DNA of 64,000 bases from a virus: the IMG/VR virus record IMGVR_UViG_3300036045_000007; one strand, 5' to 3'. The notes beneath the pieces are model-generated. The model saw only the letters and a list, made by a program, of their open reading frames with translations. It searched no databases and was not told the origin of the DNA. Both the position numbers and the translations under genes were made by a program. Below are positions 1 to 64,000 of the stretch, piece by piece (within the stretch, counting starts at the first letter, position 1; each line of letters opens with the position of its first letter).

Positions 1-818
1 CCGGGAAGATTCGCACGACGAGCCGCGACTTCATCGCTGTGCTCAAAGAGGCGGGCGAAGACCTGAAGTCGAAGATTCTCAACGGTCACGATCTCACGTG
101 CCTGGAACTCGAAGGCACGACGCACAAGACGATTCAGGAAGTCGTTCAGTTTCTCCAGCATCCGCAATTCAATGGCGACATCTGGAAAGTGATCCAGGCC
201 ATCGAAATGAATTGGGAGAAGCGAGTCGGCCTGACTGAGCTGGCTTACGGCATGAGCAGTCGCCAGATGCGATCCGCCGAGGAAGCGTCGGCAAAGATGG
301 GGCAACTCCAAGTGCGGCCCGACGACATGGCCAACAAAGTCGAAGACGCCATGAGCAAGGTCGCTCGGAAAGAAGCCATCGCCGCTCGCTGGCTGCTACA
401 GCCGCAGGACGTGCAACCGATCATGGGTGAAATGGGCGCCATGCTGTGGGCTCAGCTCGTTGCACAGTCCGACATTCAGTCCATCGTTCACGAGCTGGAA
501 TATCGGATCGAAGCGGGCAGCACACGCAAGCCAAACAAGGACCGAGATGCGGCGAACATGGGCCAGGCCATGCAAACGCTCTTCGCTCCGATGATGCAAT
601 ACTCGATGACGACCGGCGACTTCACGGCGATCAACGCGCTCATCGTCGATTGGGCCAAGAGCGTTGACCTTGATCCCGAACGATACCTGTTCAAGCCGCC
701 GCCTCCTCCACCTATAATGCCCACGCAACCTGGTGGACAGCCTCAGCCTGGTGGAACTCAGCCACAACAACCGCCCGGTCCTGGTCAGCCACGACCGGCA
801 CAAGCACGCGCCGCGTGA
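1..818 (+). CDS. portal-like protein, C-terminal part (5' end outside window)
   Basis: Frame is open from the window edge (nt 3) to the stop at 816-818, so the track Met at 39 is internal. P/Q-rich tail PPPPPPIMPTQPGGQPQPGG. Assigned by synteny: the window ends in terL, so this ORF follows terminase in a wrapped genome. No motif-level proof. Confidence 0.5.
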   Translation, partial: GKIRTTSRDFIAVLKEAGEDLKSKILNGHDLTCLELEGTTHKTIQEVVQFLQHPQFNGDIWKVIQAIEMNWEKRVGLTELAYGMSSRQMRSAEEASAKMGQLQVRPDDMANKVEDAMSKVARKEAIAARWLLQPQDVQPIMGEMGAMLWAQLVAQSDIQSIVHELEYRIEAGSTRKPNKDRDAANMGQAMQTLFAPMMQYSMTTGDFTAINALIVDWAKSVDLDPERYLFKPPPPPPIMPTQPGGQPQPGGTQPQQPPGPGQPRPAQARAA

Positions 819-827
819 TAGGGAACC

Positions 828-1412
828 ATGAGTGAGAATGCAGCAGCCTGCACCCTGGGAACACAGGGAACCAGTCCGTTCATGAGGATCAGCGACGATC
901 CACAGGTGCAGGCTGCTTATGAGCGCATTCGATCAGAAGGCGGTTCGCACAATTTGGCAGAAATGCTTGCATTGGGTCAACCGCCGAACATCAAGGGAAC
1001 TGACAGCGGCTTCCTCAAGGGCCATTGTAATGGAAGTCAGTTCGAGAAAACACCGTCTATCGGCAATCACTACCTCGAAGAAGCCAAGCGACACGGCATC
1101 GACGTGAAGGGCAAGGTCTACCTGAGCCAGTTGGCGACGTTCCCTGGCGATCCGCGCGCGTGGGTTGCAGATCAGCACGATGTCCAGAAGGTGTGCGAAG
1201 AGCGTGGGTGGGGCTGCGAGGGAGCGGTGAACGTCAAGTCGGTTCCTCTGATCGAGCCGCCCGCGCCGCCGCCAGCCGTTGCTCCTGACATCGTTGACGG
1301 GAAGGTCGCCGAGATTCTTCAGACGGTTCCTGCGGTGGACCGTCCGCGTGTTGACATCCAAGACCTACGGGAGCAGGTCGTCGATAAGATCGCGCCGCCG
1401 TGGGCCAAGTAG
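828..1412 (+). CDS. hypothetical virion-block protein
   Basis: 194-aa ORF 10 nt after the portal stop, same strand and operon, weak AGGGAA upstream. No domain recognised. Confidence 0.5.
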   Translation: MSENAAACTLGTQGTSPFMRISDDPQVQAAYERIRSEGGSHNLAEMLALGQPPNIKGTDSGFLKGHCNGSQFEKTPSIGNHYLEEAKRHGIDVKGKVYLSQLATFPGDPRAWVADQHDVQKVCEERGWGCEGAVNVKSVPLIEPPAPPPAVAPDIVDGKVAEILQTVPAVDRPRVDIQDLREQVVDKIAPPWAK

Positions 1413-1424
1413 AAAGGATTCGCT

Positions 1425-2009
1425 ATGGCCGCGCCAACGTATAGTCCGGCAACACCCGGCAATCTCATGGCGGCAATCTCCATTGCTGCATCGAGCGAGC
1501 GAGCGGTGCCGTACAACATCTCCACCAAGTTCGAGGCGCACGTAACCTGTCACTCGCAAATGGGTGGGACAGTCGCGGCGACGACGGGCGTTCGCTTCGA
1601 GGTTTACCAGTACTACGGCTCGACGACTACGACGGCGAGCAGCTCGGCGGGCGCAACCAGTATCAGCGTGGCCAGCGCCACCGGCATCGTCAAGGGCGCG
1701 AGGCTGGGCATTTGGGACGCGACCAACGGCGGCGAAATCCTCGAAGTCAGCAATGTCTCAGGCACGACGCTGACGGTTGCGGCGACGAAGTACAATCACA
1801 CCAACGGCGCCAACGTCTATGTGATCGAGACCACGCCGACCATCACGGTGCAGCCAGGTCCGAACTCGGGCAACTACGCTGCCGACAAGGTTTATTCCAA
1901 GATGATCCAGTTCGGGACGGGGCTCTGGTTTGTGCGCGCCGTGAACCTGGACGCCTCCAATGCACACACCGTCGAACTCAGCGCGGCAACCATTGATGCG
2001 GTAAGCTGA
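1425..2009 (+). CDS. hypothetical structural protein
   Basis: 194-aa ORF, tightly packed. Thr/Ser/Ala-rich beta-type composition with an ISVASATGIVKGARLGIWDATNGGEILEV segment similar to one in 8535-9068. Confidence 0.5.
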   Translation: MAAPTYSPATPGNLMAAISIAASSERAVPYNISTKFEAHVTCHSQMGGTVAATTGVRFEVYQYYGSTTTTASSSAGATSISVASATGIVKGARLGIWDATNGGEILEVSNVSGTTLTVAATKYNHTNGANVYVIETTPTITVQPGPNSGNYAADKVYSKMIQFGTGLWFVRAVNLDASNAHTVELSAATIDAVS

Positions 2010-3190
2010 TGCGGAATGCACTGCCAGGGCACCGTTGGTACACGCTGCCTCCTGCGGGTACGCAGCTCGATGAAGAGATGCTGCGGCATCGGTCGCTTTT
2101 CCAGCCGAACAGCATCTTCGGTACCTACGCGCAGCAGGGGATGCGGAAGTTGGTGGCCTACTGGCCGCTCAACGACGCGAACTCGGCAAGAGGAATACCC
2201 GACATCGTGTCGAAGGGGTTCAAGCACGGTGCCACACTCGGCAGCGGCGCCTCCCTGGTTGGCGGGCTGTACGGCCAGGCCGTGCGGCTCGACGGCACAA
2301 GCAACGGTTATATCGCAGTAGCCAACAGCGCCGAGTTTGACCTCGACACGCAGTCCGTGTGGTTTTGGTTCAAGACGAATCAGTCGGCCAACCCGATCGC
2401 GCTGCTCAGCCGCCACGACACCAATTCCTCGAACGGGTACCTCTTCTGGATCGACTCGAACGCCATCAAGCTGTTGCTCAAGGGTTCGGGCATCGACGCT
2501 CTCACGCTAACCGGGCCATCGGTGCGGGACGGCGCGTGGCACATGGCAGGCGCCGTCATCCGGTCAGACAGTTCGTTCCGCGAATGCCGCCTGTACGTCG
2601 ATGGCGTTCTGGTTGCAAGCGATTCGACCGTGCAGCCGATGAACTTCAACAGCCAAGTCACGCGCTGGGGCAAGTCCATCGACTCGTTCTGGACGGGATT
2701 CAACGGCGACATCATTCCGGGCGGCATCTTCAACACCGAGCTGTCTTTCGCCGATTTCCAGCAGCTTTACTTCGAGCCCTTCTGCCTTTTCAAGCCGCCG
2801 ACCGTTCGGTCATATACGCGGATCATCAGCTCCGAAGTGCTGGACAGCCTAAGTTCGGCCTTGTCCGTAGGATCAACCTTCCTTTCCACGGAGTTTCCTG
2901 ATAGCTTTTCCTCACCGATTTCGGTCGGTGGCGACTTCCAGACCGCCACCATTGAGTCGCCGATCCTGGTGGGCTCGCTCTATGATTTCGCCGTCGCTAT
3001 CGTCGATGAGTTCAGTTCAGCCATCAGCGTCGGCTCGACTTTCGACATTGAACCGGGCTTTAGTTCGGCGATTTCTGTAGGATCAACCTTTGAATCGGAT
3101 GCTACGATAAACCTAGTGGAAGGAATCCTGGTCGGCAGCGTGTTCGACGGAAACAGCGGAGCGTTGGCGTCGAATCGCTACCGGTTTTGA
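2009..3190 (+). CDS. LamG/concanavalin-A-like lectin-domain tail protein with C-terminal SVGSTF repeats
   Basis: YWPLND..GQAVRLDG..WFWFKT..WHMAGAV..RLYVDGVLV pattern typical of the Laminin_G_3 jelly-roll. The last ~120 aa are SS-x-I-x-VGSTF repeats ending NRYRF. ATG overlaps the upstream TGA. Confidence 0.75.
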   Translation: MRNALPGHRWYTLPPAGTQLDEEMLRHRSLFQPNSIFGTYAQQGMRKLVAYWPLNDANSARGIPDIVSKGFKHGATLGSGASLVGGLYGQAVRLDGTSNGYIAVANSAEFDLDTQSVWFWFKTNQSANPIALLSRHDTNSSNGYLFWIDSNAIKLLLKGSGIDALTLTGPSVRDGAWHMAGAVIRSDSSFRECRLYVDGVLVASDSTVQPMNFNSQVTRWGKSIDSFWTGFNGDIIPGGIFNTELSFADFQQLYFEPFCLFKPPTVRSYTRIISSEVLDSLSSALSVGSTFLSTEFPDSFSSPISVGGDFQTATIESPILVGSLYDFAVAIVDEFSSAISVGSTFDIEPGFSSAISVGSTFESDATINLVEGILVGSVFDGNSGALASNRYRF

Positions 3191-3199
3191 GGCACATGG

Positions 3200-6049
3200 A
3201 TGGCCGGACCCGTTCTCTTTGATCGAGTCTACGAGACATCGACGACGACCGGCACTGGCAACATCACCCTCGCCGGTGCAGCGACCGGCTTCCGCGCGTT
3301 CGACGCCGTTGTCTCCAACGGTGAAACGTTCCCATACGTGATCGCTTTACAGAGCGGAACCGAATGGGAAACCGGCATCGGCACCAAGCTCACGTCAACA
3401 ACCTTTAGCCGGTCGGTTATCCAGTCCTCGAACAGCAACAACCTGGTGAATTTCTCATCGGGCACTAAGGACGTGTTCTTAATGCTGTCCTCCGCGCGCA
3501 CGCCAGCGCTAGACAAGGACAACACTTTCACCATTGGTCCGCAGACCATCAACCTCGCGGCGAATGCGCAGAAGGGCCTCATCGTCAAGCGGTTCAGCAG
3601 CGGCCACTCCGCGAACCTGCTTGAGATTCAGAACGAGAGCGGGACCAGCATAGCGAGCGTTTCAGCGGCTGGTGTCTTTACGGGAAACGGCTCTGGCCTT
3701 ACTTCGCTCACCGCTGCCAATATCAGCGCGGGGACCGCTGGGATTTCAATCACCGGCAATGCGGGGACCGTGACCAACGGTGTCTACACGAACGTCGCCA
3801 ACACATTCACGCTCGGCCCGCAACTGCTTCAGAGCGGTGGTGCGTCGAACAAGGTGCTGCTCGTTCGTGGAGCCGCATCCCAATCGGCCAATCTTCAAGA
3901 GTGGCAAAACAGCGGCGGCACATCGCTGGCCCATGTGACTGCCGCTGGCGTGTTCAATGGTGATGGCTCAGGCTTGACCATGTTGCAGCCTGGGAACATC
4001 GTGGCAGGAACGGCAGGCATCTCGATCACCGGCAATGCAGGCACGGTCACGAACGGCGTCTACACCAACGTCGCGAACACGATCACCCAAGGCCCAACGA
4101 CTCTCAACAGCGGCGGCGCCGCACTCGTCAGCCTGATCGTGAAGGGTGCAGCATCGCAGTCAGCGAACTTGCAGGAGTGGCAAAACAGCGGCGGATCGGT
4201 TCTCGCCAACATCACGGCGGCTGGCGTCTTTACCGGGAACGGATCGGGCTTGACCAACATCGCTGGTGCGAGCTTTGGAACGCAGACCGCGAACTTCGTG
4301 TTCGCTGGTCCCACATCAGGCGGCGCCGCTAATCCGACGTTCCGCGCTCTGGTCAGCGACGACATCCCCGCCCTGGCTGCATCAAAGATCACTAGCGGCG
4401 TCTTCCCCGAAGCACGAGGCGGTACAAACCAGTCAACGTACACCCTCGGCGACACGTTGTACGCGAGCGCGGCCAACACTCTGAGCAAGCTCGCGGGCAA
4501 CACGACGACGACGCGACAATTCCTGCGTCAGACCGGCAACGGATCGGTGTCGGCGGCTCCCGCGTGGGATACGCTCGTTGCGGGCGACATTCCGGCGCTG
4601 GCCTACGTGACCAGCGTGGCGATCACCGGACCTTCGATCATCAGTTGGAGCGGATCGCCGATCACCAGCTCGGGAACATTCACCGGCACGCTGGCGAATC
4701 AAAGTGCGAACACGGTCTTGGCCGGGCCGACATCAGGCGGTGCAACGACTCCGACATTCCGAGCGCTGGTCAAGCTCGATCAGCACGCACAGACCGCCTA
4801 CAAGGATGAAGCCAACACGTTTACCCTGGGGCCGAACACGTTCCAGACAGGAGCGGCAGGAAACATCGGCGTCATAATCGCTGCCGCCGCTTCGCAGTCG
4901 GCGAACGTGTTAGAGATCAGGAACTCAGTCGCCGCCGTCATACACTCAGTCGATCCGCAGGGTGCGACCGCGATCAATCTCAAAGCGGACTCGGCGATTG
5001 GTCTAGTCATCAAGCGGAATAGCGCGACACACGCCGCCAACCTGTTCGTCGTGCAAGACGAAAGCGGCGGCACGCTGACAGCTCTGAACGCGGGATGCAC
5101 CGTGTTGACCATGCCCGCGTCATTTGCCATCGGACTTTCGAGCGCGGCGACTGGTTCAAGCGCTCTCGCGATTGGCGGCAGCGCTTCGGCGGCGGGCAAC
5201 AATTCCACGGCATTGGGCAACACTGCGGCGGCGGGCGGCACGAACGCAACGGCCATCGGAGCGACCGCGACGTGCAACCAGAATAACTCGGTATCTATTG
5301 GCACGGCGTCGGTCGTGAACGCAAGCAACTGCGTCGCCATTGGTCGGCAAGCGGCGGCGGGCGGCGCCTCGGCTTCCAGCGCGACGGCGATTGGCGCCAA
5401 CGCGCAGGCGTCCACCGCCAATTCGTTGGCGATTGGCTCCGCGTCGTCCGTCGCGCAGGCTGGCGGAACCGCTCTTGGAGCTAGCGCTGTCGTTCAGGCG
5501 GGGCACACCAACTCGCTTGCCTTGGGCTATCAGGCCAACAGCTTTGCGGCGGCTGAGTTCGTCGTAACCCCAAACGTTGACTTCATAACGTTCTCCGTGC
5601 TATCGAGCACATCCACGAACCGGCAGCGCGGCGAGATTCGAGTCGCCAACGTCGATAACACGGACGCCAGCAGAAAGTACCGCCTGACCCTCAGTGCCTT
5701 TGATACAGCAGCACGTGAAGGTCTTAGAATTGAAGGCAGCGGCACAGCAGCGTTGCTCAGTTTCTTTGGCATCACGGCGGTTGCTCGCGCGAGTGCTTAT
5801 ACCCAAACGTATTCGACCGCTGACAAGACTCATGCGAACCCAACGGCGGTAGCCGTAACGGACAACACAGGCGGCACGGCCAACACGACGCTGCAAAACA
5901 TTGGCGCCGCCTACAGCCAGGCCGAAGTCGCCAACAACTTCGCTGACCTGGCCGCGCAACATAACGCGCTCGTGGCGGACCTCGCTGACCTCAAGCAACT
6001 GTGTAACTCGATGATCGACGATCTGCAAGCATACGGCTTGTTCCAGTAA
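3200..6049 (+). CDS. tail fibre protein
   Basis: 949 aa. Three ~100-aa tandem repeats (ASQSANLQEWQNSGG..AAGVFxGxGSGLT..GTAGISITGNAGTVTNGVYTNVANT) at ~3570-4290. GPTSGGAxxPTFRALV occurs twice. Ala/Gly/Ser SxAxG repeats at ~5100-5530 resemble YadA-head-type fibres. Confidence 0.8.
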   Translation: MAGPVLFDRVYETSTTTGTGNITLAGAATGFRAFDAVVSNGETFPYVIALQSGTEWETGIGTKLTSTTFSRSVIQSSNSNNLVNFSSGTKDVFLMLSSARTPALDKDNTFTIGPQTINLAANAQKGLIVKRFSSGHSANLLEIQNESGTSIASVSAAGVFTGNGSGLTSLTAANISAGTAGISITGNAGTVTNGVYTNVANTFTLGPQLLQSGGASNKVLLVRGAASQSANLQEWQNSGGTSLAHVTAAGVFNGDGSGLTMLQPGNIVAGTAGISITGNAGTVTNGVYTNVANTITQGPTTLNSGGAALVSLIVKGAASQSANLQEWQNSGGSVLANITAAGVFTGNGSGLTNIAGASFGTQTANFVFAGPTSGGAANPTFRALVSDDIPALAASKITSGVFPEARGGTNQSTYTLGDTLYASAANTLSKLAGNTTTTRQFLRQTGNGSVSAAPAWDTLVAGDIPALAYVTSVAITGPSIISWSGSPITSSGTFTGTLANQSANTVLAGPTSGGATTPTFRALVKLDQHAQTAYKDEANTFTLGPNTFQTGAAGNIGVIIAAAASQSANVLEIRNSVAAVIHSVDPQGATAINLKADSAIGLVIKRNSATHAANLFVVQDESGGTLTALNAGCTVLTMPASFAIGLSSAATGSSALAIGGSASAAGNNSTALGNTAAAGGTNATAIGATATCNQNNSVSIGTASVVNASNCVAIGRQAAAGGASASSATAIGANAQASTANSLAIGSASSVAQAGGTALGASAVVQAGHTNSLALGYQANSFAAAEFVVTPNVDFITFSVLSSTSTNRQRGEIRVANVDNTDASRKYRLTLSAFDTAAREGLRIEGSGTAALLSFFGITAVARASAYTQTYSTADKTHANPTAVAVTDNTGGTANTTLQNIGAAYSQAEVANNFADLAAQHNALVADLADLKQLCNSMIDDLQAYGLFQ

Positions 6050-6061
6050 GGAGGACCAGTA

Positions 6062-6367
6062 ATGGCGCAAAACACAACGGCCAAAGAACTGAACTTCGCG
6101 TCACGCGCGATTTTGTCAGCCGATAAGTTCCTCGAATGGTGGGAAGAGGCCAAGGCGCTTCGTCAGGAATACACCAGCCTCGACATCGGCAATCAAATTA
6201 CCCAAGGCGAGCTGGACACGTCGCCCGCGCTGATCCACCTGACACCGGCGATCATCACGAGCTACATGACGACGTTCGATGCGCTGAGCGATCTGATCTC
6301 GTTGAACAGTGGAAGCCAAAACAACACGAGCGGCCACTTGACAAACCTGTTCAAGATGAAGGGATAA
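6062..6367 (+). CDS. hypothetical protein (possible fibre-associated or assembly factor)
   Basis: 101-aa ORF immediately downstream of the fibre gene, GGAGGA upstream. Function is inferred from position only. Confidence 0.45.
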   Translation: MAQNTTAKELNFASRAILSADKFLEWWEEAKALRQEYTSLDIGNQITQGELDTSPALIHLTPAIITSYMTTFDALSDLISLNSGSQNNTSGHLTNLFKMKG

Positions 6368-6368
6368 C

Positions 6369-6497
6369 ATGCTCGGTTTTGGGCCATTCGGTTCGGGTGC
6401 ATTCGCGTCATTGTTTCAAGCCGCCGCGCCGCCGCCCCCAGTCGCCCTGGTGCTGTATGAGGAAATGATGCTGGCCGGTGGCCTTTACTTTGGGTAG
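6369..6497 (+). CDS. small hypothetical protein (42 aa, not in ORF track)
   Basis: My translation: MLGFGPFGSGAFASLFQAAAPPPPVALVLYEEMMLAGGLYFG. ATG lies 1 nt after the upstream stop and the ORF fills the gap before the next gene. Confidence 0.3.
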   Translation: MLGFGPFGSGAFASLFQAAAPPPPVALVLYEEMMLAGGLYFG

Positions 6498-6506
6498 GAG
6501 ACCAAA

Positions 6507-7103
6507 GTGTACCGCTTCGATCCCGGCTCGACCGATGTGACCATCTACTTCAAGCTCCGCAGCGACACTACGGGGTTGCCGGTCACTGGTCTGGCATTCA
6601 ACTCGGCAGGAGCAAACGCATCATATACCCGCAAGGGCGCGTCTGCCGCGTCGATCACTCTGGCCACGCTCGCCGCTGCAAACTCCGCTCACAGCGACGG
6701 CGGATTCAAGGAAGTGGATGCGACCTTGGCGCCCGGACTCTACCGCCTCGATCTTCCAGATGCCGCGTGTGCCTCCGGAGTTCCATTCGTTGTCGCGTCG
6801 ATCAAGTTCAGCGGCGTCATCGCCGAGAGTGTACTTGTCCGTCTCGATCCGAACCTCAGTTCGACGGGTGCAGGTGCGGTATCGACGACCATCACGGTGA
6901 AATCATCGGTCGGCGGCACGCCGATCCAGGGTGCCGAAGTGTGGGTGACGACTGACTCTGTCGGGACGAACGTGATCGCTGGAACTCTGACCACGAACAA
7001 CTTCGGCCAGGTGACGTTCTTCCTCGACCCTGGAACCTACTATGTCTGGATCGCGGCGCCCGACTATACTGAGCCCAACCCAACGACCATCGTGGTAACG
7101 TGA
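6507..7103 (+). CDS. hypothetical structural protein with beta-sandwich (carboxypeptidase-regulatory-like) C-terminus
   Basis: GTG start 5 nt after AGGAGA. C-terminal ITVKSSVGGTPIQGAEVWVTTD..GQVTFFLDPGTYYVWIAAPDY resembles CarboxypepD_reg-type domains. Confidence 0.5.
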   Translation: MYRFDPGSTDVTIYFKLRSDTTGLPVTGLAFNSAGANASYTRKGASAASITLATLAAANSAHSDGGFKEVDATLAPGLYRLDLPDAACASGVPFVVASIKFSGVIAESVLVRLDPNLSSTGAGAVSTTITVKSSVGGTPIQGAEVWVTTDSVGTNVIAGTLTTNNFGQVTFFLDPGTYYVWIAAPDYTEPNPTTIVVT

Positions 7104-7104
7104 G

Positions 7105-8334
7105 ATGGCGAACTTCGACATCATCCTGACGCCCGAAACTGCACCGTCAACGCTGACGGTCATTCCGCACACCAGGCGAACGACCTTCTACGATATGGTC
7201 GAGTACATGCGTCTGCACGCCGGGGCTGCGGTCGGTGCCGAGCATGACAACATCAGCAAGAAGGCGATCTTCGCCGCGCTCCGTGAGTTGACCAACTGCC
7301 ATCTTTGGAGTTACTTCTACAAGTGGGGACGGATCAACACTGTCGCTCCGCAAAACACCGGGACCATCGCAGTCGATGTCGAGGGCGGTGCATTCCCGAA
7401 CCTCGTGACTCTTACCGGCAGCACATGGCCTACCTGGTCATCCTTTGGGCATCTGCGTATCGGCGAAGTCGTCTACAGCGTCAAAGACCGCGTGGACGCA
7501 ACCCGAATCACTCTCGACGCTGAGAGGGCGCCAGCGGCGGACATCGCGTCTGGCACGAGCTACACCCTCTATCGAGACACGTACACGTTGCCCGGCGACT
7601 TCATCAGCAACGACAACGCGATCAACGAATCCAGTTGGGGCGACTTGGAGTACGTGCGTCCCACCGACTGGCTGCGTGCGACCAGGTACTACCAGTCGTC
7701 CTCGACCAGTCCGCGATGGTTTACGATCACCGGCGATCCTGACGTTGCGAATCGGCTGGCGTTGCGAGTGTTCCCTTATCCCGATTCGGCCAAAACCATC
7801 GACTTCCTATACAAGCGGCAACCACGAGAAGTCAACGTCGTCGAGGCGAAGGATGGCACGGTGAGCGTCAGTTCGCTTTCGACGCCGCAGACGGTGACTG
7901 GAACCGGCACGGCGTTCACCGCCAACATGGTGGGCTCCGTGATCCGCTTCTCTGCCCAGGGTGAAACGAATCATCCGACGAGCCTGACTGGTGCGTACCC
8001 GAACGTGATGGAACGCAACATCATCGCCGTGACCAACTCGACGACGTTGACTCTCGACGACGCCGCGAGCGAAACGATTACTGGCGGGAAGTACCGGATC
8101 AGCGACCCCATCGACATCGACGACCAGATCATGTCTGAGGCGTTCTTCCGGTGTTGCGAGAAGAACTATGGATTCATGCGGTCGATGAAGAACGTGGGCG
8201 AGCGGGAAGCGGCCTACGTGCTGGCGATGCGTAAAGCCAAGGAATCCGATCAGCGCGTGTTCGCCGAGCGCGTGGCCGGTGCAGGTGGAACCTACCGGCA
8301 ACCGCTCTCCGACATGCCGATCAACTTCGGGTGA
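7105..8334 (+). CDS. hypothetical structural protein
   Basis: 409-aa ORF, 1-nt spacing from the upstream gene, within the tail block. No motif recognised. Confidence 0.55.
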   Translation: MANFDIILTPETAPSTLTVIPHTRRTTFYDMVEYMRLHAGAAVGAEHDNISKKAIFAALRELTNCHLWSYFYKWGRINTVAPQNTGTIAVDVEGGAFPNLVTLTGSTWPTWSSFGHLRIGEVVYSVKDRVDATRITLDAERAPAADIASGTSYTLYRDTYTLPGDFISNDNAINESSWGDLEYVRPTDWLRATRYYQSSSTSPRWFTITGDPDVANRLALRVFPYPDSAKTIDFLYKRQPREVNVVEAKDGTVSVSSLSTPQTVTGTGTAFTANMVGSVIRFSAQGETNHPTSLTGAYPNVMERNIIAVTNSTTLTLDDAASETITGGKYRISDPIDIDDQIMSEAFFRCCEKNYGFMRSMKNVGEREAAYVLAMRKAKESDQRVFAERVAGAGGTYRQPLSDMPINFG

Positions 8335-8337
8335 TAG

Positions 8338-8514
8338 ATGGCTGAACCGGCAGACGGAATTGAGATGCGGGACTTCCCCGGCCTGGTCAAAAACACCGAG
8401 CCGAGGGACGTGCCTCCAGGTGGAGCGGAAGAGCAGATCAACGCCTGCTCGTTGGTCGTCGGCGAGCTGACGGTCAGGCATGGTTATAGAATGGTGCAGT
8501 TTGATGACGCTTAG
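8338..8514 (+). CDS. small hypothetical protein (58 aa, not in ORF track)
   Basis: My translation: MAEPADGIEMRDFPGLVKNTEPRDVPPGGAEEQINACSLVVGELTVRHGYRMVQFDDA. It starts 3 nt after the upstream stop. Confidence 0.35.
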   Translation: MAEPADGIEMRDFPGLVKNTEPRDVPPGGAEEQINACSLVVGELTVRHGYRMVQFDDA

Positions 8515-8534
8515 GTGTTCGGAGGAGTCACCGG

Positions 8535-9068
8535 ATGAGCGACAGCTACCTTGGTCTTGTCTCACTCAGCACTGCGTTGCGTGCTTCGTTCGTTACGCGA
8601 GACGGATCGAACACGCCCAAAGACGCCACGATCGCGCCAGGCTTCCGCATCTACGGGCCGAGCGGTGTGATGAACAACGGCACCGGCACGCTCAGTTTCA
8701 AAGACCCGAGTTCATCTGGCGGCGCGATCACCGGGGCGACGAATGCTTCACCCATCGTCATCACCAGTGCGAACCACAAACTGAGCACCGGCACGCGCGT
8801 CACTATCGCTGGCGTGGGCGGAAACACAGCGGCGAACGGTGACTTTCAGGTCACGGCCATCGACGCTAACACGTTCAGCCTCAATGGAAGCACAGGCAAC
8901 GGAGCGTACACCAGCGGCGGCACATGGCACACGACCGGGCTCTATGACATCAACTACACGCCCACCGGCACCAACGGTTTCGCAGCCGGTCAGAACTATT
9001 CGATGCTCGTTACGTTCGTGGTCAGCGGAGTAACCAAGGCTGACATCCTGACCTTCACGGTGGTATGA
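8535..9068 (+). CDS. hypothetical structural protein
   Basis: 177 aa, GGAGGAG upstream. ITSANHKLSTGTRVTIAGVGGNTAANGDFQVTAIDANTFSL is a small beta-domain common in phage structural proteins. Confidence 0.5.
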   Translation: MSDSYLGLVSLSTALRASFVTRDGSNTPKDATIAPGFRIYGPSGVMNNGTGTLSFKDPSSSGGAITGATNASPIVITSANHKLSTGTRVTIAGVGGNTAANGDFQVTAIDANTFSLNGSTGNGAYTSGGTWHTTGLYDINYTPTGTNGFAAGQNYSMLVTFVVSGVTKADILTFTVV

Positions 9069-9688
9069 TGGCGCGGAAACTGGCTCAGTACAGCGAGATT
9101 CATTCGGAGTTGAAGTCGGGAGACGTGATCGCGTTTGGCGGCAAGGGCCAGCTCTCTCACTGGATCAAGCTCTTCACGAAGTCGCCGGTGTCGCACGTTG
9201 CCGTCGTCTTCGAGTCGAACCTCATGGTTCCTCGACAGATGGACGGATTCGGCGTTCCCGACGACACGCTCAACTGGCTTTGTGAGAGCACAACGGGCGG
9301 CGTCCAGTTTCGGCGGGTTAGCCAGGTTGTCATGGACTATGACGGCGACGTGTGGGTTTTGCCGTTGAGCGATGCGGCGCGGGCTGGCATGGACCTGGAT
9401 GCTTTTCACGTCTTCCTGCTGACCCACAAGGGCAAGCCATACGACGACGTGCAGTTGACCATGTTCCCGCTCGGCACCAACCGAGAAGACTTCCGGGCAT
9501 TCTTTTGCTCAGAGCTTGTCGCCGGAGCGCACGAGGCCGGTAAAGTTGTGCCAGAGCTGAACGCATCGAACACTGGACCGATTGACATTTGCCGGTTCAG
9601 CATCTACAAGCCGGACTACTATCAGTTGAAGGGCGACATCGACATCCCTGGCTACAACACGACATTCGCAGGCGGGTGGGGAACGTGA
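9065..9688 (+). CDS. permuted papain-fold hydrolase (YiiX/C92-like, NlpC/P60 superfamily)
   Basis: His-before-Cys order (SPVSHVAVVF ... FFCSELVAGAH), typical of permuted papain-like amidases. Lies in the tail block. ATGA overlap with the upstream gene. Confidence 0.6.
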   Translation: MMARKLAQYSEIHSELKSGDVIAFGGKGQLSHWIKLFTKSPVSHVAVVFESNLMVPRQMDGFGVPDDTLNWLCESTTGGVQFRRVSQVVMDYDGDVWVLPLSDAARAGMDLDAFHVFLLTHKGKPYDDVQLTMFPLGTNREDFRAFFCSELVAGAHEAGKVVPELNASNTGPIDICRFSIYKPDYYQLKGDIDIPGYNTTFAGGWGT

Positions 9689-10110
9689 GTTACCGTGGGC
9701 GTTACAAGCTCGGCGATCATGTCCCCTTGTTGTTGCTGACAAGGAGTGCCAGCGGTACGCCCACGCTTCCGCTCGACGTTCCATACGCCAAGGTGTGGGA
9801 CAACACCGGCACGCTTGTCCATAACTTCTTCATGCCCATCGCTGATCGGTTCGCGGTGACTGGACTTTTCACCCACAACATGCGGCTCGGCGGTCGATTC
9901 CCGACCCTGGGTATGTATCGCGTGGTTTACTTCTACAATCTAAGTGGAAGCTATCACGGCACCGACGAGGACACGTTCGAGCTGATCGCCGGCGGAGACA
10001 ATGACGGCACCGTGATTTCGGATTATTTTTACAACAGGCCATTCGCCAGCTTCGTCGTGCAGCAGCTCGACTCGGGCAAGCTGGTCAGCGGTCGTAATCC
10101 AAGGATTTAG
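9685..10110 (+). CDS. hypothetical tail-block protein
   Basis: GTG at 9685 overlaps the upstream TGA (GTGA). The track ORF 9589-10110 extends upstream into the previous gene. Product MSYRGRYKLGDHVPLL... Confidence 0.45.
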   Translation: MSYRGRYKLGDHVPLLLLTRSASGTPTLPLDVPYAKVWDNTGTLVHNFFMPIADRFAVTGLFTHNMRLGGRFPTLGMYRVVYFYNLSGSYHGTDEDTFELIAGGDNDGTVISDYFYNRPFASFVVQQLDSGKLVSGRNPRI

Positions 10111-10112
10111 CC

Positions 10113-10664
10113 ATGAAGCGAATGGACTCCGGGCTATTGGTTTCCGATTTCTCGGACGTGCTCAGCCTCTTGCAACAACGCGGACGTTTCAAGTGGGAGT
10201 GCTTCAACCCTGACGGCTCATTGGCCTGGAAGGACGAGCACAAGAACGGTGCCACGACGAGCGGTCTGAACGACTTCCTCAACACGTACTTCGACAACTC
10301 GACCGCGAAGAAGAACACGTGGTACTTGGGATTGATCGACAACAGCGGCTTCACCAGCCTGAGTTCATCGGACACGATGAGCAGTCATACCGGCTGGACC
10401 GAGCTGACATCGTACTCGGAAGGCACGCGACCGCAGTGGACACCAGCAGCGGCGGCGGGCGGTTCGATAACGAATTCCTCGACGGTGAACTTCACGATCA
10501 ATGCGACCGTCGCCGTCAAGGGCGCATTCATCGTGTCGAACAACACGAAGGGCGGCACAACCGGCCAGCTCTTCGCAACTGGTCTGCTGTCCTCGTTGCA
10601 AAACCTGACGAATGGTCAGGTGCTCAAGCTGACGTACACCTGCCCACTGACGCCGACAAGCTGA
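10113..10664 (+). CDS. hypothetical tail-block protein
   Basis: 183-aa ORF 2 nt after the upstream stop. Ser/Thr/Asn-rich beta-type composition. Confidence 0.5.
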   Translation: MKRMDSGLLVSDFSDVLSLLQQRGRFKWECFNPDGSLAWKDEHKNGATTSGLNDFLNTYFDNSTAKKNTWYLGLIDNSGFTSLSSSDTMSSHTGWTELTSYSEGTRPQWTPAAAAGGSITNSSTVNFTINATVAVKGAFIVSNNTKGGTTGQLFATGLLSSLQNLTNGQVLKLTYTCPLTPTS

Positions 10665-10683
10665 TCCAAATTCGGGAGCCGAC

Positions 10684-10881
10684 ATGGACGAGAGTTTTTC
10701 GTCGGCCATCGAAGTGGGCAGCACCATCGCAGAGCAGGGTCAGCAGGTGCTATCCGCTATCCAGGTCGGCTCGACGTTCAACGTGCAAGACCCATTCGAG
10801 CAGATCAGCTCGCCGATCAAGGTCGGGGCCAAGTTCGACGGCACAAGTGGCGTTCTTGCTGGTGGCAGGTATCGCTATTAA
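10684..10881 (+). CDS. small protein made only of the SxIxVGSTF repeat plus RYRY tail
   Basis: 65 aa: FSSAIEVGSTI..LSAIQVGSTF..ISSPIKVGAKFDGTSGVLAGGRYRY. Same repeat and same C-terminal motif as the end of 2009-3190. Confidence 0.5.
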   Translation: MDESFSSAIEVGSTIAEQGQQVLSAIQVGSTFNVQDPFEQISSPIKVGAKFDGTSGVLAGGRYRY

Positions 10882-10944
10882 AAAAGATGGGAGCCTTCAG
10901 CACTCGCGACCGAAGGCCCCCGCGTGCGGAGGTCGGAGGGTATT

Positions 10945-12966
10945 ATGCCAAACTCCTTCGCGGAAAGCCAGAGTGGTCTGCTGCTGATCGTCAGCGGCTT
11001 TGATCCCGTGCTGCGCTGGGACGGTCTCAAGCCGAGCGCCGAAGTCGCCGGGATGTCGGCTCCGACCGTCGCTCCGACCATTGCTGCCAGCGGGACCGGC
11101 ACCATCAACGGTTCCTACACAGCCTACCTGCGATTCGTCGATGATCTTGGCAACGTCTCGAACCTGTCGCCGATCTCGAACACACTGACGGCCACGCTCG
11201 CCAGCACGATCACGTACACCAACGTCCAAATCCCCACCGATCCGAAGGTGAAGCGACGGCAGCTCCTTCGTTCGACCGCTGGCCAGGCGGCGACCTACTA
11301 CGTGGACGTTGATTCGACGGACATCACGGCGACGACGTTCCAGAGCACCAAGACCGACTCGCAGCTCAACGTCGGCGAGGCAGTTCCCATCCTCGACCCA
11401 TCGGATAACTCGATCTTCGCAAACCGGCACAATCCGCCGCCCAACTACAAGATTGCCATTGTCAATCACCTGGGCCGCATGTTTATGGCTGGGGAGCTGG
11501 ACTATACCCAAGGCTCGTGCAAGGTGACGTTCGGCTCGGCGACGGTCCAGGGCGTTGGCACGGAATGGCTCAATGCGCTGGTTGGCCGGTTGATCTATGT
11601 TGTCGGAGCAAGGCAGTCGTATCAGATCGCAACCATTGACGAGACGAATCAGACCCTGACGCTGACAGAGGTCTACCAGGATGCAACGGATTACTTGGCG
11701 CCCTACGCCATTCGCCCGGCGCCAGCAGAGCGCAAGCTCGTTTACTATTCCGAGGCGGGTCTGCCTGAGAGCTGGCCACCGACCAACGCGCTGTCCGTGC
11801 AGGACGACGGCGACGAGATCACCGGGCTCATGGTGAAGGGTAGCTTCGTCTACATCGTCGAGCGGCGCCACGTGTACCGCTTCACGTTTCAGGAAGACCC
11901 GGCGCTCGACGGCTTCCTCTTTCTCTCGTCGAAGCGGGGCTGTTTGAATCCTCGCTCCTTCGTCGTCGTCGAGGACATCGCCTACATGCTCGATGAGCAG
12001 GGCATCCATGCGTTCAGCGGCGCCGACGACAAACCGATCAGTACCACGATCCAAGACGTGTTCCGCCCGAGCGACTCACCGTACCGGATCAACTGGAAGG
12101 AGAAACGCTTCTTCCACTGTTGTCACTTCCCGCAGCAAGAGACGATTCGCTGGTACGTGTCGATGGCCGGTGATTACCTCCCGCAGCACGCCATCGCGTA
12201 CAACTATCGGCTCGAACGCTGGTGGATCGAAGAGTATTCGAGGCCGATTGGCAGCTCATGCACCGGGTTGTACCTCGGCCAGCAGCAAGTCTTCCTGGGA
12301 AGCGACGGGCGATCCGTCATGGCACTGTGGCAAGGCTTGCTCGACGGTCCCCAAGAGGAAGGTGCGACCGTTCGCGGCACGGTCACATCGTGCGGTCTGA
12401 CTTCGATCACCGATGCGACGGCGACCTTTCCATCAACCGGCGTCGTCAACAATCCGGTCGTGATCGCGGAGGGGCGTGGCGCCGGTCAGCGCCGCAACGT
12501 GTCGAGTGTCAGCGGGCAAACGATCTACGTCGATGAACCGTGGCTGATCCTGCCGGACACAACGAGCGTCTACCAGCTCGGCGGTATCCAATGGCACTAT
12601 ACCTCAGCGTGGTTCCGCTTCGTTCTGAGCGAGCAGTACATCGAACGCCGCGTGGCTACGCTGGTGGAGCCGACGCTGAACGACGCACGCATGACGTTGC
12701 AAGTCTTCGTTGACTTCGCGAACACGCCGATCAGTTGGCAGGCGAGCATGACAAGCGAAGAAGGCGGCGGCGTACAGAGCACTGCGGGCGGCACGGACTT
12801 GCTGATCGACATGAAGAAGACGAGCGGTTACGCACAAAAGCGAATGGCTGGCAACCGCGAGTTCTTCACTGACGGGCCCCGCTACACACAGCTCAAGCTC
12901 TCTGGTGTCACGAGCAGGGATGCACAGCGGGTGTATTTCGTGGCGTTCGATGCGGTGACTCAGTAA
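10945..12966 (+). CDS. large tail/nozzle-type structural protein
   Basis: 673 aa from the ATG at 10945 (GGAGGG 5 nt upstream; track start 10924 is an upstream alternative codon). Beta-rich. Function from position only. Confidence 0.55.
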   Translation: MPNSFAESQSGLLLIVSGFDPVLRWDGLKPSAEVAGMSAPTVAPTIAASGTGTINGSYTAYLRFVDDLGNVSNLSPISNTLTATLASTITYTNVQIPTDPKVKRRQLLRSTAGQAATYYVDVDSTDITATTFQSTKTDSQLNVGEAVPILDPSDNSIFANRHNPPPNYKIAIVNHLGRMFMAGELDYTQGSCKVTFGSATVQGVGTEWLNALVGRLIYVVGARQSYQIATIDETNQTLTLTEVYQDATDYLAPYAIRPAPAERKLVYYSEAGLPESWPPTNALSVQDDGDEITGLMVKGSFVYIVERRHVYRFTFQEDPALDGFLFLSSKRGCLNPRSFVVVEDIAYMLDEQGIHAFSGADDKPISTTIQDVFRPSDSPYRINWKEKRFFHCCHFPQQETIRWYVSMAGDYLPQHAIAYNYRLERWWIEEYSRPIGSSCTGLYLGQQQVFLGSDGRSVMALWQGLLDGPQEEGATVRGTVTSCGLTSITDATATFPSTGVVNNPVVIAEGRGAGQRRNVSSVSGQTIYVDEPWLILPDTTSVYQLGGIQWHYTSAWFRFVLSEQYIERRVATLVEPTLNDARMTLQVFVDFANTPISWQASMTSEEGGGVQSTAGGTDLLIDMKKTSGYAQKRMAGNREFFTDGPRYTQLKLSGVTSRDAQRVYFVAFDAVTQ

Positions 12967-13443
12967 GTGGGTATCTTCGGCAACCAATCACTGCGGCTGC
13001 TCCGCGAGACGTGGAAGACCACGAACTTGCTCGCCGAGGAACTCTACGCGATCCTCAATTCAGACGGGCCATTCACCATCGACGGGCAGGTCATCATCAA
13101 CTTGCCGCCCGGACATCCGGGGCCCGGCATCATCATCAACATGGGCGACAGTCCGGGCACGTCGGTCGTCATTCACCGACCAGACGGGGACACCGATCTG
13201 GAAGATGATGATGATGGAGGAGGTGGCGGGGGTGGAGGTGGTGGAGGCAGCGCGACCGGCGTGGCCATTGGGACGGTGCAAAGTGGCAGCGGCTCCACGT
13301 ACATCTTCGAGCTTCAAGGTGGCGGCACGGCCACGGCGACGGTGGTTGGGATCGATCAAAGCGAGGAGCTGCCGGAGGGGACGCCAGGCATCATCGTCAC
13401 CGTTGGTAGCAATAACTTCGCCTACGTCGCACTTTGGAATTGA
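12967..13443 (+). CDS. hypothetical protein with D4-G11 tract
   Basis: GTG start directly after the upstream TAA. Contains DLEDDDDGGGGGGGGGGGSATG. Confidence 0.45.
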   Translation: MGIFGNQSLRLLRETWKTTNLLAEELYAILNSDGPFTIDGQVIINLPPGHPGPGIIINMGDSPGTSVVIHRPDGDTDLEDDDDGGGGGGGGGGGSATGVAIGTVQSGSGSTYIFELQGGGTATATVVGIDQSEELPEGTPGIIVTVGSNNFAYVALWN

Positions 13444-14463
13444 ATGGCTGGCATCCCACCAAGACGCGGGCGGGCGATGAGCCTGCCAGGTTTCCAGTGC
13501 GACTCAGGCCCGCAGTACGTCCACACGGTTCCGCCGCCAACCAACTCGGGAACCGTGGTGTATGGCCAGATGATACCCACCGATCCTTGGATGGGGCTGG
13601 GTCTGAAGGTTGCTGATCGGTTGCGCTATCCCATCCTTTGGACCCAAGGATCGATTAACAGCTTCTACAATTATGACCTCGAAACAGGGCTCGGCAACTT
13701 TCCCGGCTTCTACTATCGGCCATCGGCGAAGACGTTCTGCACGCAGGGGTTCTCGATCAGGACTCCCCGCATCGTCATGTTCGATGCTTTCCCCTCGGGC
13801 GGTATCAACAAAAACTCCGATCAGCTTTACCAGGAATTCATCGATGGGAACGCGGAGTTTTGGGATGAGCATGGCATCGATTGCTACGTCTACTACCCAC
13901 CAGACTTCGGCCTGATTGGACCGTTCGGGCACTTTCACGGCTTCGGCAACTCCTACGTGAAATTTGAAAAGACATTCCAGCTTGGCAACTTCACTATTCC
14001 AGTGCAGCGGCTGCGCGTCGTGATCGAACCGGAGCTGTCCATCGGCGCCGAGCTATGCCATATCGTCATGCGCACCTTCGACACCAGTTATGGGCAAATT
14101 CTCGCCCAGGAAAACTTCGGCTATCCGTTCGCGCCGTGGCCGGAATTGCAGGCTTGGGATGTCGCAGTCAACCAGGCGACCTACGAACGCTTCGGGCGAT
14201 TCAGCGGCAAGGTGATTCACTACGCCTTTGAGCAAGACCTTCAGCCGGGTCAGCAGGGCTTTTACGACAAGCAGTATGAGAAGTGGAGCGAAATCTACAC
14301 GAGCATGACCTCTCAGCTTGCCGCTTACGGGTGGACGCTGCTTCAGCCGGGGGCGATCAAGGCCAGCCAGATCGCTGGCTTTAACGAAGGGCCGGACCCA
14401 GTAATGGCTGCGACCATTAGCGGCCTGTTGCCCTATATCAAGACCAGCTTCGGGATCGCGTAA
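13444..14463 (+). CDS. hypothetical structural protein
   Basis: 339-aa ORF abutting the upstream stop, aromatic-rich globular composition. Confidence 0.55.
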   Translation: MAGIPPRRGRAMSLPGFQCDSGPQYVHTVPPPTNSGTVVYGQMIPTDPWMGLGLKVADRLRYPILWTQGSINSFYNYDLETGLGNFPGFYYRPSAKTFCTQGFSIRTPRIVMFDAFPSGGINKNSDQLYQEFIDGNAEFWDEHGIDCYVYYPPDFGLIGPFGHFHGFGNSYVKFEKTFQLGNFTIPVQRLRVVIEPELSIGAELCHIVMRTFDTSYGQILAQENFGYPFAPWPELQAWDVAVNQATYERFGRFSGKVIHYAFEQDLQPGQQGFYDKQYEKWSEIYTSMTSQLAAYGWTLLQPGAIKASQIAGFNEGPDPVMAATISGLLPYIKTSFGIA

Positions 14464-14519
14464 CGCGGCTGCGCTCGATATAATGCCACGGTCCCAATTC
14501 CGCCGAATGGCAGGAGGCC

Positions 14520-15131
14520 GTGATGAATGTATTTCCGTGGCAGGCATCTCAGCTTGCGATGCAGAACCAGGGCGGCAGTTATGACATGCTCGCCAAGCAA
14601 AACCAGTGGAAGAATCAGGCACTGGATAAGCAGATCGCAGCGCAACAAGCGCCGCTGAACTGGGAGAAGGAAAAGTTCAACACGATCTGGCCTTGGCTTC
14701 AGGGGCAATGGGGCAAAGGCACAGGCGGTATGGGGCAGGGCCCGGCGGCGCCGCAGCTTCCCAGCTCGACCGTCTATTCTCCGCAGATGCAGCAGGAGAT
14801 GATTAACAGCGCGATCGGCCAGAGCCAGGGCCAGTCGGCAACGAACATCGCCAACATGCAGCAGCAGCTCGCGGGCAAAGGCTTCGCGGCCAACTCGCCG
14901 TTGGCACAGGCATTGGCCGGTCAGCAGCAGGCGGCGGCGATGGCCCAGGGCGCACAGATTCAGAGCCAGATTCCACAGCAGGTCGCTCAAGCGAACGCGC
15001 AGCAGGGCTTGGCGGTCGGCGGGCTGGCCAACCAACTCTACGGCCAGCAAATCTCTCAATATCTTGGGCAGTTGCAGAATCAGACTTCGCAGCAGAACGC
15101 CATGCTCGCTGCGCTGGCTGGCATGATCTGA
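14520..15131 (+). CDS. Gln-rich virion-block protein
   Basis: 203 aa, AGGAGG upstream, very Gln/Ala/Gly-rich (QQQLAGKGF, QQQAAAMAQGAQIQSQ). Reminiscent of internal or ejection proteins (inference). Confidence 0.5.
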   Translation: MMNVFPWQASQLAMQNQGGSYDMLAKQNQWKNQALDKQIAAQQAPLNWEKEKFNTIWPWLQGQWGKGTGGMGQGPAAPQLPSSTVYSPQMQQEMINSAIGQSQGQSATNIANMQQQLAGKGFAANSPLAQALAGQQQAAAMAQGAQIQSQIPQQVAQANAQQGLAVGGLANQLYGQQISQYLGQLQNQTSQQNAMLAALAGMI

Positions 15132-15150
15132 TCTAAAGGAGTAGACTCGA

Positions 15151-16140
15151 ATGCCACTCGGAAACTACGGCAGTCCGTTCGTTCAGGATATTATGAACGG
15201 GCCCAATCTCACCCGGACGGCGTTCATGCCGCAGACTGGCGTCGGCTATCAGACGATGAGCCAGCAGTCGAACATGCTTCCGTCCAACGTGCAGCGAGAC
15301 CTCGATCTGCAACGAATGGCGTTGCAGTTCGCACAGGCCGGGCCGTCAGGCATGGCTCCCCAGGGCGCAATGCCTGGTGGACGAGAAGACCTGATCGCGC
15401 AGCAAGCGTTCGCCACGCGGCAGAATCCGATGGCCCAGGCGATGATGGCGTACAACCAGCTCCAAGAGCAACAGCGACAATCGGAGCTTGGTCGTGCTGG
15501 CCTGGGCATCCAGCAGCAGGCCGAGAACCGCCTTGGCCGTGAATCGCAATACCGTCAAGACCCTCGGCGGATCATGGAGGGGATCATCGGCTCGATGGTC
15601 CAAGGCCGGGCGGCAAGCGGGCAACCGATCAACGCCGAGTTTCTACAAGGCATCCCGGTCGAGCGAATCCGCTCATTGACGGACGCCCTGAATCCAGCTT
15701 CGGGTCAAGGCCAGTCGCCGTTCGGCAGTGCATTGGCCTCTGGCGGATTAGTCACCCCGAACCTGTCGGCATTGGGGGCGCCTGCGCCGACCGGGGCGAT
15801 CGCGCCGCTCTCCCCGCAAGAGCGGCTGCACTCGATGATCCAAGAGATTCAGACGGGCGGTCGGAATATCGTGGCGCTGGTGAACGCTCAGGCTCGTGAT
15901 CCTGAGACGTTCGCCGGCAACCTCGGACAGATGGTCCGACAGTTGCCGCCGACCGAGCAAAGCAGGCTGGCGAACGAGGCGTACTTCCCGGCGCGGCGAC
16001 TGTTCAGCGCGCACACGCCGGAAGAGAATCTGGCGAGCATGTTCCGTAACCTGCCCCCCGACCAGCTCGAACAAATTCTCGGGGCGCGGCCTGGTCGTGG
16101 CATCTTCCAAAAGGGCTTGGACGTGATGGGCTGGAATTAA
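15151..16140 (+). CDS. Gln/Pro/Ala-rich virion-block protein
   Basis: 329 aa, AAGGAG upstream, low-complexity Gln-rich N-terminal half. Confidence 0.5.
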   Translation: MPLGNYGSPFVQDIMNGPNLTRTAFMPQTGVGYQTMSQQSNMLPSNVQRDLDLQRMALQFAQAGPSGMAPQGAMPGGREDLIAQQAFATRQNPMAQAMMAYNQLQEQQRQSELGRAGLGIQQQAENRLGRESQYRQDPRRIMEGIIGSMVQGRAASGQPINAEFLQGIPVERIRSLTDALNPASGQGQSPFGSALASGGLVTPNLSALGAPAPTGAIAPLSPQERLHSMIQEIQTGGRNIVALVNAQARDPETFAGNLGQMVRQLPPTEQSRLANEAYFPARRLFSAHTPEENLASMFRNLPPDQLEQILGARPGRGIFQKGLDVMGWN

Positions 16141-16142
16141 AG

Positions 16143-16904
16143 ATGGCCGACTTCATGGAAGGAATCGGGTCCGTTCTGAGCGGCGTTGGCGACGTGCTAG
16201 ATACGCCGCGCCGGTTGTTATGGGACGCTTTCGGCGGACCCACAAAGGGTAACGAGCTGATCGCTGCGTTGACCGGTATTGACCCGCAGAGCGGGCTGGC
16301 CCAGGGGTTGGGATTCGGCGCCGAAATGCTCGGCGATCCGCTCAACCTGGTCGGCCTTGGCGTTGGCAGGGCGCTCGGCAAGTTCGGCGGCTTCGCTGGC
16401 AAGGCGGCGACGGCAACGGCGCCGCAAGTCAACATGGCGGAAGAGCTGCTCACGCGCGCTCCGACCGGGCTTACGCACTTCACCACGAATGCGGGCCTCG
16501 AAGGGATCGGTCGATCCGGGGCGCTGCGTGGTGCCGAGGGAATCTTTGCTCTCCCCGACGCGACACGCGCGGAGAGTGGCGCTATTCGGTCGCTGTTCAA
16601 TGCTGGCATCAGTCCGGCAGCGACCCACCCGCTGGCGATACCCGCCGAGGCGTTGCAGCACTTCGAGCGCCCGCTGGTGGCTGGGCCTTACTCGGCATGG
16701 AAGCGGCTTGGCGGCGTGCGTTATGCTCCCCCAGGCGAGATCGATATGATGACCGGCGCCTTGAATGCGACCGGATCGATCTGGCAGCCCAGGCTTCGCA
16801 TGATCGCGCCGGACATCGCCGGATACACCGAAGCAGCCAAATGGCTGTCAAGGTTCAACGCAATGCAAGAGCCAAGTCTGGCGGACATTCTCCAACAGCA
16901 GTAA
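16143..16904 (+). CDS. hypothetical virion-block protein
   Basis: 253-aa ORF 2 nt after the upstream stop, Gly/Ala-rich. Confidence 0.5.
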   Translation: MADFMEGIGSVLSGVGDVLDTPRRLLWDAFGGPTKGNELIAALTGIDPQSGLAQGLGFGAEMLGDPLNLVGLGVGRALGKFGGFAGKAATATAPQVNMAEELLTRAPTGLTHFTTNAGLEGIGRSGALRGAEGIFALPDATRAESGAIRSLFNAGISPAATHPLAIPAEALQHFERPLVAGPYSAWKRLGGVRYAPPGEIDMMTGALNATGSIWQPRLRMIAPDIAGYTEAAKWLSRFNAMQEPSLADILQQQ

Positions 16905-16910
16905 GGAGAC

Positions 16911-19900
16911 GTGATGGCCTGGCCTTACGACGACTTCGGCATGTCGCTCGGCGGCTTGCCGTCGCTCCCCCAATTGCCGCAGCTCGGATCAGGGCCTGCC
17001 GGTTTTATGCCGAAACAGGCAGCGATTCCAGCGTTGCAGGAAGCGGAGCGTCAGTCGCTACTCGAATCCCTGGGCGAGAGCGCGCTCTCCGGCTTGCAGT
17101 GGGTTGGACAGTCACTCGACAAAGCGTTGGGCGGACGGGCCCTGCGTGGCGTGCTCGGCGGGCGACCAGAGGAGCTGCTGTCGCTGATCCCGTTCTCGGA
17201 CACGCTCGGCATCAGTGACCCGTCGCAGGCGGTGAGCGGCGAGGATTTGCTCAAGCAGTGGAGCATCCTCGAAGGCGAGGGCGAGAAGGGCACATTCGAG
17301 CTTCGCGATCTCGCCGGTCCGCTGTTGGAAATCGGCCTTGACCCCGCAACGTACCTGAGCTTCGGCGCCTCGGCTATCGGCAAGGCGGGACAGGCGGCGA
17401 AGAAGGCGGGCACGCTGGCCAAATCGACGACGGGTCGCATTGCTGCTGGCCAAGGCGGTCTTGCTCGATTGGGTATCCCGTTCACGGAGATCGGCACGGA
17501 GATCGGCACCGGCCCGATCGCGCAGAAGATCGCTGGCTTCGGCGAAAGCCTCGGCGACGTACTGGCCTATGGGCGTGTGCCTGGAACCGACTTCTCGCCT
17601 GGTGCATCCCTGTCGGCGTTGTTCGACAAGCGAGTGCAAGGCTCGACCGATCCGCTGCATCAACGGTTCCTGCGCGAGTCGGCTGACACAGAAGCCGCGC
17701 GCATCGCAGAGATGCGTGAGGGGCTGATCGGTTCGATGCGACGAATCTCTGACGCTGGCGAGCTGACGCCGGAAACGTCGTCGCTGTTCCGCTCCGTGAT
17801 GGAAGGTAAGCCACTCGGCGACATCGGACCGGCCACGCAGCAGGAAGTCGATCTCTTTCGCCAGATGTTCCAGCAAGAAGTACCAGCTCGTGAGTCGGCG
17901 CTCGGCATCCCGACATCACCGATAGCGGACTATGCTCCTCGTCAGGCATTGGAGCTTGACAAAGCGACGAAGGGGTTCTTCAAACCGACGCAGCCGCTCG
18001 GCGCGTTCAACGTCCACCAGCTCGGTCGCGATCCTATCTTCGAGGGAATGGCTACGCACGAGATCAACGAGGCGATCAAGGCGGTGAAGGCCCTGGGCCC
18101 CGACGCCAACTCGTTCGCCGCTCGCGACCTGATTGCATCGAAGCTCGGCATGGGCAGTGGCGAATGGGACAATCTGTTCCAGCTCGAACAGTTGCATCGC
18201 GCTGGCGCCATGACTGCCGAACAAGCCGACGAGCTGGCTCGGCTTCGTGGCATCCGCACGCAGTCGGAGGGATTCAGCGATTGGGCACAGCGCCTCGATC
18301 CGCAGTACGGCGAGGCGGACTACTTCGGTCGCAACATCTATGGCGACATCGAAGGTCGCCTGGCTTCTGGCATCCGATCTGAGGAACGCGCAAAGGCGCT
18401 GCACAAGGCAGTCTCGACGGCGGCGAAGCCAAAAGAGGCGGGCATGATCGGCGTCGATGAAGTGTTCAAGCGAGCTGGTCTTACCGATCCGCAGGCACTC
18501 AAGCAATTCTCTGAACTCAAGGGCATCGCTGGATCGGATGTGTTCAAGTACGGGGTTCCGGCAGAGATGGCCGACAGCCTCACAAAATACGTGACGGGGT
18601 TTGTGCGGCCTGATGCGATGGGCCCGGTACTGAACGCCTACGATTCTATCCTCAACTTGACTAAGGCCGGGCTGACCACGTGGCCAGCCAAGTACGCACG
18701 AGACTTGACGAGCAACGTCTACATGGGGTGGTTGCATGACGTTTTTGATCCTCGTGTTACTGGCGGCCAGGCGAATCCTTTGGCCTACGTCAAGCCCTAC
18801 CAAGATGCGAAGGCGATCATCCGAGACGGAGCCCAGGTTATGCCAGGTGCCAACAAGATACCTGGCCTCGAAGGACTCACCGAAGAAGCCGCGACGAAGA
18901 AACTACTCGACGAGATGCACGCCCGCAACATCAGTGGCCGACGCAAAGTAACCGCTGCCGTCGAAGGCACCGGCGCCACGGCAAAGGCGGAAGCCGAGAA
19001 GATGATTGAGTTGCCCGGCACGCCAGCAGCAGGATTCAAGGAAGCATTCATGAGCGGGACGTGGAATCCGCTCGACATCGCTGGCGTCGGCGGTCGTAAG
19101 ACCACGGAGTTCAAGCTCGCGAAGATAGGATCAGAGGCGGTCCACTTAATTGACGACGTTAGCCGGGGGGCCGCTTACATTTCCAAACGTCTCCAAGGAT
19201 TCAGCCCCGACGAGGCAGCGAAGGTCGCTCATCGTGTGGCCTACGATTACTCGAACCTGTCGAAGTTCGAGAAGGGGACGATGCGTCGGATCATTCCCTT
19301 CTACAACTACGCTCGGCAGAATATGCCAGAGATGTTCCGCCAGCTCATCGAACAACCTGGCGGCAAGCTAGGCCAGTCGATCCGTCTGACGACGGACTTT
19401 CAGGAACAACAAGGCGATTTCCTCCCTGATTATTTGCGGGAAAAGCTCGCCATCCCGATTGGTACTGAGGATGCCACAGGCAAGCAGCGGTTCCTGACGA
19501 GTTTTGGATTGCCGTTCGAGGAAGCATTCCAAGTCTTCGGCATGAATCCACTGAGTCCAGGGCGGTCTATCCAAAAAGCGCTTGCCGACACCGCGCCGTT
19601 CATCAAGGGACCGCTTGAGTTGGCGGCAGGCAAGCAGTTCTACAGTGGCCGCGAGCTTGGCGATCTCTACGGTTCAACCGGAAACCCGCTGCTCGATCAG
19701 ATCATCTACAACAGTCCAATCAGTCGGGCGGTTACAACCGGGCGGACGTTGCTCGACGAGCGCAAGGGCGTCGGCGCCAAGGCTCTGAGCACGCTTACCG
19801 GGGCAAAGCTGACCGATGTGGACATGGAGAAGGGGCGCGAGATCGCACTTCGGGATGCGCTCGAAGAGCGGTTGCGTGGAACTCATGGCGTGTCTCAATA

Positions 19901-20018
19901 CACCAATCTCTACGTTCGCCCCGAAAACCTGTTTGGCATGACGCCCGAAGAGCTGCAACTCATCCAGCTCTATCGCGAAGTGGCGAAGAAGAAGCGCAAG
20001 GTCGGTGTGGCCAAATGA
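16911..20018 (+). CDS. large (1035 aa) virion/ejection-type protein
   Basis: Longest ORF in the window, AAGGAG upstream, follows the Gln-rich proteins. Size and position fit an internal virion or DNA-ejection protein. No motif proof. Confidence 0.55.
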   Translation: MMAWPYDDFGMSLGGLPSLPQLPQLGSGPAGFMPKQAAIPALQEAERQSLLESLGESALSGLQWVGQSLDKALGGRALRGVLGGRPEELLSLIPFSDTLGISDPSQAVSGEDLLKQWSILEGEGEKGTFELRDLAGPLLEIGLDPATYLSFGASAIGKAGQAAKKAGTLAKSTTGRIAAGQGGLARLGIPFTEIGTEIGTGPIAQKIAGFGESLGDVLAYGRVPGTDFSPGASLSALFDKRVQGSTDPLHQRFLRESADTEAARIAEMREGLIGSMRRISDAGELTPETSSLFRSVMEGKPLGDIGPATQQEVDLFRQMFQQEVPARESALGIPTSPIADYAPRQALELDKATKGFFKPTQPLGAFNVHQLGRDPIFEGMATHEINEAIKAVKALGPDANSFAARDLIASKLGMGSGEWDNLFQLEQLHRAGAMTAEQADELARLRGIRTQSEGFSDWAQRLDPQYGEADYFGRNIYGDIEGRLASGIRSEERAKALHKAVSTAAKPKEAGMIGVDEVFKRAGLTDPQALKQFSELKGIAGSDVFKYGVPAEMADSLTKYVTGFVRPDAMGPVLNAYDSILNLTKAGLTTWPAKYARDLTSNVYMGWLHDVFDPRVTGGQANPLAYVKPYQDAKAIIRDGAQVMPGANKIPGLEGLTEEAATKKLLDEMHARNISGRRKVTAAVEGTGATAKAEAEKMIELPGTPAAGFKEAFMSGTWNPLDIAGVGGRKTTEFKLAKIGSEAVHLIDDVSRGAAYISKRLQGFSPDEAAKVAHRVAYDYSNLSKFEKGTMRRIIPFYNYARQNMPEMFRQLIEQPGGKLGQSIRLTTDFQEQQGDFLPDYLREKLAIPIGTEDATGKQRFLTSFGLPFEEAFQVFGMNPLSPGRSIQKALADTAPFIKGPLELAAGKQFYSGRELGDLYGSTGNPLLDQIIYNSPISRAVTTGRTLLDERKGVGAKALSTLTGAKLTDVDMEKGREIALRDALEERLRGTHGVSQYTNLYVRPENLFGMTPEELQLIQLYREVAKKKRKVGVAK

Positions 20019-20200
20019 CGCAAATCGGACCGTATCAACCAAGGCAATGTCCTCCGGGCTGCTTGGCTTGCATTGTCGGCCTGATCGGTGCGCTACTTAG
20101 CTGTGCGTCGATGCCGGTGTTTGTGATCCTTCAATTCCTCGAACATCGCCGCAAAAGGAAGGCTGAGAAATGGCAACCTACGAAGTCGGCAAACGAATGA
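20015..20200 (+). CDS. small membrane protein
   Basis: 61 aa with one hydrophobic helix (CLACIVGLIGALLSCASMPVFVILQFL) and a basic tail. ATGA overlap upstream. Overlaps the next gene by 31 nt. Confidence 0.4.
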   Translation: MTQIGPYQPRQCPPGCLACIVGLIGALLSCASMPVFVILQFLEHRRKRKAEKWQPTKSANE

Positions 20201-21528
20201 AGTACGCCCGCGCGATCGACGTTCCTTGGGAGAACGTCGGGCCAGGCGACAATGTGCTGATCCACGCACTGCCGAACGGCGAAGCGTACCGCGACAAGAT
20301 TCAACTATTCCACCAGGGCACGGTCGGCAATCCGATCAAGGTGCTCGGTGTGCCTGATCCGACGACTGGTAAGCTCCCGCGATTCGACGCTGATGGCGCC
20401 GAAGAATGGAAGGGATCGAAATACTGGCACCCTGATCCTGCCAAGGGCGGCGTCATCACGTTCTCGCCACTCGGCGCCGCTGGCTTGCGCCCCAAGCACA
20501 TCATCCTCGATGGCATCGAGACGCACGGCTGCGTTCGTGAGAAGAAGTTCACCAACGCCAATGGCGAGAAGACCGGGTGGGGTTGGGCCTGCGCTGGCGT
20601 GGCGTTCCAAAAGTCCGAGAACTGCCAGATGTCCAACTGCTTCAGCCACGACAACGAGAACGGTGTGTTCGGCAAGAGCTACGGATACACCGCGCTCGAC
20701 CTACTCAACATCGTGCTCGACGGCAACGTGTTCCAAGGCAACGGCATCGTCGGCTCGGTCCACTATCACAACACTTATCTCGAAGGGGTCGGGACAACTT
20801 ATCGCCGCAACAAGTACGGCAAGCTCAAGACTGGCTCGGCTGGCGCCACGCTCAAGGATCGGAGTGCTGGTGCGGTGATCGCGTTCAACCACATCTCGGG
20901 CAGCGGGCTCCTGCTCGATCTCGTCGAGCCGGAAGACGGCATCGGGACGTTCGTCCAAACGCCGCAGTGGGGAAGTACCTGGGTGTACGGCAACGCCATC
21001 ATCAACCCCCAATGGAATTGGGCGAACTCGATGATCCACTTCGGCTTCGACGGCGATTGGCAGAATCGACAGCTCGACCTTTACTTCTGGTTCAACACGC
21101 TGGTCAGCATCAACGACCGTGACGCGGGCGGTCGATGGTATACCGTGATCTTCAAGCACGAGGGGCGAACGATCTATCCGTACAACAACGTGTTCCAGAG
21201 CTACTCGCCCGATCCAAAGCACTGGTCTGGTGACTTCATCTGGTCCTACTCATCGGGCGGGGAGTTCGACATCGGCGTGAATTACGTGCCGCTCTGGTTG
21301 CAGAAGGGCAACTCGGTGTGGAAGGGCGAAGGCAACTTCGTCGCTGCCAACGATCCGGGGTTTGTCAACCAGTTCACCGGCAACTACAACATCGCCGAGG
21401 ACTCAATCTGCAAAGGCAAAGCGAGCCGCCTGCCTCGTAACCTGCAACGTCCTCGGCTCCAGTTCGACTTCGACAAGGGTGCATGGGCGCACCGGCAGGC
21501 GATCCGCAGCCTGGGCGTCATCGAGTAA
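20170..21528 (+). CDS. right-handed beta-helix (pectate-lyase-fold) protein, putative tailspike/depolymerase
   Basis: 452 aa. Repeated N-x-x-x-N/G turns (NCQMSNCFSHDNENGVFG, LDGNVFQGNGIVGSVHYHNTYLEG) typical of parallel beta-helix polysaccharide lyases. Confidence 0.6.
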   Translation: MATYEVGKRMKYARAIDVPWENVGPGDNVLIHALPNGEAYRDKIQLFHQGTVGNPIKVLGVPDPTTGKLPRFDADGAEEWKGSKYWHPDPAKGGVITFSPLGAAGLRPKHIILDGIETHGCVREKKFTNANGEKTGWGWACAGVAFQKSENCQMSNCFSHDNENGVFGKSYGYTALDLLNIVLDGNVFQGNGIVGSVHYHNTYLEGVGTTYRRNKYGKLKTGSAGATLKDRSAGAVIAFNHISGSGLLLDLVEPEDGIGTFVQTPQWGSTWVYGNAIINPQWNWANSMIHFGFDGDWQNRQLDLYFWFNTLVSINDRDAGGRWYTVIFKHEGRTIYPYNNVFQSYSPDPKHWSGDFIWSYSSGGEFDIGVNYVPLWLQKGNSVWKGEGNFVAANDPGFVNQFTGNYNIAEDSICKGKASRLPRNLQRPRLQFDFDKGAWAHRQAIRSLGVIE

Positions 21529-21531
21529 GCG

Positions 21532-21714
21532 ATGCCATTGAAGAAGGGATCGAGCGACGAGACCGTAAGCTCAAACGTCTCCGAACTACGCCACTCTGGA
21601 TACCCGCAGAAGCAAGCCGTCGCCATCGCGATGAACGAGGCAGGCCGATCCAGGGTGGGAGTTCGGAAGCGGAAGAAGAAGAAAGTCGGTGTCAAAAAAA
21701 GTGGCGACAGTTAG
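21532..21714 (+). CDS. small basic protein
   Basis: 60 aa: [37 protein letters not shown] plus a Lys-rich tail. Resembles a widespread small QAVAIA-motif family (from memory, unverified). Confidence 0.5.
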
Positions 21715-21743
21715 TTGACAGTCACCCTTCGCCCGATTACAAT
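21715..21743 (+). promoter_or_regulatory. sigma70-type promoter (TTGACA-17-TACAAT) of the moron
   Basis: TTGACA 21715-21720, 17-nt spacer, TACAAT 21738-21743. Preceded by AAAGTGGCGACAGTT (box at 21703-21712). Confidence 0.6.
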
Positions 21744-21784
21744 TTTTGCCATAGGAGCGTGTCCCTTCGGAGGGCATGGGTTCA

Positions 21785-22204
21785 ATGGCGAACTCTGGTT
21801 GCTGCATTCGCGTTGCAGTCGGGAGCTTGCTGCTCACCGCAGCATGGCTCAAGTACACCAGCAATTCCCACGTTGACGTTCTCATCATCAAGGCCGAGGC
21901 TATGCTCGGCATCTGGCTAATTTCCGGGTGGGCATATCGCTACGCCTGGACAATCACCATCTTGCTCTTCCTTGGCGCCATCCCGCTGAACGTCCATGCG
22001 ATGTTCACCGGCGAACCGTGCGCCTGTTTCGGCAACGTAGTGCGGCTTCAGCCCTGGGTCACAGGCGTTCTGGACCTGGGCGTGATCGTGTTGTTGGGTG
22101 TCGCCAGTCCAAAGGCAAAGGGAGTTCGCAATGAGAACGGATCGAGTGCTGTGGAGTCTTGGTGTCGCGTTGCTCACATTAAGCGTCATCGCCGCGCCGA
22201 GTGA
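21785..22204 (+). CDS. MauE/DoxX-like 4-TM membrane protein
   Basis: Four hydrophobic helices with a CACFG motif between TM3 and TM4. Start is 21776 or 21785 (GGAGGG upstream). The last 74 nt overlap the next gene. Confidence 0.5.
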   Translation: MANSGCCIRVAVGSLLLTAAWLKYTSNSHVDVLIIKAEAMLGIWLISGWAYRYAWTITILLFLGAIPLNVHAMFTGEPCACFGNVVRLQPWVTGVLDLGVIVLLGVASPKAKGVRNENGSSAVESWCRVAHIKRHRRAE

Positions 22205-22415
22205 TGCCGCGCCTGTCCAGTACAAAGTCGCCGAAACGCAACGCTGCGACGGCGACTCGGTATGCAATCCATCGACGACGGACCAGTGCTTCCTGAAGTA
22301 CAACAGCAACCCCCCATGCACTGGCGGGAATTGCAGCCAAACGACAAAAAAGACGGAGTGTGGTAAATGTAAGTGCAAGGACGACGGTTCCCAATGTCTT
22401 TGTCGTTTGAACTAG
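22131..22415 (+). CDS. secreted cysteine-rich mini-protein (10 Cys)
   Basis: ATG at 22131 after AAGGGAG. Signal peptide MRTDRVLWSLGVALLTLSVIAAPSDA. Mature ~68 aa with 10 Cys, including ECGKCKCKDDGSQCLC. Confidence 0.55.
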   Translation: MRTDRVLWSLGVALLTLSVIAAPSDAAPVQYKVAETQRCDGDSVCNPSTTDQCFLKYNSNPPCTGGNCSQTTKKTECGKCKCKDDGSQCLCRLN

Positions 22416-22422
22416 GAGCATC

Positions 22423-23352
22423 ATGAAGAAGACAGCGTTGGTAGTCGCGGCGGCTCTGCTCGGTGGCGGCGCCGACTGGCAGGATGCAGCCAAGGGATGG
22501 CAGGCGTATCGAGAGGGAGCACGGAAGCTCCAAGGATCGTACACCTGGGACAGCGTAAAGTCCGGGCCCGAGCAGGGCTGGCGAACCAGGCGTAATTACC
22601 AGATCAGGCAACGCAGCGGGTGTGCCCTGTTCATGGAGCAGTGCGTCACCAATAACAACGAACCTGATCCGGTCGGTTGGGTGTGGGTGCTCAACGAGAA
22701 CTATGGCTTCGAGCTGAAGCGCACTCAGTGCGATGGTCCGTGGACGCTCCATTCGATGGACGACAAGCTGAGTGACGGCGTGCAATTCGACCTGGCCGGT
22801 GCCCCGGCAACGCGGGTTGATGCCGTCTCTCTTTGCCCGGTGAGCCTAGCCAGCATCGTGCCGATCAACCGGCAGTCACAGATTCACACCATCGACGCCG
22901 ACCCCGCATTCTCGTTGGTGAGCATGGCGCCGGAAGGTGATCTGGTGAGAGTGACGTTCAGCTACGGCGATCAAGTCGTGCGCGGCGGCTGGATGCTCTG
23001 CGATCCGAAGCGCCTGTGGATCATTCGTGAGTGTGAGACGCGGATGGCGTGGGGCGACACGACCGGCACTGTCCGTGTGACAATGGACTATGACGACGGG
23101 TCGTTCCCGATCCTGCGGCACATGGCCAAACTCAAGCCGCCGACCAAGCCTCCCGGCTGGACCGGCGAGGATCACTACAACTTCGATCTGAACCAGGCCA
23201 AGGCGTCTGAAGATGAGTTCACGTTACCAGCGTTCGGCTTCGCCGAGCTTCCTCAGTTCGAGAAGCCGAGCCGCTGGTACTTGTGGGTTGGCGGGGTGGG
23301 CGTTGCGTGCCTGCTCGCGGCACTCATTTGGCGTTGGCTGGCGACTCGTTGA
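22423..23352 (+). CDS. secreted protein with C-terminal membrane anchor
   Basis: 309 aa. Signal peptide MKKTALVVAAALLGGGA. C-terminal FTLPAFGFAELPQFEKPSRWYLWVGGVGVACLLAALIW anchor. TAGGAG upstream. Confidence 0.6.
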   Translation: MKKTALVVAAALLGGGADWQDAAKGWQAYREGARKLQGSYTWDSVKSGPEQGWRTRRNYQIRQRSGCALFMEQCVTNNNEPDPVGWVWVLNENYGFELKRTQCDGPWTLHSMDDKLSDGVQFDLAGAPATRVDAVSLCPVSLASIVPINRQSQIHTIDADPAFSLVSMAPEGDLVRVTFSYGDQVVRGGWMLCDPKRLWIIRECETRMAWGDTTGTVRVTMDYDDGSFPILRHMAKLKPPTKPPGWTGEDHYNFDLNQAKASEDEFTLPAFGFAELPQFEKPSRWYLWVGGVGVACLLAALIWRWLATR

Positions 23353-23587
23353 CTTCAATCGAGTTCACACTGATCCAGCCACGGAATATGTAGCGCTGGC
23401 CTTCGATCTCGTTGGTCGAGCACCGCCCGCGCCGGCTCGCTGACGGTCGAGGCGTTCTCGTGGGCGGGCGGCTGTCTGGTCGTGAGGGACGCGGATGGCG
23501 ATGAGATTGTCATGTCGCGCGCCGACGCGGGGAAACTCGCCCCCGTGCTCGCGCGGTTCGCGGAGACGGGGGCGGTGTAGAGGGGGG

Positions 23588-23890
23588 TCACGCGCGATGC
23601 CGGTTGACGTAGCCCAATTTTTTCCCAGCCCAGACGCGCAGTGGCGAGTCGGGCAGCAAATCAATCAAATCCTGCATGGTCATGCCCGCGCGGGCAGCCT
23701 CGTCCCACGCCGCGCATATCGCCGTGCGATCGCGCGACCGGCCAAATAGCCGGGCCGCGACTAGTTTCTCCAGGGCGGTCGCCGCGGCCCAGTTCTCCGG
23801 CCAGCCCATTGCCCGCGCCAGTTCCGTGGGAACCGTCGCGGGCATGGCGAGTGTCGGAGGCACGGCGGCGACTATTCGTGGCATGTTCAT
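23588..23890 (-). CDS. hypothetical protein
   Basis: 100-aa ORF, last gene of the minus-strand block, ATGA coupling with the upstream gene. Confidence 0.45.
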   Translation of the reverse strand: MNMPRIVAAVPPTLAMPATVPTELARAMGWPENWAAATALEKLVAARLFGRSRDRTAICAAWDEAARAGMTMQDLIDLLPDSPLRVWAGKKLGYVNRHRA

Positions 23891-24129
23891 CGTTCGCCAG
23901 CGTCTATTTTTGTGATCCTGGCCTGTATTTGTTCGTCGCTAATGGGGTTATCGTTTTCGTCGAGAGTGTCGCCACCGTCGTCATCGTTAAACGCCGTGCA
24001 CACGTAGTGATCGCGGTAGCAAACGTCACCCGTCTCGTAGGTAGCCTCTGCGGCATACCCATCAATCTCGTCCCACGTCAGACCGGTTAATTTTCCAATC
24101 GAAAATCCATTGGTCACCAGCGCTTTCAT
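23887..24129 (-). CDS. hypothetical acidic protein
   Basis: 80 aa, AGGGAG 7 nt upstream of ATG, Asp-rich C-terminal half. Confidence 0.5.
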   Translation of the reverse strand: MKALVTNGFSIGKLTGLTWDEIDGYAAEATYETGDVCYRDHYVCTAFNDDDGGDTLDENDNPISDEQIQARITKIDAGER

Positions 24130-24276
24130 CGTTAATCTCCCTGCCCGCGCTCGCGGGCTGTTAGTGGTCCCGCTCGCGCGGGGGAGGTATAGGTTCCTGT
24201 TTAGCGTCCCACCCGCGCCGTTGTGTAACGACCTGGCCGTTTACGCAACCGGATCACGGCGGGGCGGGACGTGTTT

Positions 24277-24564
24277 TTAGTTGTTCCACGGGCCGGGTGT
24301 CAGGCCGCGGCGCTCGCATTCCGCGCGGGTCAGCGCCGCGGCGCGGCGCTGACCGTGAACCGCGACACCGTAGCTCCCATCCTCGGAGCGAATCACGCGG
24401 CCAGAGCAAAACTCCGGCGCAGGTATGTGGCTGCTCTGATTGCCGTCCCAAACCACGTTTAATTTTTGCTCGGCGGCGACAATCTGCCGCCGTGTGTCGT
24501 ACCACTCCGGCCTGCCACCGGTGAGTGCTACGAGCGAATCGGTTCTGGTTTTCAAATTAGACAT
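24277..24564 (-). CDS. hypothetical protein
   Basis: 95 aa, GAGGGGGA upstream. First gene downstream of promoter 24627-24654. Confidence 0.5.
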   Translation of the reverse strand: MSNLKTRTDSLVALTGGRPEWYDTRRQIVAAEQKLNVVWDGNQSSHIPAPEFCSGRVIRSEDGSYGVAVHGQRRAAALTRAECERRGLTPGPWNN

Positions 24565-24626
24565 TTTTCCATCCCCCTCACCCCCACTCGCGGGGGTCGC
24601 GTGTAGTCGTTGTTGACTACACTTTA

Positions 24627-24654
24627 ATTATAACGTCAGCGTTATGATTGTCAA
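24627..24654 (-). promoter_or_regulatory. consensus sigma70 promoter (TTGACA-16-TATAAT) with overlapping palindromic operator
   Basis: Minus strand reads TTGACAATCATAACGCTGACGTTATAAT. The palindrome ATAACG-N4-CGTTAT (24630-24645) covers the spacer and -10. Confidence 0.6.
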
Positions 24655-24659
24655 TAGTG

Positions 24660-24902
24660 CTATCGGTTTTTTTCGCGTTTTTTCCGAGATTTTTTCTCTT
24701 GCTGTAACTCGGTGCGGCGCTTGAAGTTGGGATTGCCGACCGGGAGTTTCACGAACGAATCGATATCGCTGGTGGAAAAATACAGGTCGCGCCCACGCAA
24801 CGCGGGGGTCAGTCTGCCGTCCATGACCAGCCGCCGCACGCGGCCAGGGGTGACGTTGAGCCGCGCGGCGGCCTGAGCGGTGGTGAGTAGATTAGTAGTC
24901 AT
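24660..24902 (-). CDS. excisionase/MerR-type HTH DNA-binding protein (candidate regulator)
   Basis: LLTTAQAAARLNVTPGRVRRLVMDGRL helix-turn-helix. ATG at 24902 lies only 7 nt after the -10 of promoter 24910-24937, so the mRNA would be leaderless. The track start 24932 would lie upstream of that TSS. Confidence 0.6.
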   Translation of the reverse strand: MTTNLLTTAQAAARLNVTPGRVRRLVMDGRLTPALRGRDLYFSTSDIDSFVKLPVGNPNFKRRTELQQEKKSRKKREKNR

Positions 24903-24909
24903 TCCAGCA

Positions 24910-24937
24910 ATTGTAACGCTGGCGTTAACCATGTCAA
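24910..24937 (-). promoter_or_regulatory. sigma70 promoter (TTGACA-16-TACAAT) with second copy of the operator
   Basis: Minus strand reads TTGACATGGTTAACGCCAGCGTTACAAT. The palindrome TAACG-N4-CGTTA is at 24914-24927. Confidence 0.6.
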
Positions 24938-25026
24938 GGAAAGAAAAACCGCCGGGGCCGCAAAACTCAGTTCTTCCGACCGCACACCTTCACCGAGCAC
25001 ATTAGCTCATCGTGGTTCACGTTCAT

Positions 25027-27282
25027 TTATGCCGCCTCTTGAAAGCCTGCGGCTTGAAGCCGCGTCTCCTCATCCGTGAACAACTCAGGGAATAACGTCC
25101 GTGCTTCCGCTTCCATCTCGTTCATCTGGGCGCCGAACTCTTCGAGCGTCATCGGGCTACCGTTCGCACTGCCGACCTTCACCCACTGCCTGGTCGGGCA
25201 ACCCTCGTCGATCCGCTCGGCCAGGCTCTTGGCCAGTGCCATCTCGATCCCTTCGTCGCCGGACATGGCGACCAAGCCGTCGCTGCTGAACTTCCCTTCG
25301 ATGGCCTGAGCAGCGGTGAGCTTGCGGCCCATGAGGGACATCGCCCTGGCCTGCATCGTCTCGTTGTAGAACAGGTAGTACACCTTGCACGGCAGGCGTT
25401 GTCCGATCCGCCACGACCGGCGACTGGCTTGCCGCAAGGTGAACAGGTTGTACCCGGTCGCGTAGAACACGAGCGTCGGGAAGTTGTGCTTGCCGCCCTT
25501 GTCGAACAGATCGAGCCCGGTCTCCACCAACTTCGGGTGTGAGATAATCACGTCGTTCTTGGGACCGTGCCGCTCGATCCATTCCTCTCGCTTCTTCAGC
25601 TCGACCGCAGAGGTGAGCACCTCGGCCTTAACCCCGGCCTTGGTGATGAGGTTTTTCAACCGCGTGGCGACATCCCGTTCGCCGGTCATGACGGTGTATA
25701 CCCAAACCTGGCGTCCTGCCCGGCGCTCTTCTTCGATGATGTCGAGTAGCTTCTGTTCCTTCGGCCTGATCGTCCGTTCGTCGAAGTTGGCTGGCTTGAC
25801 GACGGGAATGAAGCACGTGCCGCCCATCGCATCGTTGCCGTAGTAGCCAACGGTATCCCATCCGAACGGGTAGTCCGGGTAGGCGAGCAGGGTTTGAAGG
25901 AACGTGCCGAGGAACCGCTTGTCCTTCCTGGCAACCATGTCCTTGATAACTTCCTCCATGATCTTCTGGATGCGTAGGTACTCAGGACCGATCTCGCTGT
26001 CCAAGTCCACGCCGCACACCGTCTCTTCGAGGACGGGCAAGTTGGCGGCTACCTCTTCCAATCCCAGGAACACGGCGTTCTGCATAAGGTGCCGACCGAA
26101 CAGCGTGGGCATGATGCCGGGGCGAATGTACTTCTGCGTGTTCTTCGACGTGCCACGGCTCTGACGGTTCGAGTCGCTGGCCCGCTCTCGCTCAGTCACT
26201 CTCGTCTCAATGCGTCCGTACTTCTCACTGAACGCAGTCACCTGGCTCCAGGCAAAGCCCTCTTCAACCAGACTGGTAGGCGACAGTCTGAATAGCAGCG
26301 TGCGAACGTGCTCGGCGTAGCCGCCGATCAACGTGCCGGTCAAGGCCAGGCATTTGCGAGCCGACGCTGCGAGGGCCCCGAACGCATTGGCCTGGGCGGT
26401 GTTGGCTCCCTTCTCCTCGTGTGCCTCATCACCGATGAAGTAATCGAAGTAGCCCTTCATCTTCTTGTGGATGAAGTGGGCTGGTTCATAGCGGCGAAGC
26501 TCGCCGGTCATCTGCCAGAGCGGTTCACCGCAGACGCTCAACTTGTCGGTCAGCGGATCACGCACCGGCAGATGGCACGTCATCCGCCTTCTCTGCAAAT
26601 CCTCGACCGCCAGGTTCTCTCCCATTTCAGCAGCCACGTCGTCGTTCTCTTTGCCCTTTTTGGTGAGGCGACCGCAGCAGCTCGGGCAGCGGATGAACGA
26701 TTCCTTGCGGCGTTGATACCAGACCGGCTCCCACTTGGCGCCGAGCTTGGCACGGTCGCGGGCGACGATGTACCACGTCGGCTTGTCCGCTGGCAACCAG
26801 CTCCGCACCATGCGAGTGCGGCCACGCTTGGTCTCAGGAACCAGGCGGTAATTGCCACGGTAGTACCGAACGAGATCACGGTGACTCTCGATGTGGATGA
26901 CGCGGGCGTTGGGCACGGTCTCAAGAATCTCCCGCTCCCACTTCTTCACCAGTTGGCCGGGACACATGACGATCGCGCGGTACGCCGCCTTGTGCTCGGT
27001 CATTCGGTTGTGCGTCTCGACGATGCCCTGGGCAATGAGCGTCTTGCCTACCCCCATCTCGCCGATCACCATGAGCGATTCGTTCTCGGTCAATGCTTTG
27101 GCACCAGCGCAGATCACGTGGGCCTGCGGCTCGAACGGTTTCCGCTTCAGCTCGGCGACGAACAGATCGTCCCGACCAGGCGAGTGCAGCGGTGTCATCG
27201 CCTGCTCTGCGTGCCTGGCCAGCAGTTTCCCATAAACTGCGAGGTACTCGTCTAAACTGTGCAGGTCTTCAATGGTCGGCAT
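25027..27282 (-). CDS. SNF2/DEAD-like superfamily-2 helicase with Zn-ribbon insertion
   Basis: Walker A GEMGVGKTLIA, DEAH box GDEAHEEKG, C-terminal helicase motifs (QASRRSWRIGQ). CPSCCGRL..CHLP insertion. Confidence 0.85.
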   Translation of the reverse strand: MPTIEDLHSLDEYLAVYGKLLARHAEQAMTPLHSPGRDDLFVAELKRKPFEPQAHVICAGAKALTENESLMVIGEMGVGKTLIAQGIVETHNRMTEHKAAYRAIVMCPGQLVKKWEREILETVPNARVIHIESHRDLVRYYRGNYRLVPETKRGRTRMVRSWLPADKPTWYIVARDRAKLGAKWEPVWYQRRKESFIRCPSCCGRLTKKGKENDDVAAEMGENLAVEDLQRRRMTCHLPVRDPLTDKLSVCGEPLWQMTGELRRYEPAHFIHKKMKGYFDYFIGDEAHEEKGANTAQANAFGALAASARKCLALTGTLIGGYAEHVRTLLFRLSPTSLVEEGFAWSQVTAFSEKYGRIETRVTERERASDSNRQSRGTSKNTQKYIRPGIMPTLFGRHLMQNAVFLGLEEVAANLPVLEETVCGVDLDSEIGPEYLRIQKIMEEVIKDMVARKDKRFLGTFLQTLLAYPDYPFGWDTVGYYGNDAMGGTCFIPVVKPANFDERTIRPKEQKLLDIIEEERRAGRQVWVYTVMTGERDVATRLKNLITKAGVKAEVLTSAVELKKREEWIERHGPKNDVIISHPKLVETGLDLFDKGGKHNFPTLVFYATGYNLFTLRQASRRSWRIGQRLPCKVYYLFYNETMQARAMSLMGRKLTAAQAIEGKFSSDGLVAMSGDEGIEMALAKSLAERIDEGCPTRQWVKVGSANGSPMTLEEFGAQMNEMEAEARTLFPELFTDEETRLQAAGFQEAA

Positions 27283-27461
27283 TACTTCTCTCCTTTCAGT
27301 TTTTCGGTCTTGACGCTGATGCGTTCAAGCATCACGAGGTCGTCCGGCTTGTCGCCGGCATCAGCCATCGCTTCGGCTTCACTAATAACATCCGCACGTG
27401 TGCCCTCTAGGTCGTACACAAGTTCGACCTGTGCTTTGATTGATACGCGATATACACTCAT
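27282..27461 (-). CDS. small hypothetical protein
   Basis: 59 aa from the ATG at 27461 (GGAGGG upstream, ATGA overlap with the upstream stop). The track ORF extends further 5'. Confidence 0.45.
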   Translation of the reverse strand: MSVYRVSIKAQVELVYDLEGTRADVISEAEAMADAGDKPDDLVMLERISVKTEKLKGEK

Positions 27462-28120
27462 GCGACCCTCCGAGGAATAGTTAGGTGTCGATTCCGCAAG
27501 CCGCTGCTGACCAGCTCGTCGAAGCCGTCGGTGTGCAGGTACAACATGCCGCTGAACGTCTGGCATCCGTCGCAGACTTCGAGCGTGGCGCCGCTGTGCC
27601 GATCACCCGCACATAACTTCTTCGCCATCCAGGGCACCCACTCTCGAATGAATGGCGTGGTATACCGTGGCATCTGCAACGCCAGTTCGAGTGCGGTCTC
27701 GTTGAGGACCGGGATGAATCCCTCGTCCATCGCAACCGAAACCATGTGGTAGGTGTTGTAACCCAGGCGTTGGGTGAAGTGGCGATAGCCATGCGGCGAC
27801 CGCACCAGATCGGCGCCGAGGTACTTCTTCTTGCCTTTGAATCCGTCGTGCGTGTAACGCTCGACCCGGAACGGTCCGTCGAAGTGAGCGAAGAAGTTGT
27901 GGTCCCCGCTCAGGTGAGCACGTGTCGCTTTGATGCTGGTCTCCGGTCCGGCGACGGACAGGAGCATGATCTGTCGGTTGAACACGGAGATGGAGTCGGA
28001 CCTCAGTTTGAAGCTCGACTGCTCGCCGTTGACGGTGAGGGCATGGACGTTCCAGTCAACTCCTGTGCCCGCAACAGGAATTCCGCCGAACACGCTCGGC
28101 GAATGCGCATGATCGACCAT
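27458..28120 (-). CDS. hypothetical protein
   Basis: 220-aa ORF, no domain recognised. The first 118 nt overlap the recombinase 3' end, so the true start may be internal. Confidence 0.45.
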   Translation of the reverse strand: MVDHAHSPSVFGGIPVAGTGVDWNVHALTVNGEQSSFKLRSDSISVFNRQIMLLSVAGPETSIKATRAHLSGDHNFFAHFDGPFRVERYTHDGFKGKKKYLGADLVRSPHGYRHFTQRLGYNTYHMVSVAMDEGFIPVLNETALELALQMPRYTTPFIREWVPWMAKKLCAGDRHSGATLEVCDGCQTFSGMLYLHTDGFDELVSSGLRNRHLTIPRRVA

Positions 28121-28791
28121 TCTTCCCCCTTCGTGGTTAATAGGTTGTGATCCCGAAAGTGCTTGTGGATTTCAGCCCAACTGAATCCGGCCAAGTGTTG
28201 TTGCGCGATGTACGCCATCTGCTGGCGTTCGATTTCGTTCCGAATCCTGATCTTCGGTTTGCCAGGATTTCTGCGGCGCCAAAGGAAGCCGTAGCCAGCG
28301 TGTCCGTTGACCGCGTACCCTTGTGCGCTTGCCCATCGCTTGGCTTCTCGAATGCGCTCGGCGATGCGGCCCCTCTCGAACTCGGCGATGCACGCCAGCA
28401 CGTTCTCAATCAGCGTTTGGATGTAGTCAGGTATATCGCCCTCGAAGAAGGGCATGTCGAGCATGTGAACTTTGATGTCTCTCTTGGCCCACGACGACCG
28501 CATGACGAGGAAGTCTTCCAGCCTGCGGAAGCCACGGTCGAGCTTCATCACGATTACATGATCGCCATTCTCCAATCGCTTGTTGAGCGCTGCACCCGCC
28601 TTGCGTTCGAGGAACTGATACTTCGCAGCGGACACCTTGTCGATGAAGAAGTCACCCCACAGCAGCTTGCTCGCCCACTTGTCGGAGTAGTAGGTGAGGA
28701 TGCGATCCTTCTGGACTTCGATGCCGTTGATCTGCCGGTCCGTCGATTCACGCACGTACCCGTAGGCGATTGGCTTTCGATCTTCGCTCAT
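28003..28791 (-). CDS. small serine recombinase (resolvase/invertase family)
   Basis: N-terminal YGYVRESTDRQ catalytic-Ser motif. Resolvase-core pattern (GDHVIVMKLDRGFR, IAEFERGRIAERI). C-terminal HTH (GFSWAEIHKHF). Confidence 0.8.
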   Translation of the reverse strand: MSEDRKPIAYGYVRESTDRQINGIEVQKDRILTYYSDKWASKLLWGDFFIDKVSAAKYQFLERKAGAALNKRLENGDHVIVMKLDRGFRRLEDFLVMRSSWAKRDIKVHMLDMPFFEGDIPDYIQTLIENVLACIAEFERGRIAERIREAKRWASAQGYAVNGHAGYGFLWRRRNPGKPKIRIRNEIERQQMAYIAQQHLAGFSWAEIHKHFRDHNLLTTKGEEWSIMRIRRACSAEFLLRAQELTGTSMPSPSTASSRASN

Positions 28792-28794
28792 GCT

Positions 28795-29865
28795 TTACTC
28801 CCCGAAGGTACGAATGCGACCATCCCCGGTCGCGGCCCGAATCTTGAGGACGATCCGCTCGCTGTATGTGGTCTTGGTCACGGCACTGCCATCGGCAGCT
28901 TCGCTCTCGGCAACGTCGCTTACGAACGTCACCTTGCTGGCCGTTCCTCGCACCACGTGCGGCTCCTCGCCGTCAGGATGCACGACGCCATCGAGCGTGC
29001 CGGACGCCAGCAGCAGGGCGATGTGTCCGGTGTTCAATGGCAGTGGCGGTGTTGCCTTCGGCAACTCAGCGGGCGGTCGAAGATGCTGACGCAACGGCGA
29101 ATTCATCAGAGCACGCGACAGCTCGGCGTCGGTGAAGTCCACCTTCTCCCATTTGGTCGGTGGACTCACGACTGGCGGATAATACAGGCCGATGTCTGCC
29201 GTATACTTCCACACCCTGAACTTCAAAGACTCGTCCATCTTGGTCGGCTTTGGTCGGCGCACCGCAGCGACGACGACCTCATCGTATGGCCGATGCTCTT
29301 CGGGGAATGGGAACATGGCGATCTCGTCGTACCAGGTGTGGAAGTGAGACCGCACTTCGACTTTTTGTGCCACGGTATGCGGGCACACGAAGAAGAGCAC
29401 CCCACCCGGCGCCAGCAGCATCGTTGCCCGCATCAGGAACGCGGTCTCAACACGCCGTCCGCCGCCAATCTCGTCATCGAACGGCGGGTTGACGTAGGCA
29501 AAGCCGAACGAACCGTTACTTATCGCACATCCTTGGAACGAAGCAGGTGCCAAGATGTTGGCGCCGAGCGGAAGCGCGTCGGCAACAGCCGCCGCGCGTG
29601 CCTCGTCGAGTTCAATAGCGTAGATCAGGTCAGGCGGCGTGCCCAAGTGCCCGGCGATCTGCTTCAGCGCCGCTCCTTGTCCTGCACACGGATCAATGAT
29701 CGGGGTCGTGCTGACTGGCCGGAGATACTGCAAAGCATGAGCGAGTGCCTCTGGCGGAATCGGGTAAAATCCGCCGCGTGCCTGTGCTGCAAGTCTAGCC
29801 ACGATCCACCCCCTTGCGGCGCGGATCGCGACCGCCGCGTTTCTTAATCTCTCCGACGTAGCCAC
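28795..29865 (-). CDS. N6-adenine DNA methyltransferase
   Basis: Motif I IIDPCAGQGAAL, then motif IV YVNPPFDDE. The GTG at 29802 would remove the 71-nt overlap with the HNH gene. Confidence 0.75.
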   Translation of the reverse strand: MATSERLRNAAVAIRAARGWIVARLAAQARGGFYPIPPEALAHALQYLRPVSTTPIIDPCAGQGAALKQIAGHLGTPPDLIYAIELDEARAAAVADALPLGANILAPASFQGCAISNGSFGFAYVNPPFDDEIGGGRRVETAFLMRATMLLAPGGVLFFVCPHTVAQKVEVRSHFHTWYDEIAMFPFPEEHRPYDEVVVAAVRRPKPTKMDESLKFRVWKYTADIGLYYPPVVSPPTKWEKVDFTDAELSRALMNSPLRQHLRPPAELPKATPPLPLNTGHIALLLASGTLDGVVHPDGEEPHVVRGTASKVTFVSDVAESEAADGSAVTKTTYSERIVLKIRAATGDGRIRTFGE

Positions 29866-30364
29866 GACTGATGCCGTACTTGGCGGCTATCTCTTTGTGT
29901 GTCCCAGGCATTGCGATGATCTCTTTGATCTGCTCATCGCTCAATTTGCCTTGCGGATGATCCGTGCCTTTGGCCAAGAGGTTGCACGTTCCGTGGTCAA
30001 CACGATCCTGAGCATTTACCGTCTGGGGCGCCCACGACAGGTTGTTGAATCTGTTGTTGTCCTTGTTGCCGTCAGCGTGCCTTGCTTCGTAGATGACACC
30101 AGCCTCGACTGGCTTGGCGCCTACGAATGATGTCAGCACTAGCTCGTGAACATGACGCACTCGCATCCTTCCCGCCGTGTAAATGTTCACACGATGGTAT
30201 CCGTCTTTGTCCACTCGCTCTTTGAGTGGTTTCCAGATTCCGGTTTTCTTCGACCAGACCGTGCCGCCGTCCCCGACAGCGTAGCCTGGGCAATAAGGCA
30301 CAAGCGCGAACACCTCGCCGTGGACAACTGGCACGATGCCAGCGCCCACACGATGGGTCAGCAT
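29795..30364 (-). CDS. HNH homing-type endonuclease with C-terminal HTH
   Basis: ATG at 30364 after AAGGAGAA. HVHELVLTSFVG..ARHADGNKDNNRFNNLSW (HNH_3-like). The C-terminal IAAKYGISRGYVGEIKKRG resembles sigma-70 region 4. Confidence 0.75.
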   Translation of the reverse strand: MLTHRVGAGIVPVVHGEVFALVPYCPGYAVGDGGTVWSKKTGIWKPLKERVDKDGYHRVNIYTAGRMRVRHVHELVLTSFVGAKPVEAGVIYEARHADGNKDNNRFNNLSWAPQTVNAQDRVDHGTCNLLAKGTDHPQGKLSDEQIKEIIAMPGTHKEIAAKYGISRGYVGEIKKRGGRDPRRKGVDRG

Positions 30365-30480
30365 CAAATTCTCCTTTCCGCAGACCGGCAGGTCCGCTAG
30401 AATGAAGTTGCGAAGACTCTTGCACAAGCGAACAAAGGCCGGGGACTGATAACCCCCGGCCTTGTTCGTTTCCTCACACG

Positions 30481-31341
30481 TCAATCCAATTCGGCGACCG
30501 CCTCGGCGTCGGCGATCACAGTTTCCAATTCCGCGTTCTCGGCCTTGAGCACCGGCATCGGCACCAGATTACCAAACACGCCGTTCAATCGCGAGGATCG
30601 CCGCAGAATGTTGTCATTCCGCAGCGGCTTCCACGTCTCCGTCACACAGTTGTATAGCGACCAGAGATTCCTCGGTCCATACAACTCGTGGGCGTCCTGG
30701 GTCAACGCTGCGCCATCGCCGCCGACGCCACGAGGCAGCATGAGACCGCCCGGCTGAGCCGCCGCCAGATACAGATTGGCAGCGGGCTTGACCATGTTCG
30801 TCGGCAGCACTTCCTGTCGCCACATATCGAGCAACAACGCCTTGGCCTCGACATCCTTGATCGGGATCGCCTTGAACGAGTCGAGCCACTTGGCGACCAG
30901 ATGGACGCGGTGCAACACAACTTCGAGCAGACCATCGGCGACCTTGGCCGGGTCGATTCTGCTCGTGTGCTTGCGGAAGCGTACCACTTCGCCTGTGAAT
31001 GCCAGGTTATCGCAGACAAACACCCTGGGACCGCCGCAGTAACCCATCGACCAGGCTTTGTCATGCGCGTTCCTGAATCCGAGAGCCAGACCTTGACCAT
31101 CCGGCATTCCCTTGTCAGTCACGTCGATGACGCCGAACATGCGGGCCCCGCCGTGCGACAACCCGTAGCTCTCTTTGAGCAGCGGGAAGCCACGGTTGCT
31201 CAGCTCGGCCTTGATGACATCGACGACTTCGATGTGTGGCACCGGCTTGTGTGACTTGGTTGCCGGTGGGGTCACGACCGCTCGAACCTCGTCGAGCGTG
31301 GCTGTCGTGCCTCCTGTGTGTAGCATCAGATTACCAGCCAT
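30481..31341 (-). CDS. DUF932-family protein (phage/plasmid-like)
   Basis: GGARMFGVIDV..LALGFRNAHDKAWSMGYCGGPRVFVCDNLAF pattern as in DUF932. ATG at 31341 after TGGAG. Confidence 0.6.
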   Translation of the reverse strand: MAGNLMLHTGGTTATLDEVRAVVTPPATKSHKPVPHIEVVDVIKAELSNRGFPLLKESYGLSHGGARMFGVIDVTDKGMPDGQGLALGFRNAHDKAWSMGYCGGPRVFVCDNLAFTGEVVRFRKHTSRIDPAKVADGLLEVVLHRVHLVAKWLDSFKAIPIKDVEAKALLLDMWRQEVLPTNMVKPAANLYLAAAQPGGLMLPRGVGGDGAALTQDAHELYGPRNLWSLYNCVTETWKPLRNDNILRRSSRLNGVFGNLVPMPVLKAENAELETVIADAEAVAELD

Positions 31342-31407
31342 TGCGAAAACTCCAATCGGGCGAACGGCTAAAGACAACCGGCAACGTGCCGGTTCATCGC
31401 CAATGCT

Positions 31408-31620
31408 TTACCCTCCATAAGACCTCATGCAGCTGGCGGAACAGAACAGTCCGCGAATGTCGGAGTGACGACCGCCATCACTCTCGATCCTGTAGGCGTA
31501 CAGTACCGTCTTCCCTTTCCGTTCGCAAACTCCACCGCACCAGTCGCACGTTTGGCCGTTCACTTCGACACGGCTGCGATGCAGCTCGGTCCGAGCAAAC
31601 GGATCACGGCTCACATACAT
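31408..31620 (-). CDS. small Cys-rich (Zn-binding-like) protein
   Basis: 70 aa from the ATG at 31620 (ACGGAG upstream). CDWCGG..CSASC motifs. Confidence 0.45.
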   Translation of the reverse strand: MYVSRDPFARTELHRSRVEVNGQTCDWCGGVCERKGKTVLYAYRIESDGGRHSDIRGLFCSASCMRSYGG

Positions 31621-31702
31621 GCTCGACTCCGTGGGTGAGAAACACAACGGCCAACCCCTACGAGAAGTTGGCCGTCTCTGTTTCGTTGCTCTTTTGTGGA
31701 CT

Positions 31703-31903
31703 TCACACAGCCGGGCGGAATACCCGGAACCGCCGCTGATCGCTCGGCGGCGGTTGCTGGACTCGCTTCGGCTGAATGGCATCCTCAATGGGCTTGATCT
31801 GCTCGGCGTAGCAGCCAGGACAGATGCCGTGGCTCACCATGCCAGCGGGCCCCGGCTTCTCTCCCATTGGTGCTCGGCACCAAGCACATTGGACTTTCAT
31901 CAT
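31703..31903 (-). CDS. small Zn-ribbon protein
   Basis: MMKVQCAWCRAPMGEKPGPAGMVSHGICPGCYAEQ, with CxxC..CxxC. Confidence 0.45.
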   Translation of the reverse strand: MMKVQCAWCRAPMGEKPGPAGMVSHGICPGCYAEQIKPIEDAIQPKRVQQPPPSDQRRFRVFRPAV

Positions 31904-31966
31904 GGTTGCGAACCTCAAGGGGTTGTCGAATTTGAAAATCCATCTTACCACAATGTCGCCAAATCG

Positions 31967-32221
31967 TCAACGATTTGACGCCTTTGGCTCCGGCCCTCGC
32001 AACAAAACGCGGTCGATGAATTCGCCGAGCCTGTCAATGGCCTCTTCGACCGTCGATGCCAGCGAAAACACTTTGCACGTCGCGCAGTTGTCGGGGTCGT
32101 GGTCACACTCGCAGGCATGGGACATTGCGATCATGAGCGGGTCGTTGAGCGCTTCCATTTTGCCGACCGATGGCCTCACGGATCGCAGTGCCTCTGCCTG
32201 CTTTTGGTTCAACTGTTTCAT
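31967..32221 (-). CDS. hypothetical protein
   Basis: 84-aa ORF, ATGA coupling with the upstream gene. Contains CECDHDPDNCATC. Confidence 0.45.
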   Translation of the reverse strand: MKQLNQKQAEALRSVRPSVGKMEALNDPLMIAMSHACECDHDPDNCATCKVFSLASTVEEAIDRLGEFIDRVLLRGPEPKASNR

Positions 32222-32454
32222 CGCAATGCCTTCCTCAGCTCGCGATCCTCAGCCTTCTTCCGCTTCAGATCGGACGCCATGTTGTGGGCGCCCTGAATCC
32301 ACATTTGGCGATAGGTCACGGTGTACTTCGTCCGCTGACATTTCAGCTTGATCGTGAGGAATTTGCCACCAGGCATGAGGGTGACGATCATCGGCCTGCC
32401 CATCTCGATCTCCGCCGTCTCACGCACAACGGGTCGAGTCAGTTTCGTCGCCAT
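32218..32454 (-). CDS. hypothetical protein
   Basis: 78 aa from the ATG at 32454 (TGGAGA upstream). Confidence 0.45.
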   Translation of the reverse strand: MATKLTRPVVRETAEIEMGRPMIVTLMPGGKFLTIKLKCQRTKYTVTYRQMWIQGAHNMASDLKRKKAEDRELRKALR

Positions 32455-32629
32455 GATTCTCCAATCGCTGCACCACAGCGGCATTGTGTTCCAACTCGTA
32501 ACGCTTCGCCGCGTGGTAGGTGTGGAAGCGCTTCGAGCCCACGGTGTAGAACTTCTTGGCCTGCGGCACGCCGTTGATCTGGCGCGTGAACGGGCCCCGC
32601 ACTCGTACCATCCGTGTGCTCTTGCTCAT
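32420..32629 (-). CDS. hypothetical basic protein
   Basis: 69-aa ORF, overlaps the next start by 35 nt. Confidence 0.4.
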   Translation of the reverse strand: MSKSTRMVRVRGPFTRQINGVPQAKKFYTVGSKRFHTYHAAKRYELEHNAAVVQRLENHGDETDSTRCA

Positions 32630-32638
32630 GGCTCCCTC

Positions 32639-32977
32639 CTATGTGTGGACGAACCAGCCAGTTCCCTCGGCCAGACTCACGGTGAGCGACGGGAAGCTAC
32701 CATCAGCCGGACTGTCCGGTCCCTGGTAGATCAACCCGCCATTGAACCGGAACGTCGCCGTCGATTCCAGATCGCCACGCTTCACGCGCAACACGCGAAA
32801 CGAAAACGAGTGCGGCGCGAAGTCCTTTCCGAGCTGGCACAGCGTTTCATACTCGTCCGTCTCGCCGTAGGTGGAGAGATAGTCGAGCTGCTTCTGAAGC
32901 TGCTCGTGTTTGCCGATGCGGCGCGCGAATGCACGCACGGACTCCAAGTAATCAGGATCACAAATCACGGTCAACAT
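32639..32977 (-). CDS. hypothetical protein
   Basis: 112-aa ORF, globular composition, no motif recognised. Confidence 0.5.
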   Translation of the reverse strand: MLTVICDPDYLESVRAFARRIGKHEQLQKQLDYLSTYGETDEYETLCQLGKDFAPHSFSFRVLRVKRGDLESTATFRFNGGLIYQGPDSPADGSFPSLTVSLAEGTGWFVHT

Positions 32978-32988
32978 GCGAAGACTCC

Positions 32989-33288
32989 TTAATCGAGGTA
33001 CTCGTACTGCAATGCTTGCGGGTCATCGTAAACCGCTTGGCCTACTTTCTCAGCGACGGTGCTTGCGGCGCCATAGCCGTGCCCGCGCAAGGGTATGCCT
33101 TCGTTCCTGTCGTTCCACGTGAAGATGCCAGCCGCACACAGGCGTCCGGTCACGTTGATGATGCGGCTATCGAAAACAACGAACACTTTCACGTACCGAG
33201 TGTTCCTTGTCTTCTTCACGACGAGAGTGTATAGCCTGGTTTGTTTGGGCATCACTTCACGCAACCGTGCTTTGGCCTCGTCGTTCAT
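32989..33288 (-). CDS. hypothetical protein
   Basis: 99 aa from the ATG at 33288 (GGAGG upstream, ATGA overlap with the upstream stop). Confidence 0.5.
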   Translation of the reverse strand: MNDEAKARLREVMPKQTRLYTLVVKKTRNTRYVKVFVVFDSRIINVTGRLCAAGIFTWNDRNEGIPLRGHGYGAASTVAEKVGQAVYDDPQALQYEYLD

Positions 33289-33629
33289 GCTGCCTCCGAC
33301 TTCGGCCCTTGGGCGGCTTGCCACTTCACATCCTCAAACGCCTCGGTGTAAGTGGCTGGATCACCGGACGTTCCCGAGCAGAGGTACATTGCTTGTTCGG
33401 CATACAGGCGGTTGATCGAGTGACGGTTCACCCAATCAGTTCCCTTGCCGAGAGAGCGGGCGGCGTTCCACAACTTTTCGAGGGCATCGGCCCACGACCG
33501 CACCATGCCAGACAAGTTCGACGCACCTGGGTCAACAACCCAAATGGCCTCTTGGCATAGGCGCGGCATCTCATCGTTGAGATTGCGGCACATGCGACGA
33601 CTCCAATCTGCATCACCATCACCGAGCAT
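33285..33629 (-). CDS. hypothetical protein
   Basis: 114-aa ORF. The ATG at 33629 abuts the tRNA-like element and has no SD. The internal ATG at 33593 has TGGAG upstream. Confidence 0.45.
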   Translation of the reverse strand: MLGDGDADWSRRMCRNLNDEMPRLCQEAIWVVDPGASNLSGMVRSWADALEKLWNAARSLGKGTDWVNRHSINRLYAEQAMYLCSGTSGDPATYTEAFEDVKWQAAQGPKSEAA

Positions 33630-33697
33630 TAGGGCGTGTGGGAATCGAACCCACAGTCAGGCACCTGTGTAAAAGGCACCCGATCTCCAAGCACCCC
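33630..33697 (-). other. tRNA-like element lacking a D-arm (anticodon-like loop UAC)
   Basis: Minus strand: GGGGUGC-UU-GGAGAUCG-[GGUGCCU UUUACAC AGGUGCC]-UGACU-[GUGGG UUCGAUU CCCAC]-ACGCCCU-A. The T-arm is canonical. The acceptor has 2 wobbles and 1 mismatch. No D-stem and no encoded CCA. Confidence 0.35.
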
Positions 33698-33699
33698 AA

Positions 33700-33759
33700 G
33701 GAAGCCAGCTCTCCGACCGCACCAGACATGGCAAAGAGTGCAGCTTCGAGCTGGCTTCC
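33700..33759 (-). other. 12-bp perfect inverted repeat (long hairpin) next to the tRNA-like element
   Basis: GGAAGCCAGCTC (33759-33748) pairs with GAGCTGGCTTCC (33711-33700), with a 36-nt loop. Lies between the small ORF stop and the tRNA-like element. Confidence 0.5.
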
Positions 33760-33764
33760 AGGTT

Positions 33765-33937
33765 TCAATCACACTGCTCTTCCCCATCGGGAATAACAGC
33801 GAAGCGCCGCACGATGCCGTCCTTCAACCTCCGTGCCTCGGACTTCAACCGATTGATCGCAGCGCACGCCTCATCGTAGGTGTCATAGTCACCGAACTCT
33901 TCGTACCCAAACTCATCGGATTCCATTGACACCTTCA

Positions 33938-33938
<1 letters not shown>
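33765..33938 (-). CDS. small acidic protein (57 aa, not in ORF track)
   Basis: My translation: MKVSMESDEFGYEEFGDYDTYDEACAAINRLKSEARRLKDGIVRRFAVIPDGEEQCD. TGATG overlap with the upstream stop. Confidence 0.4.
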
Positions 33939-35118
<1,180 letters not shown>

Positions 35119-35122
<4 letters not shown>

Positions 35123-35289
35123 TCTTCGTAAATCGGTTCGTCGCAGTCATATGCCTCGAAAATGTCGGACCGAAAGCCCTTCATCTTCTCGGCGTGGCAC
35201 TGCGAGCACGAGTAGCACAGAAAGATTCCGTGCCCATCGTAGTTGTCGTCCTGGTACTCACCCGAACCACACGGACATTGACGAGGCAT
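35119..35289 (-). CDS. small Cys-rich protein (56 aa, not in ORF track)
   Basis: My translation: MPRQCPCGSGEYQDDNYDGHGIFLCYSCSQCHAEKMKGFRSDIFEAYDCDEPIYED. ATG directly follows the upstream TAG. Confidence 0.4.
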
Positions 35290-35493
35290 CTACTTCCCCT
35301 TTCGGCTTTGCTGCCACATCACGCACATGGGGCAGTACCACTTGCCCTTTACCTGAGTCCATCCGCCCAACTCGGCTTGCTTCCGTGCTTCGGCTGGTGT
35401 TGCGTCGTCACCAGTGGCGTCAGTTTCACAGTCGGGCGAGCGATCATCGTCCTCAGCATCGCATTCGATCCAGTAGTTTGCTACCAGTCCCAT
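35290..35493 (-). CDS. small acidic protein with C-terminal CxxC
   Basis: 67-aa ORF: ECDAEDDDRSPDCETD..WYCPMCV. Confidence 0.45.
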   Translation of the reverse strand: MGLVANYWIECDAEDDDRSPDCETDATGDDATPAEARKQAELGGWTQVKGKWYCPMCVMWQQSRKGK

Positions 35494-35705
35494 CAGTGAC
35501 TCCCTTCTACAACGATGTCAGGCGACGGTCCATGCACGAACTCCCGCGCCATGTCGCCGATCTCTTCGTGAAGCTCAGGATCGGCTTTACTCAGCCACAG
35601 TGCGTTGTACTTCGAGAACGCCCTGGTATCGCTAAGTAGTCGCCTGGCTCGTGGCGAGCGTAGAAAGCGCTCGGCCAGCATCTCCAATCGTTCATCTGCA
35701 TCCAT
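35493..35705 (-). CDS. hypothetical protein
   Basis: 70 aa from the ATG at 35705 (AAGGAGAG upstream). The track extension would translate repeat element a. Confidence 0.45.
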   Translation of the reverse strand: MDADERLEMLAERFLRSPRARRLLSDTRAFSKYNALWLSKADPELHEEIGDMAREFVHGPSPDIVVEGSH

Positions 35706-35721
35706 CACGGCTCTCCTTTCT

Positions 35722-35753
35722 GCGGCGCACGTAGCGCCGCCAACGTGGGCGAG
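35722..35753 (-). repeat. hairpin-plus-12-mer element, copy a
   Basis: + strand: GCGGCGC-ACGTA-GCGCCGC then CAACGTGGGCGAG. Directly upstream of the SD of 35493-35705. Confidence 0.6.
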
Positions 35754-35835
35754 ACCATCGCTTGTCACTTTGGTACGCTGGTCGGGATGAGATTCATATG
35801 GGCTGTGGTCCTCGAAGTAGTAGGATCATCGCCGC

Positions 35836-36018
35836 TTACCGATTGGCCTCATCATCGCTCGGATGAGCCTCATACTTGTCGAGCGCCAGCCACCGCGAGT
35901 GTAAGTCAGCACCGTAGGCCAGGCACGCTTCCTTGGTTTTGAACCGAAGAGCGTTGTAGCTCCCGTTGGTGCAGCTCTTCGTCTTGCACGCCAACTTCCA
36001 ACTCTGTGGGTCTGCCAT
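35836..36018 (-). CDS. hypothetical protein
   Basis: 60 aa from the ATG at 36018 (GAAAGGGG upstream). Confidence 0.45.
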   Translation of the reverse strand: MADPQSWKLACKTKSCTNGSYNALRFKTKEACLAYGADLHSRWLALDKYEAHPSDDEANR

Positions 36019-36053
36019 CGAGATACCCCTTTCGTGAAGCATCTCCACCGAAT

Positions 36054-36085
36054 GGTGTGCTACGAGCACACCCACCGTGGGCGAG
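36054..36085 (-). repeat. hairpin-plus-12-mer element, copy b
   Basis: + strand: GGTGTGCT-ACG-AGCACACC then CACCGTGGGCGAG. Intergenic. Confidence 0.65.
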
Positions 36086-36096
36086 CCAGCCGTGGC

Positions 36097-36408
36097 TCAA
36101 CCAGCGTCGATCAGCTCGACGTTGGCTCCTAAGAAGTTCCCCTCAATGGTCACTCGCTGGCCCTCGTCCATGATCCGCACCAATGCAACGGCGTCATCGC
36201 TATCACCTGGCGGGGTGATCGCCAGAAGCCAGTGATCCTTGCGCCGCTCAATGACAACGTGCGACACAAACTCAGGTGTCGCCGCGATGTTCAGGTCGAT
36301 GTAGGCCGCGCACTCGTCCCTCACATCGAGCTGGCACTTGTAGCGCGGCGGCTCTGGTTCACCATCGTAGGTGAGCAGGTGGAAGTCCTGCTTGATTGTT
36401 GGAATCAT
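36097..36408 (-). CDS. hypothetical protein
   Basis: 103-aa ORF, GGAGG upstream. Confidence 0.5.
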   Translation of the reverse strand: MIPTIKQDFHLLTYDGEPEPPRYKCQLDVRDECAAYIDLNIAATPEFVSHVVIERRKDHWLLAITPPGDSDDAVALVRIMDEGQRVTIEGNFLGANVELIDAG

Positions 36409-36587
36409 TGTGGCCTCCGATAGTCGCCGAGCAATGCCTCATGCAGATCGTCGCTCTTTGCACAGTACAGACAAATACCCCATTCCGCTGACGGCATGAT
36501 TGCTTCGCGGAAGTTGTCGAGGATCACTTGGGCCTCGTCTGCGGTATCAGCATCCTCGAACTCAGCAATGAGCACGAGCTTCACCAT
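36405..36587 (-). CDS. small acidic protein
   Basis: 60-aa ORF, ATGA coupling downstream. Confidence 0.45.
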   Translation of the reverse strand: MVKLVLIAEFEDADTADEAQVILDNFREAIMPSAEWGICLYCAKSDDLHEALLGDYRRPQ

Positions 36588-36591
36588 CTAC

Positions 36592-36861
36592 TCAACTCCC
36601 ATCCGCTTCGAGATACCTGCCCCCGTTGGTCGTGGCCCACTCCCTGGCTGTGCTCAACACGTGGCGAGGCAGTTCCCACAAGTCGAGCATCGCACCCTTC
36701 CCCTTCACGTCATACTGCCAGCGCTTGTCGCCGGTCTGCACGATCTCGGACCAATCACGGTCCTTGGTCATGCCGTTGCGGAACAGGAGCTTCGATCCAT
36801 GAAACTCCCGACGCACGTGGTCCCTCAGCTCGGCTGAGAGCCACAATCGAGCTTTGGTCAA
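36592..36861 (-). CDS. hypothetical protein
   Basis: TTG at 36861 overlaps the upstream TGA (TTGA). The 5' part of the track ORF 36592-37077 overlaps a better gene. Confidence 0.4.
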   Translation of the reverse strand: MTKARLWLSAELRDHVRREFHGSKLLFRNGMTKDRDWSEIVQTGDKRWQYDVKGKGAMLDLWELPRHVLSTAREWATTNGGRYLEADGS

Positions 36862-37223
36862 GCGTTGCTCCCTTCGTACTGCGGCTTCATCTTGCGCATG
36901 GCTTCGATGAGGCTCTTGAGTGATGCTACTTCCTCCCTGAACACTTCGTCGAGGTACTCGTCGCCTGAGTCGCTCTCGACGCCCCACAGCCCAGGGCTTT
37001 CGAGGTTGATGAATGTCCCAACGCCACTCTGGACGATCATGCACATGGCGCGGGCCCTGATACCGACGTAGTGCCACTGCCCGCGCTCGAATGCACGCTT
37101 CCGGGCGCCGGACAACTCCGTTCTCAGCTCGCAGTCGTCGTCAGGAAGTACCTCACGCTCGAACTGCACGTAGAATCCATCCTTCCGCTTGGTGTCGATG
37201 TGGGCGAACTTCGGTGTGCTCAT
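36858..37223 (-). CDS. hypothetical protein
   Basis: 121-aa ORF. SPGLWGVESDSGDEYLDEV segment. ATGA coupling upstream. Confidence 0.5.
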   Translation of the reverse strand: MSTPKFAHIDTKRKDGFYVQFEREVLPDDDCELRTELSGARKRAFERGQWHYVGIRARAMCMIVQSGVGTFINLESPGLWGVESDSGDEYLDEVFREEVASLKSLIEAMRKMKPQYEGSNA

Positions 37224-37432
37224 GCTGCACCCCTTTCACTCGGGCCCACGATCCCACACTGTTGCATCAGGTCGCGGAACATGGAGGTGGGTAGCACTCC
37301 GCCTGGCCAGTGCTGACGCTCGCGGTCCACGATCCGCCGCACTCGTTCAGTGGTCAGCCAGTTGGCCCGCTCAGTGCGAAACCCCATGATCGCGCGGAAC
37401 TCCCGCCTGTTTGGGCAGTAGTACCCATCCAC
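37220..37432 (-). CDS. hypothetical protein
   Basis: 70-aa ORF. Confidence 0.45.
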   Translation of the reverse strand: MDGYYCPNRREFRAIMGFRTERANWLTTERVRRIVDRERQHWPGGVLPTSMFRDLMQQCGIVGPSERGAA

Positions 37433-37435
37433 AGG

Positions 37436-37504
37436 TCACTCTCCCTTCGTCGTGTACTGCCACACGAAGATGGCAGCCACAGCCAGCCCTACCAGTAATT
37501 CCAT
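37436..37504 (-). CDS. 22-aa single-helix micro-protein
   Basis: MELLVGLAVAAIFVWQYTTKGE, with AAGGAAAAAAA immediately upstream of the ATG. Very short, so tentative. Confidence 0.25.
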   Translation of the reverse strand: MELLVGLAVAAIFVWQYTTKGE

Positions 37505-37522
37505 TTTTTTCCTTTTTTCCCC

Positions 37523-37544
37523 AATCCCGCAGCGCTGCGGGATT
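37523..37544. other. perfect 22-nt palindrome AATCCCGCAGCGCTGCGGGATT
   Basis: Read directly. Flanked by T-runs on the + strand (A-runs on the minus strand). Lies in the 209-nt ORF-free gap 37505-37713. Confidence 0.9.
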
Positions 37545-37713
37545 GCCTTTTCGCGCCGAAGAGCGCGCAGCAATCCCCTCCCGCGATTCGAGCTGCGTTG
37601 CCGAACCACGGTCCCCGCACCATGCCCGACGCATGGCCGATCCGCGCACGCTGAGCGCACACCCAGCGCAGGCGGATAGGCCAGCGCTCCGCACTGGCAT
37701 CTACCCGGTGGCC

Positions 37714-38691
37714 TTACGCCACTTTCGCCTTCTCACCCACAACCGCCTTGGCCGCTTTCTTGCTGCCGTCGATCATGGCCTTGCTCAAGTACGCCAGCGA
37801 GTTCCGGTCGTTGGCGTTCACCAAACCCTGAGCCAGCGAATCACCCATTTCCTGCGTCCACCGCAGTATCGTGCCAAGCTGCACGAGGACCGCACAGTGC
37901 GTGGGACCGCTCAGAAGGGCCTTGATCCGCTCCGCAGCCTCGCGCGGCGACTCAGGCTCGGCTTGGGGCTTCTGGCCCTCGTCCTTCTCGCCCTTGGGCT
38001 TGCTGGCACGCTCCTCCTTGGCCTTCTCCTTGTCCGCCCCCTGCTCAGCGGTGAGCTTCCCCGTTACCCGCCGCACGGCAATGCTGGTCTCGGCAGCGGT
38101 CATCACTTGCGTGCCGTCCACCAACGCGGCGAACATGGCTTGCAGCTCTCCCACCTGCTCGGCGGTCAAGTCCGGCTTGAACTCCCAGTGCTCAGGCTTG
38201 GCGTCCTTCCCGCTCTGCCGCTTGAGCGTGGTCTCGAACGGGCGAATCTGGCCGATGCCCAACGCCTTGCACCCTTCCCGGCCATAGACCTCGGCGACAC
38301 CATGCAGCCGCAAGCAATCCTCCACCTGCGGAGTGTCGCTCTGGCCGCACACGTCGTCCAGCTCGCGTTGCAGCCGATTCACCCCTGCCGCACGGCTCTC
38401 ACGCCTGATCTTGGCGTCAGTCTCCCCACGCAGCCGATGGCCGAGGTACTTCGCCGCCGCTTTCCCGATCCAAAGCAGCGACACCGTGCGGGCCTTGGCG
38501 TAGTTCCCCGCGTGCTGACGCAGGGCTTCCAAGTCCCGCTCCAGCAGCTCGGCACGCTTGGCATCCGTCTCCGGTGTCTGCTCCGGTGGCGTACCCTCGG
38601 TTTCCAACGCCTGCTCAGCGTTGACGGCGGACGCACCGCCGGTGTTGCCAGCCAGCGCGGACGCTGGACCGGCCACTGTAGTAGTGGTCAT
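37714..38691 (-). CDS. hypothetical Lys/Glu-rich protein
   Basis: 325 aa from the ATG at 38691 (GAAGGGAG upstream). Charged KEKAKEERASKPKGEKDEGQKPQ linker. Confidence 0.5.
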   Translation of the reverse strand: MTTTTVAGPASALAGNTGGASAVNAEQALETEGTPPEQTPETDAKRAELLERDLEALRQHAGNYAKARTVSLLWIGKAAAKYLGHRLRGETDAKIRRESRAAGVNRLQRELDDVCGQSDTPQVEDCLRLHGVAEVYGREGCKALGIGQIRPFETTLKRQSGKDAKPEHWEFKPDLTAEQVGELQAMFAALVDGTQVMTAAETSIAVRRVTGKLTAEQGADKEKAKEERASKPKGEKDEGQKPQAEPESPREAAERIKALLSGPTHCAVLVQLGTILRWTQEMGDSLAQGLVNANDRNSLAYLSKAMIDGSKKAAKAVVGEKAKVA

Positions 38692-38729
38692 TGCGCAGAA
38701 TCTCCCTTCACGCATCCCCGCACTACGCT

Positions 38730-38761
38730 CAGGCACTTCGGGTGCCTGCACCGTGGGCGAA
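38730..38761 (-). repeat. hairpin-plus-12-mer element, copy c
   Basis: + strand: CAGGCAC-TTCGG-GTGCCTG then CACCGTGGGCGAA. Preceded by GCACTACGC, as in copy d. Confidence 0.65.
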
Positions 38762-38769
38762 CATCCGCC

Positions 38770-38925
38770 TTACCGGGCGACGACTGCCCTACGCTCACGC
38801 AGGAATCCCCGCAGCGTTGCCGTACCCCGCACTGGACGTCGTACTACCGTGGCGTGCGGATTCTCCCGCCCAGACCGCAGCCAGTCCGCCACCTGCCGCA
38901 CGCGCACTTTCTCCGTCGTGTGCAT
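38770..38925 (-). CDS. small Arg-rich protein (51 aa)
   Basis: ATG at 38925 lies 7 nt after GGAGAG. MHTTEKVRVRQVADWLRSGRENPHATVV... Flanked by element copies c and d. Confidence 0.35.
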   Translation of the reverse strand: MHTTEKVRVRQVADWLRSGRENPHATVVRRPVRGTATLRGFLRERRAVVAR

Positions 38926-38958
38926 GGAACTACTCTCCACGCACCCTGGCACTACGCC

Positions 38959-38990
38959 GGTGGCATACGATGCCACCCACCGTGGGCGAA
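38959..38990 (-). repeat. hairpin-plus-12-mer element, copy d
   Basis: + strand: GGTGGCAT-ACG-ATGCCACC then CACCGTGGGCGAA. Preceded by GCACTACGC. Confidence 0.65.
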
Positions 38991-39017
38991 GGGCGATGAT
39001 CTTACCGCACGCGATCC

Positions 39018-39221
39018 CTACACGCTGGCCTTGCCGCTGTAGTACCAGCCCACACTTCCGGTGCTGAACTCACGCGGCACCAGCGTCAGCGTCATGCCGT
39101 TGCCGTCCGTGAACGTGCGTGGCTTGGTGTTGTCCGCCAGCCACTTGGCCCTCTGCTCTGGCGTCCACGTCTTGCTGTGGACCACGGTGAGCTGCGACTG
39201 TGCTTGTACGACCTGTGCCAT
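39018..39221 (-). CDS. hypothetical protein
   Basis: 67 aa from the ATG at 39221. The C-terminal FSTGSVGWYYSGK motif is seen in many small bacterial and phage proteins (from memory). Confidence 0.5.
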   Translation of the reverse strand: MAQVVQAQSQLTVVHSKTWTPEQRAKWLADNTKPRTFTDGNGMTLTLVPREFSTGSVGWYYSGKASV

Positions 39222-39302
39222 GACCATAACCCACCCCTTACACCGCTGCACCATACCGCACCGCGTAGCACGGCGATTCGCGGATTTTTTCGCCGTCGCA
39301 AA

Positions 39303-39331
39303 ACCCTAGCTCGCAAAAAATCCGCTGTCAA
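39303..39331 (-). promoter_or_regulatory. sigma70-like promoter (TTGACA-17-TAGGGT) bracketed by an 11-bp inverted repeat
   Basis: Minus strand reads TTGACAGCGGATTTTTTGCGAGCTAGGGT. The inverted repeat GCGGATTTTTT (39280-39290) / AAAAAATCCGC (39315-39325) flanks the -10. Confidence 0.5.
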
Positions 39332-39434
39332 ATTTTCGGTCGAATTTTTTTTGCGGACCATTAGAGCCGCGCCCGCGCGATCCTCCTACTCGCGAACACC
39401 AATCCTTGCGCGCCTGCACGCACGCCCGCGTTCG

Positions 39435-39485
39435 TACCACACGCGCGTATCTTACCACGCCCACGCATACCCGCGCACGCGATCT
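39435..39485. repeat. three imperfect tandem ~15-18-nt units (iteron-like)
   Basis: TACCACACGCGCGTATCT / TACCACGCCCACGCA / TACCCGCGCACGCGATCT, read directly. Lies in the 549-nt ORF-free region. Confidence 0.35.
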
Positions 39486-39803
39486 CGCCAAACCCTATAC
39501 CTGCTCAGTGTTACCAATACCCCATAATCGCTGTATGTCGTAAGTCGTTGGTGGGTATGGTAGATGCGTCACGTACATGCCAATTTCTTGGCACGTTGGC
39601 AGCGATATTCACAACAGACAGGACATAAGCCTATGGCGTGTAAGGAGTTACTAAAACCCTACCCGCCCGGCCCCATCAAACCCTCCCAGGTCTCCGGGTA
39701 CACCACCACTGATTTTTAAGCCATTATCGCTCGCACCAGGACAGCGTAGGCCGCGTTTGGATTCAGAAAACGGACGGGGAGGCGTTTGAGAATTCGGGTT
39801 CGT

Positions 39804-40085
39804 CTAATGCGATTTCAGTGCCCTGGAAGTGGCATGTGGGCTTTTTACTGGCCAGGGTGGGCCAGGGTGTGTGAAAGGTGGAGTGAGCCCTTTGAGGTAG
39901 AAGACGTTTTGAGCGGTGAGGTTGTGATCGAGAACGAGGTCGAGCATGGCTGGTGAGACGACGATGAAGCCGTCAGCGGATCGGGCTGCGAACTTGGAGC
40001 CGGTGAGGTCGGAGTGACCGCAGGCTGGGAAGGTGGGAGCTGAGACGCCGGTGAGGAGGTCGAGCAGGTTTTGGGTAGCGTCCAT
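39804..40085 (-). CDS. hypothetical protein
   Basis: 93 aa from the ATG at 40085. Third codon positions mostly C, which looks coding, but there is no clear SD and no motif. Confidence 0.4.
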   Translation of the reverse strand: MDATQNLLDLLTGVSAPTFPACGHSDLTGSKFAARSADGFIVVSPAMLDLVLDHNLTAQNVFYLKGLTPPFTHPGPPWPVKSPHATSRALKSH

Positions 40086-40538
40086 GCTTACTGCCGATGT
40101 GGGTATGGAGAAATGGAAGAAGATGAGGAAAAATGCGCACCGTCCCCCTCTTGCGTCCGCCTCCGTGGTCCTCGTCCTCCTTGCGAGAGGGGTTGTCCAG
40201 TTCACTGTCTTTGGGGGTGGGTGGGGGTGGTTTTGACTCCACTTTTCCCTACCGCGCGCTCACCGCTGAACAAGTGTCAAGGATTAAACCTCGCACTGGA
40301 GTATCGAGTCCAGGCTGGCCTGGTCGCACCCTCTTGGCCAAATGAGGACTTTCCACCGTGCCCTGCCCTTCGGAGATGCGGTTTCCCGAGTCTACCGACT
40401 GGCGCCTCTGGCCTCACCCACGCGGGAGTTCACAACCGCCTATAGTTGGGGATCAGCGTGGGGTTCCCCTTGGGTTGTGGCCGATGAAGTTACCCCTTCG
40501 GTCGGCGGGATGATTTTAGGCTGGAGGGTGGGTTGGCG

Positions 40539-40682
40539 TCAAGCCTTCTCGAATTTCCAGTAACCGCCGTAGGCGCCGCCTTTGGTGAATGTGATGGTGC
40601 CTTTGTCGCCAGCGACGGCGGAATGATCGCTGTCGGTGCCGATGAGGAAGTGCCCTTCGCCGTCTTCATCGACGACGATCAT
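40539..40682 (-). CDS. possible small protein (47 aa, not in ORF track)
   Basis: My translation: MIVVDEDGEGHFLIGTDSDHSAVAGDKGTITFTKGGAYGGYWKFEKA. ATGA overlap with another possible 43-aa ORF (40680-40810). No SD. Confidence 0.25.
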   Translation of the reverse strand: MIVVDEDGEGHFLIGTDSDHSAVAGDKGTITFTKGGAYGGYWKFEKA

Positions 40683-40937
40683 GGTGTGAACTCTGACGCC
40701 TCGAATGGACTCCCATCGTCACATCGGACATCAAGCACCTTGGCGGACTTTTTTGTACCGTAAGGCCAGGTACGTGTTTTCATGGTTCGGAGATCGCGAT
40801 GGGTGGTCATGTGATTGGCGGCTCGTTCAGGTGTCCGCCGTCTCGCCAGCCGGTGATCCAGCGACGATGATTTCGAGAAGGCGGGCGGTTGTGGTTGCCT
40901 GGACGCGGGCGTCTTGTTCCATGTTATATTGAGTTGG

Positions 40938-40966
40938 GTGAAAAATTGGCGACAGTTTGGTAAGAT
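40938..40966 (+). promoter_or_regulatory. sigma70-like promoter (GTGAAA-17-TAAGAT) with GGCGACAGTT box in spacer
   Basis: GTGAAAAATTGGCGACAGTTTGGTAAGAT. Same -35 / 4 nt / box / -10 layout as promoters 35093-35122 and 48786-48813. Confidence 0.45.
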
Positions 40967-41143
40967 GGTGGGTGATGGCCGGGCAAAAGCGTTTGGAGAA
41001 ATTCCGTGGGGAGATGTCTCCTCCGTATGCTCACCGCGAGCGATAGGCGCGGGAAAAGTATCCCCGCCCGGCCATCGGAGCCTGGTTGCCCGGATACCGC
41101 CACGAGCCTCGCGAGAGGGAAAAGGCGGCACAACGCTCTGGCG

Positions 41144-41186
41144 CTCCCCCCGAAAGGGGAGTTGCCCAGCACCGGGCTCCTTTTTT
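41144..41186 (+). terminator. terminator/attenuator-like hairpin with U6, with competing upstream hairpin
   Basis: CTCCCC(CCGAAA)GGGGAG hairpin at 41144-41161. GGGGAG can instead pair in GGA..GCCC(AGCACC)GGGC.TCC, followed by TTTTTT at 41181-41186. The RBS GGAGG starts at 41192. Confidence 0.4.
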
Positions 41187-41204
41187 CATTTGGAGGCACG
41201 AGAT

Positions 41205-41459
41205 ATGCGGCGTAGTGAACCTGGTGACTTCGGCGTGGTCATGGACAAGGAGGAGTTTCGCCAGCGGATGCTCAGCGAGTTCGACGGGCAGTTCAAGGGG
41301 AAGATGAGCCTCGACGAGCTGCTTCTGCGACCGCGAGTGGCTTTGTGGTTTTGCGACTTCGTTCGGGAGAAGAACCGCTGGTGGGATCTGCCCGACGACG
41401 TGATCCTGCGGTCGATTATGGCCGCGAGAAAGAACCCTGCGTTGAAGAGCGGTGTATGA
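41205..41459 (+). CDS. hypothetical protein
   Basis: 84 aa from the ATG at 41205 (GGAGG 8 nt upstream). The in-frame upstream extension of the track ORF 40914 looks non-coding. Confidence 0.5.
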   Translation: MRRSEPGDFGVVMDKEEFRQRMLSEFDGQFKGKMSLDELLLRPRVALWFCDFVREKNRWWDLPDDVILRSIMAARKNPALKSGV

Positions 41460-41779
41460 TGATCCTGATGCACGTCACCCACGAGAACGGTGAGATGATC
41501 GGTCACTTCAAAAACAGTTGGCACCGGGACGGCGGCAAGCCGCAACAGCGTGGAACGCCGATGGTCGTGGTAACGGAAGAGCTTCTGCGCGCGGGGATGG
41601 CGGACAATGGCGGGTACACTCGGGCCCAATTCCAGTTGGTCGGCGTGCTTGAATGGCCCCCGCTGAAGGGATGGAAGCGGAGTGTGCTCGGCTCGCTCAT
41701 TCCCAGGGCGGACGCGGAAGAGTTTCTGCGGATTCGCCGGTTGAAGCGCGAGGAAGCCCAGGCACCAACCCTCTTCTAA
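41456..41779 (+). CDS. hypothetical protein
   Basis: 107 aa, ATGA overlap upstream. GGYTRAQFQLVGVLEWPPLKGWKRSVLG is a motif I recall from prophage hypotheticals. Confidence 0.5.
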   Translation: MMILMHVTHENGEMIGHFKNSWHRDGGKPQQRGTPMVVVTEELLRAGMADNGGYTRAQFQLVGVLEWPPLKGWKRSVLGSLIPRADAEEFLRIRRLKREEAQAPTLF

Positions 41780-41918
41780 TCACCGTCGGCGCCTCGATGT
41801 CTACGTGCCCGTTTGTCTGCTCGGCCTTCAACGTGCCGCAATTGGGGCACCAGAACTTGCGCTCGCCGGGCACGCCGAGGTTTTGCATCGTTTGGTTGCA
41901 GGTTGGACAGGCCATCAC
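41697..41918 (-). CDS. small Zn-ribbon protein
   Basis: MMACPTCNQTMQNLGVPGERKFWCPNCG. The 3' end converges on and overlaps 41456-41779 by 83 nt. Confidence 0.45.
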   Translation of the reverse strand: MMACPTCNQTMQNLGVPGERKFWCPNCGTLKAEQTNGHVDIEAPTVIRRGLVPGLPRASTGESAETLPRPPWE

Positions 41919-42103
41919 TTATTGATCCTTTCGAGCCAGCACTCCCGACACCGCTTCCGCTTGCGGTAGCCGGACGAGCCCTTGGCGAACATGGTGTGGC
42001 CGCACACGAGGCGGAACTCGATTGAGCCGTGACCATGCCTGGCATACTTGGACTGTCGCCACGTGACAGCCTGGACATCGACGAGCGGTCGTGGATCAGA
42101 CAT
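41915..42103 (-). CDS. small Cys-containing protein
   Basis: 62 aa from the ATG at 42103. C-terminal KRCRECW. Confidence 0.45.
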   Translation of the reverse strand: MSDPRPLVDVQAVTWRQSKYARHGHGSIEFRLVCGHTMFAKGSSGYRKRKRCRECWLERINK

Positions 42104-42294
42104 CACGTGCTCTCCAACCAAACGGTCACGTGCGGATCATCGCCACAGTCCCAATCAACACGGCGAACCAGGTAGGTGTGCTTCTCGATTGTGACCCGCT
42201 CGTTTTGAACCGGGATGCGCGGGAAGTAATCGACGCCGAATTCTAATGCCTGGTCGATGGCATGGCCCATGATCTTTACAACGACACGTCTCAT
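42103..42294 (-). CDS. hypothetical protein
   Basis: 63 aa from the ATG at 42294 (GAAGGAGA upstream). Confidence 0.45.
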   Translation of the reverse strand: MRRVVVKIMGHAIDQALEFGVDYFPRIPVQNERVTIEKHTYLVRRVDWDCGDDPHVTVWLEST

Positions 42295-42716
42295 TTCGGT
42301 TGTCTCCTTCTCTTCCGCTTCGCCTCGCGGCAAAGTTCGATGTACCGCTTCACCCAGGGCCCGTAGTGCCGGTGCTTCTGGTTCATCCGCCAAACGTCCT
42401 TCATGCGGTACTCGGTGAAGTCCTCGATGCGGAGCTGATCGTAGAACTCGTCGATGTCGCGACGAACGCCGATCTTCACCCCGCAGTGAATGCCCTTGTG
42501 AAACACCTGGTCGTTCAGCTCGATCCAACCGTGGGCGAACGGTTCACCTGGAGCCTCCTCGCCGTACTTCGGCTGCTCGTCGGGCACATGGGCAATGCCG
42601 TGAACGAGTAGCAATCGCGGCTCGTGCATCATGGCCGGTTCGAGATCGACGAAGTATTCGATCAGCTCGAAGGCGTCGTCGAAACAGGTTCCAGTCGGGT
42701 AGACGGTGCTACTCAC
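42291..42716 (-). CDS. hypothetical protein
   Basis: GTG at 42716 lies 5 nt after AGGAGG. 141 aa. Contains a coding copy of ACCGTGGGCGA at 42529-42539. Confidence 0.5.
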   Translation of the reverse strand: MSSTVYPTGTCFDDAFELIEYFVDLEPAMMHEPRLLLVHGIAHVPDEQPKYGEEAPGEPFAHGWIELNDQVFHKGIHCGVKIGVRRDIDEFYDQLRIEDFTEYRMKDVWRMNQKHRHYGPWVKRYIELCREAKRKRRRQPK

Positions 42717-42867
42717 CGAAACCTCCTGGTTCGCTTGCCCTTCTCGTTGAACTCCATCGTCCGCGGTTTCTTCTTCATAGCATCCCTGGATACCACGCAC
42801 CTGCGCCGAGGTTGACCATGTAGTAAACCAGCTCCATGTGCTTCGTGATCGCTCGTCGGCTTTGCCT

Positions 42868-43101
42868 TCACTGCTTTTTCCATCCCGGCGCTCCTTGCGC
42901 TTGTAACAAGTTCTGTGCTCTCAAGGCGACGATGCCTCCCTCTCTCGCGATCTCGTCCATCAACAGCCACACATCGGTCAGCGCGTCAGAGACTCGCGTG
43001 ATCTCATCATTCAACAGCTCGATGTCAGCGTGTGCCGACGCCGACCGCCAGCGTTGGCGAATGGTCTGGATGTCCCCCTCCGTCAACACCTTTTTGCTCA
43101 T
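42868..43101 (-). CDS. hypothetical protein
   Basis: 77-aa ORF, ATGA coupling upstream. Confidence 0.45.
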   Translation of the reverse strand: MSKKVLTEGDIQTIRQRWRSASAHADIELLNDEITRVSDALTDVWLLMDEIAREGGIVALRAQNLLQAQGAPGWKKQ

Positions 43102-43412
43102 GGTACTTTGCCCTTCGATACTCTCGCGCGTACTTCTTTGCCGCCGTCATCGGACTTCCGAACAGCTTTTGTAGCTCGACCATTTCCTTGTGGTCCGCTC
43201 GGCTGCACCGGGTGTTCATCTTCAGGCTCCGCTCGTTGAGGAATACCGTTCTTCTCCATGAATTCCATGAGATCACTGCGATAGACGCGGCGATGACTCG
43301 ACCCTGGGATCAGCCAGCCGATCAACATGCCGTTGTTGATCCACCGGATCACGGTTTGCTGGCCCACGCCGAGGAAGCGAGCAACGTCGCCGGTCGTCAT
43401 CACGTCCTTCAT
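43098..43412 (-). CDS. excisionase-family HTH DNA-binding protein
   Basis: MTTGDVARFLGVGQQTVIRWINNGML..HRRVYRSDLMEFMEKNG is a typical excisionase/MerR-like HTH. Confidence 0.65.
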   Translation of the reverse strand: MKDVMTTGDVARFLGVGQQTVIRWINNGMLIGWLIPGSSHRRVYRSDLMEFMEKNGIPQRAEPEDEHPVQPSGPQGNGRATKAVRKSDDGGKEVRARVSKGKVP

Positions 43413-43948
43413 ACGACCTTCCCATGCCGGTACGGGCGAGTGAGGTTGTATTCGAGTTTGCGTTTGATCCAGAACGCGAGATCATGCTTTGTCCGCGCCG
43501 CTTCCTCACACGTGCGGATCACGATGTCGGCAAGCTCGGCGGGATAGCCTTCAGGTTTTTCGTCGCCTTGGCGATACCAGCCGTTGATGCCGTGCTCGCC
43601 GCGCACCGCTTCGAGCGCTTCCGACACTTCCGAATGAATCAAGGCCAGCCGTTCGATGTGAGAAGAGTCCCGCACGATGCCTTCGCGGTCCACCGGCTCG
43701 TGGAAGCCTCGATCTTTGGCGCCGTTGAACGAGCGCTCGCACAGCTCCTTAATCGACATGCCGCGCTGGACATGCCGCGCGATCTCGTTCAGGGCCCACG
43801 ACACCGCTGGCACCAGGTTCACGAGATCGTACTGACCTATGCCCGAGACGATCTGGCGCAACAGCCTCACGTGCTCGTTGGCAGGTAGTAGGTCTTCGAC
43901 TTGGGCCTTGAAGTCCGCGCGAGCGGTCGCGGGTGAGTTGACATCCAT
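43409..43948 (-). CDS. MazG-like nucleotide pyrophosphohydrolase
   Basis: The C-terminal half LIHSEVSEALEA..PEGYPAELADIVIR..LEYNLTRPYRHGK matches the MazG/NTP-PPase four-helix pattern. Confidence 0.6.
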   Translation of the reverse strand: MDVNSPATARADFKAQVEDLLPANEHVRLLRQIVSGIGQYDLVNLVPAVSWALNEIARHVQRGMSIKELCERSFNGAKDRGFHEPVDREGIVRDSSHIERLALIHSEVSEALEAVRGEHGINGWYRQGDEKPEGYPAELADIVIRTCEEAARTKHDLAFWIKRKLEYNLTRPYRHGKVV

Positions 43949-43969
43949 AGATGACGTTTCCTTTCAGTT

Positions 43970-44428
43970 TTAAGTGCCGCATTTGCTGCACGAGTAACCG
44001 GCGCGAGTAATCGACCGGCAATTTTGGCAAGTCCTGTACTGGTTCCCCATCGCGTTCAGCGTGTTTAGAGTGATCTCCTCCCCGATCTTGTCCATGTACG
44101 ACTTGGCCGCGATCTCCGCGATCCGGGCAAGGCTGATCCTGATTTTCTCATTGGCCTCCGTTGGCTTCATCCAAGCGTTGACCCACTCTTTGACGAGACC
44201 GGACATCTGTGCGTCCAGCTCGACGCGGATCATCTTCGAGAGGCCGCTGGCTACGGTTTCTCCGTTGCGATCCCGCGTGTCATTCGTGAACTTCTTCCAC
44301 TCGGCGTCGATGAGAGCGGCCCACGCTTCGTCAGGGATAAGTTGGCCAAGGACCGCTTTCATCTGCTCGGTGACTTTGGCCTTGAAGCCTTCGATGGTCG
44401 GTAGTGCGATTTCGTTGCTCATGGCCAA
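43970..44428 (-). CDS. hypothetical protein with C-terminal Zn ribbon
   Basis: 152 aa. Ends CQNCRSITRAGYSCSKCGT. Confidence 0.5.
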   Translation of the reverse strand: MAMSNEIALPTIEGFKAKVTEQMKAVLGQLIPDEAWAALIDAEWKKFTNDTRDRNGETVASGLSKMIRVELDAQMSGLVKEWVNAWMKPTEANEKIRISLARIAEIAAKSYMDKIGEEITLNTLNAMGNQYRTCQNCRSITRAGYSCSKCGT

Positions 44429-44688
44429 TCCCTGTAAACGACGACACCTTCACCCTCGTACAACACTTCGACGGCGTTCACCGCAGGATCGAGCTTCAGG
44501 AAGGTCTTGGCGATCGCGCGGGTTTGGGTCTTCACGTCGCCCGCAAGTGGCGTCGTCTGCAACGCATCAGTGGCGATGTTGATGATGTCGTCGAAGAACT
44601 TCTCGGATTGTGCGTCGTCCTGAATCCAGAAGCGGCAAAAGAACGGGTGCAAATTAACCCGTCGCAGCCGTTCGGTAAGCGTGGTCAT
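44419..44688 (-). CDS. hypothetical protein
   Basis: 89 aa from the ATG at 44688 (ATGA overlap with the upstream stop). Confidence 0.45.
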   Translation of the reverse strand: MTTLTERLRRVNLHPFFCRFWIQDDAQSEKFFDDIINIATDALQTTPLAGDVKTQTRAIAKTFLKLDPAVNAVEVLYEGEGVVVYRDWP

Positions 44689-45857
44689 TTTTCGACTCCT
44701 TTCCCGCTGAGCAGGATTTTCACGTTGTCTCCGGTCCCGATACACACATCGGGCAAGCCATCTCCGTTCATGTCCGCCACGGCGCATGGATCGCCTCCAT
44801 CCCAACTGCCGATTTTGGCGATCTCGTTGAAATTCCCGCCGCCGAGGTTCGCGAAGATGCGCGTGTCCTGAGCGCGCGGGTTGCAAATCACCAGATCGGG
44901 CAGGCGGTCGTGGTTGAAATCGGTCGCGTGGACGACGTGCAGGTACACGCCGGGCGTTTTCACGAAGTCAGTGATCGGCCCCGGCTTCAAAGCATAGCTT
45001 TTTGGCCCGGTGCTCAGGTAGAGACCGTGGCCGACGATGATGAAGTCGCTTTGCCGGTCGCCGTTCAGGTCTTGCACGTGGCACACCGCGCCGTCCTTCG
45101 GGAGTCCGAGAGCTTCGGTTGCATCGGTGTCGTTGATGATGAAGCGCGCGCCGCGCACCTTGTCATAGCTCGCAAACCACGTGACGACGTGTCCAGGCTG
45201 GCGACCGATCATGGTTCGCTGCACCGGCCAGGACCGGAAGAATTGCTTGCTCTTCAGATACTCCGCTTGGAGCAGCGTCTTCACCCACGGAATGTCCATC
45301 GCCGGTGGATCGTAGACCGCCTTCTCAAGCTTCTTCGTGAATGGGTTGTAGTAGTACCTGATCTGCGTATCCGGGGTGCCGGTCATCGGCGTCTGTATGA
45401 AGTCCGGGCGAACGAAGGCGATGGCCATGCTCGTGTTGGTGCCAATCGCGTAGCCCATCGGCTCGAACTTGCCGCCACGATTGAACCAGCAGGTGTTAGG
45501 CTTCGAGTCCGCGTAGGCCAAATCTGGCCAGCCGTCGCCATCGAAGTCCCACACGCGCGGCTTGTGAGTGCCGCCGAGTGCGCTGCCGACATCGGCCACG
45601 GTGAACTTGCCGCCATCGTTGCGGAATATCTTCGATCCGCCATTGTGCTGCACGACGAGGATGTCATTGTCGCCGTCGCGGTCGTAATCGAAGGCGACGA
45701 CACCCCAAGGCCACCAGCCGTCGCCGTATTCCTCTTTCCACTTCTGCATGATCTGAGGAATCCCGGTGTCCTGCATCTCGGTGAGGACAACCGGCGAGCC
45801 TGGTTGCTGAAAAATGTAGATCGAGGCGCCGAGAACGAGGCTGAGAATTTTCGTCAT
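44685..45857 (-). CDS. secreted FG-GAP/VCBS-repeat (integrin-alpha-like beta-propeller) protein
   Basis: Signal-like N-terminus MTKILSLVLGASIYIF. Repeated Ca-binding-type loops DYDRDGDNDILV, DFDGDGWPDLAY, DLNGDRQSDFII, DFNHDRLPDLVI, DMNGDGLPDVCI. Confidence 0.75.
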   Translation of the reverse strand: MTKILSLVLGASIYIFQQPGSPVVLTEMQDTGIPQIMQKWKEEYGDGWWPWGVVAFDYDRDGDNDILVVQHNGGSKIFRNDGGKFTVADVGSALGGTHKPRVWDFDGDGWPDLAYADSKPNTCWFNRGGKFEPMGYAIGTNTSMAIAFVRPDFIQTPMTGTPDTQIRYYYNPFTKKLEKAVYDPPAMDIPWVKTLLQAEYLKSKQFFRSWPVQRTMIGRQPGHVVTWFASYDKVRGARFIINDTDATEALGLPKDGAVCHVQDLNGDRQSDFIIVGHGLYLSTGPKSYALKPGPITDFVKTPGVYLHVVHATDFNHDRLPDLVICNPRAQDTRIFANLGGGNFNEIAKIGSWDGGDPCAVADMNGDGLPDVCIGTGDNVKILLSGKGVEK

Positions 45858-45866
45858 TGGGAACTC

Positions 45867-46310
45867 CTAGAAGGCTGCGGGAAATGGTGGATGTCCAGGC
45901 GAGCTACCGGCCATCACGCCCTTCAGGTGCATGGCCAGGGCGTCGTCCGTCGCGAATTTCTTGCCGCAGGTGCATTGGATCATCTCGCCGTCAGGCGTGT
46001 TCGGTGTGTCGAGGCGAGTCCACGGCTCAGGGTCGATTTGGCCGAGGCTCTTGAGTAGTGTCGCCGCTGGCTTCAGGAACAACACCATAAGCGCGTGAGC
46101 CATCTCTGCGGGGTGCTTGAACGAGGCGAGTTGGTTGCAAGAAACGCTGTCGGAAGACACGATTACCTCGGCGCCCATCCGCACGCGCATCTCGATTGAG
46201 AACCGCTTCATCAATTCGTCGGTCTCGAATGAGACTTTGCCACGGTGGACCGCCAGCATGTAGATCACGCCGCGCAGGGCCTCGTAGTTCTGTTGGTCTT
46301 CTGCGGTCAT
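45867..46310 (-). CDS. hypothetical protein with C-terminal zinc-finger-like motif
   Basis: 147 aa from the ATG at 46310 (GAGGAGAA upstream). IQCTCGKKFATDDALAMHLKG. Confidence 0.5.
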   Translation of the reverse strand: MTAEDQQNYEALRGVIYMLAVHRGKVSFETDELMKRFSIEMRVRMGAEVIVSSDSVSCNQLASFKHPAEMAHALMVLFLKPAATLLKSLGQIDPEPWTRLDTPNTPDGEMIQCTCGKKFATDDALAMHLKGVMAGSSPGHPPFPAAF

Positions 46311-46528
46311 GTAATTCTCCTCATTTGTGTGCGGCTGCACGTGCCTCCTGCGGGGCAGTACGATTCGCCGCACTTGTCGCATTCCAGGTGGATGTGATTG
46401 TCGCCTTTGATCTCCCACACCTTAAAGGCGTTCGAGCCGCACTCGCACAGGGCCATTTTCCCCTCTTCGTCGGGGATGCCGACGATGTGCGACCCAATGG
46501 CAACTGGCACAAGCCGTATTGACTTCAT
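46307..46528 (-). CDS. small Cys-rich protein
   Basis: 73 aa. CECGS..LECDKCGESYCPAGGTC. Confidence 0.45.
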   Translation of the reverse strand: MKSIRLVPVAIGSHIVGIPDEEGKMALCECGSNAFKVWEIKGDNHIHLECDKCGESYCPAGGTCSRTQMRRIT

Positions 46529-46530
46529 CG

Positions 46531-46896
46531 CTAGTCCTCTGGATGCCACTGTTCCTTGTGCATCTTCAAGCCCACGCTGGTTGTGAACACACGGTCGCAC
46601 TCGTCGCACTGGAACTTGACAGGCAGCTCCGGTTCCGCTGGCTCAAGCTCTTCCGGTTTCGGTGGTTCCTTCATGAGCACGCCAAGCCGTTCGAGATAGT
46701 GTTCGGTCATTCCCCATCGAGTGTGCGTCCTGCTCGACCCTTTGCGGTGCAGCATCGAGCAAACGCTGACGAACATGCCGAGCGTGTTCACGTGCGGCGG
46801 CACACATTTCAAGGCTTCCAAGATGGCGACTTCCTGATTGGGAGCGTCAACCACAACGTCAAGCGTTTGCCCTGAACGAACTCGCCAGCGACTCAT
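46531..46896 (-). CDS. protein with classical C2H2 zinc finger at C-terminus
   Basis: FQCDECDRVFTTSVGLKMHKEQWH fits F-x-C-x2-C-x3-F-x5-L-x2-H-x4-H. Start uncertain (ATG 46896 overlaps the upstream gene by 38 nt; GTG 46854 is an alternative). Confidence 0.5.
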   Translation of the reverse strand: MSRWRVRSGQTLDVVVDAPNQEVAILEALKCVPPHVNTLGMFVSVCSMLHRKGSSRTHTRWGMTEHYLERLGVLMKEPPKPEELEPAEPELPVKFQCDECDRVFTTSVGLKMHKEQWHPED

Positions 46897-47470
46897 CGAC
46901 TTGCTTCCACCAGACATCGCTGTTCTCGATGACGAAGGCGCCGGGAACGAGTTCATCAACCGCCTTGGCGACTCCTGGGAAGCCCGGCGTGTTGTAGTCG
47001 TGCCCAGCGACGATGCCTTTGATGACAACGTGCTTCGTCCATCCGATGATGTCTTGTTTGACCGCCACGTACTCGTGGTTTGCGTCGATGTAGACCATGT
47101 GCGTGGGCAGCGACCAGCGAGCGCTCCAGAATTGCGACGCGCCCATGACCGGCACTATCGTTTTCCACAAATGCTCTTTGCAGTTCGTGAGGAACTGGTC
47201 GAAGACCGTGTGCGGCTTTATCTCAGTGGCGATCTTTCCGGTCGTGTCGTCCGGCGTGCCGCGCCAATGATCGACGCAGAAGATGACGTGTTTGCGGTCT
47301 TTCAGCGCGTGCGTCATTGTGAGCGCGGACCGACCTGTCCACGATCCTACTTCGACGATCACAAGCCGTTCTTCGTTCGGCAACACGTCCGCGAGTTGTC
47401 GCGCGACAGCGGAGATCGCATTCAGATCGCGCGGTTTGGTTTCGCACCCGAAGTCGGGAAAGTGTCTCAT
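46859..47470 (-). CDS. class I SAM-dependent methyltransferase (Methyltransf_24-like)
   Basis: Motif I VIVEVGSWTGRSALTM. FCVDHW..YIDANHEY..GIVAGHDY pattern. Confidence 0.6.
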   Translation of the reverse strand: MRHFPDFGCETKPRDLNAISAVARQLADVLPNEERLVIVEVGSWTGRSALTMTHALKDRKHVIFCVDHWRGTPDDTTGKIATEIKPHTVFDQFLTNCKEHLWKTIVPVMGASQFWSARWSLPTHMVYIDANHEYVAVKQDIIGWTKHVVIKGIVAGHDYNTPGFPGVAKAVDELVPGAFVIENSDVWWKQVDESLASSFRANA

Positions 47471-47538
47471 TGAATTTTCACCCAAGGGTTAGAGGAAAGT
47501 CGCGGTCGCAAGGGAATGACGACCGCGACTCAACGGAA

Positions 47539-47841
47539 CTACGGATCGGGAACTTCCTCGACGTTCGTGACCGACAGCTCGCCGGGCTTGCCGGGAGGAA
47601 TGTTGTCGGTCGCGGTGAACGAAAGAGGGTCGGATGGCTCCGAGCGGTTGCCAGCCTTGTCGATGTCCACGAGCACCAGGCTGCATTGCACGCCTGGTTG
47701 CACGATGAACTTGAACTCCGTTGCGTCCGCAGCGAGGTTCGTCACTTCCGGTGTGCCGCCGTCCTTTGTCAGCGACATCTCGCGGACGTTCACGTCCTGT
47801 GCCTTGGGGCCGGGGAGCCCAATGGTGTACTGCAACGCCAT
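47539..47841 (-). CDS. Ig/FN3-like beta-sandwich protein
   Basis: 100 aa from the ATG at 47841 (AGGAGGAGA upstream). VLVDIDKAGNRSEPSDPLSFTATD resembles an FN3-type strand pattern. Confidence 0.45.
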   Translation of the reverse strand: MALQYTIGLPGPKAQDVNVREMSLTKDGGTPEVTNLAADATEFKFIVQPGVQCSLVLVDIDKAGNRSEPSDPLSFTATDNIPPGKPGELSVTNVEEVPDP

Positions 47842-47957
47842 AACCGTTTCTCCTCCTGAAATAATGAACGGGCGATCCGGTTGCGGTGGCTTACTCATCC
47901 ACTCGCAGACAGTCTCAAGCAACCTACATACGAGGTTGGCCAAACGGCTACCTGAAT

Positions 47958-48122
47958 TCACGATTGCTCCTTGCTCTTCGGTTCGACTTTGACCACGACG
48001 TTCACCTTCACGATCTCCACGACTTCGACGTTCACGTTCACGTCAATTTGGCGACCAGCTATGAGGGCCATTGCCACTTGGCCGACCGCTTGGGTGATCT
48101 CGTCGAACTTGTTGGTGTCCAT
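47958..48122 (-). CDS. small hypothetical protein
   Basis: 54 aa from the ATG at 48122 (GGAGAGAG upstream). Val/Asn-rich repeat DVNVNVEVVEIVKVNVVVKV. Confidence 0.35.
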   Translation of the reverse strand: MDTNKFDEITQAVGQVAMALIAGRQIDVNVNVEVVEIVKVNVVVKVEPKSKEQS

Positions 48123-48162
48123 CTCTCTCCAAGAAATCTGCGATCCGACGCAGCTCAGTAGC

Positions 48163-48387
48163 TCAGTAGAATCCGTCGAGTCGGGCAACGCCGTCAAGGA
48201 TCACACAGTACGATCCATCCGCAAGCTCGTCGTGTCGCTCGCCAGCGTGCTCCGTCACATTGGTCCCCTGAGCAATCTCCTGATCTTTGCGTTCGTACCG
48301 ATTCTTCTGTCTCCGCAATTCTACTTTTTGTTGCCGCACTTTCGCTCGCAGTGATCGGTTGACTTCCAAGAGCTTGCGGCGATTCAT
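48163..48387 (-). CDS. small basic protein
   Basis: 74 aa from the ATG at 48387 (ATGA overlap with the upstream stop). Confidence 0.4.
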   Translation of the reverse strand: MNRRKLLEVNRSLRAKVRQQKVELRRQKNRYERKDQEIAQGTNVTEHAGERHDELADGSYCVILDGVARLDGFY

Positions 48388-48761
48388 TCCGGTTCTGACT
48401 CCTGAACCATCAGTTGCATGGCGGCGTCGAGGTCGATCTTCCACTGTGCGCCCGGTAGTGGCAAGGGCAACATCTCAGGGTAGTGCTCGAACCACTTCAG
48501 AGCCTTCTCCATAGTCTGCATCCGCTTCGTCGATTCGCGGTAAGCATCGCCGCTGCTCTTCTGCCATCGCTCGTGCAGGTCGGCTTTCTCCTTCAGATAT
48601 TCCGCGTGCCGTTGCCCGACTGACTCTTGTAGCGCCTGGTATTCCTTCTGGAGTTGCTCGACTACTCGAACCGCCTGATCGCGCTCTGCTACCACGCGAT
48701 CCAATTGAGTGCCGAGGTTATCAAGTTCTCTAGTCAGCATACCGTCTAGTGCTTCGCTCAT
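48384..48761 (-). CDS. coiled-coil protein, first gene of the minus-strand early operon
   Basis: 125 aa, heptad-like Leu/Gln/Glu pattern, AAAGGAG upstream. Downstream of promoter 48786-48813. Confidence 0.5.
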   Translation of the reverse strand: MSEALDGMLTRELDNLGTQLDRVVAERDQAVRVVEQLQKEYQALQESVGQRHAEYLKEKADLHERWQKSSGDAYRESTKRMQTMEKALKWFEHYPEMLPLPLPGAQWKIDLDAAMQLMVQESEPE

Positions 48762-48785
48762 CGTCGCTCCTTTCCAAGATCGCTG

Positions 48786-48813
48786 ATCTTACTAAGTGTC
48801 GCCAAACTGTCAA
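48786..48813 (-). promoter_or_regulatory. sigma70 promoter (TTGACA-16-TAAGAT) with GGCGACACTT box variant
   Basis: Minus strand reads TTGACAGTTTGGCGACACTTAGTAAGAT. Lies in the divergent intergenic region 48762-48910. Confidence 0.55.
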
Positions 48814-48910
48814 GCCATTGTAGCCAACTGACCATTTAATCGGCCACATTCTGAAATTCCGGGTTACGATCTTCCGGTGTTTAACCCTTGGGTAGTAAGG
48901 AGGGCGAACG

Positions 48911-50161
48911 ATGTTTCGTCGGCTTGAGTTTTTTCTTTCACCGGATGAAGGCGGGGGCGCTGGTGGGAACATCCCTGGAGGCAATGTTCCTGCTGGCTCG
49001 ACTGGCAGTAACGTCGCTCCTGGTGGGACTCCTGCTCCTGGCGCTGATGGTTCGCAGGCCGGGTCAAGTCCGGGCATATCTGGCGGCGGCACGCCAGCGG
49101 GCGGCGCTCCGACTCCAATCTCCGCAGCAAGCGCCCCGGAATTCGACGACATTCGGGATGTGGCTCGGCAGTATGGCCTCGATCTGTCGCAGTACCAAGA
49201 CAGTCGAGCCGCCGCCCAATACCTGATCGAAACCGCGCGCGACAACAGCGCCTATCTCCAGTATGGCCGAGCGCTCGCGCCGCACTACTCGGACTTCCAG
49301 CGATTCCTCGAACAACGGCAAGCTGGTGCTCAGCCACAGATGCAGCAACAGCAGGTTCCGCAGAAGCCGGTAAATCCGTTCGGACTTCCCGACTTCGATC
49401 CCGCGTGGCTCGACATGGTTGTTCGAGATGCGCAGGGAAATTTGATCCCCAAGCCTGGGACACCGCTCGATGTTCCGGCGAAGATCATGTCCTACTACCG
49501 CGCGCGTCAGGCAGCGCAGGACAAACTCTTCACCAATCCCCAAGACGTGCTGGTGCCGATGTTGCAGCAGGCGATCGCGCCGATGTTGCAGCAATACTTC
49601 CAGACCAACATCGGTCAGATGGGGCAACAGCAATTCATCCAAGGATTCCTCGGCGAGCACGGCCAGTGGATTTATCAAGTCGATCCGCAGGGCCGCTCGA
49701 TCATTGATCCCGTCAGCGGGCGAAAGCAATTCACGCAGGAAGGATACCGCCTGTTCCAACACATCGAGAACGCTCACCGCATGGGCATTCAGAGCTACCA
49801 GGATCAGGCGCAGTACGCGATGAACATGCTGCGAATGGAATACCAGGCCCAAGGTGGCCAGCAGCAGACGCAGCAACAGCAAGGCGGATCATTCGGCGAC
49901 CAGATGCAACAGCAGTTGCCGCCGCCTCAGCAACAGGCGCCGAATCCGTTCGCCTCGGCGATGGCGCAGAACAATCAGCTCAAGCAAGGGTTTTTGCAGG
50001 CGCATAATCGGCGCCCGAGCTACGGCGGTTCGATGCAGCCGCCGAACAACACGAACAATCAGGTTCCTCAGAACTCGAACCTGAGTCTGCGGGAGATGCT
50101 CGCGCAGAATTTGAAGCAAGCCGGGATCACGGATGCCATGATCGCAGCGGGCCCCGGTTAA
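48911..50161 (+). CDS. Gln-rich protein, putative head scaffolding protein
   Basis: 416 aa, AAGGAGGG upstream, immediately precedes the capsid gene. Low-complexity Gly/Pro N-terminus and Gln-rich C-terminus. Role from position only. Confidence 0.45.
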   Translation: MFRRLEFFLSPDEGGGAGGNIPGGNVPAGSTGSNVAPGGTPAPGADGSQAGSSPGISGGGTPAGGAPTPISAASAPEFDDIRDVARQYGLDLSQYQDSRAAAQYLIETARDNSAYLQYGRALAPHYSDFQRFLEQRQAGAQPQMQQQQVPQKPVNPFGLPDFDPAWLDMVVRDAQGNLIPKPGTPLDVPAKIMSYYRARQAAQDKLFTNPQDVLVPMLQQAIAPMLQQYFQTNIGQMGQQQFIQGFLGEHGQWIYQVDPQGRSIIDPVSGRKQFTQEGYRLFQHIENAHRMGIQSYQDQAQYAMNMLRMEYQAQGGQQQTQQQQGGSFGDQMQQQLPPPQQQAPNPFASAMAQNNQLKQGFLQAHNRRPSYGGSMQPPNNTNNQVPQNSNLSLREMLAQNLKQAGITDAMIAAGPG

Positions 50162-50185
50162 ACCTCGTTGGAAAGGAGTTGAACG

Positions 50186-51268
50186 ATGGCTGATTGGAGC
50201 CGTATCGTCAACACGACCATCAAGAATTACATTCGAGAGGTCGAAATTGACGTGTTGCGGAATCGAAAAGTCCCGGCAATGTTGAAGGCAAAGGGCCGCA
50301 TCACCTTCAACTGGTCAGGGGACGGCATGGATTGGAAAGTGCGCTTCAAGCGTGCTCCCATGATCGGCTACGCCGACACCGATACTTTGACGTTCGCGCG
50401 TCTGAATCGGTGGAAGACCGCGCAGCTCGATTACCGTGGCTATGCAACCACGGACAGCATGACCAAGCAAGAGCGGCTGAAGAACAAGTCCACCGAAGCG
50501 ATTGTGAAGGTCTACGATGAGATCACTCGAAATCTCGTCGAGGACATGGAAGATCAATTCGGCGACGAGTTCTACATTGACGGCAACGCTGCTGGAAACT
50601 CGAAGCGACTGCACGGTATTGAGTCGTTCTTGGGCGATGGCGGCGTAAGCTCAGGCGGCTTCATCGCTCTGCCATCGGATGAATACGCTGGTATCAACAC
50701 GGCTCTCGGCACTTACGGTGGAACGTGGACAGGTACTTCGAGCAACTGGCCTAAGGCGACGGGCGATGGCCACTTCGACTTCTGGTCGCCGTTGCTCGTT
50801 GACTACACCGACACCGCTTGGGCCGCGACAACCAAGACGTGGCCGAATACCTGCGAAGAGGCGATGCGGTTTGGCCTCATCTACTCGCGCAAAAACAAGA
50901 GCAAGCGCGGTGCGGTTGACTTCATCATCCTTGATGAAGAGCTGTACCGTCAGTTCTTGGACAAGATCAGCACGAAGGAACGTATCATCGTTGATCGAGG
51001 CGACAAGAACAGTCTCGTCTCCCTCGGCTTCACCGATGTCACGAACTTCGACGGCGCCGAAGTGACCACGGAGTACGGTCTCCCGGCCAACATCGGCTAC
51101 GGATGGAACATCGACCAGATGGAACTTCGGTCGCAACAGGGCCAGTTGTTCGTCCCTGAAGGGCCCGATTATGACATCGCGACGAAGAGCTGGCGATTCT
51201 CAATCGACTTTTTCGGCAACATGGTCTTCCGTCCGCGTTACTTCCTGAAGTTCAAGGCGTACACCTAA
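50186..51268 (+). CDS. major capsid protein
   Basis: 360 aa, AAAGGAG upstream, follows the scaffold-like gene and is followed by a hairpin. Size and N-terminal pattern fit phage coat proteins. No search was run. Confidence 0.65.
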   Translation: MADWSRIVNTTIKNYIREVEIDVLRNRKVPAMLKAKGRITFNWSGDGMDWKVRFKRAPMIGYADTDTLTFARLNRWKTAQLDYRGYATTDSMTKQERLKNKSTEAIVKVYDEITRNLVEDMEDQFGDEFYIDGNAAGNSKRLHGIESFLGDGGVSSGGFIALPSDEYAGINTALGTYGGTWTGTSSNWPKATGDGHFDFWSPLLVDYTDTAWAATTKTWPNTCEEAMRFGLIYSRKNKSKRGAVDFIILDEELYRQFLDKISTKERIIVDRGDKNSLVSLGFTDVTNFDGAEVTTEYGLPANIGYGWNIDQMELRSQQGQLFVPEGPDYDIATKSWRFSIDFFGNMVFRPRYFLKFKAYT

Positions 51269-51323
51269 CCCACCATCTGAGGCCGGTGGTTGACCTACTG
51301 ATTCAAAGTAAAGGAGTTCTAGT

Positions 51324-51941
51324 ATGGCTCGTTTGGAAAACCCGCCGTTCCCTCGCGGCCAAACTGGTTTGGAAATTCAGGCGTCAAGCACCGGCTCAAC
51401 GGCTGACTTGACGCAATACGAGGGCAAGGAATGGTGGTTCGAGGACGTTGATCCAGTCAATAAGACGACGCGAACCAACCAATTCGTCAAATGCCGAGTC
51501 GTGCGAAACACTGGCACCTTCGCGCTCAGGCCGAAGCGTGTTGCTCGATTCTCACTGGCACCCAACGCGAACGGCTCCTTCGGGAGCCAGATCGACGGTT
51601 ACGCAGCAGTGACCGCCGAGCGTTGCTACCCGGTGGACGAGTACCTGCCGTCAGGCGGTGTTGGTGTCAATGACCTGTGCTGGATCGTCACTGAAGGCCC
51701 GGCTCTGTGCTTGACAGACTTAGCCGCTCTTGGCTCGGTCATCGACATCGGTGACAAGGTGGTCTCTCAGACTGCCGCAACCAGCGGTGCGACAACTGCC
51801 GGTCGAGTCGTCGAGCAAGTTCTGACTGGTGCGACATCGCCGCTCGCGGTGCAGATCATGCACTACATCGGCCATGCGATGACGGCACGCACTACCAACA
51901 ACACCGACGCAGACATCCTCGTCAACGTCGGTCACTGGTAA
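51324..51941 (+). CDS. hypothetical head-associated protein (possible decoration/accessory)
   Basis: 205 aa, AAAGGAG upstream, last gene before strong terminator 51979-52006. Confidence 0.45.
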   Translation: MARLENPPFPRGQTGLEIQASSTGSTADLTQYEGKEWWFEDVDPVNKTTRTNQFVKCRVVRNTGTFALRPKRVARFSLAPNANGSFGSQIDGYAAVTAERCYPVDEYLPSGGVGVNDLCWIVTEGPALCLTDLAALGSVIDIGDKVVSQTAATSGATTAGRVVEQVLTGATSPLAVQIMHYIGHAMTARTTNNTDADILVNVGHW

Positions 51942-51978
51942 CGACGCGAAGCACGGCTCTCGTGCAACCCAAGGGAAC

Positions 51979-52006
51979 GATGGCCGGTGAGCAATCACCG
52001 GCCATC
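51979..52006 (+). terminator. intrinsic-terminator-like hairpin (12-bp stem, GCAA loop)
   Basis: GATGGCCGGTGA-GCAA-TCACCGGCCATC followed by ACTTTGG. Read directly. Confidence 0.6.
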
Positions 52007-52076
52007 ACTTTGGTCGCACGTGGCCGCTTCCATACTTTAACGCTTTACCAACCTAATTCCCTTGGGAGAAGTAAGC

Positions 52077-53000
52077 ATGAAGCTGAACGTCATGATCGCA
52101 CGCTACCCCGCGCTGATTCCGGGCGGCGGCGAGCACCCGGCCACAACTGACTGGCTGGTGCAGACAGTAGCCCGCATGAAGCAGGACGAGCGCATCGGTC
52201 GCATCGCGCACATCAAGCTGAACGACACGCCGATCACGATGAGCCGTAATCGGACGATGCACGCGCTCAAGGAGACGGGCTCCGACCTGTGCTTGATGGT
52301 TGATTCGGACATGCACCCTGACAAGTACCTGGGTGTCGATCCGAAGGCCGCTCCGTTTTGGGACACCGCCCTCAACTTCTACTGGAAAGAAGCGGGCGGT
52401 CCGTGCATGATCGCGGCGCCTTACTGCGGACCGCCGCCGCACGAGAACATCTACATCTTCCGCTGGCGGAATCGCCAGAGCGATCACTCGAACGTCGATT
52501 TCTCCCTGGAACAATTCACGCGGGAAGAAGCAGCGGAGCGCGAGGGCATCGAAGAAGTTGCCGCGCTGCCGACCGGCCTTGCGATCCTCGACACGCGCGC
52601 GCTCGAAGCGTTGAAGGAGCCTTACTTTTACTACGAGTGGAAGGGCGCCGGTCCGCCATGCCCGCATTGCGGCAACCCGAGTCCTTCAGGTCCGCAGATG
52701 GAGAAGGCATCGACTGAGGATGTCGCGTTCACACGCGATCTCTCGTTGGCCGGAATCCCGGTTTTCTGCGTATGGAATTCATGGGCTGGTCACTACAAGG
52801 TAAAATGCGTTGGCAAACCAGTGATCGTGACACCGAAGATGATCTCCGACAAGTTCCGGCACGCCCTTGCTCGCGAAGAGATGCGGAAGCAGGAAAAGCA
52901 CAAACGACGGCCTGCTGTTGAAGGAATCCAAAATGGAAACTCCGACAACCAACTTATCACCACAGGAGACGACTCGCCAGCAGTGCTTGCAAATGCGTGA
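52077..53000 (+). CDS. GT-A-fold glycosyltransferase (family-2-like)
   Basis: SRNRTMHALKETGSDLCLMVDSDM (DxD) and the later TEDVAFTRDLSLAG resemble GT2 signatures. ATG at 52077 after GGGAGAAG. Confidence 0.55.
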   Translation: MKLNVMIARYPALIPGGGEHPATTDWLVQTVARMKQDERIGRIAHIKLNDTPITMSRNRTMHALKETGSDLCLMVDSDMHPDKYLGVDPKAAPFWDTALNFYWKEAGGPCMIAAPYCGPPPHENIYIFRWRNRQSDHSNVDFSLEQFTREEAAEREGIEEVAALPTGLAILDTRALEALKEPYFYYEWKGAGPPCPHCGNPSPSGPQMEKASTEDVAFTRDLSLAGIPVFCVWNSWAGHYKVKCVGKPVIVTPKMISDKFRHALAREEMRKQEKHKRRPAVEGIQNGNSDNQLITTGDDSPAVLANA

Positions 53001-53190
53001 TGACAAAAGTTACACGCGACAAATGACGGTCGTGCTCGTGCTGGCGTGTTATCTCATTGTGGTTCCGTTGATCGTGTTGGTCGCCCTTTTGTTTGGGAAT
53101 GAATGGCTCGGGGCGAGGATGGCCCTTGAGACCGCATCGTGTTTTTTCGTGACTGGAGTATGCCTGCTGATCTTGAGCAGGCGACAATAG
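52933..53190 (+). CDS. two-TM small membrane protein (holin-like)
   Basis: 85 aa from the ATG at 52933 (GAAGGAA upstream). Helices MTVVLVLACYLIVVPLIVLVALLF and ALETASCFFVTGVCLLILS. Overlaps the GT gene by 68 nt. Confidence 0.4.
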   Translation: METPTTNLSPQETTRQQCLQMRDDKSYTRQMTVVLVLACYLIVVPLIVLVALLFGNEWLGARMALETASCFFVTGVCLLILSRRQ

Positions 53191-53203
53191 GGAGGATGCA
53201 GCC

Positions 53204-53455
53204 TTGGACACTCCGATTCTTGTTACCGTCGTCGGTATGGTTCTCGCCGCACTCGGAGCCGCAGTCACGGCGGTAACGAGCTACATGACCAATCGCGACA
53301 AACTACGATTCGATGCCGAGCGCATCAAAGACCGCGCCGACATTGCGTACCTGAAGCAACGAGAAAAAGAATGCCTGGAAGAAACAGCGGAGATGCGAAA
53401 ACGCATCGAACATCTCGAAGAGCAGTTGCGCATCATTAACCGGGAGCGAAAATGA
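53204..53455 (+). CDS. N-terminal TM plus coiled-coil protein (spanin/holin-accessory-like)
   Basis: TTG start after GGGAGGA. ILVTVVGMVLAALGAAVTAVTSYM helix, then a charged heptad region. Confidence 0.4.
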   Translation: MDTPILVTVVGMVLAALGAAVTAVTSYMTNRDKLRFDAERIKDRADIAYLKQREKECLEETAEMRKRIEHLEEQLRIINRERK

Positions 53456-54219
53456 GCTGGCTTCGCGAGTGCGTTTGCGCCCTAATCGTCGCCCTCCCAT
53501 TCTTCACAGTCCAGGGCCCACCTAAGCAGCCAGAAGTTGTTGTTACTCGGGGCGCGGGCGGCGACTCTCTGATACAGCTTCCGAGCAAGGTGATCGGTGT
53601 CGCTGGCGCACCAATCGAAATTAAAGCGGAGACCACGTGTGAGTATGTCGAATGGTTCCCGCTCGATCCTGGCCTGCACTGTGTTCGACCAGAGCTGTTC
53701 AAGGATTCTAGGCTTGCCGTTGTCTTCGCTCCGGTGAAGGGAGAATATCGGCTCGCCGCGTGGACCGCGTTGAACAACAAGCCGTCGAAGTTGGCGGTCG
53801 TCATCGTCGCGGTTGCTCCACCAGGCCCAGGCCCTGGTCCCGATCCTGGTCCGGGCCCCGGACCAGGGCCGACTCCGATCCCGGTTCCAGTTGATGGACT
53901 TCGCGTGATTTTCGTCTACGAGTCGGCATCGAAGCTCAGCCGCGAACAGCTCAACATCCTCAACTCCACCAAGATCGCCGAGTACCTGAATTCCAAGACG
54001 GTCAAGGACCAGGATGGTCAACCTGGTTGGCGGACTTGGGACAAAGATGTGGACGTGCAGTTCGCCCCGCAGCTCTGGAAAGATTTGTGGGCCTCGACCA
54101 AGCCTCAGTTGAGCAACCTGCCAGCTCTGTTGATCGTGTCCGGCAAAAAGGGCGAAGTCTTTCCCTTACCGGCAACGGAAAGCGAAACCATCGCTCTACT
54201 CCAAAAGTACGGGAAGTGA
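53452..54219 (+). CDS. exported two-domain protein with Pro-Gly linker
   Basis: ATGA coupling upstream. Hydrophobic N-terminus CALIVALPFFTV. PPGPGPGPDPGPGPGPGPTPIPVP linker. C-terminal alpha/beta domain. Confidence 0.5.
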   Translation: MSWLRECVCALIVALPFFTVQGPPKQPEVVVTRGAGGDSLIQLPSKVIGVAGAPIEIKAETTCEYVEWFPLDPGLHCVRPELFKDSRLAVVFAPVKGEYRLAAWTALNNKPSKLAVVIVAVAPPGPGPGPDPGPGPGPGPTPIPVPVDGLRVIFVYESASKLSREQLNILNSTKIAEYLNSKTVKDQDGQPGWRTWDKDVDVQFAPQLWKDLWASTKPQLSNLPALLIVSGKKGEVFPLPATESETIALLQKYGK

Positions 54220-54222
54220 TCT

Positions 54223-55014
54223 ATGGGTTTTACCAGCAAGCTGTACCCAAACGAACCGATTTGGGATGAATCAACTCCTGACCGCGTGACTCATGCCTCG
54301 GAATTCGGTCGTGGCCTGCGTCTCGATCTGCGAAGCACGCCGTTTGGCGACATCCCCTGTGCTCCTGCGTTCCCGCAAGAACTTCTGATCCCTGAGTCCG
54401 ACGTCGAAGGATGGATCAAGGAGAAGGAAGAGCGGCAAAATCGGATCAGCGATCATTGCAACAAGTTCGGCCTGCCTCACAAGGACCAGGCGCAGACGAA
54501 CTACTGCTGGATCAACGCGCCGGTTCACTGCGTTGAGATCATCCGCCTGTTGCAACATCAGCAGATGGTTATTCTCTCGCCCGCGAGCTGCGGTGCGAAG
54601 ATCAAGGGGTTCCGCAATCAAGGCGGGTGGGGACAAGAGGGTCTCGAATACATTGTCGAAAACGGCGTCGTGCCGGTGAGCATGTGGCCAGCCAACGCCA
54701 TTGATCGGCAGTACGACAAGCCAGAGTTTTGGGCCGAAGCGAAAAAGTACCGAGTCACGGAATGGATGGAGTGTCGGCCACGAAGTTGGATCGAACTCGT
54801 CTCTTGTTTGCTCCGCAACATTCCGGTCGCCGTGGGCTACAATTGGTGGAGCCACGAAGTAACGGCGTGCGACGTTGTTTGGATCGACGGCACGTCGGAG
54901 CTGCGAATCAGGAACTCGTGGAAGGGTTGGGGCGAGAACGGCTTCGGCATCCTTCGCGGAAGCAAGAAGCTGGCCGACGATCAAGTTGCGCCGCGCGTCG
55001 CGATGGCGGCGTAA
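54223..55014 (+). CDS. papain-family (C1) cysteine peptidase
   Basis: Gln at -6 and Cys-Trp (QAQTNYCWINA), His (WWSHEVTACDV) and Asn-Ser-Trp (IRNSWKGWGENGFG) reproduce the papain catalytic signature. No signal peptide. Confidence 0.8.
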   Translation: MGFTSKLYPNEPIWDESTPDRVTHASEFGRGLRLDLRSTPFGDIPCAPAFPQELLIPESDVEGWIKEKEERQNRISDHCNKFGLPHKDQAQTNYCWINAPVHCVEIIRLLQHQQMVILSPASCGAKIKGFRNQGGWGQEGLEYIVENGVVPVSMWPANAIDRQYDKPEFWAEAKKYRVTEWMECRPRSWIELVSCLLRNIPVAVGYNWWSHEVTACDVVWIDGTSELRIRNSWKGWGENGFGILRGSKKLADDQVAPRVAMAA

Positions 55015-55089
55015 GAGGCTTGCCGCTCGGCGGGTCATCTTCTATACAGCCATAGCGTCAATTTGGCGACATTTACGAAAGGAGTGCCA

Positions 55090-55440
55090 ATGGCGGACTT
55101 TCATCCGTTGCCGGAAACATTTCCGGTAGTGCAGATCATCGCAGCGGTTCGGGACATCAAGAAGAAGAAACAGACCGGGGCACGTGCTGTTTGGCATGGC
55201 GCCGGGTACGGCATCAACAAGCTCGTGAAGGACGACGAGCCAATCCTGGGCTTGACCGCACAGGAAGAGAAAGACCTTGACCTGCTCTGCGACCGCGCAC
55301 TGGCTGTGTTGGAATCGACTGGCCGATCTGTCGGTGCGGAAACTGAGGGCGGGGTCGCAGCCGGGGCGATCACCATTGAAACGGTGATGTCCGTCCTCAT
55401 CCCGATCTTGCTCAAGATTTGGCCGATTCTCAATAAGTAA
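55090..55440 (+). CDS. hypothetical protein with hydrophobic C-terminal tail
   Basis: 116 aa from the ATG at 55090 (AAAGGAG upstream). Ends VMSVLIPILLKIWPILNK. A GGCGACATTT box variant lies at 55065-55074. Confidence 0.45.
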   Translation: MADFHPLPETFPVVQIIAAVRDIKKKKQTGARAVWHGAGYGINKLVKDDEPILGLTAQEEKDLDLLCDRALAVLESTGRSVGAETEGGVAAGAITIETVMSVLIPILLKIWPILNK

Positions 55441-55504
55441 AATCAGGCTCGGCACGTTGCCAGCCTGTCGGAGTGTTCAGGAAAGACTCATTAAGGAGTT
55501 TCAG

Positions 55505-55960
55505 ATGGTAGCTCGACTCATTGTAGTTCTCGCCGCTGCATTAGCGGTGCCAGCGTTTGCGTTCGCCGACGACCAGAAATTCGACATCACCAAGCCGAAG
55601 GCAGACGCGAAAGCAGCATGTGTGTGCGGCCCCAATTGTCCCTGTGCTCCATGTGATTGTCCAACAGGCACGACGATGACGCTCGTGTGGGACGGTCAAT
55701 CATGGAAGAAGACTGGCGGCGTCGCGTCAGGTCCGGTGAATTGCGCGGCTCAGCAAACGTACTACTACAGCCATTCCTACGGGCACGGTTGCAACGGCGG
55801 TCATGCCTCGTATGGCTGTAACGGCGGCGGTCATGGAAGCTATGGTAATGGTTACGGCTGCGCTGGCGGTCACGGCGGCGGTTTATTCGGTCGCCGTGGT
55901 CATGGCGGCGGCATCTTCGGAGGCGGTTGTGGGCTCTTGGGTCGTCGCGGCGGCTGTTAG
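55505..55960 (+). CDS. secreted Cys/Gly/His-rich protein (metallothionein-like CxC cluster)
   Basis: ATG at 55505 after TAAGGAG. Signal peptide MVARLIVVLAAALAVPAFAFA. CVCGPNCPCAPCDCP cluster. C-terminal GHGCNGGHASYGCNGGGHGSYGNGYGCAGGHGGG..GRRGGC. Confidence 0.55.
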   Translation: MVARLIVVLAAALAVPAFAFADDQKFDITKPKADAKAACVCGPNCPCAPCDCPTGTTMTLVWDGQSWKKTGGVASGPVNCAAQQTYYYSHSYGHGCNGGHASYGCNGGGHGSYGNGYGCAGGHGGGLFGRRGHGGGIFGGGCGLLGRRGGC

Positions 55961-55986
55961 ATTCAGGCCCAACCTGTTGTTGAAAT

Positions 55987-56020
55987 GCAGGCCAGCTTTC
56001 CGAAAGGCGAGCTGGCCTGC
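55987..56020 (+). terminator. terminator-like hairpin (11-bp stem, GAAA-capped)
   Basis: GCAGGCCAGCT-TTCCGAAAGGCG-AGCTGGCCTGC. The U-tract is weak (TGTGCTT). Confidence 0.5.
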
Positions 56021-56025
56021 TGTGC

Positions 56026-56054
56026 TTGACGGGACTGTCGCCGATTGGTAAACA
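56026..56054 (+). promoter_or_regulatory. sigma70-like promoter (TTGACG-17-TAAACA)
   Basis: TTGACGGGACTGTCGCCGATTGGTAAACA. The spacer contains CTGTCGCC, the inverted form of the GGCGACAG box. Confidence 0.45.
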
Positions 56055-56076
56055 AAGCGTAACCAATGGGGGTTGC

Positions 56077-57036
56077 ATGGCGGGCGAAGATCGCAGCACG
56101 TTCATAGGCGGTTCCGACATCGCCGATCTCATTGGCCAGCCGCCGTGGGGATGCAAGCGGAAAATCTATTACGAAAAGCGTGGCATCCCCGCCGACTTTC
56201 CATTCACCGGCAATCGCCACACCAGGCGCGGCCAGAAGCTCGAAGCAATCGCCGTCGCCGAGTACACCGAAGTCACAAGCCGCAAGACGCAGAAGATGGG
56301 CTTTCGGGCAAATGCGACGAAGCCTTGGCGTGCCGTCCATGTTGATCGTGTGATTTGGGATGTCGCGAACGGACCGTTCGCGGCGCATGGTCGCGGCGTG
56401 CTCGAAGTGAAATGCCCAGGTCGCGAGCAATTCTACCGCATTCGGATGGCTGGCCTGCCGCTCACCTACGAGATGCAGCTCCAGTGGGGCATGGCCAACG
56501 TCGGTTTGAAGTGGGGGTCGATCAACATATTCCACGCCGACTCGTGGACTATGATCGTCGAGGACAAGGAGCGGGACGACGAATTCTGCGATCTGCTCTT
56601 GGCCGAGGCCGACGAGTTGTGGGAAAAGGTGAGTAAGGACAAAGCAGACGACTCGCTCGCGTCGATCCCTGAGAAGCTCAACCCTCACGATCCGCGTTGC
56701 AAAACGTGTCCGTGGCGAACCGTTTGTCAGAAGATCGGCGCCACGCCAGAAGAGCTGCACGAGCAAGAGAAGGTCGAGGGCGATGCCATCGAAAGGGACG
56801 AAACGCTTGCTGAGTCCGTTCAGGAATACCACGACCTCGGAGAGATTGCCAGCGAAGCCAAAAAGCTCTACGAAGAGGCAAGGAACCAACTCTTTGCTAA
56901 ACTGAATGGGCGAAAATGTGTGGACACTGGCACCGGCAAACCACTCGTCTACGTGCGGACGGTGAAGATGCCAGCTCGCACGCAGAATGCGTTTCAATAC
57001 GACAGAATCTACATCCGTTTCCCCAAGGAGGAATGA
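56077..57036 (+). CDS. YqaJ-type (lambda-Exo-like, PD-(D/E)XK) recombination exonuclease
   Basis: FIGGSDIADLIGQPPWGCKRKIYYEKRG N-terminus and HVDRV..GVLEVKCPG catalytic pattern. Confidence 0.75.
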   Translation: MAGEDRSTFIGGSDIADLIGQPPWGCKRKIYYEKRGIPADFPFTGNRHTRRGQKLEAIAVAEYTEVTSRKTQKMGFRANATKPWRAVHVDRVIWDVANGPFAAHGRGVLEVKCPGREQFYRIRMAGLPLTYEMQLQWGMANVGLKWGSINIFHADSWTMIVEDKERDDEFCDLLLAEADELWEKVSKDKADDSLASIPEKLNPHDPRCKTCPWRTVCQKIGATPEELHEQEKVEGDAIERDETLAESVQEYHDLGEIASEAKKLYEEARNQLFAKLNGRKCVDTGTGKPLVYVRTVKMPARTQNAFQYDRIYIRFPKEE

Positions 57037-57446
57037 CGATGGCGAAGCAGGAACTATCACTGTCGAACCTCAAGAACCTGGACTTCGGACGGATCGACGA
57101 AGCGTTCAAACAAGAGCTGAAGCGCGTTGTCGATGATTGCATGGACCGTCCGGGTCTCCAGAAAACCAGGGACATCACGATCAAATTCATATTCGCTCCC
57201 GTCGTGAACGCGGCGTCTATCGGTGGGCAGCAGATCGACTGCGATGCCATTAAATGCGGCGTTGAAGTTCAGAGCGGCATTCCAAAGCGCCGCACGCGCG
57301 TTTACGAAATGGCTCCGATCCAAGGCGGGAAGTTGGCGTTCAATCCAGACTCACCAGAAGACGCCAACGCGAAGACACTGTACGACGCCGATGAACGGCG
57401 TCAGGATGAAACCGAGGCGCCCAAAAGCGAAGGAGAGAACCAGTGA
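57033..57446 (+). CDS. hypothetical protein
   Basis: 137 aa, AAGGAGGA upstream, ATGA overlap with the exonuclease stop. Confidence 0.5.
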   Translation: MTMAKQELSLSNLKNLDFGRIDEAFKQELKRVVDDCMDRPGLQKTRDITIKFIFAPVVNAASIGGQQIDCDAIKCGVEVQSGIPKRRTRVYEMAPIQGGKLAFNPDSPEDANAKTLYDADERRQDETEAPKSEGENQ

Positions 57447-58213
57447 GCGAACTTGGCGCGGAAGCCATTTTGGAGATCGAACGTCTGTCGAGGGCGGCGA
57501 TTGAGCCGAACCTATTTGAGACCAACGACGGGAAGCACATTCGCTGGCTGAGGAAGCAGGACGGCTCAGTCGAACGGATGCCGGACCGGGTGCCCGAACC
57601 GTGGGACGTGACCTTACTGACGCTGGACCAATTCATCGGATTCGTGCAGGCGAATCTGCAAACTATCAACAACATTTTTGTTGGGCCCGATGAAATCGTT
57701 TGGTACAAGGACACCGAGCTGAGGCTTGAGAAGGCGGCGATGCCTCTCAAGCTCGATCCGCGCTACGAGAAGATGACGCAGTGGACCAATGGAGCTTCAG
57801 GGTTGAAGGACCAGAAAGACTTCCTGCGGATGCTTCTCATTGATCTCTACGGCTGTGGTGTGTCGAAGGATTTTATCGCCACGGTGAGGACGCTGAAGTT
57901 CCAAAACAGCAGTGAAGTCGGCGGCAACATCCAGGCTGGCTCAGAGCAGATGGGCAAAACCATCAACGCAGCGGTCGCCGGTGCTGACAAGCTGCCAGAG
58001 ACGACTCAGCTCAAGATGAAAGTCTACGAGGATTTCGAGGACACGGAGACCATCATCTGCGCCGTCGAGCCACAGCTCGATAAGGCGAAACTCCAACTGA
58101 TCGCTTTGCCAGGCGAGTTGGTGAAGGCACGCAACACGATCCTCAGCAACATGGCCGATCAGATCAAACAGGAAATTCCGTCCGCCCGCGTTTACCTCGG
58201 CATGATCGCCTGA
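57443..58213 (+). CDS. DUF2303/YfdQ-like protein
   Basis: 256 aa, GTGA overlap. Size and position between the exonuclease and the annealase fit YfdQ-like prophage proteins. Weak motif memory only. Confidence 0.4.
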   Translation: MSELGAEAILEIERLSRAAIEPNLFETNDGKHIRWLRKQDGSVERMPDRVPEPWDVTLLTLDQFIGFVQANLQTINNIFVGPDEIVWYKDTELRLEKAAMPLKLDPRYEKMTQWTNGASGLKDQKDFLRMLLIDLYGCGVSKDFIATVRTLKFQNSSEVGGNIQAGSEQMGKTINAAVAGADKLPETTQLKMKVYEDFEDTETIICAVEPQLDKAKLQLIALPGELVKARNTILSNMADQIKQEIPSARVYLGMIA

Positions 58214-58241
58214 TCCATCTTTCCCTTGGGAGTTTTTTCAA

Positions 58242-59402
58242 ATGAGTGGCAACAGTATGGTGAAGACGCCAGAGGTTATCCATGCTGGCGTCCCTTCGGT
58301 TCACCGTGGCACCAGCACGGAAGTCGCCGTAGTCGCCAGCCAGGAAGCCGTCTTGCAGGAAGTTCAAGGGGCGATCATGGTCGCTCAGCGGTTCAAGCGA
58401 GACGAAGACCTGGCCTACCAGCGTCTCATGAAGTCGTGCGACCGACCATCGTTCGCCGAGGATGTCGAATACAGTTACCCACGTGGCGGGCAAACGATCA
58501 GCGGCGCGTCGATCTACTTCGCTCGCGAAGCCGCTCGCGTGTTCGGCAACATTCGGCACGGCGGCGAGATCATCCACGACGACGAGATGACGCGGGTTAT
58601 CCAGGCGTGGGCTTGGGACATGGAAAACAACACCAAGTCCGTGGCTCAGGATTCGTTCAAGAAAGTGGTTCAGCGGAAGGACCACAAATCTGGCGTTACT
58701 TCCTGGGTGACACCGGATGAGAGGGATTTGCGCGAACTTACCAACAACCGCATGGCCCGACTTAAACGCAACTGCATCCTCGAACTCATTCCGCCAGATT
58801 GGATCGACGAGGCCCGCCAGCGCGCGCGGCAGACCATCGAGAAGAAGATTAAGGACGATCCAGATGCGACACGCAAGATGCTGTTGAACGCCTTCGCCGT
58901 GTTGAACGTCGGCGCCGATCAGCTCAAGCAATTTCTCGGCTGCGCGATCTCGAACGCGAGTCCGGCACAGCTCGCCGAGCTGCGGAATATGTACGCCGCA
59001 ATTCGAGACGGCCAGGCGACGTGGCAGGATTACGTCGATGCTCCTGACGACCCTGGTTCGGCCAAGGATCAGGTGAAGGAGAAGTTGAAGAAGCAACGCG
59101 CGAAGAAAGAAACCCAGGGCGACGGCAACAAACCGCCTGAGCAGCCGCCAGCGGAGAAGCCGCCAGAAAAACCGCCTGAACCTGCCAAGGCCGATAGCTC
59201 GCCTCCACCGACAGCAGGGAAGCCGACCGATATGATCCGACCGGATCAGAGCAAGACGCTGCTCGATCTGATGAATGTGTCCGACGCTGCCAAGGAAATG
59301 GGCAAGAAGCAAATCGAACGGTGGGGCCTGGCATCGTTCGATGACATGAACCAGGGAGCTGCCGATCAGCTCATCGAAATGCTCAAGGGTGGAAAAAAGT
59401 GA
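58242..59402 (+). CDS. RecT/Red-beta-like single-strand annealing protein
   Basis: YPRGGQTISGASIYFAREAARVFGNIRHG core. Partner of the YqaJ exonuclease. Pro/Lys-rich C-terminal tail. Confidence 0.55.
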   Translation: MSGNSMVKTPEVIHAGVPSVHRGTSTEVAVVASQEAVLQEVQGAIMVAQRFKRDEDLAYQRLMKSCDRPSFAEDVEYSYPRGGQTISGASIYFAREAARVFGNIRHGGEIIHDDEMTRVIQAWAWDMENNTKSVAQDSFKKVVQRKDHKSGVTSWVTPDERDLRELTNNRMARLKRNCILELIPPDWIDEARQRARQTIEKKIKDDPDATRKMLLNAFAVLNVGADQLKQFLGCAISNASPAQLAELRNMYAAIRDGQATWQDYVDAPDDPGSAKDQVKEKLKKQRAKKETQGDGNKPPEQPPAEKPPEKPPEPAKADSSPPPTAGKPTDMIRPDQSKTLLDLMNVSDAAKEMGKKQIERWGLASFDDMNQGAADQLIEMLKGGKK

Positions 59403-59752
59403 AAAAGACGAAGATGGACCTGTGGCGTGAACGAAACCCACTTTATCAGTGGCTCGACCAGCGACCGCGCTACGGTGCCATCAATCGTCTCGCAACTGCG
59501 TTGGGTGTGCGACGGCAGACCATTCATAAATGGCTCGCCGGGTTGCTTTGCCCAACTCAACCGAATTTCGTTCGGCTGACCGAACACACCGGCATTGAAT
59601 ACTCGGTGTGGTCAAGCTGGATGGATCGACGCCCAGGATCACGGAGTCTTCGCACTAGGAGGAAACGCTATGGGGTCAAGGGAGACCTCAAAGCAAATGG
59701 CGTTGGACATGCCACTGTTCGGAGAAAGCGCGCCGCCAGAAGAAAAGCCTGA
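59399..59752 (+). CDS. Cro/YdaS-like HTH protein
   Basis: GAINRLATALGVRRQTIHKWLAG helix-turn-helix. GTGA overlap upstream. The Arg-rich tail overlaps the next gene by 83 nt. Confidence 0.45.
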   Translation: MKKTKMDLWRERNPLYQWLDQRPRYGAINRLATALGVRRQTIHKWLAGLLCPTQPNFVRLTEHTGIEYSVWSSWMDRRPGSRSLRTRRKRYGVKGDLKANGVGHATVRRKRAARRKA

Positions 59753-60077
59753 GCCCAAACCAAAACTACTATCTGCCCTCGACCAAGGCTTCCTTGCGTT
59801 TTGGGCGATCTATCCGCGACGGGTAGCAAAAGCAGCGGCGCGCAAGGCGTGGGGACACCTGAAGCCATCACCGGCGCTTCTCGCCACGATCATCGCAGAT
59901 GTGACCAGGAAACGGTCATCGACGCAATGGTGTCGCGAGAACGGCCAGTTCGTTCCCTATCCAGCCACGTACATCAACGGACGACGTTGGGAAGACGAGG
60001 ACCAGCGCAGTAACGCTTCATCAGGTGAAAGGTACGACGCGGAAGATGCAAGGCGTCTCTACGGATCAACAGGCTGA
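59670..60077 (+). CDS. replication-associated protein (replisome-organiser-like)
   Basis: ATG at 59670 after AGGAGGAA. FLAFWAIYPRRVAKAAARKAW..FVPYPATYINGRRWEDE is a motif common upstream of phage DnaC-like loaders. Confidence 0.5.
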   Translation: MGSRETSKQMALDMPLFGESAPPEEKPEPKPKLLSALDQGFLAFWAIYPRRVAKAAARKAWGHLKPSPALLATIIADVTRKRSSTQWCRENGQFVPYPATYINGRRWEDEDQRSNASSGERYDAEDARRLYGSTG

Positions 60078-60717
60078 GCTGATTCGCAATGAAGAGAACC
60101 GCCGTCGCTCGCGGCTGTTCACAGCGCTGAGCAAGCAGCTCGGCGAGCGATACCTGCCGGAATGCGTCGGCCTCTTGCAATACATGGTGCAGCATCAAGG
60201 GCAGCAGGAAGTCAAGGCGTACTGTGAGAAGTTGGCCGACAGGTTGGATGAAGTCGTGCGGCGCGGTGAGTCGGTGGTTTGGATGGGGCCAATCGGAACC
60301 GGCAAAGATCACCTGATGGCATCACTGCTCTACGTCGCGGTCGGCAAGTTCGGGATCGAGTGCAGTTGGATAGATGGTCAAGAATGGTACTCGCAAACGC
60401 GGGACAACATCAAAAAGAAGGCGTTAGAAGAGGAGGCTCTGCGTCCGTTGCTGCGACCAGGCATCCTTGCAATTTCTGATCCTGTGCCTCCTGCCGGGCG
60501 TGATCTCGGCGACTGGAACGCAACCCAACTGTCGCGCGTGATCGAGCTTCGCTACCGTCAAATGAAGCCGACGTGGATGACGACGAACATGGCTTCGATA
60601 GACCAGTTGGCCTCACGCATCGGTGAACCGGCTTGCGACCGGCTACGAGATCGCGGACACTTTATAAAGTGTCAATGGCCCTCGTTTCGGAAAACCATGT
60701 ATGCGCCGAGAACCTGA
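60025..60717 (+). CDS. DnaC/IstB-like AAA+ helicase loader
   Basis: Walker A GPIGTGKDHL, Walker B ILAISDP. The start may be the ATG at 60046. Confidence 0.7.
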   Translation: MKGTTRKMQGVSTDQQAELIRNEENRRRSRLFTALSKQLGERYLPECVGLLQYMVQHQGQQEVKAYCEKLADRLDEVVRRGESVVWMGPIGTGKDHLMASLLYVAVGKFGIECSWIDGQEWYSQTRDNIKKKALEEEALRPLLRPGILAISDPVPPAGRDLGDWNATQLSRVIELRYRQMKPTWMTTNMASIDQLASRIGEPACDRLRDRGHFIKCQWPSFRKTMYAPRT

Positions 60718-61168
60718 GACGGAACTCAAAGACACGATCCATGCACGGTTGCAGAGCCGGTTCGAGCTTGACCAGGTGACAGGCTGCTGGATTTACGTCG
60801 GCGCCTGGGCAGACGATGGCCGGGGCATGATCCGTGTTGGAGGCAAGAAGTACAGTGTCGCCAAGGTCTCTGCGTGGCTGTTCGAGGGCATCGACCTTAA
60901 TGATGACTGCTACGTCTACCACGACCCTCGGCGCTGTAGGGCGCCAGCGTGTTGGAATCCTCACCATCTCCGCATCGCGGATCGCGCAACAGCATTTGCA
61001 CACCTGCGACGGCATGGACTTTGGGGCAACAGTTTGATCGACCGCTCGACGGCGGACTACATGCGGTTGCAGGCGACGACGATGCCAGAGCGGGAGATCG
61101 CTGAGTACCACGATGTCAACGAGCGCCTGGTCGGCTCAGTGTTGAGTAGACGAACATGGGCTTCATGA
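60701..61168 (+). CDS. HNH endonuclease with C-terminal HTH
   Basis: GCWIYVGAWADDGRGMIRVGGKKYSVAKVSAW..YHDPRRCRAPACWNPHHL pattern. Confidence 0.6.
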   Translation: MRREPETELKDTIHARLQSRFELDQVTGCWIYVGAWADDGRGMIRVGGKKYSVAKVSAWLFEGIDLNDDCYVYHDPRRCRAPACWNPHHLRIADRATAFAHLRRHGLWGNSLIDRSTADYMRLQATTMPEREIAEYHDVNERLVGSVLSRRTWAS

Positions 61169-61485
61169 AACCAAAGGAAGGCGACTTGGTAAAGCAAGTC
61201 ATCGCCTACCTGAACCTCCGCCGCGTATTCGCCTGGCGGCAAAACCAGGGAGCCGTGGCCAGCACGCACAAAGGCAAGCGGTCCTTCGTCAGATTCGCTG
61301 GCGTCGAAGGCATTTCGGACATCATCGGCATTCTTCCTGGCGGACGCTTCCTGGCAATCGAAACGAAGGTGCGTCCCAACAAACCGACGAAGGTGCAACG
61401 AGCATTTTTGGACGCTGTGACCTTGGCGGGCGGTTTGGCCATCGTTGCTTATGATCTCGACGACGTGATCCAGGTGATACCGTGA
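61156..61485 (+). CDS. VRR-NUC domain nuclease
   Basis: VFAWRQNQG..GISDIIGILPGGRFLAIETKV..KVQRAFL contains the D..E.K core of VRR-NUC. Confidence 0.8.
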   Translation: MGFMKPKEGDLVKQVIAYLNLRRVFAWRQNQGAVASTHKGKRSFVRFAGVEGISDIIGILPGGRFLAIETKVRPNKPTKVQRAFLDAVTLAGGLAIVAYDLDDVIQVIP

Positions 61486-61961
61486 ATCGCGAGACATTGA
61501 AATGCCTGAGCCTCACGCAACCCTGGGCGACCTTGGTAGTGACGGGCGTCAAGCTGATCGAGACGCGGCGATGGCGGACAGACTGGCGCGGCATTCTGCT
61601 CGCGATCCATGCAGCCAAAGCGTTCCCGGCCCAGGCTCGACTGCTCTGCACGCAAGAGCCATTCTGCGCCGCGCTCAGCGCCTACTGCGGCGTCAACGAC
61701 ATCGCCGAGCTTCCCCTCGGCGCGGTGATCGGAGCCACCAGGCTCGACGACTGCAAGCCAACGAAAGACCTTGTTGGCGTCGTCTCGAAGACAGAGCGGG
61801 CTTTCGGCGACTTCACCGTTGGCCGCTTCGGGTGGGTGTTGAAGGACGCCATGCGGCTGGCTGAGCCGATCAAAGTTCGCGGGCGCCTGAGCTTGTGGGA
61901 CTTGCCCGAGTACATCGAAGGCCAGGTCTTGGATCAGTGGGAGCGGGCGCATGCAAGTTAG
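61482..61961 (+). CDS. ASCH (PUA-like) domain protein
   Basis: LSLTQPWATLVVTGVKLIETRRW N-terminus typical of ASCH. GTGA overlap. Confidence 0.7.
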   Translation: MNRETLKCLSLTQPWATLVVTGVKLIETRRWRTDWRGILLAIHAAKAFPAQARLLCTQEPFCAALSAYCGVNDIAELPLGAVIGATRLDDCKPTKDLVGVVSKTERAFGDFTVGRFGWVLKDAMRLAEPIKVRGRLSLWDLPEYIEGQVLDQWERAHAS

Positions 61962-62035
61962 AGCGCCGACAACTAAGCGTGGAAGAGATGCGGAATTCTG
62001 GCGTGAGTATCGCCGAAAACGAAAGGAGCGCGCCA

Positions 62036-63103
62036 ATGGGTGTCACCAAAATACAGTGGACTGATTACACTTTCAATCCGTTCATTGGCTGCTCCAAGGT
62101 CCACACCGGCTGCGCCAACTGCTACGCCGAGGCTGATATGGACAAGCGCCGGGGCCGCGTGAAATGGGGGCCGAACGGTACACGCAGCAAAACCTCTGAT
62201 GTTTACTGGCGCGAGCCGTACAAGTGGAACCGCGAAGCCGAGAAAGCTGGTGTGCGGGCCCGCGTGTTTTGTGCTTCGTTGTCCGACATCTTCGAGGATT
62301 GGAAGGGGCCGATCCTCAACCACAAGGGCGAGCGACTCATGTATCGTGGCGACCGCTACGATCCAGAGCACCCGATCACCGTGGCGTCGGATCACGTTGA
62401 CGACGACGCCTATGGCCTTGTGCGCATGGACGATCTGCGCCGCGACCTGTTTAAGATAATCGACGAGACGCCGTGGCTTGACTGGCAGCTCCTCACGAAG
62501 CGGCCTGAGAACGTGAAGCAAATGTGGAACACGCCGACATCGACAGTCGCTATAGGCCACGGAATGAAGTTGACAGCTACGGGACCGGAATACCGAAACA
62601 ACGTGTGGCTCGGAACGTCGATCAGCGATCAGGAGACAGCCGATGAATTCATCCCGAAGCTGCTGGCGAATCGCGACCTGGTGCGATACCTGTTTCTCAG
62701 CGCTGAGCCGTTAGTCGGAGAGATCAGCCTGTCGTATAAGCCAGGCACGCGGAGTCATCTACCAGGATGTTTGCTCGATGAGATTGATTGGGTGATCGTC
62801 GGCGGCGAGTCCGGCAAGGATTCGCGGGTCTGCGACATCCTTTGGATCAGGTCGATTGTGAAACAATGCAAGCAAGCCAACGTGCCGGTGTTTGTGAAGC
62901 AACTCGGTCGGTGTGTATACTTCACTTCACCGGGGGGCCAGAAAAGTCGCGTGTGGCCCAAAGACCAGAAGGGCGGCGACACTAGCGAGTGGCCGACTGA
63001 CTTAGTGGTTCAGGAATTCCCGAATGGAAGCAACAGGACCGGCAGCAGCGGAGTACATCAAGGAGCTGGCGAAGCACCGCAAGCGGCGGCTCGTCGTCGG
63101 TGA
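62036..63103 (+). CDS. phage Gp37/Gp68 family protein (DUF5131)
   Basis: TKIQWTDYTFNPFIGCSKVHTGCANCYAE N-terminus is the family signature. ATG at 62036 after AAAGGAG. Confidence 0.85.
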   Translation: MGVTKIQWTDYTFNPFIGCSKVHTGCANCYAEADMDKRRGRVKWGPNGTRSKTSDVYWREPYKWNREAEKAGVRARVFCASLSDIFEDWKGPILNHKGERLMYRGDRYDPEHPITVASDHVDDDAYGLVRMDDLRRDLFKIIDETPWLDWQLLTKRPENVKQMWNTPTSTVAIGHGMKLTATGPEYRNNVWLGTSISDQETADEFIPKLLANRDLVRYLFLSAEPLVGEISLSYKPGTRSHLPGCLLDEIDWVIVGGESGKDSRVCDILWIRSIVKQCKQANVPVFVKQLGRCVYFTSPGGQKSRVWPKDQKGGDTSEWPTDLVVQEFPNGSNRTGSSGVHQGAGEAPQAAARRR

Positions 63104-63377
63104 ATTCCTCGACGAAATCATGTCGGTATGGAAGGGCCCGCGCGAATTCGCCAAAGACCTGAAAGCGGAGTTCGACGCAGCCAAGCCTGGCGGCTTGATG
63201 AAAGCCAAGCTGATCGAGGCGGTTGTTAAAATGCTCATTGCCCATAGTGCCAGGCCGACGCACGACGGATTCGATCTGAGCAAAGCGACGGAGGAAGAGT
63301 TGGCGGCTGCGTTCGCCGCTCTCACAGGCGAGAAGAATGGATCAGGACGACCCACTACGAATCCCGCCAAAGACTAG
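63024..63377 (+). CDS. possible small terminase subunit
   Basis: 117-aa helical basic/acidic protein immediately upstream of, and overlapping, terL. Call by position only. Confidence 0.35.
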   Translation: MEATGPAAAEYIKELAKHRKRRLVVGEFLDEIMSVWKGPREFAKDLKAEFDAAKPGGLMKAKLIEAVVKMLIAHSARPTHDGFDLSKATEEELAAAFAALTGEKNGSGRPTTNPAKD

Positions 63378-64000
63378 GCGCAACGTCCAACCTCGACGCA
63401 GTGCCAACTCTCCAAAGAAGCCGCCGAAGCTCCCTGAGCGGCCAGTGTATCTCGACGAGCCTGTCATCCCACAGCCGACCGCCGAGATCAAGGAATCCAT
63501 CGAAGGCCAGATCAGCAACTACCAGCGCGAGCAGCTCGCTGCGATCCTGGGTGAGCAACTCGGACGCATGGCTGAGTCGCTGCGACTGTACGAACCGCTG
63601 GCGGTGCAAAACCGATTCCACGCATCGCGGAAACCAGAGCGCGTGCTGCGCGGTTCAAACCGTGGCGGTAAGACGCTGCCCGCCGCCGTGGAGATCGCCC
63701 GCGCCGTGACCGGCCAAGACCCGTTCAACAAGTACCCGCTGACAGACGGTCGCGTCGTCGCAGTCGGCAAAGACGGCAAGCACATCGCGGAGACGATGTA
63801 CTACAAGCTCAGCCGCGCGCGGGCGTTCAAGATCATCCGCGACAAGGAGACCAAGCTGTGGCGGTCGTTCCGTCCGTGGGATCAGGAGGACGCCGATCGC
63901 GCACACGAGGCGAAGCCGTCGCCGCCACTGATACCGCAGCGGTTCATCAAAGCGATCACCTGGGAGGACAAGAAGGGAAACCAGCCGAAGAAGATCATCT
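63337..64000 (+). CDS. terL: terminase large subunit, N-terminal part (3' end outside window)
   Basis: ORF is absent from the track because it has no stop in the window. My translation from the ATG at 63337 gives ..VLRGSNRGGKTLPAAVEIARAV (Walker A) and continues open to nt 64000. Confidence 0.7.
   Translation, partial: MDQDDPLRIPPKTRRNVQPRRSANSPKKPPKLPERPVYLDEPVIPQPTAEIKESIEGQISNYQREQLAAILGEQLGRMAESLRLYEPLAVQNRFHASRKPERVLRGSNRGGKTLPAAVEIARAVTGQDPFNKYPLTDGRVVAVGKDGKHIAETMYYKLSRARAFKIIRDKETKLWRSFRPWDQEDADRAHEAKPSPPLIPQRFIKAITWEDKKGNQPKKII

Follow-up and report, generated by a model that had tools for sequence, protein, structure and literature searches.

Four copies of a short element, in which a linear box adjoins a hairpin, recur in a window of 64,000 nucleotides from an uncultured phage (the whole stretch analysed, IMG/VR record IMGVR_UViG_3300036045_000007). 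These copies raise the question of whether they represent a selected signal and what such a signal might do. The box–hairpin signal is real and looks selected, while any function given to it is putative. We prefer, tentatively and from the sequence, to read the four copies as a possible intercistronic RNA "punctuation" module in one early polycistronic transcript, made by the host RNA polymerase from a promoter at 39331.

Position and anatomy of the elements

All four copies described in the earlier note are present at the coordinates it gave, and according to the gene map each lies between minus-strand genes, as it had stated.

Element a, 35722-35753, minus strand in gene sense; plus strand GCGGCGC-ACGTA-GCGCCGC + CAACGTGGGCGAG
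Element b, 36054-36085, minus strand in gene sense; plus strand GGTGTGCT-ACG-AGCACACC + CACCGTGGGCGAG
Element c, 38730-38761, minus strand in gene sense; plus strand CAGGCAC-TTCGG-GTGCCTG + CACCGTGGGCGAA
Element d, 38959-38990, minus strand in gene sense; plus strand GGTGGCAT-ACG-ATGCCACC + CACCGTGGGCGAA
Box of d, 38978-38990, minus strand; mRNA sense TTCGCCCACGGTG, 28 nt past the stop codon of the first early gene
Hairpin of d, 38959-38977, minus strand; GGTGGCAT-CGT-ATGCCACC, 8 bp, RNA dG -11.6 kcal/mol, 33 nt to the ATG of a 51-aa ORF
Box of c, 38749-38761, minus strand; TTCGCCCACGGTG, 9 nt past the stop codon of the 51-aa ORF
Hairpin of c, 38730-38748, minus strand; CAGGCAC-CCGAA-GTGCCTG, 7 bp, dG -10.5 kcal/mol, 38 nt to the ATG of a 325-aa ORF
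Box of b, 36073-36085, minus strand; CTCGCCCACGGTG, 12 nt past the stop codon of a 103-aa ORF
Hairpin of b, 36054-36072, minus strand; GGTGTGCT-CGT-AGCACACC, 8 bp, dG -11.5 kcal/mol, 35 nt to the ATG of a 60-aa ORF
Box of a, 35741-35753, minus strand; CTCGCCCACGTTG, one mismatch against the other copies, 83 nt past the stop codon of the 60-aa ORF
Hairpin of a, 35722-35740, minus strand; GCGGCGC-TACGT-GCGCCGC, 7 bp, dG -14.7 kcal/mol, followed immediately by the Shine-Dalgarno sequence (SD) AGAAAGGAGAG and then a start at 35705

In mRNA sense, all four copies share the order stop codon, YTCGCCCACG(G/T)TG, a perfect 19-nt hairpin with zero spacer, 13-38 nt, SD and ATG, and the layout proposed earlier for the transcript (linear box, hairpin, SD of the next gene) is correct. 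The invariant box is 12 nt long (UCGCCCACGGUG), being the same in b, c and d with a single change in a; likewise, b, c and d carry the exact 11-mer ACCGTGGGCGA, as claimed, and a differs from it by one mismatch. The box lies 32-57 nt from the start codon, with a separate SD in between.

Departure from chance and covariation of the stems

The motif ACCGTGGGCGA, with at most one mismatch, has 10 matches in the window against 1.9 expected, and none of 100 shuffles reaches 10. The window has only about 25 distinct perfect hairpins whose stem reaches 7 bp or more; of these, four adjoin the box without a spacer, each exactly 19 nt long. A covariance model was built from copies a-d, a check that had been advised, and its scan of the window returned exactly four copies at 44-48 bits, while the next match scored 14 bits. 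Rfam holds no family matching the element.

The stems differ in sequence and remain paired throughout. All of the 28 stem cells are Watson-Crick (28/28) against 61% in shuffles, none of 500 shuffles reaching this value, and pairing falls to 18-21% when the partner column is slid by one. Six of the seven stem pairs change on both sides in the four-copy alignment, and the six positions that differ between the hairpins of b and d make up three fully compensated pairs; the stem changes are thus compensatory, as had been claimed, with covariation known within the four window copies alone and no cross-genome covariation. The hairpin loops (CGU, CGU, CCGAA and UACGU in RNA) are not conserved, and the flanking 20 and 30 nt show random-level identity for most copy pairs. 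Selection is on pairing and not on the sequence of the stem, and the geometry is fixed. Sequence constraint in the box only, together with hairpins that are all paired, constant at 19 nt and joined without a spacer, is the signature of a single-stranded recognition site on a structure-only helix. None of the 30 stem pairs is G-U and all are Watson-Crick, which is mildly unexpected for an RNA helix and fits a DNA-level role equally.

Several candidate identities were rejected. The elements are not intrinsic terminators, as the tails read AGAAAGG, AUUCGGU, AGCGUAG and GGCGUAG and none is in the terminator-scan list. Promoter scans found no sigma70 promoter within the elements, and searches turned up neither a phage RNA polymerase nor a sigma factor that might use them as promoters. 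The suggested likeness to REP elements did not hold, since REP copies have a common palindrome whereas the palindromes here differ, and there is no GTAG motif.

The early unit and its small ORFs

The placement in an early operon proposed in the earlier note is borne out, as a sigma70-type promoter at 39331 heads a unit that holds all four elements.

39303-39331, minus strand: sigma70-type promoter, TTGACA-17-TAGGGT, with a 7-bp hairpin beginning 6 nt past the -10 hexamer
39018-39221, minus strand: first gene of the unit, 67 aa, from a family of small proteins encoded by phage contigs and by MAGs of Myxococcota, Planctomycetota and Acidobacteriota
38770-38925, minus strand: 51-aa ORF with 12 Arg, between d and c, also called by the gene caller behind locus L007
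35836-36018, minus strand: 60-aa ORF between b and a, with homologues 59-61% identical in two otherwise unrelated phage-like contig types
35093-35122, minus strand: the promoter of sigma70 type that comes next downstream, TTGACA-18-TACAAT, agreeing with the consensus at 11 of 12 positions

Every copy has the orientation of transcription and falls in the one unit between promoters 39331 and 35122; past the latter (35093-35122), the covariance-model scan of the window found no box-hairpin copies. The other gene junctions of the unit, which have no element, overlap or abut. The copies form two pairs, d and c bracketing the 51-aa ORF and b and a bracketing the 60-aa ORF. The former has no family match, and tblastn among cultured phages finds none. 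The only homologues of the latter lie in unrelated phage-like contigs, and its recurrence in two unrelated contig types marks it as a mobile ORFan. Moreover, one of these homologues (in L289) is bracketed by two near-identical promoter cassettes. At two of the eight consensus promoters of the phage, a perfect hairpin starts 4-6 nt past the -10 hexamer, compared with 3.3% at random positions, and one promoter of the relative L003 is likewise followed by a hairpin at 4-6 nt.

The 67-aa first gene served as the anchor for fetching related early operons. The earlier note had proposed looking for the element in related genomes, and in related loci of about 1.9 Mb (86 + 80 + 7) none carries the box-hairpin; as relatives with the same first early gene do without it, the element is dispensable for the phage group. 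Homologues of L002 genes probably account for the 3.2 kb of contig that lies beyond the window.

Comparison with known systems

Promoter-early stem-loop (PeSL) cassettes of T4-like phages resemble the elements in filling the whole gap from stop codon to SD/ATG in early plastic regions, in joining a conserved linear motif to a stem-loop of variable sequence, and in bracketing small ORFans, whose shuffling they are proposed to mediate, much as two pairs here bracket two small ORFs of which one is mobile (PMC2839356, PMC4122927). However, in a PeSL the linear part is a sigma70 promoter, which the box is not; PeSL stem-loops terminate, whereas a U-tract is missing from the hairpins here; a genome carries PeSLs by the dozen, against four copies here; and the distance between their stem and motif is not fixed, while here the spacing is zero and the hairpin always 19 nt (PMC2839356, PMC4122927). 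The two ORF-bracketing pairs, one of them around a mobile ORF, point to PeSL-like cassette behaviour.

The SAS/ESAS repeats of mycobacteriophage cluster K and the cluster A stoperators are similar in that a 13-bp asymmetric repeat occurs in one orientation, in the non-structural arm only and by gene starts, with inverted repeats beside some copies, and is lineage-specific and absent from the host (PMC3203893). In SAS, by contrast, the SD is part of the repeat, which lies 3-7 bp from the start codon, while the box is 32-57 nt upstream with a separate SD; the inverted repeats of ESAS are conserved in sequence with little support for hairpin formation, whereas the present stems vary and co-vary; and SAS and stoperators number 11-30 copies per genome, against four here (PMC3203893). 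The analysis of SAS/ESAS was in silico only in a 2025 study (PMC12699233).

Hairpin promoters of the N4 virion RNA polymerase are also short (5-7 bp with a 3-nt loop, against 7-8 bp with a 3-5-nt loop here), their stem bases are free to vary if paired, and conserved bases adjoin the hairpin upstream of early genes (PMC4496689). Nevertheless, N4 requires a giant virion polymerase, while no ORF in the window exceeds 1035 aa, and it conserves loop purines and -8G within the hairpin, whereas the conserved part here is wholly outside, on the upstream side (PMC4496689). The RNase III sites of T7 early genes likewise lie between cistrons as structured sites in an early polycistronic mRNA made by the host polymerase, and leave hairpins at mRNA ends; their duplexes, conserved in sequence and with an internal loop, span about 20 bp or more, whereas the helices here have 7-8 bp, less than RNase III needs, and adjoin a single-stranded box. 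N4 hairpin promoters, T7 RNase III sites and PeSLs were accordingly rejected as identities, since the elements fail the defining features of each.

Proposed function and alternatives

Among the likenesses suggested in the earlier note, an RNA-processing site is plausible and is the one we favour. In the punctuation reading, the active form would be RNA. The 19-nt GC-rich hairpin, constrained in pairing and size only, would fold once transcribed and present the invariant box at its 5' foot, where a putative sequence-specific factor acting in trans (phage or host, protein or RNA) might read the box-hairpin junction and set an RNA end, most likely through endonucleolytic cleavage. The downstream cistron would then start with a protective 5'-terminal stem-loop, and the expression and stability of the small ORFs would thereby be uncoupled from those of their neighbours. 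As a secondary effect, the repeated identities of 13-40 nt might act as portable linkers between which small ORFans are gained or lost, comparable to the PeSL cassettes of T4-like phages. That the module both fixes a hairpin-capped mRNA end and serves as a PeSL-like linker in ORFan shuffling is suggested with low confidence. The phage places hairpins at transcript 5' ends, which counts for punctuation and rests on two of eight promoters. Against it, an invariant site of 12 nt exceeds what is typical for an endoribonuclease, and in long-context folds the box is not consistently predicted as single-stranded and an alternative fold out-competes hairpin b. The missing G-U pairs, the relatives that lack the element and the want of cross-genome covariation weigh on the same side.

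Extended to a function, the nut analogy of the earlier note would make the elements recruitment sites for processive antitermination, with the box as boxA and the hairpin as a structure-only boxB, where a small basic phage protein, such as the 51-aa Arg-rich ORF, would load onto RNA polymerase via the nascent RNA. In rrn leaders, boxA is a conserved 12-mer and the boxB hairpin is conserved in structure only, which agrees with this analogy. As in lambda nut and rrn leaders, nascent RNA from an early operon transcribed by the host polymerase carries first a conserved linear box of about 12 nt and then a hairpin, and the 51-aa ORF directly downstream of the first copy d recalls lambda N after nutL. 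Yet the analogy fails on inspection and this function is unlikely: on direct comparison the box resembles no boxA, it has no spacer to the hairpin, the loops are unconserved, four sites lie in one 4-kb unit rather than one per operon as in lambdoid phages, no N-like protein was found (no N-family match in Pfam or PHROGs), and the terminator scan finds no sense-strand intrinsic terminator in the unit that would need to be overridden. It is rather unlikely, too, that the elements are internal non-sigma70 promoters used by the host polymerase with a putative phage factor, in which the box would occupy about -12 to -1, transcription would begin with the hairpin's first base, and the hairpin would form a 5' cap. 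This agrees with the hairpins placed past the -10 hexamer at two phage promoters and one in L003, with the promoter cassette on either side of the L289 homologue, and with the G that starts three of the four hairpins; but a phage RNA polymerase, a sigma factor and a known activator were all undetected, invariance up to -1 is typical of single-subunit polymerases and not of host holoenzyme, the window scan shows the motif missing from every other operon, and there is no conserved -35-like partner upstream.

A site acting in DNA is rather improbable as well. Here, a phage DNA-binding protein would bind the asymmetric 12-13-bp box and silence or time the first early unit, the hairpin being a separate attenuator or stabiliser, by analogy with cluster A stoperators or the C1 operators of P1. 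The single orientation that the motif keeps with respect to transcription, its place in short intergenic regions in the non-structural arm, the absence of G-U pairs, an HTH_17 protein encoded at 43098-43412, and operator-like repeats common in the early intergenic regions of related contigs (a 26-bp palindrome in L002, GGGGGACCG repeats in L289) would fit such a site. It leaves zero spacing, the constant hairpin and selection on pairing unexplained, however, a roadblock at the box would stall the polymerase ahead of hairpin transcription, there are just four copies in one unit, and no repressor candidate was identified. It is quite improbable that the repeats are recombination linkers or scars that regulate nothing themselves and mark joints of small-ORFan cassette insertion, with hairpins as incidental transcript stabilisers. 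In favour are the single small ORF within each pair, the demonstrable mobility of the 60-aa ORF, the partial box copies upstream of b, c and d, and the relatives that lack the element, but scars would not hold 12 nt invariant beside 19 nt of random identity that are perfectly paired and equal in length, and b and d are separated by three compensated pair changes. Sibling small RNA families show a conserved seed with a structure-only hairpin, and each unit might be released as a short RNA in which the box is a seed pairing with a host or phage target, or a sponge titrating a host RNA-binding factor, with the hairpin as stabilising 3' structure. Indeed, ACCGTGGGCG at 9692-9701, in codons 3-6 of a plus-strand late gene, is a 10-bp perfect complement of the box; this match is within chance, given 1.9 near-matches expected per window, and the elements have neither a U-tail nor a promoter of their own, which makes small RNAs very improbable.

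Shared flanks, partial copies and isolated matches

Copies c and d both carry GCACTACGC directly before the stem, as claimed, and both have, read as mRNA, a further TGCGTG block that follows GCGTAGTGC after five bases.

38692-38729, minus strand: downstream block of c, (A)GCGTAGTGC-N5-TGCGTG-SD, common to d
38926-38958, minus strand: downstream block of d, (G)GCGTAGTGC-N5-TGCGTG-SD, a paralogue of the c block

Over the 30 nt that follow the hairpin, c and d agree at 21 positions, against only 5 of 19 within the hairpins themselves. The flanks of c and d are thus alike but their hairpins are not, whereas the hairpins of b and d are alike but their flanks are not, a pattern that fits exchange among copies. 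The partial box copies immediately upstream of b, c and d read GCCACGG, TCGCCCGG and TCGCCCT.

Two isolated matches reported earlier exist, each one base away from its reported position. The coding copy of the 11-mer, reported at 42529-42539, is at 42528-42538, inside a gene and with no hairpin adjoining. The hairpin with an ACG loop, reported at 31375-31393, is at 31376-31394; it lacks a box and resembles a weak terminator.

Structure of the box-hairpin elements

Four elements, each a linear box joined to a hairpin, are present in the early region of this phage, and rereading of the sequence from 35400 to 39300 returned all of them as the earlier note had given them. On the plus strand, every element is a perfect inverted repeat followed directly by CA(A/C)CGTGGGCGA(G/A); the repeats of a and c have 7 bp and a 5-nt loop, those of b and d have 8 bp and a 3-nt loop, and all are 19 nt long. 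In the mRNA sense, the layout is a stop codon, YTCGCCCACG(G/T)TG, the 19-nt hairpin, a gap and an ATG with its own SD, with the following distances and lengths of the intergenic region (IGR):

Element d, 38959-38990, minus strand: stop codon to box 28 nt; hairpin to ATG 33 nt; IGR 92 nt
Element c, 38730-38761, minus strand: stop codon to box 9 nt; hairpin to ATG 38 nt; IGR 78 nt
Element b, 36054-36085, minus strand: stop codon to box 12 nt; hairpin to ATG 35 nt; IGR 78 nt
Element a, 35722-35753, minus strand: stop codon to box 83 nt; hairpin to ATG 16 nt; IGR 130 nt

The remaining gene junctions of the stretch abut or overlap. The 11-mer core of the box, ACCGTGGGCGA, occurs 10 times in the window with at most one mismatch, where 1.9 would be expected, and none of the shuffles gives as many. 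Four of the approximately 25 distinct perfect hairpins with a stem of at least 7 bp in the 64-kb window adjoin the box with zero spacer. A covariance model made from the four copies (A2 and R1) and run over the window with filters off recovered only these copies, at 44-48 bits; the next best hit, at 14 bits, is a coding copy of the 11-mer without a hairpin (42505-42542). A candidate fifth copy at 37650-37674 (family D4) reached just 8 bits and was rejected.

The compensatory stem changes claimed by the earlier note are borne out, as every one of the 28 cells is a Watson-Crick pair, compared with 61% of cells after column shuffling (0/500 shuffles reach 28/28), both sides change in six of the seven stem pairs (four copies, one genome), and pairing collapses to about 20% when the 3' partner is slid by one column. 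All 30 stem pairs are Watson-Crick with zero G-U, which mildly favors DNA-level constraint or young copies over an old RNA helix. From a to d, the template-strand loops are ACGTA, ACG, TTCGG and ACG, and the mRNA loops UACGU, CGU, CCGAA and CGU. The hairpins alone are predicted to be stable (-10.5 to -14.7 kcal/mol) and also to fold in short contexts; once the context is long and GC-rich, the predicted folds often pair the box and replace hairpin b by a competing structure. Thermodynamic folding speaks neither for nor against a role of the element in RNA punctuation. The note had also pointed to a hairpin with an ACG loop and to a coding copy of the 11-mer; both exist, each one base away from where it had placed them, at 31376-31394 and 42528-42538, respectively.

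The box is 11-13 of 13 identical in every pair of copies, and the four palindromes are mutually 5-13 of 19 identical. For c and d, the hairpins agree at 5/19 positions, which is the random level, and the 30 nt downstream at 21/30, with a shared block, GCGTAGTGC-N5-TGCGTG-SD, downstream of the hairpin in both. For b and d, the hairpins agree at 13/19 positions, the 6 differences being 3 fully compensated pairs, and the 30 nt downstream at 8/30. Moreover, the base before TCGCCC is C in a and b, and T in c and d. Because segment identities differ by pair (the flank for c-d, the hairpin for b-d), relationships among the copies are mosaic, and modules seem to have been exchanged between copies. The box is under strong sequence constraint, while the hairpin is constrained in pairing and length only. 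Judged by these patterns in the sequence, the element is real and clearly selected; it is a four-copy feature of a single genome.

Genomic and transcriptional context

The window covers 64.0 kb of a 67.2 kb (67,224 bp) source contig, and gene order in relatives suggests that it wraps around a circular or permuted genome; the 3.2 kb beyond the window appears to match genes of L002, a capsid-protein relative, and one of these runs into window ORF 39-818. The phage carries a major head protein (50186-51268, PHROG 9953), an internal virion protein family match (10924-12966), a YadA-like fibre and a lectin-fold protein. Its non-structural arm, on the minus strand from approximately 48.4 to 23.5 kb, contains genes for an SNF2 helicase, a DUF6094 methyltransferase, DUF932, DUF4120 and DUF6948 proteins, a second methyltransferase and a small serine recombinase; the sole recombinase seen is of the serine invertase/resolvase type (262 aa, 28003-28791). 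The host is probably a member of Myxococcota or Planctomycetota, since the genome loci with relatives of the first early gene are MAGs of Polyangia/Myxococcales, Planctomycetota and Acidobacteriota.

Scanning with the pattern TTGAC[AG]-N16-18-TAnnnT gave seven consensus promoters on the minus strand (48813, 40542, 39331, 35122, 31970, 24937 and 24654), and all four elements lie within one unit, from 39331 to 35122. This unit runs from the promoter at 39331 through the 67-aa gene, element d, a 51-aa Arg-rich ORF, element c and a 325-aa ORF to a structured gap of 210 nt, which is followed by six small genes, element b, a 60-aa ORF, element a, three small genes and the promoter at 35122. In two of eight consensus promoters, a perfect hairpin begins 4-6 nt past the -10 hexamer, compared with 3.3% at random positions; these are 24654-24580 and 39331-39255 (minus strand), and one more is found in L003, another capsid-protein relative, at about 470-389. 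Primary transcripts from the strong promoters at 24654 and 39331 would start with a stem-loop, and, because two of eight promoters and the one in L003 carry such an early hairpin, hairpin-capped 5' ends may be a design habit of the phage.

Several other features were observed in and around this unit. The 210-nt gap past the 325-aa gene (37504-37713) has several GC hairpins, including CAATCCCGCA-GCGC-TGCGGGATTG, which on the plus strand has CCTTTT after it and resembles an antisense terminator there, and an A-rich leader, GGGGAAAAAAGGAAAAAAATGG, leads from the gap into a 22-aa hydrophobic ORF (37436-37503). About 1.8 kb without a convincing ORF (approximately 39340-41200) separates the two leftward operons and includes a promoter of its own, TTGACG-18-TAAAAT at 40542; it shows a sign switch of GC skew, is empty in Rfam, and may be a long non-coding RNA, an origin or a regulatory region. 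In addition, a 268-aa early protein has a long N-terminal Pro-Val/Thr-Val repeat, which is encoded by a tandem array at 34478-34777 (within ORF 33938-34744, minus strand) with 14 overlapping copies spaced 12 or 18 nt from start to start.

Search for the element in related sequences

Megablast of window positions 34-41 kb against 50,697 phage records gave no match, and protein searches with the 325-aa and 67-aa early proteins gave no homologue beyond the source contig; the 67-aa protein recurs in only one further contig, Logan L007, which shows 100% identity across 8.5 kb and therefore offers no variation. Capsid-protein relatives (L002-L006) were found at 63-66% identity, two of which, L003 and L006, hold the start of a homologous early operon, recognised by its first small gene, with tightly packed genes and no box-hairpin. 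An alignment of the first early gene (A1) was used to fetch 80 metagenome and 80 genome loci. The exact box is absent from the 80 genome loci and occurs once, without a hairpin, in the 80 metagenome loci; a box followed by a hairpin is seen in these loci only as chance-level cases with two mismatches, and no fetched locus has at least three non-overlapping hairpins of different stems that share a flanking 9-mer. The covariance-model check reached a maximum of 22.7 bits over 1.86 Mb of fetched loci and of 12.5 bits in L288-L294, contigs with homologues of the 60-aa ORF. A scan of IMG/VR for a 14-mer (TCGCCCACGGTGGG) returned more than 120 single chance hits, none with a hairpin after it, and a literature search on the box sequence returned unrelated primers only. 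The element is private to this genome among all sequence searched, and the fetched loci are a negative control for the box-hairpin pattern.

The first early gene (39018-39221) itself encodes a member of a widespread family of small proteins that share the motif (E/K)F(S/Q)(T/S)GSxGW...GK (loci L128-L287). More than 200 copies were seen, some from soil and freshwater metagenomes and others from MAGs assigned to Myxococcota, Planctomycetota and Acidobacteriota, and the gene is covered by no Pfam or PHROG family. As a separate observation, L002 contains a perfect palindrome of 24-28 bp (core ACTTCGGCTCATTTGAGCCGAAGT, up to CAACTTCGGCTCATTTGAGCCGAAGTTG) that occurs at least four times, at 1969-1994, 2531-2556, 9921-9944 and 15010-15037, and resembles an operator for a dimeric regulator.

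Small-ORF cassettes

The elements form two pairs with one small ORF each, d and c around the 51-aa ORF (12 Arg), and b and a around the 60-aa ORF. Homologues of the latter, 59-61% identical, are present in two contig types, P0004 (L288-L290) and P0005 (L291-L294), and tblastn of all window ORFs against these contigs confirmed them and gave the 60-aa ORF as the only shared gene. By such gene content, it is a horizontally mobile ORFan. In L289, its homologue is flanked by two near-identical sigma70 promoter cassettes, gaattcttcgggaccgggCTTGACA...TA(C/G)AATacgagtgtggg, and most small genes of the L289 early region are likewise preceded by one, with GGGGGACCG/CGGTCCCCC as its inverted repeats. In the window, a different kind of cassette brackets the same ORFan.

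In T4-like phages, the IGRs of plastic early regions are filled by conserved cassettes of promoter and stem-loop (PeSLs), which recombine and have ORFans between them (PMC2839356, PMC4122927). The elements resemble PeSLs in that an intergenic stem-loop with a conserved motif brackets ORFans that differ between phages, but a PeSL has a sigma70-type early promoter inside the cassette, whereas none was found at the four IGRs by promoter scan, by the TTGAC[AG]-N16-18-TAnnnT scan or by manual reading for -35 and -10 hexamers. The L289 cassettes (7031-12861, plus strand; GGGGGACCG...gaattct...CTTGACA-N17-TA(A/G/C)(G/A)AT, with the inverted partner CGGTCCCCC) are arranged like PeSLs, although this uncultured phage is not one of the T4 group. 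The gaps beside the homologues of the 60-aa ORF in L289 (9698-10000) and L292 (10241-10524) contain T-arm-like strings, GGCGGGTTCGATCCCCGC and CTCGGTTCGACTCCGAG, while ARAGORN finds no tRNA; the strings may represent 3' fragments of tRNAs, for instance remnants of attachment sites.

Possible function of the element

The element shares its logic with the closest known kinds of signal, which are PeSLs, nut sites, SAS/ESAS, stoperators, N4 hairpin promoters and T7 RNase III sites, and lacks at least one defining feature of each. We tentatively read it as an RNA punctuation module, which is possible rather than probable: the box would fix the site of an RNA end, most probably by cleavage, the hairpin next to it would cap the downstream mRNA, and PeSL-like linker activity would be a by-product. 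If a hairpin serves to present a single-stranded recognition site, one would expect just such a 12-nt invariant motif held at fixed geometry on a structure-only helix, and intercistronic transcribed RNA is the most natural setting for such a site. The box-hairpin units are located exactly where a promoter-less cistron begins. T7-type RNase III sites have a duplex of at least about 20 bp with an internal loop, whereas the helices here have 7-8 bp and can be extended by 3 bp only, in b, c and d only. The GC-rich hairpins also lack the U-tract of intrinsic terminators, having the tails AGAAAGG, AUUCGGU, AGCGUAG and GGCGUAG; a terminator scan listed hairpins at 31404-31377 and 31676-31646 and none of the four elements, which have no U-tract on either strand, and terminator-like hairpins elsewhere in the phage have short T-tails. 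Rfam gave no hits over the window at gathering thresholds, and a permissive search (E up to 10) of 35500-41300 gave three chance-level hits (E of at least 4), none on an element, and no ribozyme.

Among the rival explanations, a nut-like antitermination site ranks first, which the layout and the adjacent Arg-rich ORF favor, but the boxA and boxB features that define nut are lacking. The boxA consensus (NusB/NusE) is CGCUCUUA and the rrn boxA is UGCUCUUUAACAA, whereas the box here, UCGCCCACG(G/U)UG, bears no resemblance to boxA by direct comparison; similarly, the boxB loop of lambda-type sites is conserved for N protein, whereas here the loops vary and the stems are unrelated. The Arg-rich ORF and nine neighbour proteins gave no N-like match in Pfam or PHROGs, which is weak evidence as N proteins diverge fast. 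A factor-dependent promoter of non-sigma70 type ranks second. The template strand of N4 hairpin promoters has a conserved -11 purine, -10G and -8G (PMC4496689), whereas the triloop centres here are C and no stem base is conserved except one G-C pair; moreover, the N4 virion RNA polymerase has about 3500 aa, whereas the largest ORF in the 64.0 of 67.2 kb covered has 1035 aa and no polymerase motif.

A stoperator-like DNA site ranks third. Like cluster K SAS and cluster A stoperators, the box is asymmetric, about 13 bp long and repeated in single orientation in the non-structural arm; the coding copy at 42528 is on the same strand as the four boxes, and all five lie within 35.7-42.5 kb. However, SAS contain the SD and lie 3-7 bp from the start codon, and SAS and stoperators number 11-30 copies per genome (PMC3203893), whereas the box here ends 32-57 nt before the start codon, has a separate SD and is present in four copies. 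Recombination scars alone rank fourth. The earlier analogy to REP-like repeats does not hold, as REP/BIME are numerous imperfect palindromes that hardly differ from one another and carry a GTAG-type tetranucleotide at the 5' side, whereas the palindromes here differ, have no GTAG and number only four in the window; no Y1 transposase annotation (RAYT) was seen among the proteins scanned, which are part of the ORFs. Integron attC sites differ as well, being long imperfect hairpins with R''/L'' and L'/R' cores that work with IntI, whereas here the hairpin is perfect, has 19 nt and leaves the box outside. An sRNA or sponge ranks fifth. Trans-acting complements of the box in the window match over just 8-10 nt, at chance frequency, and were set aside.

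It is unlikely that the module is a cis-acting target for a type of RNA recognition not described before, specific for both sequence and shape and operating in phages of Myxococcota or Planctomycetota, in which a factor would read the 12-nt single-stranded box at the foot of the structure-only 19-nt hairpin and then cut at the box or modify the transcribing polymerase. If true, this would be a new way of punctuating operons, or a new signal akin to nut, whose portable copies travel with ORFan cassettes. Intergenic repeats of phage early regions, such as nut sites, T7 RNase III sites, PeSLs, stoperators and SAS/ESAS, are informative on transcription control and genome plasticity. What is unusual here is the fusion, at fixed geometry, of a linear box that is strictly invariant to a hairpin whose pairing is kept although its sequence is free, in copies that bracket small ORFs, one of which, to judge by its homologues, demonstrably moves between unrelated phages; unusual too is the uncultured phage itself, whose probable hosts are Myxococcota or Planctomycetota, groups in which the control of phage genes is almost unexplored. 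If a box-reading factor were found, the element could serve as a compact (about 31 nt) portable RNA/DNA tag for operon engineering and could provide a concrete case of regulatory cassettes and ORFans travelling together.

Other readings and sequence signals

Several further readings were considered and rejected. No phage RNA polymerase or sigma factor is apparent (no giant ORF, no DxDGD motif, no Pfam/PHROG match, no T7-like or N4-like polymerase). For a sigma54 promoter, GG-N10-GC would have to take a different offset in each of a, b and c and has no fit in d, and a sigma70 or ECF reading of the box with its upstream sequence has no consistent -35. Coding sequence was dismissed since c and d, being 229 nt apart, are out of frame in a long antisense ORF, and a frameshift signal since the box is not slippery and is located past stop codons. 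A DGR target (IMH and hairpin) has no template/variable repeat pair, and no reverse transcriptase was seen among the proteins scanned; for an oriT or HUH nick site, neither a relaxase nor a Rep was seen. A perfect 10-nt complement of the box, ACCGTGGGCG, is present at 9692-9701 (plus strand) in codons 3-6 of a plus-strand late gene, the GTG start of which overlaps with the end of ORF 9065-9688 at its stop codon; the complement could be an antisense target, but the match is within chance expectation.

The sole plus-strand consensus promoter, at 21715-21743 (TTGACAgtcacccTTCGCCCgatTACAAT), has in its spacer CCCTTCGCCC, the same 10-mer as the start of the element d box with the 4 preceding nt, probably by chance. 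Three minus-strand promoters, at 48813-48786, 35122-35093 and 31970-31942, have the common spacer motif T(T)GGCGACA (TTGACAgtTTGGCGACActtagTAAGAT and similar) and may form a class of promoters that contain their own operator; in the unrelated L289, one promoter has TTGGCG at a similar spacer position. As well, the tandem minus-strand promoters 24937-24910 and 24654-24627 are separated by about 280 bp, and their spacers, AACGCCAGCGTT and TAACGCTGACGTTA, are palindromes that resemble operators placed between -35 and -10.

Follow-up and report, generated by a model that had tools for sequence, protein, structure and literature searches.

A candidate non-canonical lysis cassette built around a papain-family peptidase and its exported partner in a phage

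Genes g2–g7 of a 64-kb stretch of phage DNA (the window, i.e., the whole stretch that was analyzed) seem, with somewhat better than even chances, to form a non-canonical lysis (egress) cassette that excludes the neighboring gene g1, and its enzyme would be a papain-family (C1) protease assisted by thiol-redox partners. The conserved core of the module, as predicted from sequence comparison, is the pair g4 and g5, encoding an exported protein and the peptidase. This reading finds real comparative support in the holins, the position next to the terminase, the thioredoxins and proteases and the membrane-anchored fusions found in related phages, for which about 50 contigs were compared (loci labeled L below). 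A preliminary description had treated g1–g7 as a single, terminator-bounded unit that may serve in lysis; its descriptive gene calls stand, whereas the seven-gene unit is not supported and the terminators are not demonstrated. The region contains the following features:

51979..52006, + strand: hairpin 1, perfect 12-bp stem GATGGCCGGTGA / TCACCGGCCATC with a GCAA loop
52077..53000, + strand: g1, cytoplasmic GT-A-fold glycosyltransferase
52933 or 52993..53190, + strand: g2, small membrane protein with two transmembrane (TM) segments
53204..53455, + strand: g3, 83 aa, N-terminal TM helix followed by a highly charged coiled coil
53452..54219, + strand: g4, exported partner with an N-terminal hydrophobic signal (signal peptide)
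54223..55014, + strand: g5, papain-family (C1) cysteine peptidase, no signal peptide
55090..55440, + strand: g6, 116 aa, tail-anchored, C-terminal TM or amphipathic helix
55505..55960, + strand: g7, secreted, 151 aa, signal peptide, 12 Cys, Gly/His-rich region
55987..56020, + strand: hairpin 2, 12 + 2 bp stem

The peptidase and its exported partner

The g5 product matches PF00112 above the cut-off (22.5 bits, cut-off 20.7; E 1.4e-4) and, among PDB entries, ficin (E 1.7e-5, the best match) and chymopapain (E 1e-4), and it also aligns with caricain. Its catalytic set, Q89, C95 (QTNYCW), H211 (WSHEVTA) and N231 (RNSW), is invariant in 30 homologs, follows the Gln-Cys-His-Asn order of papain (Q19, C25, H159, N175) and aligns with the ficin and chymopapain motifs. 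The complete set and the PF00112 match bear out the earlier call of a C1 peptidase, and the active site is intact in sequence; a signal peptide is absent, as was also stated there. The protein starts with a conserved extension of ~85 residues, possibly a pro-region, and a hydrophobic N-terminus is absent. The family comprises 511 clusters at 50% identity (inclusion E ≤ 1e-30), the module is conserved at 52–67% identity, and inteins are present at the peptidase active site in some members of the family.

The g4 product was modeled with AF2 (pLDDT 87.5) as an Ig-like beta-sandwich, a (PG)n linker and a C-terminal domain which, together with the hydrophobic signal, agrees with the exported two-domain protein described beforehand. 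Foldseek returned Ig-domain matches only. The C-terminal domain has the DSSP order E150-156, H164-182, E193-197, H207-219, E225-230, E233-238 and H243-253, i.e., the beta-alpha-beta-alpha-beta-beta-alpha order of thioredoxin-like proteins, and P224, conserved in at least 90% of the sequences, lies where thioredoxin folds carry a cis-proline. In this domain a CxxC motif is absent, the beta1-alpha1 junction has no Cys and carries a conserved E157 instead, and hhalign comparison with the true thioredoxins encoded nearby in relatives was not significant. The domain may thus be called thioredoxin-like on the basis of its predicted secondary-structure order.

Both adjacency and natural fusions link g4 and g5. 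In 38 of the 39 non-redundant loci that could be judged, the gene immediately preceding the C1 peptidase gene is g4-like, and the two genes often overlap by 4 nt in relatives (L040). In two family representatives, P0428 and P0418, a membrane anchor, a Pro-rich linker, the g4 C-terminal domain and the peptidase form one chain (E 4e-19 and 6e-18, respectively, against the g4 C-domain profile), and a g4-C1 fusion gene is found in L053. The peptidase of P0428 would lie outside the cytoplasm, since the chain has a single N-terminal anchor; for P0418 the same placement follows from the positive-inside rule only.

Flanking genes, hairpins and the search for canonical lysis genes

In the window, g4 is coupled to g3 through an ATGA overlap, as had been stated, with the g4 start at 53452 overlapping the g3 stop (53455). 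SD-like sequences precede all seven genes, except at the alternative g2 start ATG 52993; g2 encodes 85 aa from the SD-preceded ATG 52933 and 65 aa from ATG 52993, with TM segments at about residues 13–31 and 43–61 of the 65-aa form. Antisense ORFs across the region are spurious, because codon-position GC marks them as such and homologs exist for the + strand genes. The two predicted TM segments of g2, the N-terminal TM helix and charged coiled coil of g3, the C-terminal TM segment of g6 and the signal peptide, 12 Cys and Gly/His-rich region of g7 all match the previous calls, namely, a 2-TM holin-like protein, a TM + coiled-coil protein, a tail-anchored protein and a secreted Cys/His/Gly-rich protein. 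The g2 product matched no family in Pfam or PHROG and is a holin-like candidate; 2-TM proteins occupy the equivalent position in L048, L049, L053 and L051. The g3 product, weakly matched to phrog_6664 (E 8.5e-5), is a possible holin partner, antiholin or spanin-like protein, and proteins of the same kind occur in L048, L049, L053, L015 and L021. The g6 product contains a W-H-x-A-G-Y motif; homologs of it are encoded after the C1 gene in L047 (E 4e-6) and L048 (E 2e-4), and L009, L021 and L051 have similar proteins. In g7 the signal peptide is followed by a QKFDIT motif, a cysteine cluster of the form CxCxxxCxCxxCxC and repeats rich in Gly and His, and the protein closes with a basic tail whose last residues are GRRGGC; counterparts occur in L048 (ending in RGGRGGC), L035, L053 and L021, and g7-like segments form the N-termini of trypsin-like proteins in L002 and L055. 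No known lysis family in Pfam or PHROG was matched by g2, g3, g6 or g7.

The AF2 model of g1 (pLDDT 89.6) has STIV A197 as its top Foldseek match (E 7e-10, probability 1.0), followed by COLGALT1, KfiA and GalNAc-T2, and all 45 sequences compared share its DxD motif, D76-S-D78; the Rossmann-like fold and this motif confirm the proposed GT-A glycosyltransferase. None of the Pfam GT families matched significantly (the best were TAGT, 0.065, and GT49, 0.12), and g1 belongs to a separate family of >1330 homologs with no Pfam domain. Since no g1 homolog was found in any of the C1-bearing loci examined, the seven genes do not behave as one unit; the conserved gene order among relatives comprises the g4–g5 adjacency, whereas g1 is missing from it and, as judged from these comparisons, is an unrelated passenger outside the conserved peptidase module.

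Both hairpins are real and unusually strong (dG -25.1 kcal/mol, z -7.2 for hairpin 1; dG -28.6, z -6.2 for hairpin 2; 0 of 200 shuffles fold as well in either case), and apart from these two no intergenic 44-nt window in the whole 64 kb reaches -26 kcal/mol or less. Hairpin 1 begins 38 nt past the stop of a 205-aa gene, itself next after the major capsid gene, and hairpin 2 lies between the g7 stop (55960) and the likely start of the RecE/YqaJ exonuclease gene (ATG 56077). As candidates for intrinsic (Rho-independent) terminators they have strong stems, but no U-tract follows either stem on its 3′ side (tails ACUUUGG and UGUGCUU, respectively) and a consensus terminator scan reported neither; thus, they are not demonstrated terminators. 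Hairpin 1 may be an attenuator or an RNA-stabilizing element.

The absence of a lysozyme, transglycosylase, amidase or spanin lipoprotein, as noted at the outset, is upheld for the ~80 ORFs of the window: Pfam and PHROG searches recognized no lysozyme, amidase, transglycosylase, CHAP or NlpC domain among them, one weak Peptidase_C92 match (E 0.009) being recorded, no PHROG spanin matched, and a lipobox scan of the window gave only artefactual antisense ORFs. The window thus lacks a recognized peptidoglycan hydrolase and spanin of the holin-endolysin-spanin type. Likewise, within 10 kb on either side (less at contig ends), neither was recorded near the g4–g5 pair in L002, L004, L047, L050, L051, L052 and L055 or near the fusion gene of L053. 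The window starts inside an SU10-type portal gene and ends inside a probable TerL gene, and if so these genes would account for most of the missing 3.2 kb; a peptidoglycan hydrolase may be unrecognized or lie within those unseen 3.2 kb.

Related loci and the probable host

By gene position, the window cassette comes after the capsid genes and shares their strand, beside structural genes as in a late operon. In the lambda-like L012, L013, L014 and L040, a gpA-type TerL gene comes directly after the module, with a lambda-type portal, an S49 protease and a major capsid gene also downstream, and TerL PHROG families match several proteins no more than two genes from the pair; in lambda, the lysis genes are positioned just upstream of the terminase. 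Two of ~47 loci, L017 (E 3e-26) and L037 (E 1e-23), show a direct holin association, with Phage_holin_4_1 (PF05105) genes no more than ~1.5 kb from the pair, and the PHROG holin family phrog_199 matches two neighbors of the pair. Small 2-TM and TM + coiled-coil proteins flank it in the closest relatives, L048 and L049, and also in L053 and L051.

Moreover, 11 loci encode a protein that carries the thioredoxin motif WC[GA]PC or YCGPC and whose start lies between -82 and +16 nt from the peptidase stop, L053 has an SCQPC variant at the same position, and Pfam Thioredoxin matches 8 neighbors of the pair. The neighboring thioredoxins inspected have N-terminal signal-like hydrophobic segments, and the secreted WCGPC thioredoxin of relatives is sometimes fused to a trypsin-like protease. 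L002, L024, L036, L050 and L055 encode secreted proteases of the trypsin-like or M10 type.

Planctomycetes reportedly possess peptidoglycan, in work attributed to Jeske in 2015 and to van Teeseling in 2015, so that their phages would still be expected to require a peptidoglycan hydrolase. The probable host belongs to the Planctomycetota, whose MAGs account for 6 of the 11 genome-collection matches; this link is statistical only, since the GC of the loci spans 33–75% and some MAGs are assigned elsewhere. The previously suggested proteinaceous wall fits this bias together with the envelope protein of the group, resistant to detergent, rich in Pro and Cys and stabilized by disulfides, described in PMC3035269.

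Alternative explanations and a proposed route of egress

The same context evidence would be shared by a lysis cassette in which the C1-like g5 is a peptidoglycan endolysin that cuts stem peptides or cross-links like CHAP and NlpC/P60 enzymes, the thioredoxin and Cys-rich partners only protecting the catalytic thiol and no special protein wall being involved. This seems improbable, even though the peptidoglycan of Planctomycetes and the lack of another recognizable peptidoglycan hydrolase in the window speak for it, as does the wide GC range of the loci, which suggests a target common to many hosts. Family C1 is not known as a lysin or to act on peptidoglycan, nor are C1 enzymes known to cleave its D-amino-acid or isopeptide bonds, and the accompanying secreted trypsin-like and matrixin-like proteases point to protein substrates. 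Cysteine lysins are oxidation-sensitive (PMC8586454), which would suit thiol protection; however, a review assigns phage lysins to CHAP, NlpC/P60, Amidase_5 and Pei, not to C1 (PMC10318531).

An envelope-remodeling or moron unit, modifying or trimming host surface proteins and glycans for superinfection exclusion, receptor destruction against progeny loss or lysogenic conversion, appears equally unlikely. Strong hairpins flank the region, a GT-A glycosyltransferase heads it, four products are predicted to reach the membrane or periplasm (g4 and g7 exported, g2 and g3 in the membrane), the window encodes a resolvase-type recombinase, L047 and L051 have integrases, and sugar-modifying genes lie near the L051 module. 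Nevertheless, g1 does not accompany the peptidase in any of the loci examined, the module shows translational coupling and lies in late structural/packaging operons beside TerL and holins, and its 52–67% identity, >500 clusters and active-site inteins are typical of core phage genes. Because of the window recombinase and the integrases of some relatives, the cassette could also be expressed in lysogens. There is only a slim chance that g5 is a cytoplasmic protease for host takeover, anti-defense or virion/scaffold maturation, with unrelated membrane proteins as neighbors: although it lacks a signal peptide and its gene follows that of the major capsid protein at a distance of ~3 kb, an S49 prohead protease is already present in relatives (L013), a ClpP/crotonase-like PHROG match was obtained in the window for the ORF batch beginning at the portal gene, the obligate neighbor g4 has a signal peptide, the fusions put the peptidase behind a membrane anchor with the g4 domain, and the downstream partners are secreted.

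The preferred reading, a protease-based lysis cassette, can be set beside known systems. As in S/R/Rz/Rz1 of lambda, the canonical holin-endolysin-spanin cassette, small membrane proteins lie beside a soluble enzyme without a signal peptide, the genes lie close together or overlap, and in lambda-like relatives the module is just upstream of the terminase, PF05105 holins adjoining it in two loci. In contrast, the enzyme is a C1 protease rather than a muramidase, transglycosylase or amidase, the exported partner g4 is almost obligatory, secreted thioredoxins, proteases or Cys-rich proteins are present, and there is no lipoprotein o-spanin. P1 Lyz, a SAR endolysin, is a lysozyme activated by intramolecular thiol-disulfide isomerization; periplasmic redox control of the lytic enzyme would be a shared trait, and the membrane-anchored fusions P0418 and P0428 resemble such signal-anchored lysins, whereas in the present case the enzyme is a protease and the accompanying thioredoxins or Cys-rich proteins are separate secreted products. 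We know of no secreted redox partners of PeiW and PeiP. These are pseudomurein endoisopeptidases of methanogen phages (PMC4592898) and, as proposed here, phage cysteine peptidases serving as lytic enzymes for a wall other than classical murein, but they belong to a different peptidase family and to phages of archaeal hosts. The LysA + LysB cassette of mycobacteriophages (PMC6116114) likewise has an extra enzyme suited to an atypical outer layer of the envelope; the esterase LysB acts on mycolyl-arabinogalactan, whereas the activity proposed here is proteolysis and disulfide reduction, and the window shows no peptidoglycan hydrolase of the LysA type. Clan CA lysins (CHAP, NlpC/P60, Amidase_5) are papain-like thiol enzymes with catalytic Cys and His that break walls for phages (PMC10318531), but g5 belongs to family C1 proper, its N-terminus resembles a pro-region and it is not fused to a cell-wall-binding domain. 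In the literature searched, no description of a lysin from family C1 was found.

The cassette, for which no promoter was detected, would be transcribed together with the capsid genes late in infection, possibly under attenuation by hairpin 1. Then, g2 and g3 would insert in the cytoplasmic membrane as a holin-type timing or permeabilizing component, Sec would export g4 and g7 to the periplasm, and g5 would accumulate in the cytoplasm, reaching the envelope only once the membrane is permeabilized. There, g4 could target, dock or activate g5 via its Ig-like and thioredoxin-like domains, while thiol-rich or redox helpers, g7 in the window and the secreted WCGPC thioredoxin in relatives, would keep the catalytic Cys reduced in the oxidizing periplasm and/or reduce disulfide cross-links of wall proteins. 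The peptidase would cut a load-bearing envelope protein, or possibly peptidoglycan peptides or outer-membrane tethers, and g6 and g7 may help in outer-membrane disruption, a role proposed because no spanin is present. Thus, the comparison of ~50 contigs suggests that lysis in these phages may proceed without a recognizable lysozyme.

Seven genes between two stem-loops

The seven genes reported between two strong hairpins were all recovered on the + strand, and Shine-Dalgarno-like sequences precede all of them, the candidate g2 start at 52993 being the exception. The g4 start overlaps the g3 stop, in agreement with the ATGA coupling proposed for these two genes.

Features of the cassette region
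51979-52006, hairpin 1: perfect 12-bp stem, GCAA loop; dG -25.1 kcal/mol, z -7.2
52077-53000, + strand, g1: predicted GT-A-fold enzyme
52933 or 52993 to 53190, + strand, g2: two TM segments
53204-53455, + strand, g3: TM segment, then charged coiled coil
53452-54219, + strand, g4: ATGA start overlapping the g3 stop
54223-55014, + strand, g5: Peptidase_C1
55090-55440, + strand, g6: TM segment at the C-terminus
55505-55960, + strand, g7: signal peptide, 12 Cys, Gly/His-rich region
55987-56020, hairpin 2: 12 + 2 bp stem; dG -28.6 kcal/mol, z -6.2

Both hairpins are present as the preliminary description had them, with 0 of 200 shuffles folding equally well in either case. A sliding 44-nt scan of the entire window returned 87 windows reaching -20 kcal/mol and 11 reaching -26 kcal/mol, these two hairpins being the only intergenic ones among the latter. 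Their designation as terminators found no such support, since a U-tract is absent after both and a consensus terminator scan called neither. The two stem-loops are real and exceptional, and their role as terminators is an assumption. No Rfam family was matched in 51.5-56.5 kb. The DNA for the (PG)n linker of g4 (53829-53872) forms a strong intragenic palindrome (dG -30 kcal/mol), among the three most stable 44-nt windows of the whole window. Long antisense ORFs over the cassette region were dismissed, by codon-position GC, as high-GC artefacts.

The window represents a nearly complete phage-like genome, with identical proteins (P0001, P0121, and P0197) on a 67,224-bp JGI contig. It starts within an SU10-type portal gene and ends within an ORF weakly matching terminase; if these readings are right, the unseen 3.2 kb would mostly hold the rest of the portal and terminase genes. 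The genome has an uncommon arrangement: genes for a 416-aa protein, the major capsid protein, and a 205-aa protein (48911-51941) lie about 12 kb before the probable TerL (large terminase, 63337-64000) and portal (1-818), and between the capsid genes and TerL come the cassette and genes for recombination and replication (a RecE/YqaJ exonuclease, a DnaC-like loader, and DUF5131). A minus-strand block (23355-42121) encodes a Resolvase-type serine recombinase, a SNF2/DEAD helicase (25027-27282), DUF6948, DUF932, and an HNH endonuclease and, therefore, the phage may be temperate.

The GT-A glycosyltransferase call for g1 holds. In Foldseek, the STIV A197 glycosyltransferase ranks first against its predicted structure (pLDDT 89.6), at E 7e-10, with COLGALT1, KfiA, and GalNAc-T2 next; the D-S-D motif of g1 is invariant. 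Profile and single-sequence searches against PDB sequences returned no match for g1 and only the Ig domain for g4, and structure prediction was needed. The g1 family (>1330 members, no Pfam domain) includes a few proteins with a fused methyltransferase; in the homologs P0216 and P0309 the fusion is to Methyltransf_24, and a stand-alone Methyltransf_24 protein is encoded in the window within 42291-64000. Weak TAGT-like matches also hint that the target could be DNA or protein and not the envelope. Since g1 is absent from every C1-bearing locus collected (about 50), the GT-A gene is, judged by this distribution, a passenger separate from the peptidase module. No informative family match was obtained for g2, g3, g6, or g7.

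The C1 peptidase and its predicted exported partner

The cytoplasmic papain-family (C1) peptidase described at g5 was borne out. The protein matches Peptidase_C1 above the Pfam cut-off, aligns to ficin, chymopapain, and caricain over both catalytic motifs, and carries, ahead of its catalytic domain, a conserved segment of some 85 residues with a non-hydrophobic N-terminus. None of Q89, C95, H211, and N231 varies among 30 homologs, so g5 is, as far as its sequence tells, a C1 peptidase with an intact catalytic set. A word-indexed search retrieved 573 matches at 52-67% identity, and an exhaustive one 511 clusters (50% identity) at E <= 1e-30, indicative of a large and tightly conserved family. 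Neither the cassette DNA (blastn) nor g5 (tblastn) matched any of 50,697 GenBank phage records, leaving no relative in culture to work with.

The g4 model, built with 64 sequences, reached a pLDDT of 87.5. Its N-terminal domain is Ig-like, matching internalin K in a profile search (E 1e-9) and, with Foldseek, the C-terminal Ig domain of lambda gpV, an SU10 tail protein, and ICAM. After a Pro-rich linker, the C-terminal domain displays the beta-alpha-beta-alpha-beta-beta-alpha order of the thioredoxin fold and a conserved Pro (P224) at the cis-Pro position, with no CxxC motif. Ig-domain matches prevailed in Foldseek with the full model, leaving the C-terminal fold unmatched, and hhalign of this domain against neighbouring thioredoxins gave E 0.36. 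A thioredoxin-like fold is predicted here from the order of secondary-structure elements.

The two genes travel together. A g4-like gene lies immediately 5' of the peptidase gene in 38 of 39 judgeable non-redundant loci, often with a 4-nt overlap, among about 50 loci compared (IMG/VR, GTDB genomes, and assemblies). Moreover, P0428 and P0418 each unite the g4 C-terminal domain and the peptidase in a single polypeptide, behind a membrane anchor and a Pro-rich linker; these 'Rosetta-stone' fusions indicate that the g4 and g5 proteins cooperate. With its one N-terminal anchor, P0428 has the peptidase outside the cytoplasmic membrane, a location that for P0418 is predicted solely by the positive-inside rule.

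Inteins of 133-370 aa interrupt six C1 homologs (P0317, P0321, P0348, P0360, P0374, and P0462) exactly ahead of the catalytic Cys (...NY|C...HN|CW...), which is, thus, the +1 extein residue; the site corresponds to codon 95 of g5, at about 54505. Inteins usually reside in essential, highly conserved phage genes. On comparative grounds, the natural g4-C1 fusions and active-site inteins show that strong selection acts on the g4-g5 pair as a conserved functional unit.

Gene neighbourhood and hosts of the relatives

Conservation of the gene order in related phages was confirmed in part. The gene types of g2-g7, namely TM plus coiled-coil, small 2-TM, g4, g5, tail-anchored g6-like, and secreted Cys-rich g7-like proteins, recur in the window-like cassettes of L047, L048, L049, and the fusion locus L053, and g1 never does. 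The g6-like proteins of the closest relatives are recognizable by BLAST (E 4e-6 and 2e-4) and a common W-H-x-A-G-Y/F motif, and one g7-like protein ends in ...RGGRGGC, compared with ...GRRGGC in g7.

Other neighbours include holins and late genes. L017 and L037, the latter a 77-kb Planctomycetota MAG contig, carry genuine holins no more than about 1.5 kb from the pair (Phage_holin_4_1, E 3e-26 and 1e-23; PHROG holin). In L012, L013, L014, and L040, the module is directly 5' of a gpA-type TerL, a lambda-type portal, an S49 protease, and a capsid gene, the same place, upstream of TerL, that lysis genes take in lambda, and PHROG terminase families match several further immediate neighbours. Thioredoxins are also frequent. 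According to motif counts and manual inspection, 11 loci encode a protein with WC[GA]PC or YCGPC whose start is -82 to +16 nt from the peptidase stop; an SCQPC variant occupies this position in L053. Pfam Thioredoxin is the commonest family in 134 neighbours (8 matches), and hydrophobic, signal-like N-termini were seen in those thioredoxins that were inspected. In L024 and L055, the thioredoxin is joined to a trypsin-like protease, and secreted trypsin-like or matrixin-type proteases accompany the pair in L002, L036, and L050.

Secreted thioredoxins, trypsin-like proteases, and Cys-rich proteins downstream of the peptidase share a motif just past the signal peptide, F-x-[IV]-T-x-G-F-x-I, or DEW[KRE]F[KRE]V in stand-alone thioredoxins (L002:10846-11970, L055:10816-12036, L048:3868-4191, L052:10811-11053, and window 55505-55960); this motif may act as a tag in docking or sorting. 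Small PAS-domain proteins inside the cassette (L048:923-1327 and L051:11276-11962) could be sensors tuning lysis timing.

MAGs of Planctomycetota contributed 6 of the 11 g5 matches in the one-genome-per-species collection searched, a strong enrichment for a phylum with just a few percent of the species. Host assignments to other groups are questionable. L040 (RGRP01000005.1), binned as 'Candidatus Fonsibacter lacus', combines a lambda-like head module with 63% GC, against about 30% for the genus, and is probably a phage contig placed in the wrong bin. The GC of the loci spans 33-75% and, therefore, the host range may exceed one phylum.

A candidate lysis module and its alternatives

No lysozyme, amidase, transglycosylase, CHAP/NlpC domain, holin, or spanin was found by Pfam (E <= 0.01) and PHROGs (E <= 1e-4) among about 80 ORFs spanning the window, which gave structural, replication, and recombination genes, and a lipobox scan revealed no credible lipoprotein; the earlier failure to recognize a lytic enzyme or spanin lipoprotein, thus, stands. 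A single weak Peptidase_C92 match, followed up as a possible hidden peptidoglycan hydrolase, yielded no candidate, the L030 homolog having no window counterpart. An ORF of the tail region (12967-13443), looked at in this connection and with no family match, is Gly/Asp-rich and structural-looking, with a 12-Gly run after an Asp-rich stretch. In L002, L004, L047, L050, L051, L052, L055, and L053, with its g4-C1 fusion gene, no peptidoglycan-hydrolase Pfam family was recorded within 10 kb on either side of the pair (less at contig ends).

Comparison of the loci shows a functional link of g5 with g4, a predicted exported Ig/thioredoxin-like protein. The neighbours of g5 are putative small membrane proteins and secreted proteins of thiol-rich or redox type, and in relatives holins and late genes accompany the peptidase. 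That the g4-g5 module, in the cassette g2-g7, serves lysis is, in our judgement, slightly better than an even bet; within this reading, a protein wall as the substrate is a tentative proposal. In this scheme, g2 and g3 would permeabilise the membrane and g5 would reach the envelope only afterwards, the anchored fusions being exported directly. g4 would dock or activate g5. The redox proteins, g7 or thioredoxins, would maintain the thiol of the g5 active site in reduced form, break disulfides in the wall, or do both. The protease would then degrade a structural envelope protein, g6 and g7 aiding outer-membrane disruption. The logic resembles that of a canonical holin-endolysin cassette, which here, however, lacks a peptidoglycan-hydrolase domain and a spanin.

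The same cassette could instead attack the peptides of peptidoglycan, which we consider unlikely. More recent work found this polymer in Planctomycetota as well, and no other peptidoglycan hydrolase was recognised in the window. A non-lytic surface-remodelling or moron unit seems similarly improbable: a possibly temperate phage and secreted products would suit it, whereas holins and late genes next to the pair in relatives speak against it. That g5 is a cytoplasmic or maturation protease is very unlikely, although its N-terminus is not hydrophobic; a role as prohead protease was discarded on account of the S49 protease that relatives already encode and of the predicted export of g4. A virion-associated entry enzyme was likewise discarded, given the consistent signal peptides of g4-like proteins.

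Known cysteine-peptidase lysins belong to CHAP, NlpC/P60, Amidase_5, and PeiW/PeiP, not to C1 (PMC10318531), and g5 differs from them in family. The literature searched described no C1-peptidase lysis module, secreted phage thioredoxin in a lysis cassette, or Planctomycetes-phage lysis. The Planctomycetota envelope has a disulfide-stabilised protein layer, and PMC3035269 reports a Pro- and Cys-rich envelope protein held by disulfide bonds. A possible, though doubtful, extension of the lysis reading is an undescribed class of lysis system acting by proteolysis and reduction, not glycosidic cleavage, in at least 500 protein clusters of uncultured phages. Here, g5 would dock on g4, and the motif shared past the signal peptides would recruit co-secreted effectors, namely thioredoxins with WCGPC, trypsin-like proteases, and g7-type Cys-rich thiol donors; together these would reduce and digest the disulfide-cross-linked, Pro/Cys-rich protein sacculus of Planctomycetota, which would account for lysis of these bacteria with no recognisable endolysin or spanin.

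Cultured phages of this phylum are few. The module offers testable candidates (g5 C95A, g4 export, and thioredoxin dependence), could yield enzymes for opening hard-to-lyse cells, and provides in the g4-g5 pair a marker for finding such phages in metagenomes. Peptidoglycan is the target of nearly all endolysins characterised from bacterial phages; if the lysis reading is true, a widespread C1-protease cassette with an exported partner and secreted thiol-redox proteins would represent a different solution to lysis.
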